The translations under genes and the position numbers were made by a program. Source: a virus. From it: 59,849 bases of DNA. The DNA lies in the IMG/VR virus record IMGVR_UViG_3300017717_000005, positions 1 through 59,849 of that record; one strand, 5' to 3'. The notes below the pieces were generated by a model. That model was given only the letters and a program-made list of their open reading frames with translations, did no database searches and had not been told where the DNA came from. Of this stretch, positions 1 to 59,849 are shown piece by piece; the first letter of the stretch is position 1, and every line of letters starts with the position of its first letter.

Positions 1-123
1 CCGAAGATCGGTTCGTAATACACTTTACCCTTTTCGTCTCGGCAAGCCTTGAGACACCTTCCACGATTAACACCATCCCGCACATAAGACACGTGCACCC
101 AATCAGGATTATCCGAATCACCA
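1..123. repeat. terminal direct repeat, copy A (identical to 59727..59849)
   Basis: Compared base by base by eye: the first 123 nt equal the last 123 nt. This fits either a circular-assembly overlap or a short direct terminal repeat. Confidence 0.9.
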
Positions 124-467
124 AACTCCCAAATGAGCTGATCAAACGTAAGGTTGTTGAGTATATACTGGAAGATCTCACCGTTTGTACAGCGTCCGAA
201 TACGTCTGCGTCAAGATCGAGTGCTCTACCCTGAATGTGCTGACTACGAACTGAACCACCGATGGCAACATTGAGCTCTTCGGAGCGATAGCCGCTCGAC
301 ACGTAGATAGGGCATCCGAAAGCTTTGCGAACAGGCTGGAACACCTCTTCTGCAATGGCTTTAAGATTTTCGATAGTCCAGTCATCAGGTTCATTATTTA
401 TGCCACGACGCTTAGCCGTGGTGCTCTTAGTCACCTCGGTCAGCGTCAGGTTCTTTGATAAGTTCAT
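1..467 (-). CDS. endolysin, peptidase M15 (zinc D-Ala-D-Ala carboxypeptidase/VanY-like) family; 5' portion of a gene that wraps the contig junction and ends at 59714
   Basis: My own minus-strand translation from the ATG at 467 gives MNLSKNLTLTEVTKSTTAKRRGINNEP...VSSGYRSEELNVAIGGSVRSQHIQGRALDLDAD...NPDWVHVSYV...EPIFGKGL (159 aa across the junction). The SxHxxGxAxD and WVH zinc-ligand pattern is typical of M15 peptidases. The start shares an ATGA overlap with the upstream stop. It is missing from the ORF track because it runs off the window. Confidence 0.8.
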   Translation of the reverse strand, partial: MNLSKNLTLTEVTKSTTAKRRGINNEPDDWTIENLKAIAEEVFQPVRKAFGCPIYVSSGYRSEELNVAIGGSVRSQHIQGRALDLDADVFGRCTNGEIFQYILNNLTFDQLIWEFGDSDNPDWVHVSYVRDGVNRGRCLKACRDEKGKVYYEPIF

Positions 468-1348
468 CGGCGACGCTTGTAGTCGTTCAGCCTTTCAAGA
501 AGGTCTTCAGTCTTGGAGGCTCCAGGCCCACCAAATGGACCTTGGAAAGGACCAGCGGTCTTTGGCCCTTTGGCAGTGAGCTTGCCACCACCTGGGTACA
601 TCTTGCCTCCGTAGCGCATCTCTTTCATTCTCTTGAGCATGCCCCCATACGCGAACATATCTTCACGCTGTCCTCCTTTATCCTCAGGGCCAAAGTCGTC
701 ATTGAACTGGGAGTGATCCTTCTTCTTAAAGGATGTGACACGCATCTCAACGTTATCCCAGTTGAACGCGTAGTCTTTACCCAGCCCGCTTTCACGAACC
801 ATCTTGGCAATCTCCTTGTCAGAGGCACCACGTTCCAGCATGCGAACAATCGCCTTCTCCATCTTGGCGACTTTGTCATCGGGCATCGCGCCTCCCTCGT
901 CAAAACGGGGGCGCGGCCCACGAGCGTCTCGCAACTTCTCCAGCAGGTTCTCGATCTTGGATGCTCCTTGAGTGCTTTCTTGCTCTGTTTCACGAGCCAT
1001 GCGCTCCACAGGTTCCCGCTCATAAGCTGTATCCATGTTTTCGCTGTGGCGGGCCTCGTCGAGAACAAACTCACCAGATTCATTCTGAATGATTGGGTAG
1101 TCCTCGTCGCCGATCATATCGCGACCCTCCTCATCACGAGAAACAGCATACTCGTTCCAGTTGCCGTACACCTTGACCTGCTCACCATTAGGGGAGTCGT
1201 ACACGACGTACTCTCTTGAACCCATTGGTCCGTCCTCTCGCATGACAGCACTACTGTACTGACCAGTCATGGTGAAGCTGCTCTTGCCACCTTGTTGCTT
1301 TTGCATCATGGCTCTCAGCTTTTCAGCCATTGATTCGCTATTCATCAT
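464..1348 (-). CDS. hypothetical protein (294 aa), acidic core with Gly/Lys-rich C-terminus (RYGGKMYPGGGKL)
   Basis: Long ORF with ATGA overlaps at both ends (1345-1348 and 464-467). No recognisable catalytic motif. Confidence 0.7.
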   Translation of the reverse strand: MMNSESMAEKLRAMMQKQQGGKSSFTMTGQYSSAVMREDGPMGSREYVVYDSPNGEQVKVYGNWNEYAVSRDEEGRDMIGDEDYPIIQNESGEFVLDEARHSENMDTAYEREPVERMARETEQESTQGASKIENLLEKLRDARGPRPRFDEGGAMPDDKVAKMEKAIVRMLERGASDKEIAKMVRESGLGKDYAFNWDNVEMRVTSFKKKDHSQFNDDFGPEDKGGQREDMFAYGGMLKRMKEMRYGGKMYPGGGKLTAKGPKTAGPFQGPFGGPGASKTEDLLERLNDYKRRR

Positions 1349-1641
1349 CGCTTGATTGGTCTTTTTGTTTTGGTGAAGGACTTTTTAGCTGGCTTCCCAG
1401 AAGCAGGATTGCGCTTCTCCATAGCCTCTCTAGCTTTGATCACCTTGGGGAGTTCTTTCAGGAATCGGTCAGACCCTGGGCCCTTGAGCATGTACTTGAG
1501 GTCCGCTTCGGTTGGTCTATTCTTTTCACGCGCGGGGTTTTCTCTCAAAGTAGTGAATGACTTGTCATCCTTCTTCTTCTTTGGATCTCCGACCTTTCCG
1601 CCCTTCCTGTACTTCTTAGATGTTTTCTTTACTGCTTTCAT
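1345..1641 (-). CDS. small highly basic Lys-rich protein with a KYRKGGKV motif (98 aa)
   Basis: The track ORF 1345..1677 starts at a TTG that lies inside the promoter box. The first ATG (MKAVKKTSKKYRKGGKV) is at 1641, 33 nt downstream of TATATTTG. Confidence 0.6.
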   Translation of the reverse strand: MKAVKKTSKKYRKGGKVGDPKKKKDDKSFTTLRENPAREKNRPTEADLKYMLKGPGSDRFLKELPKVIKAREAMEKRNPASGKPAKKSFTKTKRPIKR

Positions 1642-1674
1642 AGCTGAGTATCTGTGAGTGTTGTTTTTCAAGTA

Positions 1675-1682
1675 CAAATATA
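1675..1682 (-). promoter_or_regulatory. leftward promoter -7 box TATATTTG (Bacteroidota TAnnTTTG type)
   Basis: The + strand reads caaatata. It is the first promoter-like box upstream of the leftward unit. Confidence 0.5.
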
Positions 1683-2327
1683 CAAGATATTACTTGTGCC
1701 CTTCTCAGCGATAAAAGCTACAGCTTAGAGATGTACCTACATCTCCCAAAACCTTTTGAGAAGCTTGATCTTTACGAGTTGCTTCTCCCTTTTGACTGGC
1801 TTCGAGGCAAAGTTACAGCGGATTTCTGACACTAATTTCTGTTAGAGTACCGCTTTAAGCAAATATGCGTAACTGATTGTCTATGAACAGCCTAAAAGCT
1901 TTCACGCGAGGTAGGATCGGTCAACCTACTCGTAATTTTTGTTGGAGAAATGTAGATCCTGGTAAAAAATGGGTGAGTAATACAGATCCTGGGGATTATA
2001 CATATATGTACGCACACACGCACGCACACCGAAACCCGATTCTTGACCCCCGTAGGGGTCAAAACAGCCCTTTTGGCCGAAACATTTTAGCTTTTTGCCT
2101 AACTGACTGCAAGTCAGGACGTTTGGTGACGTTGGTTGAAGCATAACAGCAGGGAAGTATCTCTCTTAGAGATATCTATCGGCGGCTCAATCCCCTCCCC
2201 ATGGTACGGACGTCGCATCACATCATCACCCATGACGACACACTGCATGACGTCGAGCCTCATGTATGCGCATGGTCTGATAGGCTTTTTTACCCTAAAG
2301 GGTAAGATTCTTATCAGCAAAAAAAGA

Positions 2328-2360
2328 TTTGGAAGTGTAGGATTCGTGGCTTTACCTTTG
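2328..2360 (+). promoter_or_regulatory. rightward early promoter: TTTG (-33), 21-nt spacer, TACCTTTG (-7)
   Basis: TTTG lies at 2328..2331 and TAccTTTG at 2353..2360. The first early ATG at 2401 is 40 nt downstream. Confidence 0.5.
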
Positions 2361-2400
2361 GCCTCGGCAATGTTGCCAATCAAACTTCAATTCACTCATC

Positions 2401-2952
2401 ATGTCAGATGTACGTATCAACCTCCTCAAGGAGGTCAAGTCAGCAGTCAACACTGCGTCCTTCGCCCCAACCGCAGAACGCATCGAAGATGCTAAGAAGG
2501 CTGTCCTCTCCCTCATGTCATACGTCGAAGGTCTCGAAGAGACCCCTAAGCGTAAGGCTTCGAAGAGGCGGAAGCAGAAGGCCGCCAAGGCCACCCCAGA
2601 GACTCGGGTCGCCGACCACATGGACCGAGCCTTTCATGGCCGCCCTGACACACCTGTCACACCATCCAAGCGCAAGCCGAAGGCCGATGTCGAAGCGGCT
2701 CGAAAGTCAGCCGAATCCGTGTCACGTCACACAGGGGCTGAAAGCCGAGCCAAGCGGAAGGCCGAAGCAGTGGTGGAGGCTGTCGCTTCTCCTGTGGATG
2801 TCACGTCATCTGACGATCGTGTCGCTTCCTTGGAAGCCAAGATTGACCAACTGACCAACACCTTGGCCGTCCTGATGGATGACACATCACATGACACGGC
2901 TAACGAAGTTAGCTTCTCTGACCTTCCCTTCGACCCAACCACCACCATGTAA
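2401..2952 (+). CDS. hypothetical early protein (183 aa), basic central region
   Basis: First ORF after the early promoter and leader motif; ATG start. Confidence 0.65.
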   Translation: MSDVRINLLKEVKSAVNTASFAPTAERIEDAKKAVLSLMSYVEGLEETPKRKASKRRKQKAAKATPETRVADHMDRAFHGRPDTPVTPSKRKPKADVEAARKSAESVSRHTGAESRAKRKAEAVVEAVASPVDVTSSDDRVASLEAKIDQLTNTLAVLMDDTSHDTANEVSFSDLPFDPTTTM

Positions 2953-2955
2953 GGG

Positions 2956-3009
2956 GGTGAGTATATACACCTTCTGAGTTTACGAAGAAGGTGATATACG
3001 AACCACCTC
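2956..3009 (+). repeat. 54-nt conserved intergenic hairpin element, copy 1
   Basis: Sequence is ggtgagtatatacaccttctgaGtttaCgaagaaggtgatatacgaaccacctc. The stem (2961..2975 pairing with 2986..2999) has 14 bp with one bulged A, and the loop is 10 nt. It matches 4258..4311 at 52 of 54 positions. Confidence 0.85.
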
Positions 3010-3038
3010 TACCAATCGAAACTTCAAACTTCAACATC

Positions 3039-3290
3039 ATGCAAAACGCATTCCCAACCCTCGGAGCCGCTGTGCTCTACCTCAACGGCTTCCACTACGG
3101 CAAGCACCTCGACCGCCTGAACTACCTGTCACGTCACAACCCTGATTGGGTCATGTCAATCGCCACGACTATGTGGTCGGGCCGTGATACCGCCCTTGCC
3201 AAGGACTACCCCGAAGCCTTGGCCTTCACCCTCAAGGAGGCATACGTCCAGACGTTCAACGAGCAAGTAGACGCCAAGCAGGTACACTGA
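3039..3290 (+). CDS. hypothetical early protein (83 aa)
   Basis: The track ORF 2991..3290 begins at a GTG inside the repeat element. The ATG at 3039 (MQNAFPTLGA) follows the AAACTTCAA leader motif at the standard spacing. Confidence 0.6.
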   Translation: MQNAFPTLGAAVLYLNGFHYGKHLDRLNYLSRHNPDWVMSIATTMWSGRDTALAKDYPEALAFTLKEAYVQTFNEQVDAKQVH

Positions 3291-3309
3291 TGAGCCTTCA
3301 GTAGGCGAA

Positions 3310-3325
3310 ACACCCCTTGGGGTGT
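3310..3325 (+). terminator. short GC hairpin acacccc-tt-ggggtgt (possible terminator or processing site)
   Basis: A perfect 7-bp inverted repeat lies 20 nt after the stop at 3290. It has no clear T-tract. Confidence 0.3.
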
Positions 3326-3352
3326 CTGTATCAAACTTCAAATTCATTTACA

Positions 3353-3505
3353 ATGAACAACCACTACATGGCGCAAGCCAAACTTCAAGCCATGCTTGAC
3401 ATCTTTCAGTTCCACGGAGAGAACATCCTTTACGCCACTCAAGAGTGGAGCACGCTGACCTGCACTGAGCAGATGATTGTGGAATCTTACATGGAGGAAG
3501 CATGA
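3353..3505 (+). CDS. hypothetical small early protein (50 aa)
   Basis: The ATG at 3353 is preceded by CAAACTTCAAATTCA. Its end shares an ATGA overlap with the next gene. Confidence 0.5.
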   Translation: MNNHYMAQAKLQAMLDIFQFHGENILYATQEWSTLTCTEQMIVESYMEEA

Positions 3506-3684
3506 ACGTCACAGGATGTCACAAGTGCGGAAGCGAGGACACCATGTGTCTCGGCTCCCAAGAAATCGGCTACTCAATCGACGGCAACGAACTCAAGTGC
3601 CTCGACTACGAATGCCATGAATGCGGTGGCACATGGGGTGTCACCTTTGAACTCACACCAATCCACAGAAGCAACGACTCATGA
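3502..3684 (+). CDS. zinc-ribbon protein (60 aa)
   Basis: Contains two Cys pairs, CHKCGS...C and CHECGG. ATGA overlaps at both ends. Confidence 0.6.
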   Translation: MNVTGCHKCGSEDTMCLGSQEIGYSIDGNELKCLDYECHECGGTWGVTFELTPIHRSNDS

Positions 3685-3851
3685 ACACCTTCGAGTACAC
3701 CTGTTACAGGGGCCGTGACCGCGACGATTGGAGCGAAGGCACCATCCAGGCTCTCACCGACACCGACGCCATCGCCATGCTAAAGCACCAATTAGCCAAA
3801 GAGGGTTACACCCTCAAGAGAAGCAGTGTCAAACTAATTGAAAACAAGTAA
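3681..3851 (+). CDS. hypothetical small protein (56 aa; below the ORF-track cutoff)
   Basis: My own translation gives MNTFEYTCYRGRDRDDWSEGTIQALTDTDAIAMLKHQLAKEGYTLKRSSVKLIENK. Its ATG overlaps the previous TGA (ATGA), and the ORF fills an otherwise empty gap. Confidence 0.5.
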   Translation: MNTFEYTCYRGRDRDDWSEGTIQALTDTDAIAMLKHQLAKEGYTLKRSSVKLIENK

Positions 3852-3866
3852 TTTACATCACATCAC

Positions 3867-4262
3867 ATGAAGAAGAACATCAACGTCCCTTTCATCGCCT
3901 TCCTTGCATGGATGGCCGCTCTCCTGACCTTGGTCAGCATCATGAACACCGCCAATGCACAGGACACGTCACCTGACCCTGCCCCTCTCATGCTCACATG
4001 GGGAGCGCAAGAGGTCTCTGTCAGCCTCGTCAAGCAGATTGTGATTGCTCATGTGGGTAACACGGCTGTTGATGCGCCGTGTGACGCCACATGGGCTGAT
4101 TTTGAGAAGTCAGAGCGTGCCGTGGAGTTTGCCTACGGGGTGCTCCGCGAGTTCACCGACCTGACCAACGTAGAAATCGAGATTGCTCTCGGCTCGGCAG
4201 GCTACGAGAGAGCTATGTACTGGGCCAAGTGGTCCGACCCAATGGGCCACATGGAGTGGTGA
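3867..4262 (+). CDS. early secreted or membrane protein (131 aa) with an N-terminal signal peptide
   Basis: N-terminus is MKKNINVPFIAFLAWMAALLTLVSIMNTANAQD: a hydrophobic core followed by an ANA-Q cleavage-like site. Confidence 0.65.
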   Translation: MKKNINVPFIAFLAWMAALLTLVSIMNTANAQDTSPDPAPLMLTWGAQEVSVSLVKQIVIAHVGNTAVDAPCDATWADFEKSERAVEFAYGVLREFTDLTNVEIEIALGSAGYERAMYWAKWSDPMGHMEW

Positions 4263-4311
4263 GTATATACACCTTCTGAATTTATGAAGAAGGTGATATA
4301 CGAACCACCTC
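4258..4311 (+). repeat. 54-nt conserved intergenic hairpin element, copy 2
   Basis: Identical to copy 1 except for two substitutions, both in the loop (gaAtttaTga). It overlaps the TGA stop of the upstream gene. Confidence 0.85.
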
Positions 4312-4331
4312 AAACAACAAAACTTCAACAC

Positions 4332-4550
4332 ATGACTATCCATTACAACACCGACCTCGAAATTCAAGTGCAGGTATCCAACTGCTTCAATCACAAGCAC
4401 ACCACGTCAGACAGCGCATACAAGCTGTTGGACAAATACCTCCGACACGAGTGTGGCCTCGACTACCACGAGGTGGACGACATCGTGGACCGCCTCGAGG
4501 AGCAGGTGGCAGAACACATCATCGAAATCATCGAATCCAAGCAAGCATGA
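4332..4550 (+). CDS. hypothetical early protein (72 aa)
   Basis: The track ORF starts at 4284 inside the repeat loop. The ATG at 4332 (MTIHYNTDLE) follows AAAACTTCAA. Confidence 0.55.
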   Translation: MTIHYNTDLEIQVQVSNCFNHKHTTSDSAYKLLDKYLRHECGLDYHEVDDIVDRLEEQVAEHIIEIIESKQA

Positions 4551-4783
4551 ACGACCGAATCCAAGAACTCTGTGACAAGCTCGCAGACATCAAGTACATC
4601 ACCCAACAGGTGCAGGACGAACTCTACCACATTCAGCACGAACTGGAGGAGCAGGAGCAACCCCAAGACCATGCCGCGAACTTCATCCGCACCATGAGCC
4701 TGTGGCTCGACCGACGACCTGAAACCGAGAACGACGGCAAGACCATCGAACAACTCATCAACGAATACAAATTGGTTAGTTGA
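4547..4783 (+). CDS. hypothetical coiled-coil protein (78 aa)
   Basis: The internal ATG (MNDRIQELCDKL) overlaps the upstream TGA (ATGA). The track's N-terminal extension is Arg/Gly/Pro-rich and looks like out-of-frame sequence. Confidence 0.55.
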   Translation: MNDRIQELCDKLADIKYITQQVQDELYHIQHELEEQEQPQDHAANFIRTMSLWLDRRPETENDGKTIEQLINEYKLVS

Positions 4784-4795
4784 AGTTTGACCAAC

Positions 4796-4831
4796 GAGGG
4801 GTGACTGCCTGAAACGTCAGGCATCCCCCTC
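4796..4831 (+). terminator. compound hairpin (gagggg..tgcctga-aacg-tcaggca..cccctc)
   Basis: A 7-bp inner stem and a 6-bp outer stem lie 13 nt after the stop at 4783. It has no strong T-tract. Confidence 0.4.
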
Positions 4832-4966
4832 ACTACTTCCAAGGGAGCGCAGTCGGTGCGTGCATGGTTTTCTTTTAATCGCGAGAAATTCCAAGTCACC
4901 AATAGCAGAGGCGTTCGAATCCCCTCCTCCCTTCTAATTTATTTCAAACTTCAAATTCAATACACC

Positions 4967-5566
4967 ATGAAAATGTATGCAGTAATCCACGGAGTGTGCG
5001 GTCTGTACGAAGGCTACTCCGACACCACCTGCGATTGGTTCCCTACCAAGGAGGCCGCGCAGAAGCACATCGACCAATGCCTCGAAGCGTACCGCGACGA
5101 CGACATGTGCGTCAACATCGACCACGACGACCACATGCCAGCCAGCACCTACGTCACCATGACCAACGACCCTGACGACTACAAGGCCTGCGTCCCCGAG
5201 GACATGGACCACGACGACTGGGTGGCCGAGAACGACGCCTCCGTCGAAGTGTTCCGCATCGTCGAGGTTGACGTGTCACGCTACGAAGGCAGTGGCACCA
5301 CCGAGCACATGTGGCTGACGTGGGACCAACAAGATTGCAGTGTGGCATGGGACTACAACCCCCTGTGTATGTCACTTGTGGCTCGTGTCTCTTCCGATGT
5401 CATGGACAACACAAGCGATGTTGGGCATTACCAAGGCCACCACAACCTTGAGCAACTCAACGAGTTCATCTCCTCTGTGTACTACCGCAACCATGCCTTC
5501 ATCGACGTTGACGACTACAGCATGCACGCTTTCCGCATCCCCAAGAAACTCAAGAGCAATGACTAA
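4967..5566 (+). CDS. hypothetical acidic (Asp-rich) protein (199 aa)
   Basis: The ATG at 4967 (MKMYAVIHGV) lies 22 nt after the start of CAAACTTCAAATTCAA. The upstream track extension crosses an intergenic hairpin and a tRNA-like fragment. Confidence 0.65.
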   Translation: MKMYAVIHGVCGLYEGYSDTTCDWFPTKEAAQKHIDQCLEAYRDDDMCVNIDHDDHMPASTYVTMTNDPDDYKACVPEDMDHDDWVAENDASVEVFRIVEVDVSRYEGSGTTEHMWLTWDQQDCSVAWDYNPLCMSLVARVSSDVMDNTSDVGHYQGHHNLEQLNEFISSVYYRNHAFIDVDDYSMHAFRIPKKLKSND

Positions 5567-5705
5567 CACAGAAATAGCAGAAGCCTTCATGTACCTCATG
5601 GGGGAGTATCAAGACAAGCAACACCACGACCCTGACTTCGACGTAGACGCAGGGCTGTTCGACCTCTACTCTGACCTCACAAACCTTTACAACGACAACG
5701 CATGA
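5559..5705 (+). CDS. hypothetical small acidic protein (48 aa)
   Basis: Starts MTNTEIAEAFMYLMGEYQDK. Overlaps the upstream gene by 8 nt and the downstream gene by ATGA. Confidence 0.4.
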   Translation: MTNTEIAEAFMYLMGEYQDKQHHDPDFDVDAGLFDLYSDLTNLYNDNA

Positions 5706-5857
5706 ATGTAAACGACTTCATCTTCATCTGCGAAGAGTACAACATCGATCCCATGGTCGCATCAGAAAACGAGGGTGTGCGACGCATACTCAAGACACCA
5801 ACCTCAAGCGTCAACCAACAGCTGATGCTGTCGGGCTACCTCCACAAAAACTTCTGA
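5702..5857 (+). CDS. hypothetical small protein (51 aa; below the track cutoff)
   Basis: My own translation gives MNVNDFIFICEEYNIDPMVASENEGVRRILKTPTSSVNQQLMLSGYLHKNF. ATGA-coupled to the upstream gene. Confidence 0.4.
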   Translation: MNVNDFIFICEEYNIDPMVASENEGVRRILKTPTSSVNQQLMLSGYLHKNF

Positions 5858-5858
5858 C

Positions 5859-6038
5859 ATGAAAGTAAACCTCGACACTCTCGTTGACCAATACCTCGAC
5901 GACTTTATGGATTGCATGGACCAAGACACGCTCCTTGAGTATGCAAGAGAGCGACTACGTGAAAACATCTTCGAGTTCAACGAAGACCAAATCATTGCAT
6001 CAATAGACGAATTTTACCACGACATCAAAAGAAAATGA
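5859..6038 (+). CDS. hypothetical small acidic protein (59 aa; below the track cutoff)
   Basis: My own translation starts MKVNLDTLVDQYLDDFMDCMDQDTLLEYARERLRENIF and continues to the stop. Its end shares an ATGA overlap with the ORF at 6035. Confidence 0.45.
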   Translation: MKVNLDTLVDQYLDDFMDCMDQDTLLEYARERLRENIFEFNEDQIIASIDEFYHDIKRK

Positions 6039-6358
6039 ACTCCGTACAAGAAAACAAGAACGAACTCGAAGCCGCAGTGCGGTACTGCGAGTCAGCCATC
6101 AGCCGTGCCAAGCAAACCATCGAGTCGATGGAGTTCCGTCAGCAGGCGGCAAGCAAGGCATGGCACGAACATACAGGACGTGAAGCCGCACTTGAACGTG
6201 AGGTTGCGGAACTCAAGCTTGAATACGAAGAACTCAAGACCAACATGGCCCTAATGACCGACGAGAACGTCAAGCTCCGCGAGACCTGCAACTTGCAGAA
6301 GGACCAAGTCGCCATGTTCCAACGCAAGATGACTCGCCTTAGCGAAGTAGACCGATGA
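6035..6358 (+). CDS. hypothetical coiled-coil protein (107 aa)
   Basis: ATG start, heptad-like Glu/Lys/Leu-rich sequence, ATGA overlaps at both ends. Confidence 0.6.
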   Translation: MNSVQENKNELEAAVRYCESAISRAKQTIESMEFRQQAASKAWHEHTGREAALEREVAELKLEYEELKTNMALMTDENVKLRETCNLQKDQVAMFQRKMTRLSEVDR

Positions 6359-6510
6359 CTGACGATTACATGGACGAACAGTGGGCAAAGATTGAAGCCC
6401 GCGTGAAGAAATACGAAGAAACAGCCTCACCCCATGACAAGATGATGCTCGACTGCATGATTAGGGACTGGGAATCCAAAATGAAACTTAAAATTCAAAC
6501 TTATGAGTAA
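6355..6510 (+). CDS. hypothetical small protein (51 aa; below the track cutoff)
   Basis: My own translation gives MTDDYMDEQWAKIEARVKKYEETASPHDKMMLDCMIRDWESKMKLKIQTYE. Its 3' end contains the leader motif of the next gene. Confidence 0.4.
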   Translation: MTDDYMDEQWAKIEARVKKYEETASPHDKMMLDCMIRDWESKMKLKIQTYE

Positions 6511-6895
6511 GTTAAACATCACCGTTGACAAGAGTCAACTCACCGCCTCTCTGAACGAGAACACCAAGTTCAACCTGATTAAACTGAACAGGGAGATGAC
6601 TCGACGTTGCGTCAAAGCAACTCCTTCAACCCAAGGACAGACACCTAAGTACCGAAAGGTCACAGCGCCTGAAATCATTGATTGGACCCGCATGTATCTC
6701 AGCGGTGTGACAGTCCCAGAGATTCAGGAAATCACAGGTCGAGACAACACAGTCGTTAACAGGTACTTGATTTTCGTGTTCGGTGCTCGACGAGCAGGGA
6801 CATGGGTGCGAGAGATGCACGAAGCAAACAGGATTTCAAATCTTATGGACGTAGACCTTGAACCCGTAGAAAACTACATGACGGATGCTGATTGA
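6503..6895 (+). CDS. HTH DNA-binding protein (resolvase/HTH_23-like helix-turn-helix)
   Basis: The segment GVTVPEIQEITGRDNTVVNRYL resembles small resolvase-type HTH domains. It is a paralogue-like match to the HTH of 8728..8961. Confidence 0.5.
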   Translation: MSKLNITVDKSQLTASLNENTKFNLIKLNREMTRRCVKATPSTQGQTPKYRKVTAPEIIDWTRMYLSGVTVPEIQEITGRDNTVVNRYLIFVFGARRAGTWVREMHEANRISNLMDVDLEPVENYMTDAD

Positions 6896-7070
6896 AGACA
6901 ACACATACACAACAGAGGATGTGTCAGAGGCTGTCCTCCGCCAATTCGTGAGGGAGTACGAATTGTGGGAGAACCGACAAGAGCGACGCAACCTAGGACC
7001 ACCCGACTACAAAGACCTCGCCTACCGAATGTTCCGATCATATAAAACCGCGAAGTGCTATGGCTTCTAA
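6885..7070 (+). CDS. hypothetical protein (61 aa)
   Basis: ORF overlapping its neighbours by 11 nt on each side. Confidence 0.4.
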   Translation: MLIEDNTYTTEDVSEAVLRQFVREYELWENRQERRNLGPPDYKDLAYRMFRSYKTAKCYGF

Positions 7071-7194
7071 CAAGGAGAAAAAGTTCTACGAGAACTTGGC
7101 AAGCACCAAGAACAACCACACTTCCCGTGCCCGCCGCAGAAAGATGGAGCGTGAACTGAATAAACTACACAAACTCGACAAGAAAGATGAGTGA
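7060..7194 (+). CDS. hypothetical small basic protein (44 aa)
   Basis: My own translation gives MASNKEKKFYENLASTKNNHTSRARRRKMERELNKLHKLDKKDE. The call rests only on gap-filling and plausible composition. Confidence 0.3.
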   Translation: MASNKEKKFYENLASTKNNHTSRARRRKMERELNKLHKLDKKDE

Positions 7195-7318
7195 TGAAAC
7201 AACTACGATGTATGGGTACTTCCGCAACGGAGGTATCTACACCACTCCTAACCTGGAGCTTGCATGGAAGCGCCACACACATGACGAACCCTTTATCATC
7301 CGAGACAATGACGAATGA
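7187..7318 (+). CDS. hypothetical small protein (43 aa)
   Basis: My own translation gives MSDETTTMYGYFRNGGIYTTPNLELAWKRHTHDEPFIIRDNDE. It looks more protein-like than the N-terminal third of the track ORF 7191..7661 in the other frame. Confidence 0.3.
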   Translation: MSDETTTMYGYFRNGGIYTTPNLELAWKRHTHDEPFIIRDNDE

Positions 7319-7661
7319 AGAAGCCATCAAGTTCATCATCAACGAGTATGACTTTGACGCCAAGTCAGTGGTTCTTGCTCGCATGTTTGCCATGGAAGAC
7401 ATCATTGAGTACGACGTAGAGGAATGGGTCAAAATGCCTGTCAGCGCAGGCTTGGCAGAGTTTGTGGAACACTGCCGCCACGCCAACGAGATGGTAATAC
7501 CAAAGTACACCAATCGTGTGTCGTACAACTCGATCGAAATGGAAGCATCACTTCAGGACATCACAAGTAAGATGGAAGAGGTTATGCTTGCGATGCAGGT
7601 ATATGCTGACATCCAAGAAAAAATCAGAGAAAAATTTGCAGAAACTAAAATCACTTCGTAA
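7308..7661 (+). CDS. hypothetical protein (117 aa)
   Basis: In frame with track ORF 7191..7661. I prefer the ATG at 7308 (MTNEEAIKFIINEYDF); the start is uncertain. Confidence 0.5.
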   Translation: MTNEEAIKFIINEYDFDAKSVVLARMFAMEDIIEYDVEEWVKMPVSAGLAEFVEHCRHANEMVIPKYTNRVSYNSIEMEASLQDITSKMEEVMLAMQVYADIQEKIREKFAETKITS

Positions 7662-7666
7662 TTTTG
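7659..7666 (+). promoter_or_regulatory. TAATTTTG -7-type box
   Basis: Matches TAnnTTTG and overlaps the stop at 7659-7661. A possible internal promoter for the replication/recombination genes. Confidence 0.3.
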
Positions 7667-7711
7667 CTGAAGCATTACAACCTACTAGACCAGTCCAAGC
7701 ATGCTGTAGAC

Positions 7712-8056
7712 ATGTACTACGAAACGCTCGGACTACCCAACGAACCTGAGAAGCGACACGCCAAGTACCTCCTGCCACGTCAGGCCATGGGTGTTGCGCT
7801 ATCCAAATACGTCGGCGACTCGATAGCCGCTCACGCATTGGAGAAAGAACGTACAACCATCATCCATTACCGTCGCAAGCATGAAATCAACATGGCTTGG
7901 GCAGAAGGGTATGATACGCTCTTCGAAAACGCCACATACATTGTGAATACCTACATGAACGATGCCGCTAAGGTTGACCGCATTAGATACATTGACAATA
8001 CAATCAAGTTGTTACTTACTGAGAAAGAAAAAATTCAATCCAATATTCATGTCTAA
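7712..8056 (+). CDS. DnaA domain IV-like (Bac_DnaA_C) HTH DNA-binding protein
   Basis: LLPRQAMGVALSKYVGDSIAAHALEKERTTIIHYRRKHE parallels the DnaA C-terminal pattern RPRQxAMxL..L...S...IG..F..RDHTTVxHAxRK. The start could instead be the TTG at 7664 used by the track. Confidence 0.5.
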   Translation: MYYETLGLPNEPEKRHAKYLLPRQAMGVALSKYVGDSIAAHALEKERTTIIHYRRKHEINMAWAEGYDTLFENATYIVNTYMNDAAKVDRIRYIDNTIKLLLTEKEKIQSNIHV

Positions 8057-8579
8057 TTACAAATTCAAGACCACGAACATTCGTGGCAAGAAGTACGTCG
8101 AAGTAAACGAGCGTATCAAGTACCTCCGCCAGGAGGCTGCCCTCAAGAACTACAGCATCATGACTGAGTTCCCTGCCCTTGACAGCGACATGTGTGTATG
8201 CAAATGCACCATCGCCACAGAGCAGGGCAAGATCGTAGCCACAGGCCACGCTCACGAGGAGCGCGGGTCATCCAACATCAACAAGACAAGCTATGTCGAA
8301 AACTGTGAAACATCAGCCGTCGGACGTGCGTTGGCATTCCTCGGAATCGGAATCGACACGTCTATTGCGTCAGCTAATGAAGTCCAAGAAGCTATTGCAA
8401 AGCAAAACTCCCCTGCTTCAACAGAAGCGGATGCCCCTGTGGAGAACATCATGGACAAAGCGGTAACGTACATCAAGTCACAGACAGACAAGCAGAAGGC
8501 GTTTGACTCCATCTACAGCAAGTACAAGGATCAACTGACCGAGAAGCAAGTTGCTGGTCTCAAGAAGTTTGTGCGATGA
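8049..8579 (+). CDS. probable single-strand annealing protein (Rad52/Sak-like)
   Basis: The ATG is at 8049 (MSNYKFKTTNIRGKKYVEVNERIKYL). The motif ENCETSAVGRALAFLGIGI resembles the conserved helix-hairpin of Rad52-type SSAPs. An exonuclease and an SSB follow it. Confidence 0.45.
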   Translation: MSNYKFKTTNIRGKKYVEVNERIKYLRQEAALKNYSIMTEFPALDSDMCVCKCTIATEQGKIVATGHAHEERGSSNINKTSYVENCETSAVGRALAFLGIGIDTSIASANEVQEAIAKQNSPASTEADAPVENIMDKAVTYIKSQTDKQKAFDSIYSKYKDQLTEKQVAGLKKFVR

Positions 8580-8731
8580 AAAATACACTCCTAATCGCAG
8601 CATTCGTCTCAATGACAATGTCTCTGACTCTTTGGTTCACAGGGCAACAACAGGCGGGTCTTTACGTCGGTATCTGGTGCCCAACTATTCTTTCACTTAA
8701 TGGCTTCTTGCCTAAAAAATCATCTAAATGA
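8576..8731 (+). CDS. small two-TM membrane protein (51 aa; below the track cutoff)
   Basis: My own translation gives MKNTLLIAAFVSMTMSLTLWFTGQQQAGLYVGIWCPTILSLNGFLPKKSSK. ATGA overlaps at both ends. Confidence 0.45.
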   Translation: MKNTLLIAAFVSMTMSLTLWFTGQQQAGLYVGIWCPTILSLNGFLPKKSSK

Positions 8732-8961
8732 CATTTTTCTTAGGAGTAATCGTAGGTGCTCTAGGCTCTATCGCCATCTCAAGTATTGTGCTTGAGATGC
8801 GTGATAGGCGCCTATCCAGATCGGGTAAGTACAAGTATTCTGAGAGCATCACCAAGGTCCGCAACATGCGGATGACTGGCATGACTGTTCGTGAAATCTC
8901 AAAGCAAACGGGCATCCCAAAGTCCACTGTACACAGATACTTGTATGTTGAACATTCCTGA
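8728..8961 (+). CDS. membrane-anchored HTH protein (N-terminal TM helix plus resolvase-type HTH)
   Basis: The TM segment MTFFLGVIVGALGSIAISSIVL is followed by basic residues and then GMTVREISKQTGIPKSTVHRYL. Confidence 0.6.
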   Translation: MTFFLGVIVGALGSIAISSIVLEMRDRRLSRSGKYKYSESITKVRNMRMTGMTVREISKQTGIPKSTVHRYLYVEHS

Positions 8962-9733
8962 GGCTCTACAAGAGCGATACAACAAACCTCACTTGTCGTA
9001 CTCATCCCTGAAGGTGGCACTCACCGACATGGCCAAGTTCGACCAGTACATGAAGGGAGAGCTGAAGTTTCAGTCACCTGCACTGACCTTCGGCACCCTT
9101 TACGATATGCTTCTGTTTGAACGCGACAAAGCGTTCGAGACCTACTCGGTAGTATCGGATGAAGCTGTGCTTGACAACTGCTCTGAGAAGACCCGTGCCT
9201 CCAAGAGGCCTAAGCTTACTAAGGAGTACAAGGAGATGCAGAAGCAACTGATCGACGAGGCTGCAGAGCACGGTAAAACGCTATGCTCTCCTGCCGATTG
9301 GAAGATGGCCAACCAGATGATTGACCGCCTCGAACGCTGTGGCCTTGTAGACAAGTACCTGTCATCTGGCAAGTATCAAGTCGAGTTCAATGAACAGCTT
9401 GGACCAATCAGAGTAAAAGGCTTTCTTGACTGCCTCGGCGATGGGTTCATCGTAGACAGCAAGTCCACCAAGGCTGTAGATAAATTCCGCTACAGCGTTC
9501 GTGACTTCAGCTACGACATCCAAGCCTACATCTACTGCAAGGTGTTTGGTGTCAAGAAGTTCTATTGGCTCGTCCAAGAAAAGACTTATCCATATCTGCC
9601 TGCAGTGGTAGATTGTTCAGACGAAACCCTGTTCACTGGAGAGATGAAGTTCAACGATGCCATCGAGCGCATCACAGGCTTCCTCGAAGGTGGCAAACAA
9701 CCTGATCAAGACTATGTTGAGTTCAAAGTTTAA
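8945..9733 (+). CDS. PD-(D/E)XK family exonuclease (RecB/Cas4-like recombination nuclease)
   Basis: GFLDCLGDGFIVDSKSTK provides the D..D-x-K signature, and YDIQAYIY provides a QxxxY motif. I prefer the ATG at 8945 (MLNIPEALQERY). Confidence 0.6.
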   Translation: MLNIPEALQERYNKPHLSYSSLKVALTDMAKFDQYMKGELKFQSPALTFGTLYDMLLFERDKAFETYSVVSDEAVLDNCSEKTRASKRPKLTKEYKEMQKQLIDEAAEHGKTLCSPADWKMANQMIDRLERCGLVDKYLSSGKYQVEFNEQLGPIRVKGFLDCLGDGFIVDSKSTKAVDKFRYSVRDFSYDIQAYIYCKVFGVKKFYWLVQEKTYPYLPAVVDCSDETLFTGEMKFNDAIERITGFLEGGKQPDQDYVEFKV

Positions 9734-9758
9734 CGGGCTTATCAAAGCCGCCATCCCA

Positions 9759-9774
9759 GGAACAGTGTTGTTCC
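9759..9774 (+). terminator. hairpin ggaaca-gtgt-tgttcc followed by T-rich sequence
   Basis: A 6-bp perfect stem 26 nt after the stop at 9733, followed by ttatctattgttttt. Confidence 0.45.
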
Positions 9775-9829
9775 TTATCTATTGTTTTTCAGTAACCATT
9801 TTTTCTTATATCCTAAATTTTATTACATC

Positions 9830-10138
9830 ATGAGCGATCAGAAGTATGATTCCGTTCTCGTTGGCTGGGCCGACGAACCCAAGTTGAATGACAACGGCGA
9901 AGTCCAAGCATGGACCCTGCGTCTCAAAGACCACGAGCTCAAAGACATGCTCGACCAGTATGTCACATCTCGTAACGAACAAGGACATGGCGGCAACGTC
10001 TATGTGACTTTGTTCATGTCCAAGAACGGCAAGGCATGTGCTCGCGTCTTCAACCCTAACAGCGAAGCTGCCAAGGAGAAGCGTGCGGCTAAAGCAAGTA
10101 GCAGTGCAGAGCAAGAGTCTGCAGACCTGCCCTTCTAA
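9830..10138 (+). CDS. single-stranded DNA-binding protein (small, acidic DLPF C-terminal tail)
   Basis: The C-terminus ...SSSAEQESADLPF mimics the bacterial SSB DDDIPF tail. The gene sits within the recombination/replication module. The ATG is at 9830 (MSDQKYDSV). Confidence 0.5.
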   Translation: MSDQKYDSVLVGWADEPKLNDNGEVQAWTLRLKDHELKDMLDQYVTSRNEQGHGGNVYVTLFMSKNGKACARVFNPNSEAAKEKRAAKASSSAEQESADLPF

Positions 10139-10160
10139 AATAGCGGGGCTGTACGCAGCG

Positions 10161-10466
10161 ATGGAGTGGGGGCTGAGGAACATCACGTTCCTTGGTCCCT
10201 ATTCTTTCTGCGGAACCAAAGACAATGTAAACCTCACATTTCACTGCAACATGCAAGAATACGACGAAGACTTCAATGTCTACATCCCAGAGTTTACAGA
10301 GAAGTACATCATGCTCATCATTCCCAACAAGGAAGGAGACAACAGCGTTCTCTTGACTAAGGACGACTGCGCTGATGTGATGGGGAGCAAGGTGTCTCTC
10401 AAGTGGATCTCCAATAAACTCAAAAGAAAATGGGAAATGAAGGTCTCCCGAACATCTACTACATGA
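10161..10466 (+). CDS. hypothetical protein (101 aa)
   Basis: I prefer the ATG at 10161 (MEWGLRNITF), because the upstream track extension overlaps the SSB gene. Confidence 0.5.
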   Translation: MEWGLRNITFLGPYSFCGTKDNVNLTFHCNMQEYDEDFNVYIPEFTEKYIMLIIPNKEGDNSVLLTKDDCADVMGSKVSLKWISNKLKRKWEMKVSRTSTT

Positions 10467-10690
10467 GCGCAGAGGTCGCCTATAAAAAGGGTAAGATCAT
10501 ACATAGGCGAACTGTTTGGGTGGTCAGCAGGTACACAACACCTGCTGACATCATGGCTCATGACATAAAGACGATGAGCAGGCTCGATCGAGATCTGTAC
10601 GGTAAAGCATACAAAGGCAAACGTCAAGTAATTTTGCGCGAGGTGAGCCATGTAAAAGCAGTAGGAAAAGTAAACCGAATAGCAGTATGA
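10463..10690 (+). CDS. hypothetical basic protein (75 aa)
   Basis: The ATG at 10463 overlaps the upstream TGA (ATGA). Confidence 0.45.
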   Translation: MSAEVAYKKGKIIHRRTVWVVSRYTTPADIMAHDIKTMSRLDRDLYGKAYKGKRQVILREVSHVKAVGKVNRIAV

Positions 10691-10995
10691 AACCATCAGA
10701 CAGACAAGAGGGCGGAGAGCATTACAACATGCCCATCCAACCCACCGAGTTCATCTTCAAGAACGGCATCCCGTTTATTGAGGGCAACATCATCAAGTAC
10801 GTTACACGACACCGCGAAAAGAATGGGGCGGAGGATATCCTAAAAGCCATTCACTATCTAGAACTCATCCTTGAATACGACTACAATGAAAGTGACATTC
10901 TTCCAAACCGTCTTCGACAAGAACGCACCGCACCATGTCAGCGTGTCGACTGCCCTCGACAGAATCAAGAAGGGCCAATCGAAAACCACGATTGA
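10687..10995 (+). CDS. DUF3310-family protein
   Basis: GGEHYNMPIQPTEFI...GNIIKYVTRHREKNGAEDILKAIHYLELI matches my recollection of the DUF3310 pattern (GG.HY ... KY..R ... D..KA..Y). The 3' 110 nt overlap the primase gene out of frame. Confidence 0.6.
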   Translation: MKPSDRQEGGEHYNMPIQPTEFIFKNGIPFIEGNIIKYVTRHREKNGAEDILKAIHYLELILEYDYNESDILPNRLRQERTAPCQRVDCPRQNQEGPIENHD

Positions 10996-12739
10996 TGCGA
11001 TACGGTCTGGAAACAAAGACGCCAAGAAGAAACTTCCTGTCGTATGCTTTAGCGGTGAGTTTGCAACACGTGCAGACGATGCTCTATTCGAGCACAGCAG
11101 TCTCCTTGTTCTGGACTTCGATCACATTGACGTTGCTCAGGCCAAAGGCGCGTTGGCTACGGATGATTACGTCTACAGCTGCTGGGTTTCACCGAGCGGT
11201 GATGGGCTCAAGGCTCTGGTAAAAGTCACCAACCCTGAGCGACACCGCGATCACTTCCGTGCCCTTCGAACCTACTTCCATAAGCAGTACGACCTGGAGG
11301 TTGACGAGTCAGGTGTCAATGAGTCACGGGCTTGCTTTGAATCCTACGACCCAGACCTGATCCTGAACCCCGACTCTAAGAGCTTTGGTGCCTTCGCCTC
11401 TGAGAAGAGCGAGAAGCCACAGGAAGCCAAGGTTGGAGAGTTCACGGACTACATGAAGCTGAACCTCGCTTGCCGTATGGTGCGGCAAGCTGAGGAGGGA
11501 GAGAAGCACGCTGCCCTGTTGAAAGCGTCTAAGCTGGTTGGTGGTTACATATCTGCAGGCCGTCTCGAAGAAGAGGAGGCTGTCCGCATTCTCTTCCGTG
11601 AGATCTGCAAACGTGACATCGACAGCGAGGACGCAGCCATGACTACGATCCGTCAGGCTATTGAGGTCGGCAAGCGACTACCAATCCGTGCGATCATCGA
11701 CAACGAGCAGGAAGCACAGCGCGAGCTGCTCATCAACGACGGTGACATGTCCTTCATCTCTTCAGATGACGAGGACTTCCGATGGATTGACGACTACGCC
11801 AACGGTAAGATCCCTGTGGGATTGGACACTGGCGACGACAAGCTGGACGAATACTTTCGCTACAAGAAAGAGTTCTTGATTATGAACGGCCACTCCAATG
11901 TAGGTAAGACTACGTTTGCACTATACATGATGGTGAACTCAGCCGTGCGGCATGGATGGAAGTGGGTTGTGTACTCCTCGGAGAACCGTACCGCATCCCT
12001 GAAGATGTCGCTCATGCAGTTCGCTGTCAATCGCAGGATCGCAGACATGAACTACGATCAACGGAAGGCCGCTTACAAGTGGGTCAACGATCACTTTACC
12101 GTGATTAGCAACAACCAGGTGTACTCTTACTCTGACATCATTGTCTTCCTTGAGAAGATCGTTCGTCAGCAGGAATGTGACGCTGTGTTTGTGGACCCGT
12201 ACAACAGCTTAAAGATTGAGCTTACAGGTAATGGGAGTTCTCATGACTACCATTACCAAGCAGCTTCAGAGTTCTTGACGTTCTCTACCACTAACGACAT
12301 CGCTGTGTGGCTTAACATGCACGCTGTGACGGAAGCGCAGAGACGGAAGGGTGACGATGGTCTGCCTGTAGCACCATTCGCAGAAGACACAGAGGGAGGC
12401 GGTAAGTTCGTGAACCGAGCTGACTGCTTTGTTACGGTCCACCGAAAGGTACAAGCACCAGATCACAACATCAAAAAGACAACTGAGTTGCACATTCGTA
12501 AGGTCCGTGAAACCGAGACAGGAGGACAGCCTACCTCGTTTGACGACCCAATCACCTTTACAATGAACACAGCGCACACAGCCTTTCGCATCAACACGAC
12601 AGGCAAGGAGCTGTTTCAAAGCATTGACAAGGAGTTTGATAAGTACGAGAAGTTCAACATGCCCACTAACGAGTTCTTTTTCGGAAAAGAAGCTGTAACT
12701 TCACATAGTGAAGCGACAAACGAAGAAATCTTCTCGTAA
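10886..12739 (+). CDS. primase-helicase (VirE_N/BT4734-like N-terminal domain plus P-loop SF4/RecA-like helicase)
   Basis: The N-terminus KKLPVVCFSGEF...HSSLLVLDFDHID...SPSGDGLKALVKV resembles the VirE_N/BT4734 domain. Walker A is NGHSNVGKTT and Walker B-like is AVFVDPYNSL. Confidence 0.7.
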   Translation: MKVTFFQTVFDKNAPHHVSVSTALDRIKKGQSKTTIDAIRSGNKDAKKKLPVVCFSGEFATRADDALFEHSSLLVLDFDHIDVAQAKGALATDDYVYSCWVSPSGDGLKALVKVTNPERHRDHFRALRTYFHKQYDLEVDESGVNESRACFESYDPDLILNPDSKSFGAFASEKSEKPQEAKVGEFTDYMKLNLACRMVRQAEEGEKHAALLKASKLVGGYISAGRLEEEEAVRILFREICKRDIDSEDAAMTTIRQAIEVGKRLPIRAIIDNEQEAQRELLINDGDMSFISSDDEDFRWIDDYANGKIPVGLDTGDDKLDEYFRYKKEFLIMNGHSNVGKTTFALYMMVNSAVRHGWKWVVYSSENRTASLKMSLMQFAVNRRIADMNYDQRKAAYKWVNDHFTVISNNQVYSYSDIIVFLEKIVRQQECDAVFVDPYNSLKIELTGNGSSHDYHYQAASEFLTFSTTNDIAVWLNMHAVTEAQRRKGDDGLPVAPFAEDTEGGGKFVNRADCFVTVHRKVQAPDHNIKKTTELHIRKVRETETGGQPTSFDDPITFTMNTAHTAFRINTTGKELFQSIDKEFDKYEKFNMPTNEFFFGKEAVTSHSEATNEEIFS

Positions 12740-13247
12740 GGGGAGTTCGAAGAAGAAGGACTTAGGAAAGTACAAGAGTGGTTTAGAGAAGACTTGCGGT
12801 AACTTACTCGCTGAATTGGGCCTAGATTTTGCCTATGAGGAACACGAGTACGAGATCATGCCCAAGTTTTGGTACCCACAGACGTATTGGAAGATGACCC
12901 CTAAATCAAAGGGGCTCATCGACAAGACAAACAAAGTGGTGCTGCCAATCAAATACACTCCTGACTTCGTAGCCAAAGACGGAAGCTGGATCATCGAAAC
13001 GAAAGGGTACATCCATTCACATCATGATTTTCCCATGAGGTGGAAGCTGTTCATGGATTATCTGATTAAGAAAGGTGAGCCACTTCCAATGCTCTTCATC
13101 TGCCGCAACAAGCGACAGATCGAGCAAGCAATTTACATTATCAAACAAACTAAAAAGGATGAAGAAGCCAATCCCTATCGAAGAGCTAGGCAGGCTGTAC
13201 GGCGTCGCGCAAGAGAGGATGCAGGAGACCATCACGAATTACTGTGA
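12708..13247 (+). CDS. T7 endonuclease I-like Holliday junction resolvase
   Basis: KSGLEKTCGNLLAELGLDFAYEE...KYTPDFVAKDGSWIIETKGY parallels the T7 gp3 pattern SGLE...G..F.YE...YTPDF....ETKG. The only start is a GTG at 12708. Confidence 0.65.
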   Translation: MKRQTKKSSRKGSSKKKDLGKYKSGLEKTCGNLLAELGLDFAYEEHEYEIMPKFWYPQTYWKMTPKSKGLIDKTNKVVLPIKYTPDFVAKDGSWIIETKGYIHSHHDFPMRWKLFMDYLIKKGEPLPMLFICRNKRQIEQAIYIIKQTKKDEEANPYRRARQAVRRRAREDAGDHHELL

Positions 13248-13413
13248 AGATCTCTACACATCTGAGGGCGCACCACGTACAGACCCAGGTCAAATTTCAC
13301 GCGCAGTAGACTCGTTGATCTCTAAGCTCCGACATGAGGCCAGCTTGATTAAAGACGCATCCTACGAATACTTCGAATCAAATGCAGACAAAAGCCAGGA
13401 GGAGTTATTCTAA
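13159..13413 (+). CDS. hypothetical protein (84 aa), possible HTH at the N-terminus
   Basis: Begins at ATG 13159 (MKKPIPIEELGRLYGVAQERM). Overlaps the resolvase tail by 89 nt out of frame. Confidence 0.45.
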   Translation: MKKPIPIEELGRLYGVAQERMQETITNYCEDLYTSEGAPRTDPGQISRAVDSLISKLRHEASLIKDASYEYFESNADKSQEELF

Positions 13414-13426
13414 CTCAACTGGTAGA

Positions 13427-13876
13427 ATGGCAGAGGTGAGGTTCAAGAGAGCCGCTGAGAAGTTAGGATTCAAGGTCATGAAGGCCAACCCAAAGGAGGA
13501 TATGCACCAGCACATCGACTACTGGCTCCTGTATTCAGACAGGAAGCACGCAGTTGATGTAAAGGGGAACAATCTACCAGATGAGATCTGGTGTGAGTTC
13601 AAGAACGTTAGGGGAAACCCAGGATGGATGTATGGCAACGCGCACATCATCGCATTCGATATGCCCGAAGAGGGTGGGTTTGTCATTGTCGATAGACAAG
13701 AGCTTGCCTTCTGGTGCGAGAAGCACGTGAAGGACGAAGTCGTCACCGATAAACGCGATGCGTACCTCAAAAAGTACACACGCAAAGATCGGCAGGACGT
13801 CATTACCAAGCTCAACTTGATGGATCTCAATCTATTAGAATCGTATCGCGTTTGGCCTTACGAAACAGATTATTGA
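13427..13876 (+). CDS. restriction-endonuclease-fold (PD-(D/E)XK-like) protein
   Basis: HQHIDYWLL...HAVDVKGNN...CEFKN gives a D...(D/E)xK arrangement. The start (13427 or 13382) is uncertain. Confidence 0.4.
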   Translation: MAEVRFKRAAEKLGFKVMKANPKEDMHQHIDYWLLYSDRKHAVDVKGNNLPDEIWCEFKNVRGNPGWMYGNAHIIAFDMPEEGGFVIVDRQELAFWCEKHVKDEVVTDKRDAYLKKYTRKDRQDVITKLNLMDLNLLESYRVWPYETDY

Positions 13877-13916
13877 GTATCTTACTCGTCCTTTCACCAT
13901 TCATTTACAGCAACCC

Positions 13917-14900
13917 ATGACTACCTCAATCTTTGAGAAGAGGCTGAGCTACAAGCCCTTTGACTATTCTGAAATTACTGACCCACTCATCAATGCGATG
14001 TGGGCAAGCCACTGGACTCACAACGAATTTAACTTCAAAGCTGATGTCCAAGATTACCACACCTCTCTCTCCGATCAAGAGAGAGCAGTAATCAAGCGAG
14101 CCATACTTCTCATTTCCCAAGTTGAAGTGGCAGTAAAATCATACTGGTCAAACATTGGAAAGCATCTGCCTAAGCCAGAGATTGCGGACATGGGGGCTGT
14201 ATTTGGTGGCGTTGAAGTGATCCACTCCCGCGCTTACTCTGAGATCTTGAGTAAGCTTGGACTGGAAGGAGAGTTCACTACCCTCCTAGAGAATGAGCCT
14301 GTACTGAACCGCGTTACTTACCTGAACAAATACGTTGATCGCGTATTTGAAGACGACAAGAAGCAGTTCCTCTACAGTCTCATCCTCTTCACGCTATTCA
14401 CCGAGAACGTCTCTCTGTTCAGCCAGTTCTACACTGTGCTTGGATTCAACCGCTTCAAGGCTGTGCTAAAGGACACCGCAAACGTGGTGCAGTACACCTC
14501 GAAGGAAGAGAACCTGCACGCTGAGGGTGGGATGGCACTGATCAACCAGATCCGTGCTGAGCATCCCGAGCTGTTTGACGCTGAGCTGGAGACACGCATC
14601 TGGGAAGAAGCCCAGGTTGCGCTGGACGCAGAGAGCAACTTAATTAAGTGGATCCTGCAAGGCTTTGAGAATGAGTTCCTTAGCGAGCCTATCTTAAACA
14701 ATTACCTCAAGAACAGAGTGAACGAGAGCATGCGCCGCATCGGGTTTGCATTCGAGTTTCCTGTCAACGAGGAGAGGTTGGAAGTCACCGCGTGGATGGA
14801 CGAGGAGGTATATGCCTCAGCCCTATCTGACTTCTTCCACAAGAAGCCTATCGACTACGCAAAAAGCACAAAGAGTTTCACAGCAGACGATTTATTTTAA
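13917..14900 (+). CDS. nrdB: ribonucleotide reductase class I small subunit (beta)
   Basis: Typical R2 features: a ferritin-like fold with iron ligands (VEVIHSRAYS, EENLHAEGG), a C-terminal tail, and a position immediately upstream of the large subunit. Confidence 0.85.
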   Translation: MTTSIFEKRLSYKPFDYSEITDPLINAMWASHWTHNEFNFKADVQDYHTSLSDQERAVIKRAILLISQVEVAVKSYWSNIGKHLPKPEIADMGAVFGGVEVIHSRAYSEILSKLGLEGEFTTLLENEPVLNRVTYLNKYVDRVFEDDKKQFLYSLILFTLFTENVSLFSQFYTVLGFNRFKAVLKDTANVVQYTSKEENLHAEGGMALINQIRAEHPELFDAELETRIWEEAQVALDAESNLIKWILQGFENEFLSEPILNNYLKNRVNESMRRIGFAFEFPVNEERLEVTAWMDEEVYASALSDFFHKKPIDYAKSTKSFTADDLF

Positions 14901-16546
14901 TGAAAGATTTTTACTGGGTCACAGAAGAGACCCGTCAATTTATGGAAAAGGGCTACCTAGACCCTGGACAAACCGTCGAAGAGAGGGCGCGAGAGATCGC
15001 AGACCACGCAGGTATGATCCTCGGGGACAAGCAGTTTGCAGACAAGTTCTACGAGAACCTGGCTCTTGGATGGTACAGCCTGAGCACTCCAGTGTGGGTG
15101 AACTTCGGCAAGAACAAAGGCTTACCTATCTCATGCTTCGGAACCACAGTGCAGGACGACACGTTCGACATCCTTCGTGGAGCCGCAGAGGTGGGAGCTA
15201 TGAGCAAGGTGGGTGGAGGTACGGCCACGTACTTCGGGAACCTGCGTCCTCGTGGCGCCAAGATCAGCAGCGGTGGTGAGACTAACGGGGCCGTCTCTAT
15301 GATGGAGCTGTACAACACCACAACCAACGTCATCTCGCAGGGAAAGGTGCGACGTGGTAGCTGGGCTGCGTACTTGGACGTCGAGCACCCAGACATCGAG
15401 GAGTTCCTCCGAATTCGTAGCGAGGGCCACCCGATCCAGGATGTGTCGTTTGCCGTGTGTATCGGCAACGACTGGATGCAGTCAATGATCGACGGCGACC
15501 AGGATAAGCGTGCTATCATGGCCAAGATCCACAAGAAGCGTAGCGAGACAGGCTACCCATACATCTTCTTCACGGACAACGTGAACGATCAGGCGCCTCA
15601 GTGGTACAAGGACAAGGGCATGAAGATCAAGCACTCCCAGTTGTGCGCTGAGATCATGGAGTACACCGACGAGGACAAGTCGTTTGTGTGCTGCCTGTCG
15701 TCCATGAATGCGTTGCACTACGAGGAGTGGCAGAACACTGATGGCGTTCAGCTTCTGGCTTCGTTCTTGGATGCGGTCTACTCTGAGTTCATCGAGAAGG
15801 CCAAGGACATTCCATTCATGGAGAAGGCTGTTCGCTTTGCTCGTGAGCATAGATCCATCGGCGTCGGCGTGCTTGGCTACCACTCATACTTGCAGAGTCA
15901 AGGCATCCCATTCGAAAGCATGCAGGCTCGGTTCATGAACAAGGCTATCTTCGGAGAGATCCAGCGGCAGTGTGAGGTGGCGAGCATGTATCTGGCAGGA
16001 GAGAAGGGAAGCCCAGCCGTTTTGGAGGGATATAACCGACGATTCAGCACGACCATGGCAGTGGCACCAACCACTTCGTCATCGTTCATCCTGGGGCAGG
16101 TGTCGCCGTCTATCGAGCCGTTGCAGTCTAACTACTTCACCAAGGACTTGGCTAAGGGTAAGTTCACCTACAAGAACCCCTACCTCAAGGATCTCTTGGC
16201 TGAGAAGGGTAAAGATGACGCAGCCACCTGGAAGGACATTATGATGAAGGGGGGATCAGTACAGCATCTGGAATTCCTGTCAAAGGAGGAGAGGGATGTG
16301 TTCAAGACGTTTGCTGAGATCTCACAGATGGAGGTGATCCAGCAGGCAGCTGACCGTCAGAAGTTTATTGATCAGGGACAGTCGCTGAATGTAATGATCA
16401 GCGACGAAGTCCCCTTAAAGGACGTCAACCAGCTTGTCATCAAGGCTTGGGAGTTGGGAATCAAGACGATGTACTACCAGCGCGGGGTCAACCAAGCACA
16501 GGCAGTGGGTAGGGACATCCTGAACTGCGCTGTGTGTGAAGGTTAA
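14900..16546 (+). CDS. nrdA: ribonucleotide reductase class I large subunit (alpha), short form with no obvious ATP-cone
   Basis: CFGTTVQDD...SKVGGGTATYFGNLRPRGAKIS...RRGSWAAYLDVEHPDIEEFL are hallmark RNR alpha motifs. The C-terminus carries a CAVC redox pair. Confidence 0.85.
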   Translation: MKDFYWVTEETRQFMEKGYLDPGQTVEERAREIADHAGMILGDKQFADKFYENLALGWYSLSTPVWVNFGKNKGLPISCFGTTVQDDTFDILRGAAEVGAMSKVGGGTATYFGNLRPRGAKISSGGETNGAVSMMELYNTTTNVISQGKVRRGSWAAYLDVEHPDIEEFLRIRSEGHPIQDVSFAVCIGNDWMQSMIDGDQDKRAIMAKIHKKRSETGYPYIFFTDNVNDQAPQWYKDKGMKIKHSQLCAEIMEYTDEDKSFVCCLSSMNALHYEEWQNTDGVQLLASFLDAVYSEFIEKAKDIPFMEKAVRFAREHRSIGVGVLGYHSYLQSQGIPFESMQARFMNKAIFGEIQRQCEVASMYLAGEKGSPAVLEGYNRRFSTTMAVAPTTSSSFILGQVSPSIEPLQSNYFTKDLAKGKFTYKNPYLKDLLAEKGKDDAATWKDIMMKGGSVQHLEFLSKEERDVFKTFAEISQMEVIQQAADRQKFIDQGQSLNVMISDEVPLKDVNQLVIKAWELGIKTMYYQRGVNQAQAVGRDILNCAVCEG

Positions 16547-16908
16547 AAGTCGCTCATCAAGATCTCGTCGATGGCTTCTTGGACATCGTCCTCGGTAGCC
16601 TCAAGAGTCATCATGATGTTGGCTTGAAATCTCTTGACTTCTTCACCTTCGTTGAAGACAACGACTGTAGGTACCACAACAATCTTGTGGTCGGACTGCA
16701 TGGCAGGGTTTGACGCAATGTCAACCCTTGCCGTGTTGCAGTCGCTAAGCTTTTCGATCCAGGGCACACTGTTTCCTGAGTTAAACGAGGCGTTAAACTC
16801 AATCACGCAGATACCCGAGCTGCAAACTTCTTCAGATTCCGCAACGCCCACAGAAGTGGCCGCCAACCAGAACGCAGAGAGCGCAAACAGGGTTAGTGTT
16901 GCTTTCAT
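16543..16908 (-). CDS. secreted thioredoxin-fold protein lacking the CxxC active site
   Basis: Signal peptide MKATLTLFALSAFWLAATSVGVA. VIEFNASFNSGNSVPW...VVVPTVVVFNEGEEVKRFQAN follows the thioredoxin beta-alpha-beta layout, but FNSGN sits where WCxxC would be. Confidence 0.5.
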   Translation of the reverse strand: MKATLTLFALSAFWLAATSVGVAESEEVCSSGICVIEFNASFNSGNSVPWIEKLSDCNTARVDIASNPAMQSDHKIVVVPTVVVFNEGEEVKRFQANIMMTLEATEDDVQEAIDEILMSDF

Positions 16909-16911
16909 TTT

Positions 16912-17196
16912 TCATTTCAGTTGATCTATTTTTTCTTCGATACGCTTGATGTCTTCTTTTATCTCGGTGATATCTTCTTGTGTGCTCATGATTGTCTGAC
17001 GGACTAGCTGGTCCTTCATGTCAAACTCCATGCGCGTGATATCTGGCGCTAATGGAGCGGGAAGTTCCTTGGCTTCCGCAATGTCTGCCTGCAGGGCAAA
17101 CCACATGGCCACGATTGTACCAATCCCCGCTGCCGCCATGCCTATTGTCTTTAGGTCTAGCGTGATCTTAGTGTCCTCCCCTATCTGTTGAGCCAT
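16912..17196 (-). CDS. single-pass membrane protein with a C-terminal coiled coil (94 aa)
   Basis: The TM segment IGMAAAGIGTIVAMWFAL is followed by the heptad-like ITEIKEDIKRIEEKIDQLK. Confidence 0.6.
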   Translation of the reverse strand: MAQQIGEDTKITLDLKTIGMAAAGIGTIVAMWFALQADIAEAKELPAPLAPDITRMEFDMKDQLVRQTIMSTQEDITEIKEDIKRIEEKIDQLK

Positions 17197-17197
17197 A

Positions 17198-18232
17198 TCA
17201 AATGATTACATAGTTGATTCCAACAGAGAAGTCGTGCCAAGATCTATCCCAGTACTTGTGAAATTTGCCTTCTGCAAACACACCAAAACTCTTGTTGAAT
17301 CTTTTTCCAAAGATAAGGCCTCCAGAGTAATCGATCCACTGACCGCTGTTCACGAACCTGTGATACGAATACTCACCATCTGTGTCTAGGTGATACGGAA
17401 TTACATTGCCCCAGGTGTGAACCCAGAAGTCTTTTGTGAAGTGATAGTAGTCAAACCCAACTACCAGTGAATGAACCCATTGGTTCGGAAGCTGTCCTCT
17501 TTTATCTGCTACATAGTCCTCAAGAAAGTCAGGGACAACGATCTCCTCCCACACCTCGTAACTATTTGCCACGAGCGTACCGTCTGGAGAAAAAAACTCT
17601 CCTGTGTTGACGTCGATGTCATAACCCTCCTGGATAGCAAGTGAAGTGAAGTGAAGCTGGTTGTTCTCAAGGAGCCACTCATTAAGAGGATCGTACCCGT
17701 ATGGCTCTGACAGCCTCTGCATGATTCCAGCGTTAAGCGACAGCTTACCAAGCTTAGCCCTGATTCTTTGGGAAGCCTCAAAGTATCTGACATCTGCAAA
17801 TCCATCCTGCAAGAACTCAACCTTGGTGATCCATTTGTCAGCCACGTATCTCAGGAAGTAGTCCTGGTCCAGGTAGTTAACGCCCTGCTGCCTTCTGTAG
17901 TCCCCCTCGAATAGAAACTCGAAGCCGCTCACCTTTCCGATGGTGGCGGCGTCTCCGTAGGACTTCTCTGTTCCGTTGTAAAACGTATTGGCTCTATTCT
18001 CGTACCCAAAGCGAGCGATCTTACGAACCCCTGCAGTAAGGGAATAGTCGAACGGAGTCTCAACAACATCTGTCTCCAGTCCGTTTGAAACAGAGAACAC
18101 CTCTCGATCCGACAGAGAGTTACCTCCGCTAAATGCTGTGTAGAAGGTTGCGAATTTGAACGCTTTCTTCAGTGCTTGACCTGAGACACTGAAGCTCAGC
18201 ATCATCAGGATTATGGCTGTAATATATCTCAT
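17198..18232 (-). CDS. signal-peptide protein, predicted outer-membrane beta-barrel-like (344 aa)
   Basis: Signal peptide MRYITAIILMMLSFSVSGQ. The rest is rich in Tyr/Gly/Phe with alternating hydrophobicity and no TM helices. Overlaps the upstream gene (18229-18232). Confidence 0.5.
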   Translation of the reverse strand: MRYITAIILMMLSFSVSGQALKKAFKFATFYTAFSGGNSLSDREVFSVSNGLETDVVETPFDYSLTAGVRKIARFGYENRANTFYNGTEKSYGDAATIGKVSGFEFLFEGDYRRQQGVNYLDQDYFLRYVADKWITKVEFLQDGFADVRYFEASQRIRAKLGKLSLNAGIMQRLSEPYGYDPLNEWLLENNQLHFTSLAIQEGYDIDVNTGEFFSPDGTLVANSYEVWEEIVVPDFLEDYVADKRGQLPNQWVHSLVVGFDYYHFTKDFWVHTWGNVIPYHLDTDGEYSYHRFVNSGQWIDYSGGLIFGKRFNKSFGVFAEGKFHKYWDRSWHDFSVGINYVII

Positions 18233-20370
18233 TGCTTGACGATTCTTTCTACGACAATCCTTCCCTTGTAATTTACGACAACCTCGTAGACGCCTTTAGG
18301 GAGCGATCTAAGATCGATCTGCCCCGATGTAGTGCCAGATACTACGATTTGACCAGAGGCGCTATAAACGTCTGCAAATGCTCCGACAGGCGCCTGGAAG
18401 TTAATGACATCTCTAGTTGGGTTGGGCCATAACTGAACGCGGATATAACCCATGTCCATCACGTTGGTCACGCCCTGACTACAGTATTCGTACATCTCAA
18501 TGCACACCGCATCCCACCCCACCTCGCAACAGTAAGGGTCAACCTCGATCACCCATGAGTAACAGTAATCATTGGCCCAGTATGGTTCCCCTGGGCCAGT
18601 GATGCAACCAGCATCATAAAGGCACTCTTCGTTAGCGGGAACGTTGGCGTACACGTTGTAATTAGCTGCGTCTAGGTCCATACACCCAGGCATCGGAGAG
18701 ATGCAGCTACCGTTTTCTGTATTGGCCATCGGGTCGTAGTTGATGGCGGTAGGGATGGTGCAGCCGTACACGAACTCAATGCAGCTGTTGTTCTCTGTAT
18801 TCGCCTCTTCGTTGTAGTTGAACATGGTTGGGTCGGTGCAGCCGAACACAACCTCTTCGCAATCTGCTTCATCGGTAGCTGCCTCGTTGTAGTTGAAGGC
18901 TGTCGGATCTTGACATCCCGCGACTTCCAGCTCGTCACAAATACCGTCGTCGTCCGAGTCGTTCAAGCACTCGTTGTCGCACCCGTAGTACTCGATCGGG
19001 AAGGTACAGTCACCATCTACGTTTGCCTCTGGGTTGTAGTCACAGGCGAAGCTGAGCGTACATCCCACGACACCCTCCACGCAGAAGTCTCCACACACGG
19101 GGATACCATCGTATTTGAATGGGAACTTCTTGATGGCGTCGGACCAAGGGTTGGTTCCGCCCTCCATGAACACCCCGCTAGGTCCGTCGAAGTAGAACCC
19201 GCACTGAGAGGCTGTGGTCTCTGCATTACCCTGCGTAAAGAACATGACCCTGACTGCTTCTCCAGAGTACAGAGGGATCTGAATCTCTTTCTCAAACTCA
19301 TCGGCAGGATACATGGTAAATGGTCCCCAGATCTCGTCTCCCTGCTGAACCCCAATCCAGCTACCGAACCAGCCATCACCTGCCCCGTCTGTAAGTGTCA
19401 GAGTAAAGTCACAGCTGGCCTCTGTCTCTAGCGTGTTGGCATCCTCATTGAAGTTAATTGCCTGAGGATCAGTGCATCCCAGAATCACTTCTGTCTGACA
19501 GCTGCCGTCGTCGATAACAGCACCAGGGTCATATTCTGTAAACCATGAGTCGGTGCAGCCCTGAGGGATAGGAGGAAAGCATGGGTCAATCACGATAGTA
19601 TCACTTGATACTACTTCGTACTGAGTGGTATCACCAACGTAGTACAGTGTCTCTCCACAAAGGCTAGATACAAGCAAGTTGCCGTCAACACCCCCGTAGC
19701 AGCTACCACACATACCATCACCGAAGCTGTCGTACACGTCCACCCTAAACTCCGAACCAACAGGTAGGCACACAGCCTCCACAATGGGAGCTCCTACAAT
19801 AGAATAGCCTGACCCCTCAGCAACCACTTCACCGTCTGGGATTGTGATTAGATCCCAGCTGATCTCAGCTGCATAAGTGTCAGGCGTAACTGTGACAAGG
19901 ATGTTGTTGTATCCTTCTTCGCATTGCACAGGCGGGAAGTCGCAGGGTGCAGGGGCGTTAGCCCATGGGTGATAGTTGATTGCACCCGCCTGCATACAAC
20001 CGAAGATTGGTGGCGGACAGGCAAGCACTTCGAAGGGAATGGTTTGCTCTGAGGTATTGAAGTCATACACCGTGGTGTCTAACTCACAGGTGTTGATCGA
20101 GAACCACCCCTCACCAAATCCACAGCAGATGCCATCGCCAAAAGAGTCGTAGATGGTAAAGGTGTACTCACCAAGAGGCAGTGGAAGAAACGCCTCGACA
20201 TACGGGAACTCACCCTGAAGAGGAGCAGACCCCGCAACTATCGCGTTGCTTGAGTCTCGAACTAGCCATGTGGTTTCTTGCCCATAGCCATCTCCTTGGA
20301 TAGAAATGGAGACCCAGCCTGTCTGCGCTGTTGCAAACAGAGGCAAAAACATAAGCAATAAACCTCTCAT
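18229..20370 (-). CDS. secreted Cys-rich modular protein with a T9SS C-terminal sorting domain
   Basis: Signal peptide MRGLLLMFLPLFATAQ. Contains three modules with DSFGDG / DGAGDGW motifs and eight GC(T/M/Q)D..A.NY(N/D)..AN....C repeats. The C-terminal 72 aa, YIRVQLWPNPTRDVINFQ...LPKGVYEVVVNYKGRIVVERIVKQ (18232..18447), fit the T9SS type A CTD pattern. Confidence 0.75.
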   Translation of the reverse strand: MRGLLLMFLPLFATAQTGWVSISIQGDGYGQETTWLVRDSSNAIVAGSAPLQGEFPYVEAFLPLPLGEYTFTIYDSFGDGICCGFGEGWFSINTCELDTTVYDFNTSEQTIPFEVLACPPPIFGCMQAGAINYHPWANAPAPCDFPPVQCEEGYNNILVTVTPDTYAAEISWDLITIPDGEVVAEGSGYSIVGAPIVEAVCLPVGSEFRVDVYDSFGDGMCGSCYGGVDGNLLVSSLCGETLYYVGDTTQYEVVSSDTIVIDPCFPPIPQGCTDSWFTEYDPGAVIDDGSCQTEVILGCTDPQAINFNEDANTLETEASCDFTLTLTDGAGDGWFGSWIGVQQGDEIWGPFTMYPADEFEKEIQIPLYSGEAVRVMFFTQGNAETTASQCGFYFDGPSGVFMEGGTNPWSDAIKKFPFKYDGIPVCGDFCVEGVVGCTLSFACDYNPEANVDGDCTFPIEYYGCDNECLNDSDDDGICDELEVAGCQDPTAFNYNEAATDEADCEEVVFGCTDPTMFNYNEEANTENNSCIEFVYGCTIPTAINYDPMANTENGSCISPMPGCMDLDAANYNVYANVPANEECLYDAGCITGPGEPYWANDYCYSWVIEVDPYCCEVGWDAVCIEMYEYCSQGVTNVMDMGYIRVQLWPNPTRDVINFQAPVGAFADVYSASGQIVVSGTTSGQIDLRSLPKGVYEVVVNYKGRIVVERIVKQ

Positions 20371-20801
20371 TTCTTGGCTTTCTCGATGGTTCTTCCTGCG
20401 AAGTATGCACCAAACGCAGTCAACATCAAAATCTGTAACAAATCCACATAAGAGTCCTTTACATTAAAGGCTACATTATCCATGCTGTCTATAAACATAG
20501 TCACCATAAACATGCTCATCAGGGCGATAAGAGTGACAGGTCTGATCAGCTTTGCAAGCTTCACATCGCTACCCATATCTGCCTTCCATCTCTCGGTGAC
20601 GTTGTTTTGAAACTGGATCTCTGCGTCGACGGCAGCCACCCCTTCGTCTGTGTTGACGTCGGGGTCTTTGTCGATAAGATTCTTTACGATTCCAAGTCCA
20701 CCGCTATCGGGCAACAAGTCCCCAACAACATCAAGCACATTAGGTGCTTTTGACTTGAGCCACTTACCGAGGCCCGTGTCTTTAATCTTCTGATCTTTCA
20801 T
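20367..20801 (-). CDS. holin-like membrane protein (soluble N-terminal region plus two C-terminal TM helices)
   Basis: TM helices are IRPVTLIALMSMFMVTMFI and LLQILMLTAFGAYFAG, with a charged C-terminus (RTIEKAKK). Function is inferred from topology only. Confidence 0.4.
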   Translation of the reverse strand: MKDQKIKDTGLGKWLKSKAPNVLDVVGDLLPDSGGLGIVKNLIDKDPDVNTDEGVAAVDAEIQFQNNVTERWKADMGSDVKLAKLIRPVTLIALMSMFMVTMFIDSMDNVAFNVKDSYVDLLQILMLTAFGAYFAGRTIEKAKK

Positions 20802-23800
20802 TTTCGTATTGTTCTTGCATGATTTGGAAGAGCATCAGGGTGTGATTGCGGAATCTGTTGCCCTGGTACTCGATTGCTCCGTTGTAGTGGTCGTTAACCT
20901 TGTTCATAGCCATGACGCGCTCTTCGTCGCCCATCTTGGCGTATTCCTCTGTTGCAATCAAAGCTTCGAGCTCTTGATAGCGCTCCTTACCTGAAGCCTC
21001 CATGAGCTTGTTGAGCTGCGTGGTGTTCAAGTAGAACGCCTGATCTTGGAACTCTTCGTCCTGCATCCATGGGTAATTGATGCCTGCTTTCTGGAGCTTG
21101 CTCTTGTATCTGGAAGTAATGTTCGGTACATTGATCTTTCTCTTTGCGGCATAACCAGGAGTTCCGCAGGCCTTAGTCAAGTCTTCTGTTTGCTCGTAAA
21201 GCCTGTAGATCTCGTTAGACACAGCATCCGCCTCACCTTGTCTAGACTTGGTGATGTCGAAGATCTGATACGCAATACCAGTGGTGCCTCTGGGCGTTTG
21301 CTTGATAGGATTACCTTTCCAGTCCACACGAACTGGCAGCTCTGACAAACCAAACGTTCTGTCCTTGATGGTGTATGCCATCTGAGTCAGCATTCTTTCT
21401 GTCGTAGACATATCTTTGGTGACTCTCGTGTCTGGCAAGAACTCTCTGTTGCCCCTGTACACAGCAGAAAGCGTGTTTGGAAGCACAGTTGCAGACACAG
21501 CCTGGAACGTAGTTCTGGTCCACTTCTCAAAGCTCTTCTCCAGGTCTTTCACATCGGCAGATCCCACTACATCCAGGAGGGTAGACATTCCCTGCATGAA
21601 GCTTTGATCCATCATATATGTAATTCCTGAGAACGCACCCACACCAAACACATCCTGAAGGGCGTGCAAAGCGAACTCTTCGTCGTCTCTCTGCCTGAGT
21701 TCCTCTTTGTTCACAGACTTAGCTGTTGCGCCAATCACAGCTCCCAAGATACCGAGCTTATTGTACCCCACGAACACGTCGTCAGGCTGGTGAGATGAAT
21801 CTTCACCTCTCACCCAACGCTGAACACCTGTTACGTTGATGCTACTTGGCGGGAACTGGTCGTAAGAAATGTTTCTCTTCTCGTCATCGCTCCAGTCGAG
21901 GGCTTCTGAGATCAAGCCCTCTCTGATCAGAGCGACTGCAGTCTGAGAAACCATAGTCCCAACAACGATCTTACCAAAGTCTTGTGATGCTCCACGAGCA
22001 TCTCCCTCGGATAGTTTCTTTACGATTGATGGTCCAGCTACGTATGGAGACACGTAAGTCAATGTCTCAATAAGCATGTTTGCTGGAGTTCTAACATAAG
22101 GCATATTAGACCTAATCACGAACTTAGCAAACGCATTTGAATCAAGACCTGGAACCCAAGACATGCCCTTAGAAATGACTCTTTCGAAGAACTTCACTGA
22201 GTCTTCCGCCACATCTGACATGGCTGTTCTCTCTTGGAACGTAAGCTTTCTTCCTTCTCTCTCAGCTGCTTCTCTTGCCTTCTTTGTAGGGTGCTTGATG
22301 AAGTTAGTCAAAGCGTCGCCTTCCAATCCCATGTTCTTACCAGCCTGATACAGCTCGATACCCTCAACATATCTTCTGAATGGAGTATCACCCAGGGTCA
22401 AGAATCTGAACATGGTTTCAGCTGGGATTCCAAATGTCCCTTGAACAGCGAGCTTGACTCTTTGTCTGTTTGAAACTGCTCCATCTGGCCCGAGTGGCAG
22501 GTCTCCCTTACCCATGGCTGACATCAATGATCGGAACGGAGCAAAACCTCTATGCACTCTCCACTCCGTCCCGTCAGCCTCTTGACCTGTAGCGATAGTG
22601 TCCAATGCCTCGACAAAGCCTTGCCCGAACTTACGCAATCCGTACATGTATGCGTTGATTGCATAGTTTCTCTTCATCGGGGACTCAATCCCAAATGCAT
22701 TGATCAGTCTCTCCACTGGCAAGGCGACGGCATCTACAGCCACCTTGCCTAGTGCGTTTACCATGTTGGCTCCTACGTTTGTGATCTGAGACATAGGGGT
22801 AAGCAAGTTACCCTGGATAAGCATGGTCCCAATCTCACCCCATCCTCTTTCGATCACGCCGTTAGAGAATGTGTCCAGCTCTCTTTCAGCAAGCTTCACT
22901 CTTCTAGTGGCTGCTTCGAGCTCAATCTCCACATCCTGACCAGCGATCGCCTGCTTCATGAGCTCTTCGTGCTCAGCTTGTCTTTGGAAAAGATCAGCTG
23001 CAATCCTCTCAAGCCTTTGTTTCTGTGCAGGAGAGAGGCTGTTACCTCGCTTTTGTACCGCGCTCTCAATGACACCGACAATGCCAGCTGGTGTACCAGA
23101 CTTGAGTTCTCTGAGGTGCCTCAATAGGCGACCAGCTGTGGTTCCTGCAGCGGCAGCCTGCTCGACCAAAAACGGAACAGCATCCATGTCTCCTCTACCC
23201 ACGGCTCTATTGATGAGCTCGGATGTAGCAAGAACTCCGAGATCATCATTCCTGCTCTGTAAATTCCCAAGACCCTGCCCACTCATCATTGCGATGAGGT
23301 CAGCGTCACTCTTGTCACTGAGTTCTCCCTTGAGTTCTTTTAGGCTCTGTGGTGTGAAGTAGTTCTTAGGGTTGCTAAGGATCTCGCCTCGCACTCCTGG
23401 GTACTTCCGAGCCATTCGGCCAGCAGTCTTACGAGTCTTCAGCAGACTAGACGCCCTGCTCTGCGCTTCCTCCATGTTGGCTGCAACCTCGCTTTCGTTA
23501 AGTGCGACCTTGGATTCAACAGGCATGTTGTCGTAAGCCAACTCAACGTCCAATGCGTCTGCAAACTGAACTCCATTTTTCTCGGCCATTGCCTGGAATC
23601 TCTTGACTGCCTTAGTGTACTTAGGTCCACGCTTAACTCTCTTTGCTCTTTCAGATGCAGTCTCAGATCTACCTTGCTTCAGGGTAGGATCGTTGAAACC
23701 GTAGTATTCAATATCACCTCTCAGGTAAACTGTGTTACCCACGATGGTCGCTTCTTCGGCAGACTTGATGGGTCTGCCTGCAGCGTCCACAAATACGTTG

Positions 23801-26800
23801 TGCTTGAATGGGTTGAAGAATGCCTTCACCCCGTCGAAGTTCATGAGATCAATGTTGTCGGTCATGAACTCACCATCCACGCTGGCCATAGGGAACTTGT
23901 TCTCTTGGAACGTAACGATCTTCTTGCGTGCGTTCTGATTGACATTCAGGTTTGGATTCTTGACCATGACAGCACCAGCGTACTTCAAGGCCTCGCCTGT
24001 AGCGGTCTTGTCGTGCATAGTCTGAACTGGGACTCCTGTGTTCTTCATGACGTTGAGGTTGAGTCTAACCCCAACCTTTCTGCCAGACTCCACCTGAACT
24101 CCCTTAGCAATAATCCTTCTTGACGTAGCATCTGTGTTTAAGGCTCCTTGCACAACTCTGTTGCTGATCGACTCTCCATTCCTCAGGACGGCAAGAGCCT
24201 CCTTTGGACCTCTCGTTCTGTACAGATTAGATTGCGTCGCGTCCTTCTTGCCTGCCTCTGTAGGGAACAGCAGCAGCTGAGATGCTCTTGCATCAGACTT
24301 GCTCTTCATTGGAGGCAAGTTCCTAAGAGCCCCAGCGTATGTTTTGTAGTCGAGAGATTCTTTGAGATTACCGTCTGCATCGAATATGGCGTTGTCTTTG
24401 TGACCGACGAAGATTTGTCTGTCAGCAAAAACCAACTGTCCAACTGTTGATGGAGTGACTCTTTGGTCTGGGAATGTGTCAGCCAAAACACTAGCCATCT
24501 GAGTAACAAACTCCCCCGACTTTCTCTTCTTGGAGTTGCTTTCTGGTAGGCTTGGATTTTCGATTTGCTCCAAGATGCGATTAAGAGCAGAAATATCTGA
24601 CTCTGACTTGCCCTCTACCTCCAAGAAGTCAATGTGTTGTTTAGCAGCCCTATAGATGTCTGCCATTATGCCGACCGATCTGCTTACATCAGCCCTATTT
24701 TTAGCATCTCTGCCCTGCATGCCGCCAAAGAGAGAAGAGTATTGAATATCATAGGAGCTATTGTCCACATCTTTACCCAACTGCTCCAAGTCAACGCTGC
24801 TCATATCAACTCCCATAGACTCAAGCTTCCTTGTGAGCCTTAGCCAGTTTCTAAGAACAAGACCTTCTGCCCCTTCATACGTCCCCAGTACAAGCTGTGT
24901 TGTGTTGTACACATGAGTGTCTACGGTGACGATGTCTGAGAGCTTACCTGACTTTTTGTTCGAAAGGTTTGGCATAAGCTCTTGGTTCATATTGAGCAAC
25001 CAAGCACCGACCTTGTTACCAAACAAAGCTTGAGACATAGTTCTTTCAATCACATTCGCCCCCGAGTATGGCGACAACAAGAACCCCGTGAGTCTCTTCC
25101 AATCAACCTCTCCGTCAGGCCTCACAAAAGGACCGTTCTCAGAAATCTCTTTTGCGTAGATCTTCTTAAATGTTGGGGTGATACCCTTGAGATCAAGATC
25201 TCCGTTGATGATTGAGTTGAGCTTTCTAATCGCCTTGGCATACGATCTAACACCAACCCCAGATGCTCCTTTGATCTTCTTAGCACCAACCTTCTTGGCG
25301 AGGTTCTCTGTAATGCCACTAGCTCCGTCAAACTTGAGCGCTTCTGACTCAACCATGAGCTGCAGAACAGCCTCCATGTTTGGCTTAGACTGGTTCTTGG
25401 CTGACACGAGGGCCGCAAAGAAGTTCATCTTAGCCAAGTTGTTGAACCTGCTGCCAGTAAGTGCGCCCTCATCAAGGGCTTGATCCACCTTGGCCTCAGC
25501 CTCGGCTTGATAGTTTACAAAGTATTCTAGCGGATTTTCATCGCCAAACTTTGCTGCTCTAAGTTCTGGACTAGCCATGTACTGACCCATAAGCCCCTGG
25601 AACACCTCTTGCATTGCTGCTGGGTTATCCTCAAACTTAACCATAAGGAACTGCCTCATGGCATCATAAGCGGCTGCACGTGAGTTTACCGATTTACCTT
25701 TAGGTATTTCAACACCCATGTTACGCAAAGCCTTCTCAAGCATCTTTACGTGTTGAGGGCTAAAGGCATCTCTTTCGAGGTTGATCATGAACTCAAACAG
25801 AGAGTCAGAAGCTCTGGTCTCCGAGTCGCCTTTGAAGTTAAACTCCTTACCCTTAGCCTTAGCCTCTCTTTCAATGATTCCCTCTACGTGAGTATACAGA
25901 CCGTCAAGTCGTTCTTGGAACTGCGGTGCTTTGCCAAACGCTTGTGGGTTTGTCTCGCCCCTGCTTTCGGCCTGACTGATCATTCTCAAGATCGGAGCTG
26001 TCTTTCTTCTCACAGCAGCGGCCACGGACTTAGAAATAAGCCCTTGCGCCTCTGCTGAAGACACCATTCTATTGAGGTCTTTACTCTTCTGCTTGATCGG
26101 GTTTGAATCGAGTCTGTTGCTCTTTCTAGCGCCATACCCTTTGATTCGGTCAACATCAACGACCTTACCCTCAGAGTCAGTGAAGCCAGTAAGCTCTTGC
26201 TTCTTGCCCATGTCGGTAGTCTTTTTCCACCAGTTGATGAAGTGCCACTGATCTCTAAACGACTTGGTTTGTTTGGCAGACCCAATATCTTTTCTTTCTC
26301 CAAACCCGAAGTACTTGTAGATAGGCTTGTTGTAGGTGACGGTCACGGTGCCATCTTCATTCTTAGCAAGTCTCGCAGGTGACACTCTCTCAGAAGCTCT
26401 TGTCTCACCTGCAAAAGCCTGAGAGTCAACGGTCAAGTCCGAACCAAACACGATACCCTTCTCTTGAGCCATTGCAAACTTGGCAATGATAGCCCTCATG
26501 GAGTCCGAGTTGGTGATAGCCAGATCCTTCCCTGCTGCTCCATGGATTGCAATCATCATTTTGTTGATGGCAATTCTCACTCTCTCGATAATACCAAGAT
26601 CTACATCCCCAGCGGCCAAGGCTGACAGCAACTCGATTGTAGTTTCTTCGAAGACCTCAGCCTTAGGCTTGCTCCCGTAAGCTCTTTCCTTTTCTTCCAT
26701 CCTCTCAATGAGGTCTGGATTTCTTCTAGCCACGATGGCGGCAATGTTGTCTCTGAAGCTCTGAGCAACATCAGGATTCTTAGAGTACATATTGTACAGT

Positions 26801-29800
26801 GTCTTCCCGATCACTGCGTGCATAACCTCCTCCTGCACTGTTTCTGCGAAACTCTTTGTTCTCTTTAAGCCTCCTTCTCCTCGGTCAAACTCAAGTCTTT
26901 GGTTTTCTCTAATCTGAGACGGATTGATGTGGATTGCTCCTCCAGAGTACAGCCCACCCCATGTCGTTCCGTGCTCACCCCCGTCCAGGTTGCCAGCTGT
27001 TTCGGCGTCTGGATATACCACAAGATCCAGACCTAAGAAATCAGCAAAGGCTTGGAATCTGTTAAGGATCTTAGCTTCTTTTGCTGTGAGACCACCCATG
27101 CCCTCAAGCCAAGTCCCTTTATCGTTTTTTCTGTTTGCTTGAACAGATCTGTCTGGGTATTTCGACTTAGGCGCAGCCTCTGATTCCTTTGACTCAGATC
27201 TTGTCTCCTCTACCAGCTGATCAATCTCACTTAGGTCGTCAGTGGCTGAAGTTTCTTTCTCTTCAGCCTTAGACTCTGTCAGTGCTCTAATATCTGCTAC
27301 TCTGTCGATCTCTGGCTTCAGCCCCTCTACAACCTTACCGTCGCCGCCAGTGGCAATCTCCTCCATTGTATCAAGAGCAAATACAGAAACCTGGTTGTAT
27401 TGCTCGCCGAGTGAGACTGCTGCCTTCTTATCGACCACGGCTGACACGTCGATGAATGTCTGATCTGACTGGGCATCGTAGTACGTTCCGATTGATAGGA
27501 CGTCTTCGTTGCCTTCAAAAATATCTTTGTTGGCTTCTTTGAACTCGTTAAGAATCTGAACCATCTCTTGCTGGCTCATCTTGCCTTTCACGATCTTGCT
27601 TCTTTCATTGAAGATGCTTACCGAAGCCTTCGGTTGGCCCACTTGGTTTTGACCATCAAGCGTGTATGTGCTGCCCAGTACGCCTCCAGTAGCCTCATCT
27701 GCGAAGTGGTTCTCCGATTGAGATTCAGCACTCCACGATGTTGCTGGCTCTTCAAGTACAGCAGCTTCTGACTCTATGCCGAGCACAGAGGACAAACCGT
27801 TTGCAGCCTCCAAGACACCAGCCTCTGATTGGTCTGACGGCGTTGAGTCGTACTCAGATCTAGCGCCGTTGTAATTAGACAGAGCCTCCACAAGGGACTG
27901 ACTCTCCTGCTCAACAGCCTGGATCTCTGATTCAATGTCAGCTACGTCGCTCTCACTTCTAGTGCCTTCAGCAACCTCCTCTACAGCGCTTTGAAGTCTC
28001 TCATTGAGTGACAATCTTTCTTGCTCAAGAGAAGCTATCTGATCCTGAACCTGCTCTTTGACTTCCGTGGTAGCCTCTACATTATTCAGAGACACCTCGT
28101 TAGGGTTGAAGCTGTCCTCTAGGGTCTTTCTCTGGGTGGCCTTTCTTTCTAGCTCTGCCTCAAGCTCTGCCCTTGACTCTGCTGTCAGGTTTTTGCTCTT
28201 TAGCTCAAGCTGGATGTTGTGAATGTCTGTGTCGATCGATTGCAAAGCACGTGCCTTTCTTGGCTCAGCTTGTGCCATCTTCTTGTACCTACCCAAGAGA
28301 CCGCTTCTTCTAGATTTAGCCTCGTTTCTTTGACTTTTAGCAAGAGCTGACAACCTCTCTTTCTCACCACGGTCCACAGACCTCCTTGCTTTACCCTCGT
28401 TTGCTGCGGCCTTGTTTTCCAGGTCCGCAGCTACGGATCCCTCGGTAGAGTTGCTTGAAGATGCAAGGCGCCTCGCCGCTTGAGATGAGTTCTGATTCTC
28501 AATATCGATTTCAGAGACTCCTCTTGGATGTAACTTCTTAGCGTGGTCAATGCCCTTGCGAGTGATAGATGCAGCAGATTCGGTGTCTCCGTTTTTCACC
28601 GCCCTGGTCAGGTTTGATAAAGAATAATCTGTCGCAGACTGAAGGGCCATGTCATCAAGCTCAAGGCCAGCCTTAGATGCCTCCTCCCTGATCTTCTGCT
28701 GAGCCTGGTCTACTGATGGGCGTTGAGCCTTCTTCTGACTGGCAACACTACCCTCAAATTCCCCGTCATTCTTTACGTCAAGTCTGTTCAGGTCGTGACC
28801 CGCGTCCATAAATGCCCTGGCTTCTTGGTAACTCACTTTCTGGCCGTCAATTCTGTACTCAGGAACAAACATCATATTTATCCCAGTAGTGATACCAGAA
28901 ACAGGAACCTCCATAAACCCCTCAAGAACAGACTCAAATGCGTCAACCTCTCCTGTAGACACCAACTGAGCTGCAGTCTCTCCAACCATAGCCATCGGAG
29001 TCTCCACTGCCATACCGACAGCAGCTCTTCCTGTCTTTGATGAAAGTGCTTTTGACGTGCTCTTCGCTGCAAAACCCATGGCCTTACCAGACCCAACCGC
29101 AGCCAAGGAGTCAAAGACCGCAATGGTGACTCCTCTTGCGATTGCCTGAGTCTTCATTCGGCTTACAATCTCTTCATCATTGAAGATCTTTTCTAGATTC
29201 TCCCCTGTCATGGACAGGTTATTGTGATCTATTTCTTCCCTTAGGATTTCCATGATGGTTGAGTGGGCGTCAACCATGCCTGAAACACCGCCCATAAGAC
29301 CCTTGAAGAATCCAGGAACCGCGCCAGCGATTGCACCAACAGCAGTACCAGGGCCAGGTGCAACAGCAGTACCAGCGGTACCTCCAATGGTGGCGTATGC
29401 ACCCGCTGTCACCACACCAGAAACTCCTGCTCCAGCCAAACCGCTAAGCTCAGTTCCGCTACCAATCATTCTTCCGAACGAATTAAACAGCGTTTCCATG
29501 CCTCCAGACTTGTTGTTGGCGAAAACAGCAACCTTATCCCAGAAGCCGCCACCCGCTTTGTCCACCTCTTCCATCTGCTTGCCGAACTCGGTCGCCGCCT
29601 CTGACCTCCCTATGCTGTCGATTTCTACGATAGATTTAGCCAGTTCATCGAACTCTGCATCGCCATCCAGAGCCCCGATGAGCTCATCACCAAGAGACCC
29701 TTCTTCTCTACCCTGCTTAAATACTCTAGCTTGGTTGACCATCCAGTCAGTGAGATCTTCGGCTCCTTGAGCGATTTTACCGTCTCCGTAGTCTATTTTG

Positions 29801-30090
29801 TCGAACCAATCCCAGGTCTGTGCAACACCCCTTTCAAACCAGCTATCGTCCTCCTTGCCTAGCTTAGGTCTATCTTCCTCTGTAACATTACTTGAAGCGA
29901 CGTTTGTGATGGTATTTAACGCTTCCTTGACCTGTACCTCTTCCTTTTGAAGGGTCTTAGCAAGGAGGCTGACCGCTTCGTCTTGGGCCATTCTGATTTT
30001 AGGAGAGTAAATCAGACTTCTGAGAATGTAGTCGTCGCTTTTACCTTCCTTGGAAAGGTTAAGAATTAGCTCTGTAGCCTTATCGTTCAT
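20782..30090 (-). CDS. giant virion-associated (internal/ejection-type) protein, 3102 aa, function unknown
   Basis: One uninterrupted 9.3-kb ORF. Has a Gly/Ala-rich hydrophobic zipper (GAGVSGVVTAGAYATIGGTAGTAVAPGPGTAVGAIAGAVPGFF) and a long Glu/Gln/Ser-rich coiled-coil region. It occupies the position of T7 gp16-like core proteins, after the tail-tube-like genes. Confidence 0.55.
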   Translation of the reverse strand: MNDKATELILNLSKEGKSDDYILRSLIYSPKIRMAQDEAVSLLAKTLQKEEVQVKEALNTITNVASSNVTEEDRPKLGKEDDSWFERGVAQTWDWFDKIDYGDGKIAQGAEDLTDWMVNQARVFKQGREEGSLGDELIGALDGDAEFDELAKSIVEIDSIGRSEAATEFGKQMEEVDKAGGGFWDKVAVFANNKSGGMETLFNSFGRMIGSGTELSGLAGAGVSGVVTAGAYATIGGTAGTAVAPGPGTAVGAIAGAVPGFFKGLMGGVSGMVDAHSTIMEILREEIDHNNLSMTGENLEKIFNDEEIVSRMKTQAIARGVTIAVFDSLAAVGSGKAMGFAAKSTSKALSSKTGRAAVGMAVETPMAMVGETAAQLVSTGEVDAFESVLEGFMEVPVSGITTGINMMFVPEYRIDGQKVSYQEARAFMDAGHDLNRLDVKNDGEFEGSVASQKKAQRPSVDQAQQKIREEASKAGLELDDMALQSATDYSLSNLTRAVKNGDTESAASITRKGIDHAKKLHPRGVSEIDIENQNSSQAARRLASSSNSTEGSVAADLENKAAANEGKARRSVDRGEKERLSALAKSQRNEAKSRRSGLLGRYKKMAQAEPRKARALQSIDTDIHNIQLELKSKNLTAESRAELEAELERKATQRKTLEDSFNPNEVSLNNVEATTEVKEQVQDQIASLEQERLSLNERLQSAVEEVAEGTRSESDVADIESEIQAVEQESQSLVEALSNYNGARSEYDSTPSDQSEAGVLEAANGLSSVLGIESEAAVLEEPATSWSAESQSENHFADEATGGVLGSTYTLDGQNQVGQPKASVSIFNERSKIVKGKMSQQEMVQILNEFKEANKDIFEGNEDVLSIGTYYDAQSDQTFIDVSAVVDKKAAVSLGEQYNQVSVFALDTMEEIATGGDGKVVEGLKPEIDRVADIRALTESKAEEKETSATDDLSEIDQLVEETRSESKESEAAPKSKYPDRSVQANRKNDKGTWLEGMGGLTAKEAKILNRFQAFADFLGLDLVVYPDAETAGNLDGGEHGTTWGGLYSGGAIHINPSQIRENQRLEFDRGEGGLKRTKSFAETVQEEVMHAVIGKTLYNMYSKNPDVAQSFRDNIAAIVARRNPDLIERMEEKERAYGSKPKAEVFEETTIELLSALAAGDVDLGIIERVRIAINKMMIAIHGAAGKDLAITNSDSMRAIIAKFAMAQEKGIVFGSDLTVDSQAFAGETRASERVSPARLAKNEDGTVTVTYNKPIYKYFGFGERKDIGSAKQTKSFRDQWHFINWWKKTTDMGKKQELTGFTDSEGKVVDVDRIKGYGARKSNRLDSNPIKQKSKDLNRMVSSAEAQGLISKSVAAAVRRKTAPILRMISQAESRGETNPQAFGKAPQFQERLDGLYTHVEGIIEREAKAKGKEFNFKGDSETRASDSLFEFMINLERDAFSPQHVKMLEKALRNMGVEIPKGKSVNSRAAAYDAMRQFLMVKFEDNPAAMQEVFQGLMGQYMASPELRAAKFGDENPLEYFVNYQAEAEAKVDQALDEGALTGSRFNNLAKMNFFAALVSAKNQSKPNMEAVLQLMVESEALKFDGASGITENLAKKVGAKKIKGASGVGVRSYAKAIRKLNSIINGDLDLKGITPTFKKIYAKEISENGPFVRPDGEVDWKRLTGFLLSPYSGANVIERTMSQALFGNKVGAWLLNMNQELMPNLSNKKSGKLSDIVTVDTHVYNTTQLVLGTYEGAEGLVLRNWLRLTRKLESMGVDMSSVDLEQLGKDVDNSSYDIQYSSLFGGMQGRDAKNRADVSRSVGIMADIYRAAKQHIDFLEVEGKSESDISALNRILEQIENPSLPESNSKKRKSGEFVTQMASVLADTFPDQRVTPSTVGQLVFADRQIFVGHKDNAIFDADGNLKESLDYKTYAGALRNLPPMKSKSDARASQLLLFPTEAGKKDATQSNLYRTRGPKEALAVLRNGESISNRVVQGALNTDATSRRIIAKGVQVESGRKVGVRLNLNVMKNTGVPVQTMHDKTATGEALKYAGAVMVKNPNLNVNQNARKKIVTFQENKFPMASVDGEFMTDNIDLMNFDGVKAFFNPFKHNVFVDAAGRPIKSAEEATIVGNTVYLRGDIEYYGFNDPTLKQGRSETASERAKRVKRGPKYTKAVKRFQAMAEKNGVQFADALDVELAYDNMPVESKVALNESEVAANMEEAQSRASSLLKTRKTAGRMARKYPGVRGEILSNPKNYFTPQSLKELKGELSDKSDADLIAMMSGQGLGNLQSRNDDLGVLATSELINRAVGRGDMDAVPFLVEQAAAAGTTAGRLLRHLRELKSGTPAGIVGVIESAVQKRGNSLSPAQKQRLERIAADLFQRQAEHEELMKQAIAGQDVEIELEAATRRVKLAERELDTFSNGVIERGWGEIGTMLIQGNLLTPMSQITNVGANMVNALGKVAVDAVALPVERLINAFGIESPMKRNYAINAYMYGLRKFGQGFVEALDTIATGQEADGTEWRVHRGFAPFRSLMSAMGKGDLPLGPDGAVSNRQRVKLAVQGTFGIPAETMFRFLTLGDTPFRRYVEGIELYQAGKNMGLEGDALTNFIKHPTKKAREAAEREGRKLTFQERTAMSDVAEDSVKFFERVISKGMSWVPGLDSNAFAKFVIRSNMPYVRTPANMLIETLTYVSPYVAGPSIVKKLSEGDARGASQDFGKIVVGTMVSQTAVALIREGLISEALDWSDDEKRNISYDQFPPSSINVTGVQRWVRGEDSSHQPDDVFVGYNKLGILGAVIGATAKSVNKEELRQRDDEEFALHALQDVFGVGAFSGITYMMDQSFMQGMSTLLDVVGSADVKDLEKSFEKWTRTTFQAVSATVLPNTLSAVYRGNREFLPDTRVTKDMSTTERMLTQMAYTIKDRTFGLSELPVRVDWKGNPIKQTPRGTTGIAYQIFDITKSRQGEADAVSNEIYRLYEQTEDLTKACGTPGYAAKRKINVPNITSRYKSKLQKAGINYPWMQDEEFQDQAFYLNTTQLNKLMEASGKERYQELEALIATEEYAKMGDEERVMAMNKVNDHYNGAIEYQGNRFRNHTLMLFQIMQEQYENERSED

Positions 30091-30108
30091 ATTCGCAGCT
30101 GTTTACTG

Positions 30109-30116
30109 CAAATATA
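30109..30116 (-). promoter_or_regulatory. late promoter box TATATTTG(C)
   Basis: The + strand reads gcaaatata. It lies 18 nt upstream of the giant ORF's ATG, inside a 57-nt intergenic gap. Confidence 0.5.
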
Positions 30117-30147
30117 CTTAATCTAGGTCTACGGCTATGCCGAAGGG

Positions 30148-31275
30148 TTACTGACCTGGGAGTGGAGGAGCAAGGGCGTCGTAGATATTATCAAAAGCTC
30201 CGTCCCCTAGTTGATCATCCATCTGCTGTTCCAAAGCTTCAAGATCTTGAGGTCTAATATTAAACACTGTTCCGTCTGACGAATAAATCATAGGGTCCAG
30301 TCCCTCGAACCAAACAAATTGAACCCCGTTAAACGAGCCGTTACCGAAGTCAAGCGTTAAGTTGGGAGGCAGGTTGTAAGATCGGCCTCCATTCGGTCCA
30401 CCACTAACTTCCACGACGTCAGATGGATTGAAGTCGAAGCTGTCTTCTTCTTGGGAGTCTGCGGTCTCTTCGTTTTGATTAGGAGTCCACTTATTGGATG
30501 CCTCCTCTGCGTACTTACGTACAGCGATACGACGTTCCTCTTCGTCCATCTGGTCTACGGTCGTCTCAAGTCCCTGGCTTTCAATCCACCATCGATGAGC
30601 ATTTGCAGCTTCTGTTGGATCCTTAATGATCCTACCCTCAATATTATCTGCAGCCTGCTCTTTATTATCCATGCCAGCCACAGAGTGTCCAGCCCACCAA
30701 GAATCAGGATTGCGGACATCAGTGTTCTGGAGATCAGGCATGAAGTTATGCTCATCAAAAACCTTGAAAGCGTCACCGCCGTCGATAACATACATCCCAT
30801 TCTCATCTGTAGAAACTTGGAAGAGGTCTCTCCCGTTCATCCGAGCAAACTCATACTGATAGTCGTCTACAGTCTTGCCGTCTTTTACGCCTCTAGACTC
30901 ATACTCCTGAGGGTTAGATCCAGCAGCAATCTCTGAGTTTTGCTGAAACTGCGCGTACTCTGATGTGAAATATCCTTTCGACTTCTCCGCAAACTCATTT
31001 GCCTGCTTGAGCTTTGTCTCCCACTTGGCAATATCTGCATCGCTTGACAAGGCGCTTGGAAGAGATTCCCTAAGGTCTTGAGCCATAGTCTGATACGCAG
31101 AGTAGTGAGAGTCAAACATCTCATCTACATCAGGCTCTGCAAGCGTGCTTGCTTTCTCCCTAATGCCTGCTCCCTTTTCCTTGACCTCAGACAGCTTCTC
31201 ATCAAACTTGGCAAAGTAATTCTTACCTGCACCTGTATTGAGATCAAGACTCCCTACTGAACCAAATACGCTCAT
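30148..31275 (-). CDS. hypothetical virion protein (375 aa), internal-core-like by position
   Basis: Long ORF overlapping the upstream gene by 4 nt. Acidic, with no TM segments. Confidence 0.45.
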   Translation of the reverse strand: MSVFGSVGSLDLNTGAGKNYFAKFDEKLSEVKEKGAGIREKASTLAEPDVDEMFDSHYSAYQTMAQDLRESLPSALSSDADIAKWETKLKQANEFAEKSKGYFTSEYAQFQQNSEIAAGSNPQEYESRGVKDGKTVDDYQYEFARMNGRDLFQVSTDENGMYVIDGGDAFKVFDEHNFMPDLQNTDVRNPDSWWAGHSVAGMDNKEQAADNIEGRIIKDPTEAANAHRWWIESQGLETTVDQMDEEERRIAVRKYAEEASNKWTPNQNEETADSQEEDSFDFNPSDVVEVSGGPNGGRSYNLPPNLTLDFGNGSFNGVQFVWFEGLDPMIYSSDGTVFNIRPQDLEALEQQMDDQLGDGAFDNIYDALAPPLPGQ

Positions 31276-32123
31276 GATCTAGCACGCTTTTCAAACTTCT
31301 TAAACAGTTGTCGCGCAAACTTACTTTCTTTTGAAATCTTTCTGGCCTGTTCTGGGCTAACAATGTACTCATCTCCAGTGGCCTCCCCAATCTTTTCGCC
31401 AGACTGCATCAAGTCGATCGGGTTTGTCTCATGGCTAAACTCACCAGGCAGCTTCATGCCTTTCTCAGCCTTAAATATTCCGCCCAAGAAGTTTTCATTC
31501 TCGTCATTCAAAGTAGTTAGACCGTCAAACAAAGAGCTAGTCAGTCCTTGTCTAAACGCCTGCTGAGATTGCATATCCATGAGCTCAGCCTGGCGCTCAC
31601 CAAGAGTGGCGTCACCATACTGAGTTCTAGCCAACCCCAAGTCCCCTCTAGCGTCTCTAAGCATCTCTCTGATACGCATGTTCTCTTGCTGCTGCTCAAT
31701 GCCTCCAAACGTCTTGAGAGCCCCCAGCTTTCTGCTTTGCTCCCCAGCTGCAATCTTCTCCATCTGATTGGCTGTGCGTGCTTGCGTGGCCCCAAGACCA
31801 CCAAGCAAAGCGCGTGCCCCTCCAGATCTAAGGGCACCCAGGCTCTCTGCCTGGTTCCTCATGGCTTCCTTTCTTTGGAAGTCAGACATCGGATCCTGCA
31901 TAGCCATGTCCAAGTACTTCTTGTACGTGTCCCCTACGCCGATATCCTTCTTGGCAGCCTCTCTTGAGGCCATGGATTGGTCCATTTGGGCACGTGCATC
32001 GGTTCTTAGCCCACCGTAGAAATCTTCTACATTTTCAGCAAGCTTCCTGTCACCCACACGCTGCTGAACAGCGTTGATGATAGAAGGTCCAAATTGTAAA
32101 GCGAGAGCACCTAATACTGACAT
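31272..32123 (-). CDS. hypothetical virion protein (283 aa), internal-core-like by position
   Basis: Long ORF with a Gln/Arg/Ala-rich helical composition. Preceded by its own promoter box. Confidence 0.45.
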   Translation of the reverse strand: MSVLGALALQFGPSIINAVQQRVGDRKLAENVEDFYGGLRTDARAQMDQSMASREAAKKDIGVGDTYKKYLDMAMQDPMSDFQRKEAMRNQAESLGALRSGGARALLGGLGATQARTANQMEKIAAGEQSRKLGALKTFGGIEQQQENMRIREMLRDARGDLGLARTQYGDATLGERQAELMDMQSQQAFRQGLTSSLFDGLTTLNDENENFLGGIFKAEKGMKLPGEFSHETNPIDLMQSGEKIGEATGDEYIVSPEQARKISKESKFARQLFKKFEKRARS

Positions 32124-32128
32124 GATTG

Positions 32129-32136
32129 CAAATATA
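32129..32136 (-). promoter_or_regulatory. late promoter box TATATTTG(C), 5 nt from the ATG
   Basis: The minus strand reads TATATTTGCAATCATG. Confidence 0.5.
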
Positions 32137-32149
32137 GTTATTATTGGTC

Positions 32150-35100
32150 TTACCCGTGATTATGCTTAGATTCGCTGACTTTAGCGTTGATCGCGTAAAG
32201 CTCAGACAGAGAAGTATTCGTTGGGGTCTTTACGCATTTGATCTTGCAGTAGTGACCCCTGATTTGATCACCATTAACGGCATTGCTACCAGCGACATAC
32301 AGTACGTCAGCATTGCCCAAGCCATGGCCAGACCCGCTTGCCGTGATTGTCTTTGCTGACCTGTTTACAGCTGAGACCGTAACCCCTGTTGTAGCTGGCA
32401 CAGCACCTGGCGACGCCTTGAAGATAGTATATCCGCTAGGAATGTGTACACCTCGAAGGCTGTTCTGCATTGTGATAGTGCCACCGTCTGTTGACGCTAC
32501 TTTACCCACGGGTATGAAGTGCCTGAAGCTGTTCGCGCTGGTATCTCCAGTTACGTTGGCGTAGTGAGTCCCCTCTTTCTTTGAGAATACGAGGTTGCCT
32601 GTTGTCTGCCCAAGGCTAGACTCAAGCGTTGTTGTCCACTCGTCCTGACCCTCGATGGAGATGGCCTCGTAAGCCTTCACTTTGGATGGATTTGAGTTCG
32701 AGATCACCGTGACCTTTGAGGTAGCTGGAGACGCAGACGTATAGAACAGGTTTGATGACGTGTTGGTGCCGTGTAAATGGATGAACTTTCTTGTACCCGA
32801 CAAGCTGACATAGTCCAGCAACATCATCTTGTTCTTCAATGTCCCGTAGTGCTCAGGTACAAAGGTGTATTCTCCCTGCCACCCCTTGATCCTCGTGTTG
32901 TAAGCGAGTGTGCGACCGTTAGGCAAGTGGGTAGATACTGGATGGAAGGTGATGTAGTAAATGTCGTCTACTGGATCGTATCCAGACACAACCTTTGGGT
33001 TTGTTCCTTTGAGGAAGCTCTCTGATGTGGCTTCAAAAGAACTCTTAATGCCGATGTCTGAGATTGCTTGTATAGCCCCTGGATTAAACTGGACAGCCTT
33101 GTACCTAATCTTGTCGAAGAAGTACCCAACACCGTCGTAAATCAATACGGACTCAGGGTTTGACGTACCCAAAGTTTCGTCAAACCTGTTAAGTAGGTTT
33201 AGCACATTTGTGTTCAATCCAACAAACCCACCACCCTCTGCGCTAGAGAGGATTGACTTATTCACAGAGAGTCTGCTGACTTTGTTCTCTTGAATAGCCA
33301 TCAGCATGTCAGACATGTTGCACAGGTAGCTGCACTTCCCGTCCTCAGAAGGGAGGTCGAGGAAGTTTGCAAGAGACGGAGTGAACTGAGAAAGCGTAAG
33401 CCTTGCACTGTCCTCTGCATAGGCATCGCTGTACGTAATGCTGTTCTGCCTCCGTACAGTAGCTGCGTCTTCGAATACCGTGTGTGCTCTACCCTGGTCC
33501 CACGATGTGGAATCGTAGAGGTCCGTTATAGCTGGATCTTCTAAAAAGACAGTTCTGTAAATCCACGTTGCTGGGTTGATGTTTGCAGGAAACGGCCAAG
33601 ATCCACTGATTCTTGTTGGAATCTTAGTGGCCACTGGCCTAAACCTAACATCTCCAGAGCTTACAGTAAATGCTGGGCCGTGAGACCCAATAGCAGCATC
33701 AATTCTACCACTAACCAGCAAAGGCTTTCTCTCTCCGATCTCATAGTAAACCTTCTCTGCAGTTGGAACCTTGGGTGTAAAGATTTCTACGAGCACACCC
33801 TGACCCCATTGATTGTCTATGGAATTTTGACTTACAGATCCGTTGTAATCAGTTCCAGTAACATGATACCAGTCAAACCCATCGTACTGGTTGATGTCAC
33901 TCGCGCTAGTATTTGCAGCAGTACCCTCTACAGCTGGCGCCGTCAAAACTAAAAACTTACCCTTGTATGGGTTGTTCTCGTCCTCTGCGACAGCAGCTGT
34001 CTGAATCTTAATTGGGGTCTCGTCGATTGTTTCATAACCAACGACATCGAACTCCATCAACTTACTTTGAGATGACGACACGTAAGAAAACCCGTCGTCA
34101 GGGGATGTTCTTTTTGCAAGAATCCTAAGCTTATCACCCTTTGTAAAAGAGTAATCCCTAAGAGATCTCTTGTCTCTCTGGTATTGACTAAGAGTTTCTA
34201 GCGAAACATAAATGTTGTGGACACTGGTGTCTACGTCAAACTTTGTAGCATCATTAACAGATGTTTTTAGACGCCTCGCAAAGCCCCCTCCAACAGCGTA
34301 TTGAAATGAATCGGCAATAGAAGACCCTCCATACACGATCTGATAGCCCGTAGCCCATGATGGCGCGGTTACATTTGTGCTAGACAGGTTGAATTGGATA
34401 GCGGCATTACCTTGCTCATTACTCCCTCTTTCTGGCAGAGCCTTTACATAGATGCTACCCAGCTCATTGACATTGCCAGTCCTCCCGTACTTGTCGTGGT
34501 ACACAATACCGAACTCGTGATTCGCCCCAGCCTTGAATGTGGGTGTAGACCCGACGCTCTCAATGAATAGGAACTCATTAGATGAAGGGTTTGTAATGCT
34601 CGTGTAGTTGATCTCACTCTGAGCGGCACCCGCCTGAGCAAAGACGTTGCCAGAGTTTATCAAGAAAGCAGTAGTGGTGCTAAGGTCTACGAACTTTATG
34701 TTTGTGATCCTAGGCTTAAATCTAATTACGTGATCTCCCCCAGTTGTGCCTGAGGAAGCAACAGTTTCCTCGCCAAACGTGAAGAATACATCGATGAATC
34801 CACCATTTACAGAAAGGCTTCCGCCTCCATTGATGGGTATGGACAGTCCGTTAGCCTGAAACCTCGCCTTAAACTCTCCAAGACTCTCAATCTGGCTTTG
34901 AATAAAATCAGCCAGATTGTCTGTGTTCATGTCATTGGGCAACAGCTTAGCTATTTCTACCGTAGGAGCAGAAACCAGAGTTAAAGCTGTAAAGTCTATA
35001 GCATTCGTAGCCAGGTTGATCTGACCAGTGCCAGGAACCTGTCCACTAAAAGCGATCAAGTTTGTGCTTGCCGCAGTAGCAACGAAATCTGGTGTGTAAG

Positions 35101-36409
35101 TGAAAGACGCACGGAACTGAGTTCCTGCGTCAAACGTCGTTGAGTTACTGATCAAAGAGCCATCTTCCAGGTCTAGATCAATGTTCATGTTAGCGTTTGT
35201 GTTGCCGCTTCCAGACTCAAAGATCGCGGCTATGTCACCAGATGCTAGATGTTGCGTGCTGCCTCCTGGAGTGTTGCCATACACCACGGACATGGTGGCA
35301 TCAGTGTGGATGCTATGATTAGGATACCCTTCTTCATAGTCTCCATACATCAACCTACTCGCGGTAATAGATTGAGCACCTGCCTTCTGAGGTACGTTGT
35401 CGTACAGCTTCTGGGATTCGGAGTCAGGAACCAACTTACCTACACCGTCGTTAAAGAACCTATACTCTCTGGTGCTGGCGTCGTACACCACAGTATTTGT
35501 GGCATTGATGTTTCTTCTCAGATCAACCTTAGGGTCAAACTCATCGACCACAAAGAAAGAACCAGTGTTGCCGCTTCTGGCCAAGATCCTGACCTTCTCC
35601 ATATCTGGGAAGTCATTGTCGATCTGGTGATTGATGAGGCACACGTTCTGCGTGCTTCTAGCGACGCCAAAGTTGGCATCCTCGATGCCTCCGTATACAG
35701 CGGCTTGAGAGATAGCAAGCTTTGAGTACGGGGAGAGTGTTGAGACCTCCCCGTCCTTATAGACAACTTGAGTGGCAAACTGCATGGCATTTTGCTCGAA
35801 ATTGTTGTCTGTTGTATTCGTGTCTGTATCAAACGCAAAGGTGGGTGGCTTCACAGAGGCGCACCTCATAGCGCCCAAAGCTGTGTCGAAGTCGTCAGCA
35901 GTAAACAGATTGTTGTCGTATTCACCGCTAAGGGCTCTGTCTACGTTGATTTTTCTAGGCGGGTTGATGTTGTCCGTGAAGTACAGAACAGTCTGAATGT
36001 TGCCGTCTCTCTGAAACGATTTGTTCAACACATCTGCCTTGACAAAAGACACAGACCCGCTTCTGAAATTGAACCTCGAAGTCTTCAACACCTCTTTGTA
36101 GGTTGTGTCCGACTCGTTGTACTGGTAGATGGCGTCTAAGTTAGAGTCCGATGTCCCCTTAACAAATACATACAAGAAACCTCTCTGGTCATCAGCCACC
36201 TGGCCAATAACTTCTACAGACCCCTGGATGCCATCAGCTGTAGTCTTTGGAGTGGCTGACGTGTTGCCAGCCATGGTTTTGATCACAAAGTCACTGCCCT
36301 CACCCCGCTCGACAATCGTGACGTTCTGCGCCTCGACCATCTCGCCAGGCTTGATAAGCCTCTCGTCTTTGTCAGTAACGAATGTTTTGGGTAGAATTTT
36401 ATCAATCAT
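32150..36409 (-). CDS. large tail structural protein (1419 aa), tail-tube/nozzle-like by position
   Basis: Beta-rich with no TM segments. Contains LYFTDNINPPRKIN, a YWTD-like propeller motif. Follows a 271-aa gp11-like candidate with an ATGA overlap. Confidence 0.45.
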   Translation of the reverse strand: MIDKILPKTFVTDKDERLIKPGEMVEAQNVTIVERGEGSDFVIKTMAGNTSATPKTTADGIQGSVEVIGQVADDQRGFLYVFVKGTSDSNLDAIYQYNESDTTYKEVLKTSRFNFRSGSVSFVKADVLNKSFQRDGNIQTVLYFTDNINPPRKINVDRALSGEYDNNLFTADDFDTALGAMRCASVKPPTFAFDTDTNTTDNNFEQNAMQFATQVVYKDGEVSTLSPYSKLAISQAAVYGGIEDANFGVARSTQNVCLINHQIDNDFPDMEKVRILARSGNTGSFFVVDEFDPKVDLRRNINATNTVVYDASTREYRFFNDGVGKLVPDSESQKLYDNVPQKAGAQSITASRLMYGDYEEGYPNHSIHTDATMSVVYGNTPGGSTQHLASGDIAAIFESGSGNTNANMNIDLDLEDGSLISNSTTFDAGTQFRASFTYTPDFVATAASTNLIAFSGQVPGTGQINLATNAIDFTALTLVSAPTVEIAKLLPNDMNTDNLADFIQSQIESLGEFKARFQANGLSIPINGGGSLSVNGGFIDVFFTFGEETVASSGTTGGDHVIRFKPRITNIKFVDLSTTTAFLINSGNVFAQAGAAQSEINYTSITNPSSNEFLFIESVGSTPTFKAGANHEFGIVYHDKYGRTGNVNELGSIYVKALPERGSNEQGNAAIQFNLSSTNVTAPSWATGYQIVYGGSSIADSFQYAVGGGFARRLKTSVNDATKFDVDTSVHNIYVSLETLSQYQRDKRSLRDYSFTKGDKLRILAKRTSPDDGFSYVSSSQSKLMEFDVVGYETIDETPIKIQTAAVAEDENNPYKGKFLVLTAPAVEGTAANTSASDINQYDGFDWYHVTGTDYNGSVSQNSIDNQWGQGVLVEIFTPKVPTAEKVYYEIGERKPLLVSGRIDAAIGSHGPAFTVSSGDVRFRPVATKIPTRISGSWPFPANINPATWIYRTVFLEDPAITDLYDSTSWDQGRAHTVFEDAATVRRQNSITYSDAYAEDSARLTLSQFTPSLANFLDLPSEDGKCSYLCNMSDMLMAIQENKVSRLSVNKSILSSAEGGGFVGLNTNVLNLLNRFDETLGTSNPESVLIYDGVGYFFDKIRYKAVQFNPGAIQAISDIGIKSSFEATSESFLKGTNPKVVSGYDPVDDIYYITFHPVSTHLPNGRTLAYNTRIKGWQGEYTFVPEHYGTLKNKMMLLDYVSLSGTRKFIHLHGTNTSSNLFYTSASPATSKVTVISNSNPSKVKAYEAISIEGQDEWTTTLESSLGQTTGNLVFSKKEGTHYANVTGDTSANSFRHFIPVGKVASTDGGTITMQNSLRGVHIPSGYTIFKASPGAVPATTGVTVSAVNRSAKTITASGSGHGLGNADVLYVAGSNAVNGDQIRGHYCKIKCVKTPTNTSLSELYAINAKVSESKHNHG

Positions 36410-37221
36410 CCCTTAGGCGCTTGCTTGTAATTCTTTCTGATTGTCTTCAGAGCTTCCTCCTTGGTGAAGGATTTCATACGAGCATTGGCCTTTCTTCTTT
36501 CGTTGTAGTACTCAGCTCTAGCTCTCTGCTTCTCCCCTGCTGGTACAGAGGCCTTTCTCTCGATCAGCTTGTAATACATGTAGGCAATCAAGGCTTCTTC
36601 AGCGTACACGTGGACTTGAGGGTTGGAAGAACGAGCCTCATCAGCCACATACTCCACCACGACCTGAGAGACGTCAGAGTTTGACTTTAGTTCCAGTCTG
36701 TTTTGATCCAGGTTTACCCTAAACTCACCCTGGTACCTGCCTCCACCGTGGCCGTAAAGCTGTCCGTGGTTGTTGCCGTACACGTAGTTGCGGAAGATGT
36801 AGCTTCCAAAGCCATCTCCGCTTGAGCTAGACACGGCGCCAGTGGTGCCGCTCTTGTCGTCCTCTCTATCTAGCAATCCGTCGCCGTCAGCGTCGTATGT
36901 TGTATTGGAAGAGGTAGAGTACTTTTGAGAATAGTTGATGTTCTTGTTCTCACCAAGGACATACACCAGTCCATCGCCTCCAACCACACCGACTTTGCTC
37001 CAATCCACGTAGTCGTCTGGCAGGGTGACGGTGTTATTGCTAGACACGGACAGCTTCAAAGATCTAATGACCTTGAGCATGTCGAACCCAAGCTCTCTCA
37101 GCCCGCGCAGGGCAAAGTTCCTGATGGCAGCATCGCTTGCATGAGACGCATAATCAGCCCCATCGAGGCTGATCATAAAGTCATTGACGATTTGCTTTAG
37201 TGGTACGTAATTCCTAGCCAT
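36406..37221 (-). CDS. putative tail tubular/adaptor protein (271 aa)
   Basis: Assigned from its position between the capsid genes and the 1419-aa protein, plus a loose resemblance in layout to T7 gp11. This assignment is weak. Confidence 0.3.
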   Translation of the reverse strand: MARNYVPLKQIVNDFMISLDGADYASHASDAAIRNFALRGLRELGFDMLKVIRSLKLSVSSNNTVTLPDDYVDWSKVGVVGGDGLVYVLGENKNINYSQKYSTSSNTTYDADGDGLLDREDDKSGTTGAVSSSSGDGFGSYIFRNYVYGNNHGQLYGHGGGRYQGEFRVNLDQNRLELKSNSDVSQVVVEYVADEARSSNPQVHVYAEEALIAYMYYKLIERKASVPAGEKQRARAEYYNERRKANARMKSFTKEEALKTIRKNYKQAPKG

Positions 37222-37973
37222 TAGAAGGAGTGTTCAGATTGTCTTTCTGCTTGCTCCGTAGCAGCAAAGGATGTTACTTGCTGATCCCTAAGGTTCACGC
37301 CAATCAAGCTGGCGATCTCAGCAACAAGCTCCATGGTGTAGTGTTCTGGCAACTCAAAATCTCTGCTGGTAGACGAGTTGTATGTGTCTACGACCCCCGA
37401 AGCCACACCAAACGTAGGTGGGTCATCAGATCGAGTGGTGCCGTTTGTCTGCACACTCTGTGGGATCTTGTAGTACCTGAGCTTGATCTTCTTGATCGTC
37501 TCTGGGAACACTTCAATATCCTGAGTCACCAAAGCCACAGGAAACGATTCTGTCGGCGCATTGAGAGTGCTCGACAGAATGCGTTCAATCTTCTCTTCGT
37601 CGTAGCAGATCTCAGCCACTGTGCGGGTGGTCTGCCCAAACAGCAGACTACCAGCAGTAGAGATGCTAATAAACCTAGCAAAATCATCTGGCCTTAGGAA
37701 TACCCCTTCTGCAGTTTGATCTCTGTCTAGCGACTTAGCGAACACAGCGAGATCCTCATGGATCTGCTTGAACTTAGACTTGTCTCTGCCTTGCCCGAAG
37801 CCTGCTCTATCAAGACGGCTCCCATGCTTCAGGCTATCAAAGAGCCTGTTGAAGATCCTCAGTTGAGCTACTTGAGCAAAGCGGTTAAATTCGTCCACAG
37901 TGACGAAGCCCTGCTGGTCCTTGTTTACCAAGTCCTTTAGGGTGTTGTAGACTACGTTTACACTTGCTGGCAT
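37221..37973 (-). CDS. hypothetical structural protein (250 aa)
   Basis: The ATG at 37973 (MPASVNVVYNTLKD) lies 4 nt after the promoter box. The track's TTG start sits upstream of that box. Confidence 0.5.
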   Translation of the reverse strand: MPASVNVVYNTLKDLVNKDQQGFVTVDEFNRFAQVAQLRIFNRLFDSLKHGSRLDRAGFGQGRDKSKFKQIHEDLAVFAKSLDRDQTAEGVFLRPDDFARFISISTAGSLLFGQTTRTVAEICYDEEKIERILSSTLNAPTESFPVALVTQDIEVFPETIKKIKLRYYKIPQSVQTNGTTRSDDPPTFGVASGVVDTYNSSTSRDFELPEHYTMELVAEIASLIGVNLRDQQVTSFAATEQAERQSEHSF

Positions 37974-37977
37974 ACCG

Positions 37978-37985
37978 CAAATATA
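37978..37985 (-). promoter_or_regulatory. late promoter box TATATTTG(C), 4 nt from the ATG
   Basis: The minus strand reads TATATTTGCGGTATG, directly downstream of a terminator. Confidence 0.55.
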
Positions 37986-37994
37986 CAAAAAGAA

Positions 37995-38018
37995 AAAGCC
38001 CCCTTGAATGGAGGCTTT
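37995..38018 (-). terminator. intrinsic terminator after the 276-aa gene
   Basis: The minus-strand RNA reads aaagccucc-auucaa-gggggcuuu followed by uucuuuuu. The stem has 8 bp with one mismatch. Confidence 0.65.
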
Positions 38019-38040
38019 CTCAGTGTATGGTGTAAGTCTA

Positions 38041-38871
38041 TTAGAGCTGACGTTTGATTTCGTTAAGAACGACTGAACCAGTTTCTGTCATGCACCAGCG
38101 GCCAAAGACCTCCATTGGGTCTTGCCCCACAGGAATGGCCAAGATGTGACCGTTGTTGTCAACCCACTTCATGTGACCAGCATCGTGCTTGATGATGCCT
38201 GACGTCATAGCCTTCTTGATGATTGCTTTAGTTTCAATGACTGGGTTGTCGAACGCCTCAACAAATGCCTTGGGGTTTTTCTTTGCGTACTGAATCAAGT
38301 CATGCTTGATTTCATCAACAGGTCGATCCGTATCCATCGCGTAAGCTGTAGCTACAGTAAGGATTTCTGTCAAAGGCTTCTGACGAATCAAGGCAAGAGC
38401 ATCAATTACCTCATATTCTTGCTTGAGATCCACCGCCGCACTCTTGCTCAAGTCAACCTTCTTGAAGGTAGAGCCTCCATTCGATTGGTTTAGAGGGTGA
38501 AGGTCCATGAACTTCTTCAAATTGGGCTTGTTTCTAGCCACCCAAAGACGACCGTTTTCAAAGATAATTGGCTTCTTCATGGGTTTAGATGTCTGCTCTT
38601 CCATGTAGATGCTGTCTTCTTTTGGGATATATCGAATAGCCCGAATAGAATCCGTCTCTTCATCGTACACAGAAACAGGTCCAGACTTCATAAGAAAGAA
38701 CATTCCGTTAGGAGACGTCAGCTCGTACTCATGATGAGATGGGCCCACTGGTTCATACTCCTTAAAGATCTCTTTCTTCTGCTGCTTTGGTGCAGCGGGT
38801 GCTGCTTGTACGGGCGCAGCTGCCTCTACGGTTTTTTTGGCGGGCCGTCCGCGCTTTGCTGTAGTAGCCAT
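38041..38871 (-). CDS. hypothetical protein (276 aa), basic Ala/Pro-rich N-terminus
   Basis: A long ORF bracketed by its own promoter box and terminator. Confidence 0.55.
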   Translation of the reverse strand: MATTAKRGRPAKKTVEAAAPVQAAPAAPKQQKKEIFKEYEPVGPSHHEYELTSPNGMFFLMKSGPVSVYDEETDSIRAIRYIPKEDSIYMEEQTSKPMKKPIIFENGRLWVARNKPNLKKFMDLHPLNQSNGGSTFKKVDLSKSAAVDLKQEYEVIDALALIRQKPLTEILTVATAYAMDTDRPVDEIKHDLIQYAKKNPKAFVEAFDNPVIETKAIIKKAMTSGIIKHDAGHMKWVDNNGHILAIPVGQDPMEVFGRWCMTETGSVVLNEIKRQL

Positions 38872-38893
38872 TAAAGTAAAATTAGAATTAAAA

Positions 38894-38901
38894 CAAAAGT
38901 A
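38894..38901 (-). promoter_or_regulatory. promoter box TACTTTTG
   Basis: Matches TAnnTTTG, lies 22 nt upstream of the ATG at 38871, and overlaps the terminator T-tract. Confidence 0.4.
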
Positions 38902-38907
38902 GTAAAA

Positions 38908-38932
38908 GAGAGGGGAGCCATTCTCCCCTCTC
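38908..38932 (-). terminator. intrinsic terminator after the MCP and 114-aa genes
   Basis: A perfect 10-bp stem, gagaggggag / ctcccctctc, with a 5-nt loop. On the minus strand it is followed by ttttactactttt. Confidence 0.7.
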
Positions 38933-38947
38933 AGTTACTGATATAGA

Positions 38948-39292
38948 TTACTGTACAACGATATCTTCTGATCCTCCAAGGAAGAACCATTCAGATCCAG
39001 TCCACATAGCGGTGATAAATTCACCCTTGCTATCAAGCAAAACGTCATTAAAGATTGCCTCTCCGCAAGGTGGGCTTGCAAACCTAACTGTGCAAGTTTC
39101 GCTGTTTGTGCCGTCGTGGATAACCATAAGAAGGGTTCCAGGAACAGTGGCGTCACCAACCTCAAGCGTCATAGCGCCAGTGGCTCCAGCCCTAACTCTG
39201 CTAGAAGTTCCGTTCCAAGTTTTTGTTCCAGTTCCGTTCTCATCCTGAACCGCGCCGTCGAGAAAAATAGGGAATACTCTTTCTTGTGCCAT
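38948..39292 (-). CDS. small beta-rich protein (114 aa), possible capsid decoration or head fibre protein
   Basis: The ATG is at 39292 (MAQERVFPIFLDG). It lies directly downstream of the MCP and between two hairpins. Function is assigned by position only. Confidence 0.4.
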   Translation of the reverse strand: MAQERVFPIFLDGAVQDENGTGTKTWNGTSSRVRAGATGAMTLEVGDATVPGTLLMVIHDGTNSETCTVRFASPPCGEAIFNDVLLDSKGEFITAMWTGSEWFFLGGSEDIVVQ

Positions 39293-39315
39293 AATTAAAA
39301 AGATTATGAAGTTTA

Positions 39316-39341
39316 GGAGGGAGCACCGAAGCACCCCCTCC
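39316..39341 (-). terminator. strand-specific hairpin with a UUCG loop downstream of the MCP (attenuator-like)
   Basis: The minus-strand RNA reads ggaggg-ggugc-uucg-gugcu-cccucc. The inner stem needs G-U pairs that can form only in the minus-sense transcript. Confidence 0.45.
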
Positions 39342-39356
39342 GTCTCTTCAGGTTAA

Positions 39357-40775
39357 TTAGGCAGACAAGTTGTTACCCTTCAACACAACGTGCTGGTTTG
39401 CAGCACGCACGCATAGGTTGCACTCTGAACGGTAGTGGAACTTAGCCAAGTCCTCACCGTTGGTAGCGTATCCGAGGACACCACCACCTTCAACCCAGTG
39501 CTCCATCTCTCTGCTGTAGTTGCCTGCAGCCTTGTAGTTCATCTCCAATGATGGGTTAGAACCGCCAGACTTAGGATCAACAACATTGCCCATAGGGATC
39601 AAAGCACCCTGGTAGTCGGTGTGAGCACCAGCGTAGTCAGAGTTCAACAGCTTCCAGTCGTGCTTGTGGAAGGTGTAACCACCACGAGTGAACGACTTAA
39701 AGCCGAGATTCACAGCCATGTTAGCATCGTTGTTGAACGCACCGAACTGACCTGGCAAACCAGCAGTCACCTGAGTGGCGATGCCAGAAGCGAGCAAGTC
39801 GTCCACAGCCAAAGAAGTGCCTCTGTCAGTGTACATAGCGTACTCTGCAGGAGCTCCCTCCTTGTCCAACAAGATCAAGATGCTGTCGAGGTCGTCCATG
39901 GTGTCGAAGTTCTGATCAGCAGCAGCAGAAGAGATAATACCTCTGTTCTCCACAGCCTGGAAGTAACCTTCGGAACCAGTAACCTTAGAAGTTCCAACGT
40001 CAACTGCGCCAGCAACAGGAGCGCCGCCAGAAACTGCGGTTTGACCAAACACGAGCATAGCTTCGCGAGTGTTCATGAACTTTCTACGAGCGTCCATCTC
40101 ACCCTTGAGGTACCACATGTTTTGGCCGTTCACGTTCAACCAACCGATGTTGGTAGCCTGTGATCCGTTCACGTGGAAGGTCTCCTTTGTGATGATGTAT
40201 GGGTTCTTGCGAAGCACCAAGTCCATCTCGAATGGCTTAACTGGCTGACCAGTTCCCTGACCATAAGCGTTACCGATTACAACGCACTCATCACCTGCAG
40301 AAGTGGTGATGTTCGTGGCTGCTGCTCCAGTCATCTGCAAAACAGTAAAAGTGTCAGTGGTTCCAGTTCCAACAGAACCAGTGACAATCAATCTTTGACC
40401 GCCCTTAGTCAAGATAACGTCGTTCTCCTGAACAACATCAGCAGCGGCGTTAGCCCCAGATCCGCTACCCGAGACATAGCCATGACCATCCTTGATGGTT
40501 GCGGTACCGCTATTGATAGTAAGCAGGAGTCTTCTGTTCATACGACCCTCTTCGTACCAGTGAATCTCATCAGCAGTTCCAGCTGACTTCTTTGCACCAG
40601 TCACGTCGAGGAGACCAGTGATACCCTGGTCGCCGAAAGTTTGGATGTACAAGTCGCGCACATCGGGTTTTGTTGGGTCAATCAATGATCCCAACGAGGT
40701 GTAGTTGCCTGGAGTAGCATCGAACAACTTTGGTCCGACGTTAGTGGCTCCAGCATTTTCTTTTCCAAAAGCCAT
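39357..40775 (-). CDS. major capsid protein (472 aa)
   Basis: Immediately follows an acidic scaffold-like gene and is flanked downstream by terminators, as expected for high expression. Its size is typical of HK97-fold podovirus MCPs. No search was run to confirm. Confidence 0.6.
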   Translation of the reverse strand: MAFGKENAGATNVGPKLFDATPGNYTSLGSLIDPTKPDVRDLYIQTFGDQGITGLLDVTGAKKSAGTADEIHWYEEGRMNRRLLLTINSGTATIKDGHGYVSGSGSGANAAADVVQENDVILTKGGQRLIVTGSVGTGTTDTFTVLQMTGAAATNITTSAGDECVVIGNAYGQGTGQPVKPFEMDLVLRKNPYIITKETFHVNGSQATNIGWLNVNGQNMWYLKGEMDARRKFMNTREAMLVFGQTAVSGGAPVAGAVDVGTSKVTGSEGYFQAVENRGIISSAAADQNFDTMDDLDSILILLDKEGAPAEYAMYTDRGTSLAVDDLLASGIATQVTAGLPGQFGAFNNDANMAVNLGFKSFTRGGYTFHKHDWKLLNSDYAGAHTDYQGALIPMGNVVDPKSGGSNPSLEMNYKAAGNYSREMEHWVEGGGVLGYATNGEDLAKFHYRSECNLCVRAANQHVVLKGNNLSA

Positions 40776-40801
40776 AATAGTTTCTTTTTAAGAGTTGTTT
40801 G

Positions 40802-41893
40802 TTAAGAAGTTGAACCAAACCCTCTGTTGAGGCCCAGGGCGTTCCTGAGCTGATCAGCAAGAGGACTTGCTTCGGGTTGTCCAGATCCTTGATTCGGGCT
40901 ACTGGCATTTACGTTAGCCGCCTGATTCACAATGCCTCTTTGACCGTCAGCCATGCCCTGCTTATATACAGATTGCACGATGCTTTCCATGTTGTCAATG
41001 ACAGCTCTGTGAACATTCAACTTGTCGTAATCCCAGTTCCCATCCTCCTGAACGTAAGGATCGAAGAACTCGTCAAGGCGAGAGTTCTTCTCCACCAGCT
41101 CTCCGCGATACCTGTCATTCAATCCGAAAGTGAATGAACGCCCGTTTCCAAGGTCAAATTCAACCCCGTCGAGGTTCTCAGTTTCTGACTGCATGGCACT
41201 GTACCACTGATCGTCAAATGGAGACTCAATCTCTTCGCTCTGCTGCACTTCTGGAGCCTGATACTTCTGACGAAGCTCGTTGATTCCATTACGCGCCTGC
41301 GTAGCGTCCATCTTGAGTTGCAACTGCGAGAGTTTCACCTCATCCTCTGTGTGCAGATTCGGGTCGAGCTTGTACTTGCTGCCAAGCAGCATTTGGATCT
41401 CCTCTACATTCAGGTCGGGGTAATCACGAGCCATTTGAAATTTGATGGCCGTAGTGTCATCCATGTTTTCTGGATTCAACTGCTGATACACAAACCAGTC
41501 TTGAGGAGATCGTCCTGTCTCTTCGACAAACTCAGCAATCACTGAAAGTCGTTCGTCAAGCTCTCTCTCTTGTTGCTCCTGCGGAGTAAGCGCGTCGAAA
41601 GAAGTAAGCTCTCTACCCAGTCTATCACTCAGGTAATTTAGTACTTCTGCCTCCAGCTCGTCCGTAGGATTATCTTGTAAGTCTACTCTGTAGTTTTCTT
41701 CGTAACCTGACGTTTCAGGCTCGGTTTGTTCTTGAGGCTGTTCTGTAGCGGGTTGCTCAATAGTTTGCGGTTCAGGTGTTTGTTCCTGAACCTGCTCTTG
41801 TTGCGCTTGCTCTACAGTAGCGTCGTCGATAAAAGAAATTCCAGAGGTCTCTTCTACTTGAGCCTCTGGAGTCATTGGTTCTTGATTCTCCAT
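40802..41893 (-). CDS. scaffolding protein (363 aa)
   Basis: Very acidic, with a Gln/Glu/Pro-rich N-terminus (QEQVQEQTPEPQTIEQPATEQPQEQTEPE) and a helical composition. Lies directly upstream of the MCP. Confidence 0.5.
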   Translation of the reverse strand: MENQEPMTPEAQVEETSGISFIDDATVEQAQQEQVQEQTPEPQTIEQPATEQPQEQTEPETSGYEENYRVDLQDNPTDELEAEVLNYLSDRLGRELTSFDALTPQEQQERELDERLSVIAEFVEETGRSPQDWFVYQQLNPENMDDTTAIKFQMARDYPDLNVEEIQMLLGSKYKLDPNLHTEDEVKLSQLQLKMDATQARNGINELRQKYQAPEVQQSEEIESPFDDQWYSAMQSETENLDGVEFDLGNGRSFTFGLNDRYRGELVEKNSRLDEFFDPYVQEDGNWDYDKLNVHRAVIDNMESIVQSVYKQGMADGQRGIVNQAANVNASSPNQGSGQPEASPLADQLRNALGLNRGFGSTS

Positions 41894-41916
41894 AAATTAA
41901 ATTTTGATTTCTATTC

Positions 41917-42231
41917 TTAGACACCTACGTAAGCGATCACTGAGCCGCTTGTCAGGCTGAGTGATGTCCACTTACCGTAGATGGTGACTCCGCGAGGAAA
42001 CACTTGAGTGTTGCCTAGTGTCTCACCATCAGAGCCAGCTCCTCCTGCAACCGTGTTGAAAGATTGAGCTGAGTCCTTCGCAACCAATGCGGTGAACTGA
42101 GTCTCTTCCAACATGGTGATTGCCGTGATGAGCTTGTTTGTTGGCGGCGTGATGGTAGTCGCAGCAGTCTTGAGGTACATAGACCCAAACTGGCCGAACG
42201 TCATCGCGTCGATTGATCCTGGATATGGCAT
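41917..42231 (-). CDS. hypothetical small beta-rich structural protein (104 aa)
   Basis: The first gene after the promoter box at 42246. Confidence 0.5.
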   Translation of the reverse strand: MPYPGSIDAMTFGQFGSMYLKTAATTITPPTNKLITAITMLEETQFTALVAKDSAQSFNTVAGGAGSDGETLGNTQVFPRGVTIYGKWTSLSLTSGSVIAYVGV

Positions 42232-42245
42232 TACTTTGTTTTTTG

Positions 42246-42253
42246 CAAATATA
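42246..42253 (-). promoter_or_regulatory. late promoter box TATATTTG(C) for the scaffold/MCP operon
   Basis: The + strand reads gcaaatata. It lies 14 nt upstream of the ATG at 42231. Confidence 0.5.
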
Positions 42254-42261
42254 GAACTTAT

Positions 42262-42522
42262 TTACTTCCTGTACTTTGCGACCTTTTTCTTCTTTCGGTA
42301 CCTAGATACACGCCCCTTCTCTTTCTTTTCCTTTCTGGCTCTAGCTTTCTCCGAAGCAGTAAGCTCTGAGGCTGTTACTGGAGTCTTGCTTGAGATTCTC
42401 TTTGTAGGACGGAATGTTCTATCACCTTTGGAGTAGTCCTTGTCTCCTGACAGAGTGCGCCATTCCTCTTTGAACCAGCGCTTTAGGTTAAGGCCTGCCT
42501 GTGTCTTTCTGACCTTAGGCAT
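42262..42522 (-). CDS. small basic protein (86 aa) with W..EEW motif and Lys/Arg-rich tail
   Basis: I prefer the ATG at 42522 (MPKVRKTQAGLNLKRWFKEEWRTL), which overlaps the upstream stop as TAATG. Confidence 0.5.
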   Translation of the reverse strand: MPKVRKTQAGLNLKRWFKEEWRTLSGDKDYSKGDRTFRPTKRISSKTPVTASELTASEKARARKEKKEKGRVSRYRKKKKVAKYRK

Positions 42523-42977
42523 TACTTCTTGCTCTTGCCGTAGTTGCTGGCCCCCATCTTTCTGCACTTTGCAATTCTGCCACTAGCGTATGCACTTGGA
42601 AATACTTTTTCTCCAGCCTTGACTTTGTGGTAGCAAGCGTCTTTAACTGAACCGCCCTTCTTGTACTTAGGCACCTTGCCTCCCTTTTCAAGCTTTCTGA
42701 ATCTGTACTCTCCTGACTTGGTGTCTTGAGTAAGCTTAAATGAAGGAGCTCTAGCGTCACTTCTTCCCCGAGTGTATCCTTCTGATCTGAGCTTGTTGTC
42801 CAGCATCTTTTCAGCAGTCTGTTGGCTTTTACTTGATACGTATGCTGCATTTGATGCAACCTTCTTAGCCTTGACCTTACCGCCTTTCTTGAACACACCT
42901 CTTCCTTTGAGGATGTCCGCCTTGGTGATCTTACCGTCTTTGTTCAGGTCTGGGAATTTCTTTTTAGCCTTTGCCAT
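42522..42977 (-). CDS. small basic protein (151 aa) with EF-hand-like loop, KKGGKV repeats and a PSAYASGRIAKCRKMGA motif
   Basis: DLNKDGKITKAD fits the 12-residue EF-hand loop pattern. The KKGGKV / KGGKV / KKGGSV motif occurs three times. Confidence 0.55.
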   Translation of the reverse strand: MAKAKKKFPDLNKDGKITKADILKGRGVFKKGGKVKAKKVASNAAYVSSKSQQTAEKMLDNKLRSEGYTRGRSDARAPSFKLTQDTKSGEYRFRKLEKGGKVPKYKKGGSVKDACYHKVKAGEKVFPSAYASGRIAKCRKMGASNYGKSKK

Positions 42978-43155
42978 GACTCGCTAGTTTGAAGTTTGCT
43001 TTTGGTACTGCGCCTGGATGTGGTTTGTAATCGCCCTCCATTAGGTAGTAACGACCAGACTCTTCCATCCAGTGGTAGCCCTTGGGAGGGGCTACCCCTA
43101 CACTTTTCTTTGATACTGTGAGCTTACCGCCCTTCTTGTACTTGATAGGTTTCAT
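42964..43155 (-). CDS. small basic protein (63 aa), KYKKGGKL motif
   Basis: The ATG at 43155 overlaps the upstream stop (TAATG). Confidence 0.5.
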   Translation of the reverse strand: MKPIKYKKGGKLTVSKKSVGVAPPKGYHWMEESGRYYLMEGDYKPHPGAVPKANFKLASHGKG

Positions 43156-43451
43156 TAGCAGTTCCACTTTCTAAGGGCAAGAGCCTTACGTGTAGGCTTG
43201 CCGTTTGGTTTTCTCATTGGGCCTTTCACGCCTTTCATTCTGGCGCAGAAGGATTTACGTCGCTTAGCAGCTTTACTGCCAGCCTTGAGCTTAGAAGGCG
43301 GTGTGGTTACTGCGGTCTTGAGCTTACTGCCTGGATTGGCTGCTCTGTACCTTTTCACACCTTTTTCGGTAAGACCTCCAGACGCAGATTTATCCCCGCT
43401 CTTGACGGAGAACTTCTTGGGCATCTTTTGAGATCTTTTCTTGGCCTTCAT
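43155..43451 (-). CDS. small highly basic protein (98 aa)
   Basis: Sequence runs MKAKKRSQKMPKKF...RRKSFCARMKGVKGPMRKPNGKPTRKALALRKWNC. It is the first gene after the promoter box at 43456. Confidence 0.55.
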   Translation of the reverse strand: MKAKKRSQKMPKKFSVKSGDKSASGGLTEKGVKRYRAANPGSKLKTAVTTPPSKLKAGSKAAKRRKSFCARMKGVKGPMRKPNGKPTRKALALRKWNC

Positions 43452-43455
43452 AATG

Positions 43456-43463
43456 CAAATATA
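43456..43463 (-). promoter_or_regulatory. late promoter box TATATTTG(C), 4 nt from the ATG
   Basis: The minus strand reads TATATTTGCATTATG. Confidence 0.5.
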
Positions 43464-43688
43464 TTAAATATCAGAAGAGTGTTCCATGAGGTTCCCGTAG
43501 CGCAGATCGTCAAGCTTGTCTTCGTCTGAAATAGAGGCGTCTCTATAGAAAGAAACTGAAGGTATGTTACCAGCTTTGGCCCACGTCAATGCACCCGATT
43601 CGGTTTCAAAGTATTCTTCAAAACCAACCATCCTGATCACATATCCAGCCGTAATCTTATTGCCTGTGTCTGTTGCGGTCTTTGCCAT
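43464..43688 (-). CDS. hypothetical protein (74 aa)
   Basis: ORF whose start overlaps the upstream stop. Confidence 0.5.
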   Translation of the reverse strand: MAKTATDTGNKITAGYVIRMVGFEEYFETESGALTWAKAGNIPSVSFYRDASISDEDKLDDLRYGNLMEHSSDI

Positions 43689-44638
43689 TATGTGATTCCG
43701 TAATACGCTTTTGTAGTAGACATGATGGTATCTCTATTAGGAAGAGTTCCTGCAGACCAAATGATCATCTCTGACAGATAGCCCTGATATTGAGCGGCTC
43801 CGTTGTCGTGACGTCTCCCAATAGACATGCCTGCAGAGGCTGTTCTGAGGTTTCCTGTACTTGGGAATCCAGTCAAGGTTGTGGCTGTATCTCCATTAAC
43901 GTCAATGTCTCCTGTATAGGGCGATGCAGACATGAGTCCAACAACAACGTATTCTGTATCTGTAGCCACAGTGGCTGTGGTGTCTGCTCTTCCCAAGTGG
44001 TTTGAAGAACTGGAATACCTAGCTGCCAATCTTAGTTTTTGAGCCGCTCCCAGAATCGATGTTTGAAGCGTTTGGGTAGACGTAGATGAGGTCCACTGAC
44101 TTACAATTTGCTGGCCCGCAGACACGGTTCTAAACTCACCGACATAAGAAAGTATAAAGTGATCCCCGTTGTTGGATGAGAAGGTGTCAGACAACCAACG
44201 AGCGGTGGTGTTTGCGTAGAAGTCAAGAGCACGAATGGAATTGTCAGTAGTAGTAACGACGTTACCCGACGTATCTACAATCTGAGGTCTTGAAGCAGCT
44301 ACAGACTGCTCCATGTGATTCCCGTTCGCGCTCTGATCCCACCATTTTGAGACCCGACCGTAGCCGCTCCCGCAGTGCGAAGTAAGCGCCGAAACATCAA
44401 GTCTTCCATTGACATCAAAGCCAATATCCACAATCGTCCCTTGGTCATTTTCTACAGAGATGGCAGTAGTAGCGCTTGAGTCTAGCTGCCTTAGGCTATA
44501 TGCTGCCACAGCCCCAGCAAAATTGTCTAGTGCGTAAGAAGCTGTTATACCGCTAACCTTGTCAATCTCACTGTTCCTTACACCATCAATCTTGTCGATA
44601 GAGCTGAAAGTAACTCCGCTTACTTTGTCTATGCTCAT
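43688..44638 (-). CDS. LamG/concanavalin-like tail fibre-associated protein (316 aa)
   Basis: N-terminal IDKVSG repeats. AAYSLRQL...WWDQSANGNHMEQ...SRPQIV and a C-terminal GYLSEMIIW fit the LamG-type pattern common in phage fibres. Confidence 0.5.
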   Translation of the reverse strand: MSIDKVSGVTFSSIDKIDGVRNSEIDKVSGITASYALDNFAGAVAAYSLRQLDSSATTAISVENDQGTIVDIGFDVNGRLDVSALTSHCGSGYGRVSKWWDQSANGNHMEQSVAASRPQIVDTSGNVVTTTDNSIRALDFYANTTARWLSDTFSSNNGDHFILSYVGEFRTVSAGQQIVSQWTSSTSTQTLQTSILGAAQKLRLAARYSSSSNHLGRADTTATVATDTEYVVVGLMSASPYTGDIDVNGDTATTLTGFPSTGNLRTASAGMSIGRRHDNGAAQYQGYLSEMIIWSAGTLPNRDTIMSTTKAYYGIT

Positions 44639-47259
44639 GCCAGCTCAATCCAATCGTTAGATGGGTTGAAAAAGATCTCTCTGCTGCTTGAGTCTGTGCT
44701 GTACCCAATAATCCTTACAACGTCTGCCGATCCCGTTGGGGCGGTGCTTACAATCTCTCCCGCCGTCGCTCCCGCACTGATGTAAAGAGGATTTCCAGTT
44801 CCGAGGCTAACCCATGATCCGTGCCTAGCAAATCCTCTAACAAGAAAAAGAGGTAAGTCATCAACGACAGCAATACCAAGCATACCGCTGGCTGTTGCCA
44901 CGGCATTGGCATCAGCCAACTCCCACTGTTGCGAGCTATTTACATAGTACAGCTTACCCTTCTCAATATTGCCATTTGACCCACCTGGGCCAGAGCCAAA
45001 GTTTACAATATCTCCATTGTATTGATCCGAGGTGTCAACCCCAAAAAGAATCCGCCCACCATAACCTGCTTGACTCGAAGTCGCCTTAATCGTAAGTGCA
45101 TTAGATGCAAAAGTCAAGGATGCTTGACCTTCGATCGTATCTGCATCTGTGAAGATTGCGATCTGATCGTCAGCTGGTGTGCCATTTGTATCTACAGTCC
45201 CGCTAGCAGTTGATGCCGCCTCAAGAGATATGAGATTAGCGCTCTCATTGTATGTAAGAACGAAATCGTCTTTACTGGTCAGATCTTGATCGCCGTCAAA
45301 CGTAAAATTACCAAGCTTTACATTTCCAACCCCATGTGGATTGAGTACAATGTTTCTGTTACCGCTAGAAACAATCTCACGGGCTAAAACATCAAGGTTT
45401 CCACCAAGCTCTGGACTGTCATCGTGGACGATGTTAAGGGACTGGTTTACAAAAGCACCTGATCCGTTATTAACCAGGTAGTCATTTGCACTTTCTGAGC
45501 CAACCGTGACATCACTAAGATCATTCAGCTCATCGACACCGCTTGCAGTGGTTGCAATTACACCAGTAGAGCTGTTGTAAGAAATGCCAGTGCCTGCCGA
45601 AAACTTACTCCTGATTTCAGCATCAGTCTGGTCTGCTGTGGCGTTAGCTTCAATACCGTCAAGCTTAAGTCCGTCAGCAGATAAATCCCTCCCGTCTACT
45701 GTTTGAGATCCAGAAAAGGTGATATTACCCGTCATCTGTCCGCCCGTCTTCATCAAAGCCCCAGCTGCAGCAACATTGGTTGCATCTGTCACATCAGCAG
45801 AAGCTTCAATGGCATTCAGCTTGTCGTGATCATCATCGGTAAAAACGTTAGAATCTGAAGCGGCATCTACAAGAGTTCTTATCTCTGCTGCTGTCTGGTC
45901 TGCAGTCGCATTAGCCTCGATGCCTGTAAGCTTCGTTCTCTCTGCAGTAGACATGATGATGCCAGACCCAGCATCAGACACGTCAGACAGAGCAGTGACG
46001 CTAGACGTAGTGTAGACACCATTTGTAACTGTCGCGGCGTTACCGTTGATGCTTCCAGAAATGGTTGAGGTAAATGTCTTTACACCGTCAATAGATTCGT
46101 TGCCGCTGTTCATGACTGCTCCAGCCGCAGCAACGTTGGTAGCATCAGTAGCGTCTGCCCCAGCCTCAATCCCAGCAAGCTTATCAAATTGAGCTTCTGT
46201 CATTAAACCAGCTTCCGAGGTCGTAGAAGCAGGTATGGTGACACTTGAGCCCCCACCAGAAATGTTTACAGCGACCGTAGTTCCAGTCCTTGTACCCAAA
46301 GAAAGGTTCTGAGTGCCGAGCTGGTTGTCTACGTAAGTTTTAATTGCAGCCTGGCTAGGCACAAGAGTGTCTGACGGGCTGCCCAAAGTGTTGTCAGTGT
46401 CAATGACAGCGGAGACTCTAGCGTCTGCACGACCATCAGTGTAGTACAGATTTGACCCCTCGGATATATTTGAAGTGCTGGCAGCCACAACAGTGTATTG
46501 TTCTGACGCTGCCCGCGTAATAAGGCCAGTTGCAGAACCAGCAACATCAGTGTGCATGATCGCACCAGCTGCATTCACATTTGACGAGTTGGTAGCGTCT
46601 GCATTAGAAGCGATGCCATCAAGCTTGTCGTGCATAGCCACAGTCATGACACCTGCCTGACTACCCGTAGCCTCAAGAATAACAGCATCCGTTCCGTCAC
46701 TAGAAGTGACCGTCACTCTGTCAGTCTGATAAGATGTGGCGAGGTTTGTTGTGACGTTGGCTGTAGTGACGTTGTTGTCTACATACGCTTTGACAGACTG
46801 CTGAGTCGGAACTTTTGTGTTCAGGTTGGAGGACATATTATCCTCGTCTACAACGAAACCAAATCCACTTGTAGACGTATCTGCCTCTAAGACTGGATTG
46901 CTAATCGTGTTGGTGATTGTAATCTTGTCTGCTGAGGTTCTAGCAATACTTAGGTCTCCCGCCACAGCAAGAACTACATCATCAGTTGTTGAGTTACTGC
47001 CTGTGAGCCTAATCTTTTGTTCAGTGCTGCCCGTGCCAGTCTCACATGAAATGCCGTAAGTAACTGTAGCTCCGTCAGCACCATTTGAGCCAGCTGGTCC
47101 TTGCGGTCCCTGAGGTCCAGTGTTTCCAGGCTGGCCAGTTGTGTACGCAGGGTTTACGTCAACCACATTTACCTGTGGTGACGTAACGCTAATCGCAGGA
47201 GTTGTAGTGACGTTTACACTGACTGGTCCGCCGCCGCTATGTACGACTTGTACTGCCAT
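44635..47259 (-). CDS. tail fibre protein with a collagen-like segment and tandem KL(D/T/N)GIE(A/S).A repeats
   Basis: Seven G-X-Y triplets, GQPGNTGPQGPQGPAGSNGADG, lie at 47071..47136. At least five copies of KLxGIExxAxxT(D/A)... (ATNVAAAGA / QTxAEIR) units are present. Confidence 0.75.
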   Translation of the reverse strand: MAVQVVHSGGGPVSVNVTTTPAISVTSPQVNVVDVNPAYTTGQPGNTGPQGPQGPAGSNGADGATVTYGISCETGTGSTEQKIRLTGSNSTTDDVVLAVAGDLSIARTSADKITITNTISNPVLEADTSTSGFGFVVDEDNMSSNLNTKVPTQQSVKAYVDNNVTTANVTTNLATSYQTDRVTVTSSDGTDAVILEATGSQAGVMTVAMHDKLDGIASNADATNSSNVNAAGAIMHTDVAGSATGLITRAASEQYTVVAASTSNISEGSNLYYTDGRADARVSAVIDTDNTLGSPSDTLVPSQAAIKTYVDNQLGTQNLSLGTRTGTTVAVNISGGGSSVTIPASTTSEAGLMTEAQFDKLAGIEAGADATDATNVAAAGAVMNSGNESIDGVKTFTSTISGSINGNAATVTNGVYTTSSVTALSDVSDAGSGIIMSTAERTKLTGIEANATADQTAAEIRTLVDAASDSNVFTDDDHDKLNAIEASADVTDATNVAAAGALMKTGGQMTGNITFSGSQTVDGRDLSADGLKLDGIEANATADQTDAEIRSKFSAGTGISYNSSTGVIATTASGVDELNDLSDVTVGSESANDYLVNNGSGAFVNQSLNIVHDDSPELGGNLDVLAREIVSSGNRNIVLNPHGVGNVKLGNFTFDGDQDLTSKDDFVLTYNESANLISLEAASTASGTVDTNGTPADDQIAIFTDADTIEGQASLTFASNALTIKATSSQAGYGGRILFGVDTSDQYNGDIVNFGSGPGGSNGNIEKGKLYYVNSSQQWELADANAVATASGMLGIAVVDDLPLFLVRGFARHGSWVSLGTGNPLYISAGATAGEIVSTAPTGSADVVRIIGYSTDSSSREIFFNPSNDWIELA

Positions 47260-47621
47260 CAGGTAAAGGTGATGTCATCAACAACCTTGAACGTACCAAA
47301 AGTGTAGGTTTGAACCTTGTTAGCGCTGTCAATGTCTACATGAGCATTTGTATTCTGCAAATCGTACACATACATTCCTCCTGGAATGTTCATTTCAGCA
47401 GCACTGGCTTCGATAGTCAACTTTGAGTTTGTGGCGTTGCCATCACCCCTTGCAAATGAAAACCCGTCCAACCGAATAGTACCTCCTGCGCTATCCCTAA
47501 CTTGCATCAACCATGTCGTGGCCTCGATGACGCTGCCAAAGTCGATCTCAAGCTTAAATGAGTCTCTCCTTCTGCACACAATGTCCAGCCTTACCGCTGT
47601 ATCTAGATTAACTGTAGCCAT
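47259..47621 (-). CDS. hypothetical beta-sandwich-like virion protein (120 aa)
   Basis: ORF between the portal and tail fibre genes, with start and stop overlaps on both sides. Confidence 0.5.
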   Translation of the reverse strand: MATVNLDTAVRLDIVCRRRDSFKLEIDFGSVIEATTWLMQVRDSAGGTIRLDGFSFARGDGNATNSKLTIEASAAEMNIPGGMYVYDLQNTNAHVDIDSANKVQTYTFGTFKVVDDITFT

Positions 47622-50083
47622 TACTGTCCAATAATTTCGTTCACAATTTCTTCAGGCGTCTTCCCAGCATCAGGAGTCTTTGCGGGCTCATCAAGCTCAC
47701 CACGCTCTCCCTTTCTCTGCGAGATAAGCTTGCTCTGCTCAGCAGACTGCTTCTTCACTCTATCATCCTTGCGGTCCTCTTTGAGGATCTCAATCTTTTC
47801 TTTGAACTCTTTCTCAGTAGCGCTACGACCGAGGACAGCCTGCGCTCTGATAAGCTCAATCTCTTTGGTCATCTCGTGACGCATTGTCTCCATCTGCATC
47901 TCTAGCTGGGCTTTCATCTGCATCTTCTGAGCATCTAGCTGAGCCTGCATCTGAACCTCTTGCTGCTTCATCTGAGCTGCAGCCTGAGCGGACTGCTGCT
48001 GGATTTGAGCTTGCATCTGTGAGTTTTGCTGAGCCATCTGCTGGTTGCTTGCGATCCGCTTTTTGCGTCGGATCACCAGCAATCTCTCAGCCTGGTTGAT
48101 GTCTTTGAGCTGGCGGATAGCAATAGCATCCTCGATGTCGAGCTCCTTCTGAGCGAGCGAGACCTGGATGTTTTGCTCCAAGTATTGCTTCTCCATGTCT
48201 TCCATTTCTTTGACTACCTGCACACCGAAGTTGTACATAGCCAGGTTTTGGAAGCTGTTCAGCATGGCGATGTTCTCCTTGCCAATGGCATTCTCGTAAG
48301 CCTTGTACAAGATGCTCTCAAAAGGAATGATTTGCAGGCACTTTACGATGTCCTTACAGACCTTCTTGAACAGCACCATAGACGAGTTGGTGATGTCGTA
48401 AATGGCGTTGTTACCAGCCGCGATAGCCTGCTGTCTCACCCCGACCAAAGAATCCCCTTTAGGGGAGCTGGCATCCATAGCCTCGTTGATACCCGTGGCG
48501 TCGCGGATCATGCGGAGATAGTGGTTATACAGAGCGATGAACTCGTTGATGTTACGCACAGAGTTTCCGATCTCGCGGATGGGCGGATTCTGGAATCCTC
48601 CTTCTGGGTTCTTGCTTCTGTAGTAGAACACACCAGTCTGCTCGTAGATGTCGTGCAGCTCAAGAGGCTGGAGCTCACCGCCCTTGCCGAGCTGTACATT
48701 CTCCAATCCTTCGATGTCGATAATGATACCGTCAGGCTTAGCCTTGGCTACTGATTGCTGGATCTTGAGATGAGTGAGCTGAAGCTGGTCAGCGAAACCG
48801 ATGCAGCTGTCTACCATAGACTTAGGCATCATCTCCTCCATGTTCGTTGCCACAACAGAGTAAGACAGGTCCGCTCTGCTTAGATCGTGCATGTTCTTCG
48901 GCACATTCGTTCTCAAGCTATAGTTGAACAGCTTGTCAGTACCCATGATATACATGCCTCCGTACACAACCTCATTCTCAAGCTTGGAAACTCTCTTCTC
49001 ATACACAGACTCGGATGGACCTTTGTAGCTATCTCCTTTGAAGTAGAATCCTGTATTCCCGTACTTGCTATCCTTCTCTTCGAAGAACATACAATCAACG
49101 CTCTTGAACTCAAAGTCAAGCACGTCGATCATGTACTCGTCATACCCGTACCTGTACCTGTCAGTCTTAGCGTCATAAGACGACTGACTCATCTTAGAGA
49201 GGTCGTAATTTTGCTTTGAGGCTGATGACTTCGCAATATCTTTGAAGTCGTCTTCTGTAAACTGATCACCAGCTAAGCGCTTGAGCTCACTAATTGTAAT
49301 GCTCTTGACATGCCCAGCGTACACCATGTCTCCAAAGTTGGGGTCATCGGTGTAGCTGTGAATGAAGTTGGCAGGGTCGATGTAGTCAACCTTAATTCCG
49401 TAGTTGGGGTCGTTGCTTCTCTTGGTCACTGACATGCCTAGCACGGCGAGATCATTAACGCAACGTCTGTAAGTCGAGTCACTGAAGTCATTCCACTTCA
49501 GCGTCATGTTTGTGGCCACCTGAGCAGCGATCTCAGAGGAGGACTTGATGTTGTTCCCCATAAAGATTTCCGCTTCCTCAAGAGTATCAGGAATGCTCTC
49601 TACATCTGCAACCTGGACACCTGTGTCCTTCTGCATTTTCTGGAGAGCTTCTTTGTTCCTAATCAACGCCTCAACCTTACGTCTCTCCATGTCCTTCTCA
49701 CTGGAAGACAAAGGATCAACAGCCTCAAGGTTTGGATACGGTTCAGACGAGAGGATCTTGTTGACCACGATCCTCACGAACTTAGGCAGGATTGGGACTG
49801 GAGTAAAGTCCAGGTTCAAAAAACTACCGTCGCCGTTATTTGGATCAAGGCTCGTAAGAAGCTGTCTGTAGATTGTGGTATCCTGAGTACCCTGAGCGTA
49901 CTTTCTATTTCTATCAAAGAGTCTGGACCGCCGCCTCATGAGGGAGTTGTCCTGAGCTGTTGAACCCCACTGCTTGGCAATCGCCTTAGCATAGCTAAGC
50001 CCATAGGCAAGACCTTCTTTGATCTGCTTGGATGCTAACGGATCGGGGAACCCAGCACTCGTTTTGTTCTGGTTGGCGTACAT
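47621..50083 (-). CDS. portal protein (820 aa) with a Gln-rich C-terminal coiled coil
   Basis: Immediately downstream of TerL and of portal-typical size. The call is positional. The ATG at 50083 is preceded by a promoter box. Confidence 0.6.
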   Translation of the reverse strand: MYANQNKTSAGFPDPLASKQIKEGLAYGLSYAKAIAKQWGSTAQDNSLMRRRSRLFDRNRKYAQGTQDTTIYRQLLTSLDPNNGDGSFLNLDFTPVPILPKFVRIVVNKILSSEPYPNLEAVDPLSSSEKDMERRKVEALIRNKEALQKMQKDTGVQVADVESIPDTLEEAEIFMGNNIKSSSEIAAQVATNMTLKWNDFSDSTYRRCVNDLAVLGMSVTKRSNDPNYGIKVDYIDPANFIHSYTDDPNFGDMVYAGHVKSITISELKRLAGDQFTEDDFKDIAKSSASKQNYDLSKMSQSSYDAKTDRYRYGYDEYMIDVLDFEFKSVDCMFFEEKDSKYGNTGFYFKGDSYKGPSESVYEKRVSKLENEVVYGGMYIMGTDKLFNYSLRTNVPKNMHDLSRADLSYSVVATNMEEMMPKSMVDSCIGFADQLQLTHLKIQQSVAKAKPDGIIIDIEGLENVQLGKGGELQPLELHDIYEQTGVFYYRSKNPEGGFQNPPIREIGNSVRNINEFIALYNHYLRMIRDATGINEAMDASSPKGDSLVGVRQQAIAAGNNAIYDITNSSMVLFKKVCKDIVKCLQIIPFESILYKAYENAIGKENIAMLNSFQNLAMYNFGVQVVKEMEDMEKQYLEQNIQVSLAQKELDIEDAIAIRQLKDINQAERLLVIRRKKRIASNQQMAQQNSQMQAQIQQQSAQAAAQMKQQEVQMQAQLDAQKMQMKAQLEMQMETMRHEMTKEIELIRAQAVLGRSATEKEFKEKIEILKEDRKDDRVKKQSAEQSKLISQRKGERGELDEPAKTPDAGKTPEEIVNEIIGQ

Positions 50084-50088
50084 CACCG

Positions 50089-50096
50089 CAAATATA
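50089..50096 (-). promoter_or_regulatory. late promoter box TATATTTG(C), 5 nt from the ATG
   Basis: The minus strand reads TATATTTGCGGTGATG, nearly identical to the box at 37978. Confidence 0.5.
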
Positions 50097-50102
50097 CTAA
50101 AC

Positions 50103-52223
50103 TTAGCGGTGGTACTCTTTCATCTTGTTTTTCCTAAAGAACTCTTTGTCAGAGAAGCTGGCCCTCTTCACTTCGTTCTTTACTTTCTGTGCAGCAAGAA
50201 GCGCAAGACCTGCACTAATTGTCAAGTCAAACTTAGTTCTATTCGTGATTTTGTAGCCTATCCAGTCCTCCAAAGTCTTGTTGAAATACATGCTCCCCAT
50301 CTCCCCTGTATCTAGGTTTTCACCCACGTGAGCGTGGATATACGCCTCGATCGCTTGGGCATGAGATTGAATAACGTCCTGTGAGTTTGACGGGATGCCT
50401 TTGGTTTTGCTAGACGTAGACCCCGCCTTGAGAAACTCTGGTCTGTCAAGCAAGTAGTTGTCGTAACCTCTTGACTCAAAATACCTTACAATACCGTACT
50501 TGTTGTTCTCAACCAGCAGTGGGTATCCATAGTAGAAGGCAGCCATAAGCACGTCCTCATAGAATATGCTGGCCAAGTCTGGACGTGAAGCGTACTCAAG
50601 AACAAACATGTTTGCTGGGGCGTGCATGTTGAACTTGTTGTAGAGGTGCAGGGCGCCTTTAGAGCCTCTACCGTCTACCGTTTGATCTAAGTCGTAGGAG
50701 TCAACACCTCCGCAACCAATGAGGCTGTTACCAGGGCTCTTTTTGCCTCGGTCATCGATTACTTTGTTCCTGTCAGTTGGGTCAGGCTGCCAAGACACTC
50801 TGAACCTACCGTTCGGATCTGGAGAGAAGATGACTTCTTTGTCTTTCTCCTTCCACATGAAGTTGCCCCTGACGACGGGGTTTGGGTACAGCTCGTTGTT
50901 GTGGTCAATCTGCTGATAGATTTTACCCACATTGAAGATGCTCCCCTCGATACTATCTCGAAAAGCTTCTTCCTCTGTAAATGGGAACTGCCTGACAACC
51001 TCGTTCAGTTCCGAGGGGTCGTTCTTTAGGCTCTCCCTTTCGTTCCTGAGGTACGTCTTGGCCCCAACATCGATTTGCTCATTATCGATGCCAAGCACGG
51101 CACTCTCAGGGTCTTCCATGACGGGGTTTCCGTACTGATCGAAAAACCCTTCAAGGGCTTCGTAAGCTGGTATAAATAAGCGATAGAGGCCGCTTTTAGT
51201 CCTACCGTTGGCGTTGCGTTCATTTGGATTAGAATCTTCCCATAGGGCTTTGTATTCCTCCCCACCTTTATTCATGGGGTTCACTGTACTACCTACAAGA
51301 GCCTTGCCAACTACCCTTTTACCGACAATAAGGCAGGTTCTTTCAATACGCCACGCCTCACGTATGTCAACAGGCTTCTCCCACTTGCCTGCCTCATCGA
51401 GGTACAGCATGTGGAGCTTCTCGCCATCGTATGCGTTGTTGGTGGTGTTCTTCCAGTTAATTATCGTATTAAGAGCGTCACCCTTCTGCGAAGTCTTATT
51501 CTTCTTAGTGATTCTCTTAGAGGGCTCACGAAAAGCCAGCTCCATGCGCGGGTTTGTCGTTCCATCTTGAATAGGCTTGAAGAAAAAGGGATACGATCTA
51601 AAAATCGGAACCACCTTCTTCATGAATATATTCTCCTGGGAGTCCTTACCCGTCTTTGACTGTATGCCTAGGAGCTTGTCTTTGACTTGCGTAGCTTCGT
51701 CCACAAGAACAGAACTGCAGACATTAGTGTAGCCAGAACGGCGACACTTAGTATAAAGCTGACCGATACAACGGGGATCAGCTTCGCACGCAGCCATGTG
51801 GAGAAAGATCTCACGCTGGAAGGCAAGATACGAAGGAAATCCGATATCGATTTTTGACCACTGGAGGAACATGTAGTGCCTGCCTGTGATGTACGTAGGG
51901 ACGCCATGATTGTAAAACCAAACACCGTCACGCCTCCGCTCAAACTCCCTCTCGATGAAACCAGAAAATTTCCTGCGGAACTCCGAAGGCTTCTCGTGCC
52001 ACTCATCCATACTACGTATCTTTTGCAACTCTTCGGGCATAGGAATGCGTCGCCACAGTTGCATAGACTTTGGCTGCTCATGGAAGAGTATTTCAGATCG
52101 CTTTGGCTTTTTCGGGAGGACAACAAGAAGCCCATGGAGCTCAATACCCTCACCCGTTGTACCGTTAGGATCGACCCGAATACCTTTATCTTCGTATCCA
52201 TCTACGTCTACCAGAACTGACAT
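50103..52223 (-). CDS. terL: terminase large subunit
   Basis: Has a Walker A-like KCRRSGYT, a Walker B LHMLYLDEAGKWE, and a C-terminal nuclease-like GCGGVDSYD. Size is 706 aa and it lies upstream of the portal. Confidence 0.8.
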   Translation of the reverse strand: MSVLVDVDGYEDKGIRVDPNGTTGEGIELHGLLVVLPKKPKRSEILFHEQPKSMQLWRRIPMPEELQKIRSMDEWHEKPSEFRRKFSGFIEREFERRRDGVWFYNHGVPTYITGRHYMFLQWSKIDIGFPSYLAFQREIFLHMAACEADPRCIGQLYTKCRRSGYTNVCSSVLVDEATQVKDKLLGIQSKTGKDSQENIFMKKVVPIFRSYPFFFKPIQDGTTNPRMELAFREPSKRITKKNKTSQKGDALNTIINWKNTTNNAYDGEKLHMLYLDEAGKWEKPVDIREAWRIERTCLIVGKRVVGKALVGSTVNPMNKGGEEYKALWEDSNPNERNANGRTKSGLYRLFIPAYEALEGFFDQYGNPVMEDPESAVLGIDNEQIDVGAKTYLRNERESLKNDPSELNEVVRQFPFTEEEAFRDSIEGSIFNVGKIYQQIDHNNELYPNPVVRGNFMWKEKDKEVIFSPDPNGRFRVSWQPDPTDRNKVIDDRGKKSPGNSLIGCGGVDSYDLDQTVDGRGSKGALHLYNKFNMHAPANMFVLEYASRPDLASIFYEDVLMAAFYYGYPLLVENNKYGIVRYFESRGYDNYLLDRPEFLKAGSTSSKTKGIPSNSQDVIQSHAQAIEAYIHAHVGENLDTGEMGSMYFNKTLEDWIGYKITNRTKFDLTISAGLALLAAQKVKNEVKRASFSDKEFFRKNKMKEYHR

Positions 52224-52411
52224 TAGTAACTTCTGCCAAGGCCATCCATACGACCGAGGTTAGCCACCCCAGTCTTAGGGTTCTTCACCTCCATATACTT
52301 ACCACAAGGGCACTTGATGTCTTGATAGGCACCTTCGCCATCGAACTTGATGGAAACGCCACTCTTAGTCTCTTCGTGCTTCTTCTCGCACTTACAAATG
52401 TATTCAGCCAT
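52223..52411 (-). CDS. zinc-ribbon protein (62 aa)
   Basis: Contains CKCEKK...CPCGKY Cys pairs. Overlaps the terL start as TAATG. Confidence 0.55.
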   Translation of the reverse strand: MAEYICKCEKKHEETKSGVSIKFDGEGAYQDIKCPCGKYMEVKNPKTGVANLGRMDGLGRSY

Positions 52412-52427
52412 GTTGCAATTTAATTAG

Positions 52428-52501
52428 TACACCTGACAGGATTCGAACCTGTGACCGTCTGCTTAGAAGGCAGATGCTCTATCCAACTGAGCTACAGGTG
52501 C
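52428..52501 (-). tRNA. tRNA-Arg(TCT): tRNA-Arg (anticodon UCU)
   Basis: Folded by hand as GCACCTG-TA-GCTC-AGTTGGATA-GAGC-A-TCTGC-CTTCTAA-GCAGA-CGGTC-ACAGG-TTCGAAT-CCTGT-CAGGTGT-A. All four stems pair (G1-U72 is a wobble). The CCA tail is not encoded. Confidence 0.9.
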
Positions 52502-52601
52502 ATACGATTATTTCTCGTACTCCCCGTTCCACATATCCTCCCAGAACTTGTACCTATCTCTATCCTCTTTGGTGATAGTCATGTTCTTCCACCAGTACTG
52601 T

Positions 52602-52898
52602 TTACTTTGAGAATCGTTCTGCGAATCCTCCTGAGTAGTCTTTGTCTTCTTCAATTTGTCCATTGCTTTTCAATTCTTTGAGCATCTGTTCTAGCTTTTG
52701 ACGCTCTATAATTAACTCTTTGCAGTCTACTGCTGTTTGCTTGATCGATTGAAGCTCAGCCTTTCTAGCAGAGCCAGTGATCTCAGAATCAACTGGACGC
52801 TTGATCTCTTCGATCATGTTGTTTATGGCTACAGCCATAGAGTCCATGAGTCGCTCAGATGCGTCCGACGTTGTAAATTTAAGCGCCTTCCTCGACAT
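52602..52898 (-). CDS. hypothetical coiled-coil protein (98 aa)
   Basis: ORF upstream of the tRNA/terL region. A small-terminase role is conceivable from position only. Confidence 0.5.
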   Translation of the reverse strand: MSRKALKFTTSDASERLMDSMAVAINNMIEEIKRPVDSEITGSARKAELQSIKQTAVDCKELIIERQKLEQMLKELKSNGQIEEDKDYSGGFAERFSK

Positions 52899-53478
52899 AG
52901 ATCAACTCATCTTGACGAATCCTGAAGTACAGCTTGTCGTCGATTTCAATCTCATAGTCGCTACCTTCTTTGTACACGACTACATCGCCAGGGTTGACAT
53001 TCATCCAGTCGGTACGATCGTTATGCTCAATGAAGCGTGCCTTTTTTGTAGGCACCTTCTTGAGCTTGACCACCTCAATACCGTTTACAACCTCATTCTC
53101 TTGGCTCTCTTCGATAGGTTCTAAGAGAAGCCATCCTCCGAGAGTTTTAAGCTCTCCTGTCTCCTTAGATCTGTAAGCGATAGCCTGGTTGGCCAAGGTC
53201 TGTTCGTGGTCGTAACGAACCACGTAAAGACCGTCGTTCTCCTCTAGGCCGAGATGCTGTCCTTTTTGAATTACAACGTGGTGATGGAAGTACAGGGTGT
53301 CCCCTACCTCTACGCCTAGGTCGTACCTAGCGGGTGTTGACACGATTTCACCACCAGTCACACGGTGTTGGAACTCGTTGTACTTCGAGTCAAGGTAGAG
53401 TTCCGTTCCGTTTGCGAGCTTGAGGGTGTCTTTGCGTGTCTTATCTAGTTTTACAATGAATGATTCTAGCGTTCGCAT
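52879..53478 (-). CDS. tandem GroES/Cpn10-like domain protein (199 aa)
   Basis: The second half, LLLEPIEES...VVNGIEVV...VNPGDVVVYKEGSDYEIEIDDKLYFRIRQDELIYV, follows the GroES pattern. The first half has a weaker copy (GGEIVSTP...VEVGDTLYF). Confidence 0.4.
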   Translation of the reverse strand: MRTLESFIVKLDKTRKDTLKLANGTELYLDSKYNEFQHRVTGGEIVSTPARYDLGVEVGDTLYFHHHVVIQKGQHLGLEENDGLYVVRYDHEQTLANQAIAYRSKETGELKTLGGWLLLEPIEESQENEVVNGIEVVKLKKVPTKKARFIEHNDRTDWMNVNPGDVVVYKEGSDYEIEIDDKLYFRIRQDELIYVEEGA

Positions 53479-53479
53479 A

Positions 53480-53716
53480 TTAAAAATTTAAGTCAAATTC
53501 TATGATACAGGGCATGCTGTCTATGACTTTCCATAGCATGGTCTCTGTATCGTTCTCGATGTAGATCAGATATCTTTTGAACCCGTGGTTGTGAAGGTGC
53601 CTTTCGTCCTCCACGATGGCAGAGACTGTGCCCCTACCAGCTTTCATGCCTACAAAATACGCCATCCCGTCCTTGGGGTCGCGTCCAATTACAATCTTTC
53701 TTATTAAGCCCTCCAT
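53480..53716 (-). CDS. hypothetical protein (78 aa)
   Basis: ORF tightly packed between its neighbours. Confidence 0.5.
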   Translation of the reverse strand: MEGLIRKIVIGRDPKDGMAYFVGMKAGRGTVSAIVEDERHLHNHGFKRYLIYIENDTETMLWKVIDSMPCIIEFDLNF

Positions 53717-54012
53717 TAGTTTAGAGATATGCCGAGATCGCCCAGCATATCCCCAAGTTCACCACCGCCTTCTTCGTATGTATTCTTCATGATGTCGATG
53801 ATGATGTCTAGCTCATCTTGACCGTCCAGGTTGTAGCTAAACAGGGATTTCATTTCTACTGATTCGTTCTCAGGATTTTCAATTTCGTCCATGAGACCTA
53901 CGACAATGGCAGACATTACTCTGTCTTCGTAACCTCGCTCTCTCACCAGTTCTTCAATTTCAAGAACCTTGGCGTAGAGCTCAGAGAGAAATTCTGTGTC
54001 TTCGTAGTTCAT
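53716..54012 (-). CDS. hypothetical acidic protein (98 aa)
   Basis: ORF divergent from the + strand gene at 54041. Confidence 0.5.
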   Translation of the reverse strand: MNYEDTEFLSELYAKVLEIEELVRERGYEDRVMSAIVVGLMDEIENPENESVEMKSLFSYNLDGQDELDIIIDIMKNTYEEGGGELGDMLGDLGISLN

Positions 54013-54016
54013 GGCT

Positions 54017-54024
54017 TATTTTTG
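54017..54024 (+). promoter_or_regulatory. promoter box TATTTTTG for the lone + strand gene
   Basis: Matches TAnnTTTG and lies 16 nt upstream of the ATG at 54041. Confidence 0.4.
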
Positions 54025-54040
54025 TCTAAGATACGACAAC

Positions 54041-54463
54041 ATGCCGAAATCCAAGGTCAAGAAAAAACGACTCTTCCGTGAGGTCTCATACCTCAAAGAG
54101 GATTACATCAACAAGAACTATCTCAAAGAGCTGCGGTCTACACGCATCATGTTCTGTGAGGACAACGATATTTCATTCAGCCATCTGGAGTTTCTCCTGT
54201 GGGCGTATGACAAAGAGTTCTGGACCATCAACTACGCAGCTGATGGATACGGATTCAACAAGAAGAACTTCGGGAATAGGATCTTGTTCCCATTGAAGCG
54301 TTCTGGCATGATCTACAAACACTTCGATAAGCTCACACCATCGGATACAAGAGAAGATCACCTCTTCCGTGACGAGACCAAGATGAACTACCGAGTCAGG
54401 TATGCTATAACGCAAAAAGCCCGCATGTTGGTGCAGGCTTTTTACAGAAGATTAGAGAACTGA
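54041..54463 (+). CDS. winged-helix (MarR-like) DNA-binding protein, opposite in orientation to the late genes
   Basis: ISFSHLEFLLWAY...ILFPLKRSGMIYKHFD...YRVRYAITQKARMLV follows a wHTH layout. I prefer the start at 54041 over 54011 because the promoter box lies between them. Confidence 0.45.
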   Translation: MPKSKVKKKRLFREVSYLKEDYINKNYLKELRSTRIMFCEDNDISFSHLEFLLWAYDKEFWTINYAADGYGFNKKNFGNRILFPLKRSGMIYKHFDKLTPSDTREDHLFRDETKMNYRVRYAITQKARMLVQAFYRRLEN

Positions 54464-54847
54464 TCAGGTTAGAGCGTTGATAGAATCAAAAGTTTTTTGA
54501 TACTGCCTGACCAGTCCGCCATCTGTCAGAACTCTATTTGCGAACGCAAGGGTTAGGGTAAGCTCATTTGAGTGGTCAGGAATGAGGGCTTCAGCTACGT
54601 CTTCCAAGCAGGTTTGACCAGCGATAACGCCACCCTGACTTGCCACTCTCAAAGAAAACTCACTGACAATAGTAATGTCTTCAGGATGGACCGCAGTCAA
54701 GTCCCTAACATCATCAGTGAAGCAAGAGCTACCTTCGATCGTGCCGCCCTGTTGAAGAACCCTCTTAGCAAATTCAGATCTGATCGACTCAAATCTAGAG
54801 ATGATCGTTGCTGTTGACGATGTGGTTAGACCTAGACCAAAAAACAT
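54464..54847 (-). CDS. fibre-associated protein with three F..RV...GG repeats (127 aa)
   Basis: Contains FAKRVLQQGGTIEGSSCFTDDV, FSLRVASQGGVIAGQTCLEDV and FANRVLTDGGLVRQYQKTFDSI. Confidence 0.5.
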   Translation of the reverse strand: MFFGLGLTTSSTATIISRFESIRSEFAKRVLQQGGTIEGSSCFTDDVRDLTAVHPEDITIVSEFSLRVASQGGVIAGQTCLEDVAEALIPDHSNELTLTLAFANRVLTDGGLVRQYQKTFDSINALT

Positions 54848-55212
54848 TACTCTTCGTCTTCAGATGGTTCAGGGAAAAGCTCTGGGTGCAGCTCTTTGCA
54901 CTTGGCGAAGTACTCTGCATTGGCAGAGGAAGACCCGAAGGTGTGGACACCAAGGCCCGCGATCCACACCAGTTGAGCATCCCAACTCTCATCAGGCTCG
55001 CCATCCCACAGAACGTCTACGTGGTAGTTGTCTGAAAGCACAGCAGCCTCCACTACGTTCTCGTCGTCGTCATAAGTAGCTGGTGTAGTTACGATATGAC
55101 CCAACCGAACCACTGTGTGGCTTGGTGCGTGATCTTCATCAAGGCCCAAGAGGTTGATCTTCGTTGTGGCAGCTGATTGGCTGCCAAACTCATATTTGCG
55201 AAATTTTCTCAT
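54847..55212 (-). CDS. hypothetical acidic protein (121 aa)
   Basis: ORF downstream of the fibre paralogues. Confidence 0.5.
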   Translation of the reverse strand: MRKFRKYEFGSQSAATTKINLLGLDEDHAPSHTVVRLGHIVTTPATYDDDENVVEAAVLSDNYHVDVLWDGEPDESWDAQLVWIAGLGVHTFGSSSANAEYFAKCKELHPELFPEPSEDEE

Positions 55213-55222
55213 GTGTGTGTTA

Positions 55223-57508
55223 TTACGTAGTCAGGGCGATGGCCTCGTCTTTTGTAAGTGGTCGATTAAAAATCATACACCTATTTACTGTCATCTTGCT
55301 TTCGCCATAAAGAAATTGCATCTGCGAGATACCTTTCTTAGTCGTGTCTACGCTGTAGTCCAATTTTGTTTGCACCCCATCGACGTACACAGCAACTGAG
55401 TCTCTGTTGTACACAACGGCAATCTTATTGGCTCCTTCAGCAGCGTGGTTGGACGAATACTCAGAGCCTGGTGTTGACGGCGTGGCTGAAGGGAAGCCCT
55501 CATACCCAATGCTCTTGTTGTATTGAAAAACAGATCTGGAGGTAGCATTTCCGTACAATGCTCTCCACAAACCCGCCGCCAAGGTGCCGTTAGTCTTAAA
55601 GTCTTTGTAGTCAATGAACACTGTGAAGTCTTCAGTGGCGTACTCATCATAGTCTACAGGGGAGATAAAATGGTCTCTTTCTCTGGTTACAGAACTACCG
55701 TAAGTAGGCATGTATGAGGTACACCATGGACCTTCTTCAAACTGCAACCCATAAGCTGTGTAGTCTTTTGAGCCCCCTGCAGCCACAGTTACGGAAGAAC
55801 CGTTGGTACTTATCATAGCATAAAGAATACCCTCTACAGAAGTGTTGCTTCCTGTGTCTGTGTAAGATGCAGAGAACCTCCAGTAATCACCATGGTTTTC
55901 TACAGGATGCACAACCATATTACCGACACTGTCAACCTTGGTGGCAGTTCCGTTATACTCATCAAAAATGACGTAAGCAACTTTGCCTGTAGAGTTGGGG
56001 GCCTGTGAAAAAAAGTTTATGCCAAAACCCCCAAATGTCGATACCGCTGAACTAGCCTTCTTCACAAACACACTAAATGTAAAAGTATCGCCAAGTGATG
56101 TGATGTCTACATTAGGAGTATTGACTCTTAAAAAATTAGTGCCGCTGGGGTGCTGTATTCTAAATGCATTTTGAAGACCCTCTGGGCTGACGGCATAGTT
56201 CTGAGTGACAGTTGCAGTAACATTAGTATTCCCAGCAGCGTACTCGCTATTGGTGAAGTAGTTTATTCTTGTCGGCTCCACCAAAGCACCAGGGCAATCG
56301 TTCGTCGAAGTCAAGTAATCGTACCTGGGCTCATTTGCTTGGAGCCCAGCTGTAGCTGGCATACCCTTAGACTCGATGGGGGCGGTGGCTACGAGGCCAA
56401 CTTCGAGCTGCGCCTCCTGGATGTAAACGAACTCTCCGTTGGTGCCTGAAACAGAGCCGTCGGCAAGGGCTGGGAAAATCTTTACAACATTGATGTTGGC
56501 TTTTCCAGTAACTGAAACTCTGTACCAGCCCCCAGCGCTGCCTATCTGCTCAACATTGAATCCAATTCTACCAATACCAGAATCAAACGTACCTCCGCTA
56601 ATTCTAGATCCATCGGTGAGGTCTACAATGACTTCGATGTGACTTCCTGAGACTGGATCAAACCTACACACGACACCTGGCACATTGCCTTTCTTAGCAT
56701 AAAAAGACCAAGTCTGAACCACATCTGACGCTGTAACACTCTGAAAAAGGTGTGGGGTGTTCCCAGTCCTTTCAAGCTTAAATACATCTCTATTTCCGTC
56801 GTATCCAGATACATCGGTAACTGCCGTAACACTCACGTTGTTTTTTTGCCAAGCGGCATTTGTGAAGGTATTGGAGTACTTAACCAAATTCTCCCTCCCC
56901 TTCTCGATCAGCCCGTCTGCTTTGACGCGAGTGGCACCGAGGTTCTCATCTCTTGAAACCCTGAAGTCAAGAGATCTCTGCTCTGCTTCCCTGACAATGA
57001 TGTCTTTCAGAACAATGTTTGCGCTAGGTGTTTGGGTCTGAAGGTAGAAGTATGGGCTGTCGTTAGTCTGCCCTCTCTTAAATGATACAGCGTGTGTGCC
57101 AACAGTCGATGGAGCGCTTCGAATAACCCCATCTTCAGAGTACTGGAAAGTAGTGACACCGTTGTTTTCCACTACGGTGTACGTCAGGTTGTACGCCTTT
57201 CCATTTTCCAAGTAAGCGGTGGTAGTTCCGTTACTAGTGTAGACTCTTCCCTTTGCGGAACCGTTAGAGCCAGTTGTAATTGTAACAACTCCATTTGCGA
57301 TACTGGCTGTTGCGTCGGTGCTGTCTGTCAAAACAAGCCCCAAGCTGTTGGTTGATGCACTAAGAGAACCCGAAGTAGACAGATCGCTGTTTGCGTTTAA
57401 GACGGTTGGCTTTAGCTTCTCAACAGGTTTCAGTGAATACGCTTTGTGTGGGGCGCCAGCTGCAGCCTCACCAGAGAAGATAAACGTTGCGTCGTCGTAT
57501 AAGCTCAT
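55223..57508 (-). CDS. tail fibre / receptor-binding protein paralogue B (761 aa), LamG-type jelly-roll modules
   Basis: Shares MSLYD..., AY(S/N)(L/I)KPVEKLK, VRE.EQ...DF, ADGLI.K.R.NL..YSN.F.NA.W, NEPRYDY, EP.R.N.....SEY and TSY(I/M)PTYGS..TR..D blocks with 57524..59710. The C-terminus is LamG-like. Confidence 0.65.
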   Translation of the reverse strand: MSLYDDATFIFSGEAAAGAPHKAYSLKPVEKLKPTVLNANSDLSTSGSLSASTNSLGLVLTDSTDATASIANGVVTITTGSNGSAKGRVYTSNGTTTAYLENGKAYNLTYTVVENNGVTTFQYSEDGVIRSAPSTVGTHAVSFKRGQTNDSPYFYLQTQTPSANIVLKDIIVREAEQRSLDFRVSRDENLGATRVKADGLIEKGRENLVKYSNTFTNAAWQKNNVSVTAVTDVSGYDGNRDVFKLERTGNTPHLFQSVTASDVVQTWSFYAKKGNVPGVVCRFDPVSGSHIEVIVDLTDGSRISGGTFDSGIGRIGFNVEQIGSAGGWYRVSVTGKANINVVKIFPALADGSVSGTNGEFVYIQEAQLEVGLVATAPIESKGMPATAGLQANEPRYDYLTSTNDCPGALVEPTRINYFTNSEYAAGNTNVTATVTQNYAVSPEGLQNAFRIQHPSGTNFLRVNTPNVDITSLGDTFTFSVFVKKASSAVSTFGGFGINFFSQAPNSTGKVAYVIFDEYNGTATKVDSVGNMVVHPVENHGDYWRFSASYTDTGSNTSVEGILYAMISTNGSSVTVAAGGSKDYTAYGLQFEEGPWCTSYMPTYGSSVTRERDHFISPVDYDEYATEDFTVFIDYKDFKTNGTLAAGLWRALYGNATSRSVFQYNKSIGYEGFPSATPSTPGSEYSSNHAAEGANKIAVVYNRDSVAVYVDGVQTKLDYSVDTTKKGISQMQFLYGESKMTVNRCMIFNRPLTKDEAIALTT

Positions 57509-57523
57509 TACTTGTTGTTTTCT

Positions 57524-59710
57524 TTATATCGTTGTCAAAGATACGCACTCTGGGTCAGTCAAGGCGCTGTCAAAAATAATCAGCTGTTTGATGAGCTGCC
57601 TGTTCGGCCTGATAGAGATCTTTTGAAGAAATCTAGCTCCGCTTAGGGCTGACCCTGTGATCTTTTGCGGCGTGCCAGCGTTGTCTCTAAACAGGTCAAA
57701 AGAAGTTCCGTCAACCCTCATCACCCACTTTTTAGTGGTGCTGGTATACTCGCTGGTAATCGGATATGCCAATCCTTCTTGATCGTAAATTCTAAATGAA
57801 TCATTTTCTGCTCCAGTCTTATACCACCTAGGTGTAAAGATTGCATCAGATTGATCCACTTTATCGTTGTCATCAAAGAAGTAATAAAGAATTGTATTTG
57901 TATCTAGGTTTGACGTAGCATCGAAGTCAAATAGAACCGTGTAAGACGTACCAGCGTTGATGTCTTTGATTATCGCATTATCATTTGATCTCGTAGCAGC
58001 ACTCCCGTAAGTAGGGATGTACGATGTGGCGTAGCTGCCTTTTTCAACCTGTGCACCCCAGAACAAAATGTTTCCACCTGAGTCGCCGCTGTTAGTGACA
58101 GTAAGTCCGTCTGCAAGATAAAGTCCGTAACTAGTTCCAACTGCATCAGTTGTGAATGGCACTTCAATTCTTGTCCACTGACTAGTGCTTACGCTAGAAA
58201 AGTAGTTAGTCGCTGCAATTACATCAGCACCACTACCACTCCCAGTGTCAGTATTAAAAACTCTATATCGAGCTCTAGTTGCATCAATGTTTTTTACATA
58301 GAAACTAAATACATAGTTTGTACTCGTTTCTAGAGTAACAATCCTTCTAATAGATCTGTAATTAGCAGTTGCGCTGTATTTAGAAGCGTTTTTAGTTCCA
58401 TCTGGACTGATGCTATGATTCTGAGTAAAAGAGAATACAGAGTTCGCATTACCAGAAAAAGACCATGCCCCAAGGTACTCGCTGTGATCAACAACATTCT
58501 GTCTCTCTGGCTCTAGCAACAAAGTTGCATCACCCCCACTGTAATCATAGCGGGGTTCGTTCTCAAGAACCCCTGCTGTTGAATAAGCAGCCCCCGTTCT
58601 GTCGATGTATGGGGTGGCTACGAGCCCTGCCTCTAGCTGAGCGTTTTGAACAAAGACAGTTCCAGTAGATGCTGAGTTAAAGTTGACGTAAATCTGAACC
58701 AGCTGCGTGGGATCCTTAAACACAACAGAGCATCTATACCATCTATCTGTATCACCAGCGCTACCTGTGATAGCCTCCATGGATGAAGTAACAGCATTCT
58801 CTATAATAGAAGACGTTCCATTCGCAAGGTTAAAATCAGCTCGATCGTCGTTTCCGTTCTGTACATTTGCACCATCGTCAGAGCCGCCTCTTAATGATAT
58901 TGAGCTGGCGGTCCCTGCTTTTGCATACACACTAAATGTAGCAACTCCAGCTGTTTCTGCGACTATTTGCTCTCTTCTTTTGAAAAGATCTGAAGAGTCT
59001 TTATTTAGAAGAAAAGCATTATTGCTTCCGTCGTATCCAGCTTGTCCGCCAGTTACTGTATCGATACGAGTGCTGCCTGATGTGTGTCCCACCCACAAGG
59101 CATTGTCAAAACCATTTGAATACTGAAGGAGGTTCTGTCTCGTCTTCTTGATCAACCCGTCAGCCCCTTCATGCGTAGCTGTCAAGTCGCTGCCACGCAC
59201 AAAGCTGAAGTCGTTAGCTTTCTGTTCTACTTCTCTGACAGAAACATTAGATACAGTGAAGTCATATCCACTGGAAGTGTTCCTAGCAAAGATCAATCTA
59301 TGTGGGTTGGCTGCTGTGTCAGCGACAGTGTGATAGGCGCTGTGCTTGCCAGAAGTTTGGAAAACACCAACCTTATTGCTTTGCCCCTCGCCGCCATCTC
59401 CTACCTTGACAGCTCCTGCTCTAAGCTCAAGCTCAAATGAAACCTTATAGGTTTTTCCAACCTCAAAAACATTGTTCTGATAAACACTGTCAGAACCTCC
59501 TGACAAGCTTGTAACAACAGCAGAGTTGTTTGAAAACGTCACATTAGAGCTACCCTCCCATGTATTCCCTATAGGCGTGTTAAATGTTCCATTCGTAACG
59601 TGCTCATCAACCTTCAGCTTCTCGACTGGCTTGATGTTGTAAGCTACTTCGTCGTTGCCTGCCCCAGCAGCTGCTGAGAAGAATACTTTCGCCTTGTCGT
59701 ATAAGCTCAT
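57524..59710 (-). CDS. tail fibre / receptor-binding protein paralogue A (728 aa), LamG-type jelly-roll modules
   Basis: Shares the same conserved blocks as paralogue B, with divergent segments in between. Confidence 0.65.
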   Translation of the reverse strand: MSLYDKAKVFFSAAAGAGNDEVAYNIKPVEKLKVDEHVTNGTFNTPIGNTWEGSSNVTFSNNSAVVTSLSGGSDSVYQNNVFEVGKTYKVSFELELRAGAVKVGDGGEGQSNKVGVFQTSGKHSAYHTVADTAANPHRLIFARNTSSGYDFTVSNVSVREVEQKANDFSFVRGSDLTATHEGADGLIKKTRQNLLQYSNGFDNALWVGHTSGSTRIDTVTGGQAGYDGSNNAFLLNKDSSDLFKRREQIVAETAGVATFSVYAKAGTASSISLRGGSDDGANVQNGNDDRADFNLANGTSSIIENAVTSSMEAITGSAGDTDRWYRCSVVFKDPTQLVQIYVNFNSASTGTVFVQNAQLEAGLVATPYIDRTGAAYSTAGVLENEPRYDYSGGDATLLLEPERQNVVDHSEYLGAWSFSGNANSVFSFTQNHSISPDGTKNASKYSATANYRSIRRIVTLETSTNYVFSFYVKNIDATRARYRVFNTDTGSGSGADVIAATNYFSSVSTSQWTRIEVPFTTDAVGTSYGLYLADGLTVTNSGDSGGNILFWGAQVEKGSYATSYIPTYGSAATRSNDNAIIKDINAGTSYTVLFDFDATSNLDTNTILYYFFDDNDKVDQSDAIFTPRWYKTGAENDSFRIYDQEGLAYPITSEYTSTTKKWVMRVDGTSFDLFRDNAGTPQKITGSALSGARFLQKISIRPNRQLIKQLIIFDSALTDPECVSLTTI

Positions 59711-59713
59711 TTC

Positions 59714-59849
59714 TTAGAGGCCTTTGCCGAAGATCGGTTCGTAATACACTTTACCCTTTTCGTCTCGGCAAGCCTTGAGACACCTTCCACGATTAACACC
59801 ATCCCGCACATAAGACACGTGCACCCAATCAGGATTATCCGAATCACCA
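59714..59849 (-). CDS. endolysin (peptidase M15), 3' portion of the junction-spanning gene
   Basis: The reading frame continues from position 1 through 59726 to a TAA at 59714-59716 (...YYEPIFGKGL*). Positions 59727..59849 duplicate 1..123. Confidence 0.8.
   Translation of the reverse strand, partial: GDSDNPDWVHVSYVRDGVNRGRCLKACRDEKGKVYYEPIFGKGL
59727..59849. repeat. terminal direct repeat, copy B (identical to 1..123)
   Basis: See copy A. Confidence 0.9.

What the first reader, a model, noticed from the sequence alone, without database searches (positions are those of the whole stretch)
16543..20801. Five consecutive envelope-targeted genes form the distal end of the late operon: a candidate undescribed phage envelope module
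In transcription order the five genes are:
- a 144-aa protein with two C-terminal TM helices (holin-like);
- the 713-aa signal-peptide plus T9SS-CTD protein;
- a 344-aa signal-peptide beta-barrel-like protein;
- a 94-aa N-terminal-TM coiled-coil protein;
- a 121-aa signal-peptide thioredoxin-fold protein.
All are tightly packed, with overlaps at 20782-20801, 20367-20370 and 18229-18232 and gaps of only 1 to 3 nt elsewhere. They directly follow the giant ejection-like gene. Every product is predicted to leave the cytoplasm, which is unusual for a run of five phage late genes. The module ends exactly where the convergent early unit ends. Possible roles, all inferred, are a Bacteroidota-specific outer-membrane disruption or lysis system, a surface-remodelling or exclusion system that uses the host T9SS, or an acquired host island (moron).
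Basis: inference. Interest (0 to 1): 0.8.

Follow-up and report, generated by a model that had tools for sequence, protein, structure and literature searches.

The report
Phage envelope cassette beside lysis genes
A marine Bacteroidota phage carries a holin followed by four conserved genes that put one protein in each layer of the host cell envelope, one of them exported by the host's type IX secretion system; this four-gene set is seen only in uncultured phages, always complete and usually next to lysis genes, and what it does is still unknown.

Summary
In detail: five tightly packed minus-strand genes (16543-20801) follow the giant gene and end stop-to-stop against ribonucleotide reductase.

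The genes:
- g1 is a holin-family protein.
- g2 has a Sec signal, 39 cysteines, beta-sandwich domains, a repeat stalk and a type A T9SS sorting domain.
- g3 is a signal-peptide protein modelled as a 14-strand outer-membrane barrel, with no known family.
- g4 is an inner-membrane-anchored coiled coil.
- g5 is a secreted thioredoxin fold without the CxxC site.

The run is really 1 + 4. In 60 of 60 testable IMG/VR loci, g2-g5 occur together on one strand, and 63 of 96 g2/g3 junctions are ATGA overlaps. The cassette sits on contigs from about 35 to 300 kb. The holin moves from one side of the block to the other. Two unrelated endolysin types sit beside it, and in one clade the block lies between amidase and holin.

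g3-g5 are more conserved (61-64%) than terminase (49%) or portal (38%). I found no homologues in cultured phages or in 185,579 species genomes apart from three MAG contigs. A host-island origin is therefore unlikely.

Function is inferred. My best guess (0.4) is a late T9SS-linked surface-display assembly. The main rival (0.3) is a spanin-like outer-membrane lysis device.

The parts
20367..20801 (-). g1: holin-family protein, 144 aa. It has a soluble N-terminal domain of about 80 aa and two C-terminal hydrophobic segments. Its start overlaps the end of the giant gene by 20 nt.
   Evidence: ORF. phrog_3427 'holin' at E 6.5e-22. tblastn hits genes annotated as holin in Vibrio and Manatee Spring phages. 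Hydropathy peaks at 82-104 and 117-137. In relatives it lies either upstream of g2 or downstream of g5.
18229..20370 (-). g2: T9SS-exported, cysteine-rich, adhesin-like protein, 713 aa. Layout: signal peptide (about 1-15, cleavage before Q16), three beta-sandwich domains carrying D-x-[FY]-G-D-G motifs, about six 'GCTDPxAxNYNxxAN' two-cysteine repeats, a Cys-rich knot, then the CTD.
   Evidence: ORF. 39 Cys, with a range of 30-68 in orthologues. AF2 model at pLDDT 71.3 with tandem beta-sandwiches. Foldseek finds only adhesin-, C2- and FN3-like folds plus T9SS CTDs, and no enzyme. Repeat number varies, giving 713 to about 1,240 aa in homologues.
18232..18432 (-). Type A T9SS C-terminal sorting domain of g2 (residues about 647-713).
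   Evidence: TIGR04183 at 38.1 bits against a cutoff of 23. PF18962 at 28.9 bits against 27. Structural match to CTDs bound in the T9SS translocon: 8glk_D TM 0.84 and 8glj_D TM 0.80. The YPNPT...G.Y...K(I/V)(I/V)K(Q/K/R) motifs are kept in all orthologues printed.
17198..18232 (-). g3: predicted outer-membrane beta-barrel, 344 aa, no cysteine. It has a signal peptide with cleavage before the invariant Q19, 14 predicted strands, and a 75-aa insert (176-250) containing a long helix, placed after strand 9. ATGA-coupled to g2.
   Evidence: No hit in Pfam, NCBIfam, PHROGs or PDB sequences. 3,291 homologues in 90% clusters and 373 representatives at 50% clustering, all unnamed. The C-terminus ends in a hydrophobic or aromatic residue across the family.
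16912..17196 (-). g4: bitopic inner-membrane protein, 94 aa. N-terminal about 16 aa, TM 17-35, a short Pro-rich linker (ELPxPPxPE), then a helix of about 40 aa ending in a coiled-coil heptad pattern.
   Evidence: Length is fixed at 93-96 aa in 69 distinct orthologues. Only weak PHROG hits, to families of unknown function.
16543..16908 (-). g5: secreted thioredoxin-fold protein without the CxxC active site, 121 aa. The C-terminal Phe is invariant. Its stop codon overlaps the stop of the convergent RNR large subunit.
   Evidence: Alignment A2 and the PDB profile search (E 1.6e-7 to thioredoxins, with WCGPC aligned to a gap or to 'FNASFN..N'). Pfam Thioredoxin at 20.6 bits, below the cutoff of 23.5. 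Sequence.
1..467 (-). Peptidase_M15_3 endolysin, the lysis partner of g1, encoded at the far end of the late block. The ORF runs over the window's left end. Because the ends repeat, its last residues are read at about 59712-59849.
   Evidence: tblastn gives 42.6% identity to the endolysin that sits between g5 and the holin in L058-type loci. PF08291 at E 6.5e-19. Junction reading.
20782..30090 (-). Giant 3,102-aa late gene directly upstream. There is no gap, so g1-g5 are most simply read as the tail of the same transcription unit.
   Evidence: No promoter-like or terminator-like excess between 15500 and 31500. Pfam Phage_L5_gp82 at residues 2001-2122.
14900..16546 (+). Ribonucleotide reductase large subunit, the end of the convergent early/replication unit that bounds the module.
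   Evidence: PF02867 at E 3.8e-98.

Best explanation
The run is a holin (g1) joined to a phage-specific four-gene cassette (g2-g5). The cassette places one protein in each layer of a Bacteroidota envelope: g4 in the inner membrane, g5 in the periplasm, g3 in the outer membrane and g2 on the cell surface.

Most likely mechanism (inferred):
1. Late in infection the phage uses the host's Sec, BAM and type IX secretion machines to build a surface-display assembly.
2. g2, a 39-cysteine adhesin-like fibre with distal beta-sandwich 'heads' on a variable repeat stalk, is exported by Sec.
3. g2 folds oxidatively in the periplasm, helped by g5, a redox-inactive thioredoxin-fold protein acting as a dedicated chaperone.
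4. g2 crosses the outer membrane through the T9SS, directed by its type A CTD.
5. g2 is then held at the surface by g3, its translationally coupled barrel partner, whose large insert is predicted to face outwards.
6. g4 ties or organises the assembly from the inner membrane.

Because the cassette sits at the end of the late operon and travels with holin and endolysin genes, its effect is probably exerted at or just after lysis. It would alter the surface of the dying cell and its debris, through adhesion or through masking of surface receptors or glycans. It is less likely to act early in infection.

Shown: gene order, conservation, domain identities, and restriction to phage-like contigs. Inferred: localisations, every protein-protein contact, expression timing and the biological pay-off.
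For: Cassette integrity:
- g2, g4 and g5 are present in 60 of 60 testable g3-anchored loci, all on one strand.
- ATGA overlap of g2/g3 in 63 of 96 loci. g3/g4 are within 10 nt in 87 of 98 and g4/g5 in 75 of 100.

One variable part plus conserved parts, as in display and secretion systems:
- g2 has a median of 36% identity, and its repeat number varies (713 to about 1,240 aa).
- g3, g4 and g5 are at 64, 63 and 61%, against terminase 49%, portal 38% and a putative capsid protein 39%.
- Such conservation fits contact with conserved host machinery.

g2 is a bona fide T9SS type A cargo by HMM and by structure. It has no enzyme-like domain. It carries 39 Cys while g1, g3 and g4 carry none, which gives the thioredoxin-fold g5 a natural client.

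The 75-aa insert of g3 follows an odd-numbered strand, so it is extracellular if the model's strand count is right. This region is the length-variable one in distant relatives.

In large-phage contigs the cassette is extended by further secreted proteins. These include OMP-like proteins and proteins whose C-terminal tails look like CTDs by eye (Pfam found no CTD in them), one of which carries a true WCGPC thioredoxin motif. No g1-type holin lies within 10 kb.

Cargo genes followed by their outer-membrane carrier gene are the rule for one class of T9SS substrates (PMC12618676, PMC9143113).

A Bacteroidota host is supported by the CTD, by the Q-rule signal peptides (PMC5837995), by portal similarity to Flavobacterium and Cellulophaga phages, and by a BT4734-like primase domain.
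Against: - Type A CTD cargo is normally carried by host PorV and needs no private carrier (PMC12618676).
- g3 shows no sequence relation to PorV, PorP/SprF or any Pfam or NCBIfam barrel family. It also lacks the periplasmic Cys-X-Cys tail of SprF (PMC12635249).
- The role given to g4 is weak.
- The g3 model is only moderate (pLDDT 65.5, N-terminal third below 50), so the side on which the insert lies is uncertain.
- Close linkage to lysis genes points towards a lysis function: 41 of 55 loci have a holin and/or endolysin within 1.5 kb, and in one clade the block lies between amidase and holin.
- Late timing is inferred only from gene position. The promoter scans were uninformative.
- No experiment exists for any of the four families.
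Confidence: 0.4

Rival explanations
1. Spanin-like third step of lysis adapted to Bacteroidota. g4 is an inner-membrane-anchored coiled coil, like an i-spanin. g5 is a periplasmic adaptor. g3 is an outer-membrane anchor that is a BAM-inserted barrel rather than a lipoprotein. Together they form an envelope-spanning complex that breaks or fuses the outer membrane once the holin and endolysin have removed the cell wall. g2 is an accessory surface component.
For: - The cassette keeps company with lysis genes through at least four or five different arrangements: holin-g2345; g2345-M15 endolysin-holin; Amidase_2-g2345-holin; g4..g5-g2-g3..holin; g3..g4-g5-g2-endolysin.
- 41 of 55 loci have a holin and/or endolysin within 1.5 kb, and some further loci have a small 2-TM holin-like ORF that the probes missed.
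- Two non-homologous endolysin families flank the cassette.
- No ORF with a lipobox plus the right size and position for an o-spanin or u-spanin was seen in the window.
- g4 has the i-spanin architecture.
- A published survey finds only unimolecular spanins in Bacteroidetes phages, so the outer-membrane step is poorly covered there (PMC12596118).
Against: - The periplasmic part of g4 is only about 58 aa, short for bridging a periplasm.
- The only large non-barrel part of g3 is predicted to be outside the cell, not in the periplasm.
- An adhesin-like T9SS cargo, translationally coupled to g3 in most loci, has no obvious place in membrane fusion.
- Spanins and holins usually evolve fast (general knowledge), whereas g3-g5 are more conserved than terminase.
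- The closest deposited relative, MW202828.1, lacks the cassette entirely. tblastn of each of g2-g5 against about 50,700 deposited phage genomes, which include the related Flavobacterium and Cellulophaga phages, found no homologue, so the cassette is not indispensable in this lineage.
- In contigs of 55 kb, 116 kb and 300 kb that carry the long g2 form, no g1-type holin or M15/Amidase_2 endolysin is adjacent.
Confidence: 0.3
2. Superinfection exclusion. The cassette changes or blocks the surface, or the T9SS/gliding machinery that many Flavobacterium phages depend on, so that a second phage cannot adsorb or inject.
For: All products are envelope-targeted. g2 is variable, as expected for a protein in an arms race. 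Phage-encoded periplasmic and membrane exclusion proteins are well known, for example T4 Sp and Imm (general knowledge).
Against: The cassette sits at the distal end of the late structural operon with no upstream gap, whereas exclusion genes of lytic phages act early (general knowledge). Exclusion systems are usually lineage-specific, but g3-g5 are shared at 50-64% identity by phages from about 35 to 300 kb.
Confidence: 0.1
3. An island or moron acquired from the host, or an auxiliary metabolic or nutrient-uptake set (porin plus binding protein).
For: Phage-encoded porin-like barrels exist in many uncultured phages. Weak Foldseek resemblance of g2 to Bacteroides surface glycan-binding proteins.
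Against: A pattern scan built on g3, over one genome for each of 185,579 species, found only three MAG contigs, and those carry the whole phage-type cassette. No homologue carries a cellular annotation. There is no composition break across the region.
Confidence: 0.04
4. Virion or ejection proteins that merely follow the giant internal protein gene.
For: Position directly after the giant gene.
Against: g2, g3 and g5 have cleavable Sec-type signal peptides, and g2 has a T9SS sorting domain. This is incompatible with cytoplasmic assembly of a tailed virion. The block also occurs away from giant genes in other backbones.
Confidence: 0.02

Closest known systems
T9SS cargo plus genetically linked outer-membrane carrier (SprB/SprF and other type B CTD / PorP-SprF-like pairs; PorV for type A cargo) in Flavobacterium johnsoniae and Porphyromonas gingivalis
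   Same: A secreted protein with an N-terminal Sec signal and a C-terminal T9SS sorting domain is followed immediately by a gene for an outer-membrane barrel of about 340 aa. The cargo is a long adhesin-like repeat protein.
   Different: The cassette is encoded by a phage. The CTD is type A, not type B. g3 has no detectable sequence relation to PorP/SprF or PorV and lacks the Cys-X-Cys periplasmic tail. Two further conserved partners (g4, g5) have no counterpart.
Two-component spanins (lambda Rz/Rz1 type) in holin-endolysin-spanin lysis cassettes
   Same: Location beside or between holin and endolysin genes. One partner (g4) is a type II inner-membrane protein with a periplasmic coiled coil. 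One partner is in the outer membrane. The genes are tightly coupled.
   Different: The outer-membrane partner is a 14-strand barrel, not a small lipoprotein with a lipobox cysteine. g4 is much shorter than known i-spanins. A periplasmic thioredoxin-fold protein and a T9SS cargo are added. Conservation is unusually high. There is no sequence similarity to any spanin family in PHROGs or Pfam.
Phage-encoded outer-membrane proteins and lipoproteins carried near late or lysis genes (lambda Lom and Bor; porin-like genes of uncultured phages)
   Same: A phage gene for an outer-membrane beta-barrel in the late region. Foldseek against viral models finds generic phage 'porin/OMP' proteins.
   Different: Those are single genes, usually with cellular homologues and often expressed from prophages. 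Here the unit is a four-gene, phage-only cassette in apparently lytic phages.
Redox-inactive thioredoxin-fold chaperone domains (for example the b/b' domains of protein disulfide isomerase, CnoX/YbbN-type proteins)
   Same: g5 keeps the thioredoxin fold, including the cis-Pro loop (VVVPT), but lacks CxxC. It is co-encoded with a protein holding 39 cysteines.
   Different: g5 is a single small secreted domain with no detectable specific relation to those families. The chaperone role is an inference.

Membership tests
Phage holin (phrog_3427 family) | Significant match to the family profile | tested here: met
   g1 at E 6.5e-22, 79 bits, residues 55-144. tblastn hits genes annotated as holin.
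Phage holin (phrog_3427 family) | Small protein with one or more transmembrane segments | tested here: met
   Hydropathy peaks at 82-104 (strong) and 117-137 (weaker). No dedicated TM predictor was available.
Phage holin (phrog_3427 family) | Encoded next to an endolysin | tested here: inconclusive
   Not adjacent in the window, where the M15 endolysin is at 1-467 at the other end of the late block. Adjacent in 26 of 55 relatives, which have both holin and endolysin within 1.5 kb of the cassette.
Phage holin (phrog_3427 family) | Forms lethal membrane holes at a programmed time | not testable with these tools
   Needs expression and lysis assays.
T9SS type A cargo | C-terminal sorting domain matching TIGR04183 / PF18962 above the curated cutoff | tested here: met
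   38.1 bits against 23, and 28.9 bits against 27. Orthologues match as well.
T9SS type A cargo | CTD folds as the 7-strand Ig-like sandwich seen in solved substrates | tested here: met
   Foldseek: 8glk_D TM 0.84 with rmsd 1.7 A, 8glj_D TM 0.80, mirolase CTD TM 0.65.
T9SS type A cargo | N-terminal Sec signal peptide | tested here: met
   MRGLLLMFLPLFATA|QTG. 60 of 63 orthologues have [AGSTC]Q after the hydrophobic core. This is a heuristic only.
T9SS type A cargo | Secretion depends on host T9SS (SprA/PorV), with CTD removal by PorU | not testable with these tools
   The host is unknown and no experiment is available.
PorP/SprF-like T9SS carrier | Match to PF11751 / TIGR03519 | tested here: not met
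   No hit for g3 at E up to 1 in Pfam or NCBIfam, and none for 26 diverse family members at E up to 10.
PorP/SprF-like T9SS carrier | Encoded next to its cargo gene | tested here: met
   g3 follows g2, with an ATGA overlap in 63 of 96 loci.
PorP/SprF-like T9SS carrier | Cognate cargo has a type B CTD | tested here: not met
   The g2 CTD is type A.
PorP/SprF-like T9SS carrier | Periplasmic C-tail with a conserved Cys-X-Cys (SprF) | tested here: not met
   g3 has no cysteine and ends with the last barrel strand. The feature is described in PMC12635249.
Two-component spanin | i-spanin: N-terminal TM anchor plus periplasmic coiled-coil domain | tested here: inconclusive
   g4 has this architecture, but its periplasmic part is only about 58 aa, and it matches no spanin family.
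Two-component spanin | o-spanin: small outer-membrane lipoprotein with a lipobox Cys | tested here: not met
   There is no lipobox in g3, g4 or g5. g3 is a 344-aa barrel without cysteine. No suitable lipobox ORF is seen in the window.
Two-component spanin | Located in the lysis cassette | tested here: met
   Next to the holin in the window. Between or beside endolysin and holin in relatives.
Outer-membrane beta-barrel protein | Signal peptide, an even number of antiparallel strands closing a barrel, and a terminal hydrophobic or aromatic residue | tested here: met
   AF2 gives 14 strands. The top 50 PDB Foldseek hits are outer-membrane barrels apart from cellulose synthase subunit BcsC at rank 50 (E from 4e-7, TM only 0.25-0.38). 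The family ends in ...NY(V/T/Q)(I/F)(I/L/F). The model is of moderate quality only.
Thioredoxin (redox-active) | Thioredoxin fold | tested here: met
   Profile A2 against the PDB: 189 thioredoxin-type chains, best E 1.6e-7.
Thioredoxin (redox-active) | CxxC active site | tested here: not met
   The WCGPC position aligns to a gap or to 'FNASFN..N' in all 31 orthologues. Pfam score is 20.6, below the cutoff of 23.5.
Host-derived island / moron | Homologues in cellular genomes outside phage contexts | tested here: not met
   Only three MAG contigs among 185,579 species genomes, each carrying the whole cassette.

The most novel reading that the evidence does not exclude
g3-g4-g5, with g2, are a Bacteroidota-specific answer to the third step of Gram-negative phage lysis. 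In this reading they form an envelope-spanning disruptor whose outer-membrane foot is a BAM-inserted beta-barrel instead of a lipoprotein. Its T9SS cargo may exploit the very large T9SS translocon or the surface layer to open the outer membrane. This would be a new class of lysis protein alongside spanins and disruptins.
Probability: 0.25. Interest if true: 0.9.

Novelty: new variant of a known kind. Interest (0 to 1): 0.7.

Why it matters
How phages of Bacteroidota get through the outer membrane and surface layers of their hosts is essentially unstudied. [quoted passage not shown]

This cassette is abundant in marine metagenomes. g3 alone has 3,291 homologues in 90% clusters, including Tara samples. 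It is shared by phage-like contigs from about 35 to 300 kb and is more conserved than their terminases. Even so, three of its four families have no annotation anywhere.

Whichever reading is right, it gives a concrete, testable handle on two questions: how phages use or subvert the T9SS, and how they finish lysis in a major bacterial phylum. It also supplies a sequence marker for linking uncultured marine phages to Bacteroidota hosts, namely the CTD plus Q-rule signal peptides.

Tried and rejected
- DNA similarity of 16400-21400 to about 50,700 deposited phage genomes: none.
- tblastn of g3, g4 and the giant C-terminus against the same set: none. g5 gave only weak thioredoxin hits, and g2 gave one 58-aa repeat hit.
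- g3 against Pfam, PHROGs, NCBIfam, PDB sequences (two profiles) and Pfam on 26 diverse members: nothing.
- Sigma-70 promoter and terminator scans were at shuffle level. A Bacteroidetes-type TTTG...TAnnTTTG search gave 3 matches, none near the module. Operon structure therefore rests on gene packing only.
- A Ser-His-Asn catalytic triad (OMPLA-like lipase) in g3 was considered. I dropped it because the conserved S255 and H272 are out of register on neighbouring strands in the model (my reading).
- TonB-like or nutrient-uptake readings of g4/g3 were considered and set aside for lack of any profile support.
- Cluster look-ups gave no organism names.
- A 46-aa lipobox-like ORF at 59707-59847 was examined. 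It lies inside the terminal repeat and endolysin region and is probably spurious.

Full report
**1. The observation**

- g1, 20367-20801, 144 aa
- g2, 18229-20370, 713 aa
- g3, 17198-18232, 344 aa
- g4, 16912-17196, 94 aa
- g5, 16543-16908, 121 aa

g1 overlaps the end of the 3,102-aa giant gene by 20 nt. g1/g2 and g2/g3 are ATGA overlaps, and the other gaps are 1 and 3 nt. The g5 stop overlaps the stop of the convergent ribonucleotide reductase large subunit. Base composition shows no break across the region. No promoter-like or terminator-like excess separates the genes. The simplest reading is that they form the tail of the late transcription unit.

**2. What each product is**

- **g1** matches PHROG 3427 'holin' at E 6.5e-22. 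It also matches genes annotated as holin in Vibrio and spring-water phages. It has two C-terminal hydrophobic segments.
- **g2** has a signal peptide and a C-terminal type A T9SS sorting domain: TIGR04183 at 38.1 bits against a cutoff of 23, and PF18962 at 28.9 against 27.
  - In an AF2 model (pLDDT 71.3) that domain superposes on substrate CTDs solved inside the T9SS translocon (8glk_D, TM 0.84, 1.7 A).
  - The rest of the protein is tandem beta-sandwiches followed by short two-cysteine repeats, with no enzyme-like match.
  - It holds 39 cysteines.
- **g3** has no hit in Pfam, PHROGs, NCBIfam or PDB sequences.
  - AF2 gives a 14-strand barrel with a 75-residue insert, at moderate confidence only (pLDDT 65.5).
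  - Foldseek returns only outer-membrane barrels from the PDB, and generic phage 'porin/OMP' models from BFVD.
- **g4** is a 94-aa bitopic protein with TM 17-35, a short proline-rich linker and a C-terminal heptad pattern. Its PHROG hits are weak and go to unannotated families.
- **g5** has a signal peptide and a thioredoxin fold (profile hits on solved thioredoxins, E 1.6e-7). The WCGPC site is missing in all 31 aligned orthologues.

Signal peptides of g2 and g3, and of many g5 orthologues, end just before a glutamine. That is the Bacteroidetes 'Q-rule' (PMC5837995). No dedicated signal-peptide or TM predictor was available.

**3. Is it a module?**

A scan of IMG/VR with g3 found 138 related loci, and a scan with g2 found 40. 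I mapped all five proteins back onto 116 fetched loci.
- In the 60 g3-anchored loci with at least 3 kb on both sides, g2, g4 and g5 are present in 60 of 60. No hit lies on the opposite strand.
- The g1-type holin is present in 46 of 60.
- Orders seen: g2-g3-g4-g5-g1 (33 loci), g2-g3-g4-g5 (13), g1-g2-g3-g4-g5 (10, the window's type), g4-g5-g2-g3-g1 (3) and g3-g4-g5-g2 (1).
- g2/g3 overlap by ATGA in 63 of 96 loci. g3/g4 are within 10 nt in 87 of 98 and g4/g5 in 75 of 100.

The real unit is therefore a four-gene cassette (g2-g5), with a holin that changes sides.

The cassette also occurs on contigs of about 120 kb (L033, L118). It occurs on a 301,804-bp contig with a phage-like gene content (L120). 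It also occurs with a long, 1,089-1,189-aa form of g2 on contigs of 55 and 116 kb (L124, L125). On the three contigs carrying the long g2 form (L120, L124, L125) a g4-like paralogue is inserted. On L120 further secreted, OMP-like and CTD-like proteins follow.

**4. Link to lysis genes**

- In L058-type loci the order is g2-g3-g4-(YfiM-like)-g5-Peptidase_M15 endolysin-holin. The M15 endolysin is found in the fetched flanks of 43 loci, usually directly after g5.
- In close relatives of the window's phage (L003, L006-L009 and others), an Amidase_2 endolysin lies directly upstream of g2 and the holin directly downstream of g5. There the cassette sits inside the lysis cassette.
- Of 55 loci with the full cassette and 2 kb of flank, 41 have a holin and/or one of these two endolysins within 1.5 kb. 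Some of the remainder have a small 2-TM holin-like ORF that my probes missed.
- In the window itself the endolysin is a Peptidase_M15_3 gene at 1-467.
- The window ends share an exact 123-bp repeat, so the genome is a complete 59,726-bp circle or terminally redundant molecule. The endolysin crosses the junction and lies at the start of the long leftward block.
- The closest deposited phage by portal (MW202828.1, 33%) has the same endolysin position. It ends its late unit with the giant gene and has no cassette.

**5. Distribution and conservation**

- None of g2-g5 has a homologue in about 50,700 deposited phage genomes.
- g3 has 3,291 homologues in 90% clusters and 373 representatives at 50% clustering. 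All are unnamed, and many come from Tara and other marine samples.
- A scan of one genome for each of 185,579 species found only three MAG contigs, in alphaproteobacterial bins. At least two of the three carry the rest of the cassette as well. These are most simply mis-binned phage contigs.
- Across the loci, median identity to the window is g3 64%, g4 63% and g5 61%. The comparison values are terminase 49%, portal 38%, a putative capsid protein 39%, holin 47% and g2 36%.
- The cassette is thus phage-only, widespread, and more conserved than hallmark genes, apart from its one variable member.

**6. Host**

Several features point to Bacteroidota, probably marine Flavobacteriia-like hosts:
- the type A CTD
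- the Q-rule signal peptides
- portal similarity to Flavobacterium, Cellulophaga and Tenacibaculum phages
- a BT4734-like primase domain
- crAss ring-protein domains near the cassette in L122

This is inferred, not shown.

**7. Mechanism**

What is shown is four conserved proteins whose predicted destinations are the inner membrane, periplasm, outer membrane and cell surface. They are co-encoded with translational coupling and are usually beside lysis genes. Everything beyond that is inference. I weigh two readings.

*(a) T9SS-linked surface display (0.4).*
- The variable, cysteine-rich, adhesin-like g2 is the effector.
- g5 is a redox-inactive thioredoxin-fold helper for its folding.
- g3 is its outer-membrane partner.
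- g4 is an inner-membrane organiser.

This reading explains several observations:
- the split between one variable and three conserved members
- the g2/g3 coupling
- the cysteine-rich g2 co-encoded with the thioredoxin-fold g5
- the probably extracellular, length-variable insert of g3
- the expansion with more cargo-like genes in large phages
- the high conservation expected of proteins that dock on conserved host machines

Cargo genes followed by carrier-barrel genes are known for T9SS type B substrates (PMC12618676, PMC9143113). However, g3 fails every membership test for PorP/SprF: no HMM hit, a type A cargo rather than type B, and no Cys-X-Cys tail (PMC12635249).

*(b) A spanin-like outer-membrane lysis device (0.3).*
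- It explains the persistent linkage to holins and to two unrelated endolysin families.
- It explains the i-spanin-like build of g4.
- It explains the absence of any lipoprotein spanin candidate in the window.
- A survey reports that Bacteroidetes phages have only unimolecular spanins (PMC12596118).
- Against it: g4 is short, g2 has no role, conservation is atypical for lysis proteins, and relatives do without the cassette.

Position at the end of the late operon argues against an early exclusion function (0.1). Host-island and virion readings are effectively excluded.

**8. Novelty and verdict**

The module idea is strongly supported by synteny, with the correction that it is a holin plus a four-gene cassette.

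I found no description of a phage-encoded T9SS substrate or of this cassette in the literature searches I ran. Three of the four families are unannotated.

I file it as a new variant of known kinds, namely a lysis-cassette accessory or a cargo-carrier pair, because its function is not established. If the lysis reading is right it would be a new class of lysis system.

Interest is 0.7.

Noticed in passing
window 1-123 and 59727-59849: The window ends carry an exact 123-bp direct repeat. The sequence is therefore a complete circular or terminally redundant phage genome of 59,726 bp, assembled with an overlap.
   Followed up: yes
window 1-467 (minus), continuing at about 59712-59849: The Peptidase_M15_3 endolysin gene crosses the genome junction. 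It lies at the start of the long leftward block, about 43 kb of transcription away from the holin. The lysis genes are split in this phage, although they are adjacent in many relatives.
   Followed up: yes
window 16543-16546: The stop codons of g5 (minus) and the RNR large subunit (plus) overlap in a TTAA palindrome. This leaves no intergenic space for a terminator between the convergent units.
   Followed up: partly
L058:4388-4750 and at least 13 other loci (for example L024, L031, L048, L076): An extra secreted protein of 100-120 aa, related to the YfiM lipoprotein family (NF008028, E 4.5e-8), is inserted between g4 and g5 in many relatives. It is absent from the window.
   Followed up: partly
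L120:14956-15297, L124:14978-15277, L125:14656-15012, L032:11309-11656: A g4-like paralogue (TM plus a helical tail, 99-118 aa) sits between g4 and g5 in the large-phage versions of the cassette.
   Followed up: partly
L120:15862-19290 (contig of 301,804 bp): Downstream of the cassette, a jumbo-phage-like contig encodes more envelope proteins. These are two OMP-like proteins (201 and 185 aa), a 432-aa secreted protein with a true WCGPC thioredoxin motif plus a D-x-Y-G-D-G domain and a CTD-like tail, and a 168-aa protein with a CTD-like tail.
   Followed up: partly
L019:8439-10004, L020, L104, L110: A second secreted protein of 411-521 aa is inserted between g2 and g3 in some lineages.
   Followed up: no
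L122:13147-13815 and 18608-19570: Pfam CrAss_Ring_2 and CrAss_Ring_1 domains lie next to the cassette on an 84.7-kb contig. This suggests that some carriers are crAss-like phages.
   Followed up: no
L117, L118, L119 (GTDB genome contigs): The only 'cellular genome' hits are contigs in MAGs binned as Parvibaculum, Rickettsiales and Maricaulis. L117 and L118 carry the rest of the phage-type cassette as well, while L119 is cut off within g3. They are probably mis-binned phage contigs, one of them 120 kb long.
   Followed up: partly
window 52427-52501 (minus): A tRNA-Arg(TCT) gene lies in the late region.
   Followed up: no
window 52879-53478 (minus); L121:12782-13060; MW202828.1 40671-42561: There is a Cpn10 (GroES)-like domain at the C-terminus of a 199-aa protein in the window. 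Relatives carry Cpn10, and MW202828.1 carries GroEL too, so co-chaperonin genes recur in this phage group.
   Followed up: no
window 20782-30090 (minus): The giant 3,102-aa protein carries a Phage_L5_gp82 domain (residues 2001-2122, E 3.2e-9). It has homologues in only 7 of the fetched loci at about 50% identity, far less conserved than the cassette downstream of it.
   Followed up: no
L027:9979-10200, L030:12555-12776, L032:12030-12251: A 74-aa two-TM protein has a C-terminus resembling that of g1 (…GLEKFAGKK). It looks like a short holin of the same family and is missed by tblastn with g1, so holin linkage is underestimated.
   Followed up: partly

What the first reader, a model, noticed from the sequence alone, without database searches (positions are those of the whole stretch)
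18229..20370. A phage late gene encodes a Sec- and T9SS-sorted, cysteine-rich modular surface protein
Seen directly in the sequence:
- A cleavable-looking signal peptide, MRGLLLMFLPLFATAQ.
- Three roughly 90-aa modules ending in YDSFGDGICCGFGEGW, YDSFGDGMCGSC and TDGAGDGWFGSW.
- Eight short Cys-bracketed repeats of the form GC(T/M/Q)D..A.NY(N/D)..AN....C.
- A calcium-binding-like NDSDDDGICDELE segment.
- A C-terminal 72 aa, YIRVQLWPNPTRDVINFQAPVG...IDLRSLPKGVYEVVVNYKGRIVVERIVKQ, that fits the type A C-terminal sorting domain of the Bacteroidota type IX secretion system.
From established knowledge, CTD proteins cross the inner membrane via Sec and are then delivered to the cell surface by T9SS. 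That route is incompatible with cytoplasmic virion assembly. My inference is that this is not a structural protein but a factor displayed on or released from the infected cell, for example for superinfection exclusion, receptor masking, adhesion, or polysaccharide binding. It is embedded in the structural operon and coupled to its neighbours by ATGA overlaps. I am not aware of a described phage T9SS cargo system.
Basis: partly seen in the sequence, partly recalled or inferred. Interest (0 to 1): 0.85.

Follow-up and report, generated by a model that had tools for sequence, protein, structure and literature searches.

The report
Phage T9SS cargo in envelope cassette
A marine Bacteroidota phage encodes a cysteine-rich, non-enzymatic protein carrying both export signals of the host's type IX secretion pathway, and it is the fast-evolving member of a four-gene cell-envelope cassette found in hundreds of uncultured marine phages.

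Summary
ORF 18229-20370(-) encodes a 713-aa protein with these features:
- a signal peptide that exposes Gln16
- three beta-sandwich modules
- exactly eight Cys-bracketed repeats
- a DxDxDG loop
- a C-terminal domain above the curated cut-offs of TIGR04183 (38.1 vs 23 bits) and PF18962 (28.9 vs 27 bits); its model superposes on a substrate CTD solved inside the T9SS translocon (8glk_D, TM 0.78)

The interpretation as exported T9SS cargo rather than a virion part is supported in silico, but two corrections apply.
- Phage-encoded type A CTD cargo has already been reported (Bellas 2020, PMC7468147).
- The gene is not inside the structural genes. It follows a holin at the far end of the late block.

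What appears to be undescribed is the context. The cargo always travels with three other envelope genes: a roughly 12-stranded outer-membrane barrel, a 94-aa membrane-anchored coiled-coil protein and a periplasmic thioredoxin-fold protein without CxxC.
- All four genes are present in 80 of 85 loci, and the other five are cut by sequence ends.
- The barrel gene is in at least 568 IMG/VR contigs from several phage lineages.
- It has no match in 50,697 GenBank phages, and only three hits in GTDB, all on probably mis-binned contigs.

The function is unknown. My working model is late surface display of a binding protein.

The parts
18229..20370 (-). 713-aa Sec- and T9SS-sorted, Cys-rich modular cargo protein (whole ORF)
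20326..20370 (-). signal peptide, aa 1-15 (MRGLLLMFLPLFATA), predicted to be cleaved before the invariant Gln16 (Bacteroidetes Q-rule)
   Evidence: sequence reading; Q16 invariant; 69/70 orthologues keep the hydrophobic core; Q-rule described in PMC5837995
20017..20322 (-). beta-sandwich module 1 (aa 17-118) with the YDSFGDGICC motif
   Evidence: AF2 pLDDT about 80; homologous to module 2; the same domain type follows protease domains in other CTD cargo
19579..19923 (-). beta-sandwich module 2 (aa 150-264) with the YDSFGDGMCGSC motif
19081..19413 (-). module 3 (aa 320-430). It is the most conserved part of the protein, has the TDGAGDGWFGSW motif at its start, and matched along its length only in members of this protein family
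   Evidence: density of invariant columns; AF2; no significant PDB sequence match; distribution of matches
18622..19062 (-). stalk made of Cys-bracketed repeats 4-8 (aa 437-583). Repeats 1-3 lie between the modules, at aa 125-143 and 272-320
   Evidence: regular-expression scan; the same repeat occurs up to 65 times in a 6618-aa Flavobacteriales MAG protein
18925..18969 (-). DxDxDG calcium-loop-like segment (aa 468-482, CLNDSDDDGICDELE)
   Evidence: invariant D471, D473, D475, C478, D479, E480; only a weak TSP3_bac hit in one orthologue
18481..18621 (-). Cys-rich C-terminal knot (aa 584-630, ...YCCEVGWDAVCIEMYEYC), conserved but poorly modelled
   Evidence: invariant Cys and Trp columns; pLDDT 33-42
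18232..18438 (-). T9SS type A C-terminal sorting domain (aa 645-713)
   Evidence: TIGR04183 38.1 bits, PF18962 28.9 bits; 29/29 orthologues hit PF18962; PDB profile hits to substrate CTDs; Foldseek 8glk_D TM 0.78
17198..18232 (-). 344-aa partner: a signal-peptide protein (invariant Gln19) predicted to be an outer-membrane beta-barrel of about 12 strands with a helical insert. The family is found almost only on phage contigs
16912..17196 (-). 94-aa partner: bitopic membrane protein with an N-terminal transmembrane helix and a conserved C-terminal helix of about 55 aa, read as a coiled coil
   Evidence: sequence reading; conservation; co-occurrence; only a weak PHROG match of unknown function
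16543..16908 (-). 121-aa partner: signal-peptide protein with weak thioredoxin-fold similarity, in which the CxxC site is replaced by FNxxN
20367..20801 (-). 144-aa holin-like gene immediately upstream, joined by an ATGA overlap
   Evidence: phrog_3427 'holin' E 6.5e-22; within 1.5 kb of the cassette in 21 of 55 loci that have both flanks
3..467 (-). Peptidase_M15_3 endolysin. This separate lysis enzyme shows that the 713-aa protein is not needed as the endolysin

Best explanation
The 713-aa protein is a phage-encoded cargo of the host's type IX secretion system (T9SS).

Proposed route:
1. Sec carries it across the inner membrane. Signal peptidase I cuts before Gln16, which follows the Bacteroidetes Q-rule.
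2. Its 39 cysteines form disulfides in the periplasm.
3. The folded protein is handed to the T9SS through its type A C-terminal domain, and ends up on or outside the outer membrane of the infected cell.

It has no catalytic domain. It is built from parts that other T9SS cargo also uses: beta-sandwich accessory modules that elsewhere follow secreted proteases, a stalk of disulfide-stapled 20-25-aa repeats, and a calcium-loop-like segment. It also has one family-specific conserved module (module 3). I read it as a binding protein or adhesin.

It is the variable member of a four-gene envelope cassette that occurs almost only in phages. The other three genes, which are much more conserved, encode an outer-membrane beta-barrel, an inner-membrane-anchored coiled-coil protein, and a periplasmic thioredoxin-fold protein that cannot be redox-active.

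My inferred model is as follows. Late in infection the three conserved proteins form the fixed envelope platform, with the barrel acting as anchor or shuttle. The cargo is the exchangeable surface-exposed binding head. The result is a remodelled cell surface, most plausibly to block adsorption of further phage or of progeny to the dying cell and its debris, or to change adhesion.

Shown: both sorting signals, the domain anatomy, the cassette, and its distribution. Inferred: actual secretion, physical association of the four proteins, expression timing, and purpose.
For: Sorting signals. TIGR04183 and PF18962 score above their curated cut-offs, and 29/29 orthologues hit PF18962. The family profile matches solved substrate CTDs, and the modelled fold matches the CTD bound in the translocon (8glk_D). 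The signal peptide with an invariant Gln at +1 is present in both the cargo and the barrel (Q-rule in PMC5837995).

Host phylum. The closest terminase relatives are in phages of Flavobacterium and Cellulophaga.

No enzyme. Nothing is found in Pfam, NCBIfam, PHROGs or PDB beyond the CTD.

Shared building blocks. The module 1/2 domain type lies behind S8, trypsin, M4 and M10 protease domains; the M4 and M10 proteins and two others scanned also carry a CTD. The Cys repeat occurs up to 65 times in a Flavobacteriales MAG protein.

Cassette. All four genes are present in 80 of 85 loci, and the remaining five are cut by ends of the stored sequence. The gene order is circularly permuted in five loci. 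Median identity to the window proteins is 42% for the cargo (complete cargo genes about 675-1189 aa), 67% for the barrel, 77% for the 94-aa protein and 64% for the thioredoxin-like protein.

Phage restriction. The barrel gene is in at least 568 IMG/VR contigs. Only three hits appear among 185,579 GTDB species, all in taxonomically implausible MAGs.

Backbones and positions. The cassette occurs in window-type podophage-like genomes, in a lineage with a distant terminase, on a crAss-like contig and on a 300-kb contig. It sits after the portal gene in 17 loci and after the holin in 20.

Barrel fold. Foldseek gives 133 PDB hits at E<=0.001, and the top 50 are all outer-membrane barrels.

Separate endolysin. 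A Peptidase_M15_3 gene lies elsewhere in the window.
Against: - Nothing here shows secretion, surface location, CTD cleavage or any interaction among the four proteins.
- The host is unknown, so the presence of a T9SS is inferred from the phylum.
- SignalP was not available.
- The barrel model is only moderate (pLDDT 63, TM 0.3-0.39).
- The barrel is not a detectable member of PorV, PorP/SprF or PorQ, so its role as anchor or shuttle is an analogy only.
- Strong conservation of the three partners is unusual for surface-exposed proteins, and would equally fit a machine that acts on conserved host envelope parts.
- Frequent adjacency to holin or endolysin genes fits a lysis role at least as well as surface masking.
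- Late expression is inferred only from gene position.
Confidence: 0.6

Rival explanations
1. The four genes form an outer-membrane disruption or lysis-accessory device, a functional substitute for spanins in phages of Bacteroidota. The 94-aa inner-membrane coiled-coil protein, the periplasmic thioredoxin-fold protein and the outer-membrane barrel would bridge the envelope. The T9SS cargo would be a surface-side component or a trigger.
For: - The cassette directly follows a holin in the window.
- It lies within 1.5 kb of a holin homologue in 21 of 55 loci, in several different arrangements: upstream in the window, downstream in L010-L012, L006 and L037.
- An M15 endolysin directly follows it in L071 and lies next to it in L059.
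- The 94-aa protein has the topology of an i-spanin, by sequence reading.
- I recognised no lipoprotein or spanin pair among the ORFs examined. No systematic spanin search was run.
- Together the four products cover the inner membrane, periplasm, outer membrane and surface.
Against: - No lipobox-bearing o-spanin-like gene is present in the cassette.
- In 17 loci the cassette sits directly after the portal gene, and in 27 of 55 loci no holin144 homologue was found anywhere in the stored stretch.
- From general knowledge, spanins are small and evolve fast, whereas these partners are 64-77% identical across unrelated phages.
- A variable surface protein of roughly 700-1200 aa exported out of the periplasm has no obvious role in membrane fusion.
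Confidence: 0.2
2. The cargo and the barrel are a phage-borne cargo-shuttle pair, analogous to type B CTD proteins and their cognate PorP/SprF shuttles. The barrel would receive the cargo at the T9SS translocon and fix its final position on the surface.
For: - The barrel gene directly follows the cargo gene, usually with overlap, in 77 of the 85 loci counted; five loci have a permuted order that still keeps all four genes.
- Cognate shuttle genes are linked to their cargo genes in F. johnsoniae (PMC12618676; PMC9143113).
- The barrel is a predicted outer-membrane protein.
Against: - The CTD is type A, and published work says type A CTDs are recognised by PorV (abstract of PMC12618676).
- No type B CTD family matched the cargo at E<=1.
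- None of 32 barrel orthologues hits PorP/SprF, PorV or PorQ models even at E<=10, and there is no PDB sequence match.
Confidence: 0.12
3. The protein is a virion component, such as a fibre or decoration protein. Its C-terminal beta-sandwich would only resemble a T9SS CTD, and its hydrophobic N-terminus would not be a working signal peptide.
For: - The gene lies in the same strand block as the structural genes.
- Modular beta-sandwich and repeat architectures are common in phage fibres.
- Some BFVD matches are crAss-like structural or tail proteins, at low probability.
Against: - The CTD passes two curated thresholds and matches true substrate CTDs in both sequence and fold.
- The signal peptide and Gln+1 are conserved.
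- 39 Cys point to an oxidising compartment.
- The three obligatory partners all have export or membrane signals.
- The position in the genome is not fixed.
- There is no PHROG structural family match.
Confidence: 0.05

Closest known systems
Phage-encoded T9SS type A CTD cargo in 'Cryophage' (Bellas et al. 2020, Nat Commun, PMC7468147)
   Same: A Bacteroidota-type phage carries genes with T9SS type A sorting domains. Those genes are among the variable genes of the phage population, and the authors propose hijacking of the host T9SS, with possible roles in competition or superinfection.
   Different: The Cryophage cargos are enzymes or a PA14 protein (endoglucanase, GH39, PA14). The passages read do not mention a conserved partner cassette. 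Here the cargo is non-enzymatic, Cys-rich, and always linked to three envelope genes in many marine phages.
Cellular T9SS type A cargo proteins (for example F. johnsoniae NucA and FspA, P. gingivalis gingipains)
   Same: They share a Sec signal peptide with Gln at +1, a C-terminal domain of about 70 aa with a beta-sandwich fold, and modular accessory domains.
   Different: This one is encoded by a phage, lacks a catalytic domain, and contains a family-specific module 3. Whether the CTD is cleaved and the protein attached to lipopolysaccharide is unknown.
Type B CTD cargo with linked PorP/SprF-like shuttle barrels (PMC12618676; PMC9143113)
   Same: A cargo gene is followed directly by a gene for an outer-membrane beta-barrel.
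   Different: The CTD here is type A, not type B, and the barrel shows no detectable PorP/SprF homology.
Phage lambda morons lom and bor, and phage exclusion proteins such as T5 Llp and Cor (from general knowledge)
   Same: These are phage genes, some lying within late or tail regions, whose products go to the host envelope rather than the virion. Some of them block receptors or change adhesion.
   Different: They are single small proteins exported by Sec or Lol only. None uses T9SS and none forms a four-gene envelope-wide set. There is no sequence similarity.
Two-component spanins (lambda Rz/Rz1; from general knowledge)
   Same: An inner-membrane protein with a periplasmic coiled coil works with an outer-membrane partner, and the genes lie beside holin and endolysin genes.
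   Different: The outer-membrane partner here is a 344-aa barrel, not a small lipoprotein. Two further genes are obligatory, and adjacency to lysis genes is not universal.

Membership tests
T9SS type A CTD cargo (TIGR04183 / PF18962) | C-terminal sorting domain scoring above the curated HMM cut-offs, located at the extreme C-terminus | tested here: met
   TIGR04183 scores 38.1 bits (cut-off 23) over aa 648-713. PF18962 scores 28.9 bits (cut-off 27) over aa 647-710. 29/29 orthologues hit PF18962.
T9SS type A CTD cargo (TIGR04183 / PF18962) | Beta-sandwich CTD fold like that of solved substrate CTDs | tested here: met
   AF2 pLDDT is 82-89 over the CTD. Foldseek gives 8glk_D TM 0.78 and rmsd 2.3 A, 8glj_D TM 0.73, and also the mirolase CTD 8qb1. 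The sequence profile hits 8glk_D at E 2.7e-5.
T9SS type A CTD cargo (TIGR04183 / PF18962) | N-terminal Sec/SPI signal peptide | tested here: met
   Heuristic only, because SignalP was not available. The features are a positive n-region, a hydrophobic core, AxA|Q, an invariant Q16, and a conserved core in 69/70 orthologues.
T9SS type A CTD cargo (TIGR04183 / PF18962) | Host has a T9SS; export depends on SprA/PorV; the CTD is removed by PorU | not testable with these tools
   The host is unknown. A Bacteroidota host is inferred from terminase relatives and the Q-rule.
Type B CTD cargo with PorP/SprF shuttle | Type B CTD on the cargo | tested here: not met
   Pfam and NCBIfam scans at E<=1 returned the type A CTD as the only sorting-domain family for the cargo.
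Type B CTD cargo with PorP/SprF shuttle | Linked gene encodes a PorP/SprF-family barrel | tested here: not met
   None of 32 barrel orthologues matches PorP/SprF, PorV or PorQ models at E<=10 in Pfam or NCBIfam. There are no PDB sequence hits.
Type B CTD cargo with PorP/SprF shuttle | Cargo gene and outer-membrane barrel gene are adjacent | tested here: met
   Adjacent, in cargo-then-barrel order, in 80 of the 85 loci counted; the remaining five have the cargo after the other three genes or lack it at a sequence end.
Outer-membrane beta-barrel protein (344-aa partner) | Signal peptide plus a closed antiparallel barrel of long strands | tested here: inconclusive
   AF2 pLDDT is 63 with about 12 long strands. 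The top 50 Foldseek hits are all outer-membrane barrels at probability 0.93 or above, but TM is only 0.2-0.39. Two of 32 members weakly hit the NF049866 outer-membrane barrel family. No curated family match exists.
Thioredoxin (121-aa partner) | Thioredoxin fold with a CxxC active site | tested here: not met
   PF00085 scores 20.6 bits (cut-off 23.5) and TIGR01068 scores 22.9 bits (cut-off 96.8), both below cut-off. The CxxC position reads FNxxN in the consensus of 75 orthologues.
Two-component spanin | i-spanin: N-terminal transmembrane helix plus a periplasmic coiled coil | tested here: inconclusive
   The 94-aa protein has this topology by sequence reading. No spanin family match was found.
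Two-component spanin | o-spanin: small outer-membrane lipoprotein with a lipobox | tested here: not met
   None of the cassette products has a lipobox. The N-termini were inspected.

The most novel reading that the evidence does not exclude
The four genes encode a previously undescribed phage-borne device that spans the whole cell envelope and is coupled to the host T9SS. Two versions are possible. In the first, it is a new way for Bacteroidota phages to breach or remodel the outer membrane at lysis. In the second, it is a self-contained 'cargo plus private shuttle or anchor' system that lets unrelated phages plant exchangeable binding heads on the infected cell surface.
Probability: 0.25. Interest if true: 0.85.

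Novelty: new variant of a known kind. Interest (0 to 1): 0.6.

Why it matters
T9SS cargo is normally treated as a cellular trait, and only one paper in the library searched reports it in a phage. Here the cargo is part of a conserved and abundant cassette. Each partner searched has about 1,700-3,300 protein clusters in public metagenomes. The cassette has no match in the GenBank phage records searched, and I found no description of it in the literature library. It would give T9SS and phage biologists three things:
- a defined four-gene unit that can be expressed in Flavobacterium johnsoniae
- a possible answer to how phages of Bacteroidota handle the outer membrane or protect their progeny
- a marker for assigning uncultured marine phages to Bacteroidota hosts, through the Q-rule and the CTD

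It also flags phage contigs mis-binned into MAGs of unrelated taxa.

Tried and rejected
1. The thioredoxin-like partner as a disulfide catalyst for the Cys-rich cargo. Rejected because CxxC is replaced by FNxxN in the consensus of 75 orthologues.
2. The barrel as a PorP/SprF, PorV or PorQ homologue. No hits even at E<=10 in 32 members, and none in PDB sequences.
3. The 713-aa protein as the endolysin of a holin-endolysin pair. It has no peptidoglycan-hydrolase domain, and a separate Peptidase_M15_3 gene lies at 3-467.
4. The 1030-1240-aa homologues on contigs of 190-300 kb as cellular (host) genes. The one examined (L001, from a 301.8-kb contig) has phage-like surroundings and the same four-gene cassette.
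5. Looking for the cassette in isolated phages. tblastn against 50,697 GenBank phage records found nothing for the cargo or the barrel. The CTD alone gave two marginal hits, at E 0.01 and 0.07. PHROGs gave nothing for the cargo, the barrel or the thioredoxin-like protein.
6. Naming the fold of the modules. Foldseek on the whole model gave only weak matches to C2-domain arrays and collagen-binding domains. A profile of module 3 against PDB gave nothing significant; the best hit was E 0.42.
7. Promoter and terminator scans around the cassette. Counts were no higher than in shuffled sequence.
8. Megablast of 20 kb of the window against phages. Only an 86-bp stretch in the ribonucleotide reductase small-subunit gene matched.

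Full report
**1. What is in the sequence**

The ORF at 18229..20370 on the minus strand encodes 713 aa.
- Signal peptide. The N-terminus MRGLLLMFLPLFATA|QTGW has a basic n-region, a hydrophobic core and an AxA site.
- Cys repeats. A regular-expression scan finds exactly eight Cys-bracketed repeats, starting at aa 125, 272, 299, 437, 486, 511, 537 and 563. The protein has 39 cysteines.
- Modules. AlphaFold2 on a 29-sequence alignment (mean pLDDT 71) gives three beta-sandwich modules, at aa 17-115, 154-255 and 319-422, and a well-modelled C-terminal sandwich.
- Calcium-like loop. The aspartates and glutamate of NDSDDDGICDELE are invariant.
- Operon structure. The upstream and downstream genes overlap the ORF by ATGA.

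One correction concerns the modules. Modules 1 and 2 are homologous (hhalign probability 97.9%, E 4.7e-13). Module 3 shares only the D..GDG motif, and there the motif sits at the start of the module rather than the end.

**2. The sorting signals are real**

The C-terminal domain:
- It scores 38.1 bits on TIGR04183 (cut-off 23) and 28.9 bits on PF18962 (cut-off 27).
- All 29 aligned orthologues hit PF18962.
- A profile of the family finds solved T9SS substrate CTDs in the PDB: NucA in the translocon complex (8glk_D, E 2.7e-5), FspA-CTD (8glj_D), and gingipain CTDs more weakly, at E 0.02-0.13.
- The modelled domain superposes on 8glk_D with TM 0.78 and rmsd 2.3 A.

The signal peptide:
- Gln16, directly after the predicted cleavage site, is invariant, and so is Gln19 in the neighbouring 344-aa protein.
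- Exposure of an N-terminal Gln by signal peptidase I is the 'Bacteroidetes Q-rule' (PMC5837995, PMC10653852).
- In 69 of 70 unique full-length orthologues of the cargo, and in 78 of 78 of the barrel, the hydrophobic N-terminal core is kept.
- SignalP was not available, so this part rests on a heuristic.

**3. The genome**

The window is a phage genome.
- It carries a terminase large subunit (50103-52223), a portal (47621-50086), tail and virion proteins, and a giant 3102-aa ORF.
- It carries a primase-helicase and ribonucleotide reductase genes on the plus strand.
- It carries a Peptidase_M15_3 endolysin at 3-467.
- The terminase is 40-47% identical to those of Flavobacterium and Cellulophaga phages and of an uncultured virus. 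No GenBank phage is close at the DNA level.
- The gene upstream of the finding matches phrog_3427, annotated 'holin' (E 6.5e-22).

The finding therefore lies after the structural genes and the holin, not among the structural genes.

**4. The main new point: a four-gene envelope cassette**

Three genes follow the cargo gene.
- A 344-aa protein with a signal peptide. Its model (pLDDT 63) has about 12 long strands and a helical insert. Its Foldseek hits are exclusively outer-membrane barrels: autotransporter beta-domains, NanC, OmpG, FadL and FapF. There are 133 hits at E<=0.001, but TM is only 0.3-0.39.
- A 94-aa protein with one N-terminal transmembrane helix and a highly conserved C-terminal helix.
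- A 121-aa signal-peptide protein with weak, sub-threshold thioredoxin similarity. The CxxC position reads FNxxN, so it cannot be a redox enzyme.

I collected 86 related loci: three from contigs that encode cargo homologues (two of them near-identical, so one was left out of the counts, leaving 85), three from GTDB genomes and 80 from IMG/VR.
- All four genes are present in 80 of the 85 loci counted, and the other five are cut by ends of the stored sequence.
- The order is cargo-barrel-94-Trx in 73 loci, plus two more that carry a tandem second cargo gene. In five loci it is circularly permuted, as barrel-94-Trx-cargo or 94-Trx-cargo-barrel.

Linkage that survives rearrangement argues that the four genes work together.

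**5. Distribution**

- The barrel gene occurs in at least 568 IMG/VR viral contigs and in more than 3,000 protein clusters in metagenomes, many of them from Tara Oceans samples. The thioredoxin-like protein has about 1,700 clusters.
- In 185,579 GTDB species genomes the barrel gene has three hits, all in MAGs of Parvibaculum, Nitrosopelagicus and Rickettsiales. These are best explained as mis-binned phage contigs.
- It has no match in 50,697 GenBank phage records. The cargo, the barrel and the thioredoxin-like protein have no PHROG family, and the 94-aa protein has only a weak match of unknown function.
- The cassette is carried by window-type podophage-like genomes, by a lineage with a distantly related terminase, by a crAss-like contig with CrAss_Ring domains, and by a 301.8-kb contig with phage-like gene content.
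- Within the window-type lineage it sits either after the holin (20 loci) or directly after the portal gene (17 loci). In L071 and L059 it abuts an M15 endolysin.

It behaves as a mobile accessory module.

**6. The cargo is the variable member**

Median identity to the window proteins across 80 loci:

| Protein | Median identity | Range | Length |
|---|---|---|---|
| Cargo | 42% | 29-92% | complete genes about 675-1189 aa |
| Barrel | 67% | 53-90% | 344-377 aa |
| 94-aa protein | 77% | 48-96% | 91-132 aa |
| Thioredoxin-like protein | 64% | 43-85% | 108-128 aa |

Longer cargo versions have more Cys repeats or extra modules. Two loci carry tandem cargo genes.

**7. Where the parts come from**

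An exhaustive search with aa 17-430 found 5,939 relatives at E<=0.001.
- Module 1/2-type domains occur in large proteins behind subtilase, trypsin, thermolysin (M4) and matrixin domains. The M4 and matrixin proteins, and two others scanned, end in a T9SS CTD.
- The Cys-bracketed repeat occurs up to 65 times in a 6618-aa protein of a Flavobacteriales MAG.
- Module 3 is the most conserved part of the phage protein. It matched along its length only within this family and has no significant PDB sequence relative.
- No catalytic domain was found by any library.

**8. How it most likely works**

Shown: two conserved export signals, a disulfide-rich non-enzymatic modular body, obligatory linkage to three envelope proteins, restriction to phages, and mobility.

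Inferred: Sec export, oxidative folding, T9SS passage, and display on or release from the infected cell. In this model the conserved barrel, 94-aa protein and thioredoxin-fold protein form a fixed platform, and the cargo is an exchangeable binding head.

The purpose is open. I favour surface remodelling that blocks adsorption to the dying cell or its debris, or that changes adhesion. The main rival is an outer-membrane disruption role. That rival is supported by the frequent but not universal adjacency to holin and endolysin genes, by the i-spanin-like topology of the 94-aa protein, and by the fact that I recognised no spanin pair among the ORFs examined. No systematic spanin search was run.

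A cargo-shuttle reading, like type B CTD proteins with PorP/SprF (PMC12618676, PMC9143113), fits the gene order but fails both family tests. A virion role is unlikely.

**9. Novelty**

Phage-encoded T9SS type A cargo was reported in 2020. [quoted passage not shown] UniProt already names an uncultured-virus homologue of this protein by its sorting domain.

I found no description of the four-gene cassette, its phage-specific barrel or its wide distribution in the literature library. I rate the finding a new variant of a known kind, of moderate to high interest.

Noticed in passing
window 3-467 (-): A Peptidase_M15_3 endolysin (E 6.6e-19) lies about 20 kb from the holin-like gene at 20367-20801. 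Its stop codon is cut by the window edge.
   Followed up: partly
window 3867-4262 (+): A 131-aa ORF in the plus-strand (early) block has a signal-peptide-like N-terminus ending ...TANA|Q, which is Q-rule-like. It may be another exported phage protein. It has no Pfam match.
   Followed up: no
window 52879-53478 (-): The C-terminal half of a 199-aa ORF matches Cpn10/GroES (25.4 bits, above the cut-off of 21.1). This could be a phage co-chaperonin-like gene next to the terminase.
   Followed up: no
window 20782-30090 (-): A giant 3102-aa ORF directly precedes the holin. Its only matches are phrog_32588, phrog_586 and Phage_L5_gp82 (aa 2001-2122). Homologues of 2255-2442 aa precede the cassette in related contigs.
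   Followed up: partly
window 55223-57508 and 57524-59710 (-): Two adjacent paralogous tail proteins of 761 and 728 aa both match phrog_5939.
   Followed up: no
L004, L005, L006 (GTDB MAG contigs NZQM01000097.1, CALBOT010000064.1, CBDHFF010000001.1): The cassette appears in MAGs labelled Parvibaculum, Candidatus Nitrosopelagicus and Rickettsiales. These are almost certainly phage contigs mis-binned into unrelated genomes.
   Followed up: partly
L038 6310-10004 and L054 6547-10004: Two tandem cargo-like genes (about 700 aa and about 460-520 aa) precede the barrel gene, showing that the variable member can duplicate.
   Followed up: no
L008 and L010 (both ends of IMGVR_UViG_3300030330_003594, 59,691 bp): The cassette is found at both ends of the same contig, which suggests terminal redundancy of a circular or permuted genome of about 60 kb, like the window.
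   Followed up: no
344-aa barrel orthologues (alignment A1): Eleven of 32 members give weak hits to bacterial SH3_5 (best E 0.0016). The location of the hits within the protein was not checked, and their meaning is unknown.
   Followed up: no
window 14350-14435: An 86-bp stretch in the ribonucleotide reductase small-subunit gene is 86% identical to Rhizobium phage RHph_I46 and its relatives. This was the only megablast hit of 20 kb of the window against GenBank phages.
   Followed up: no
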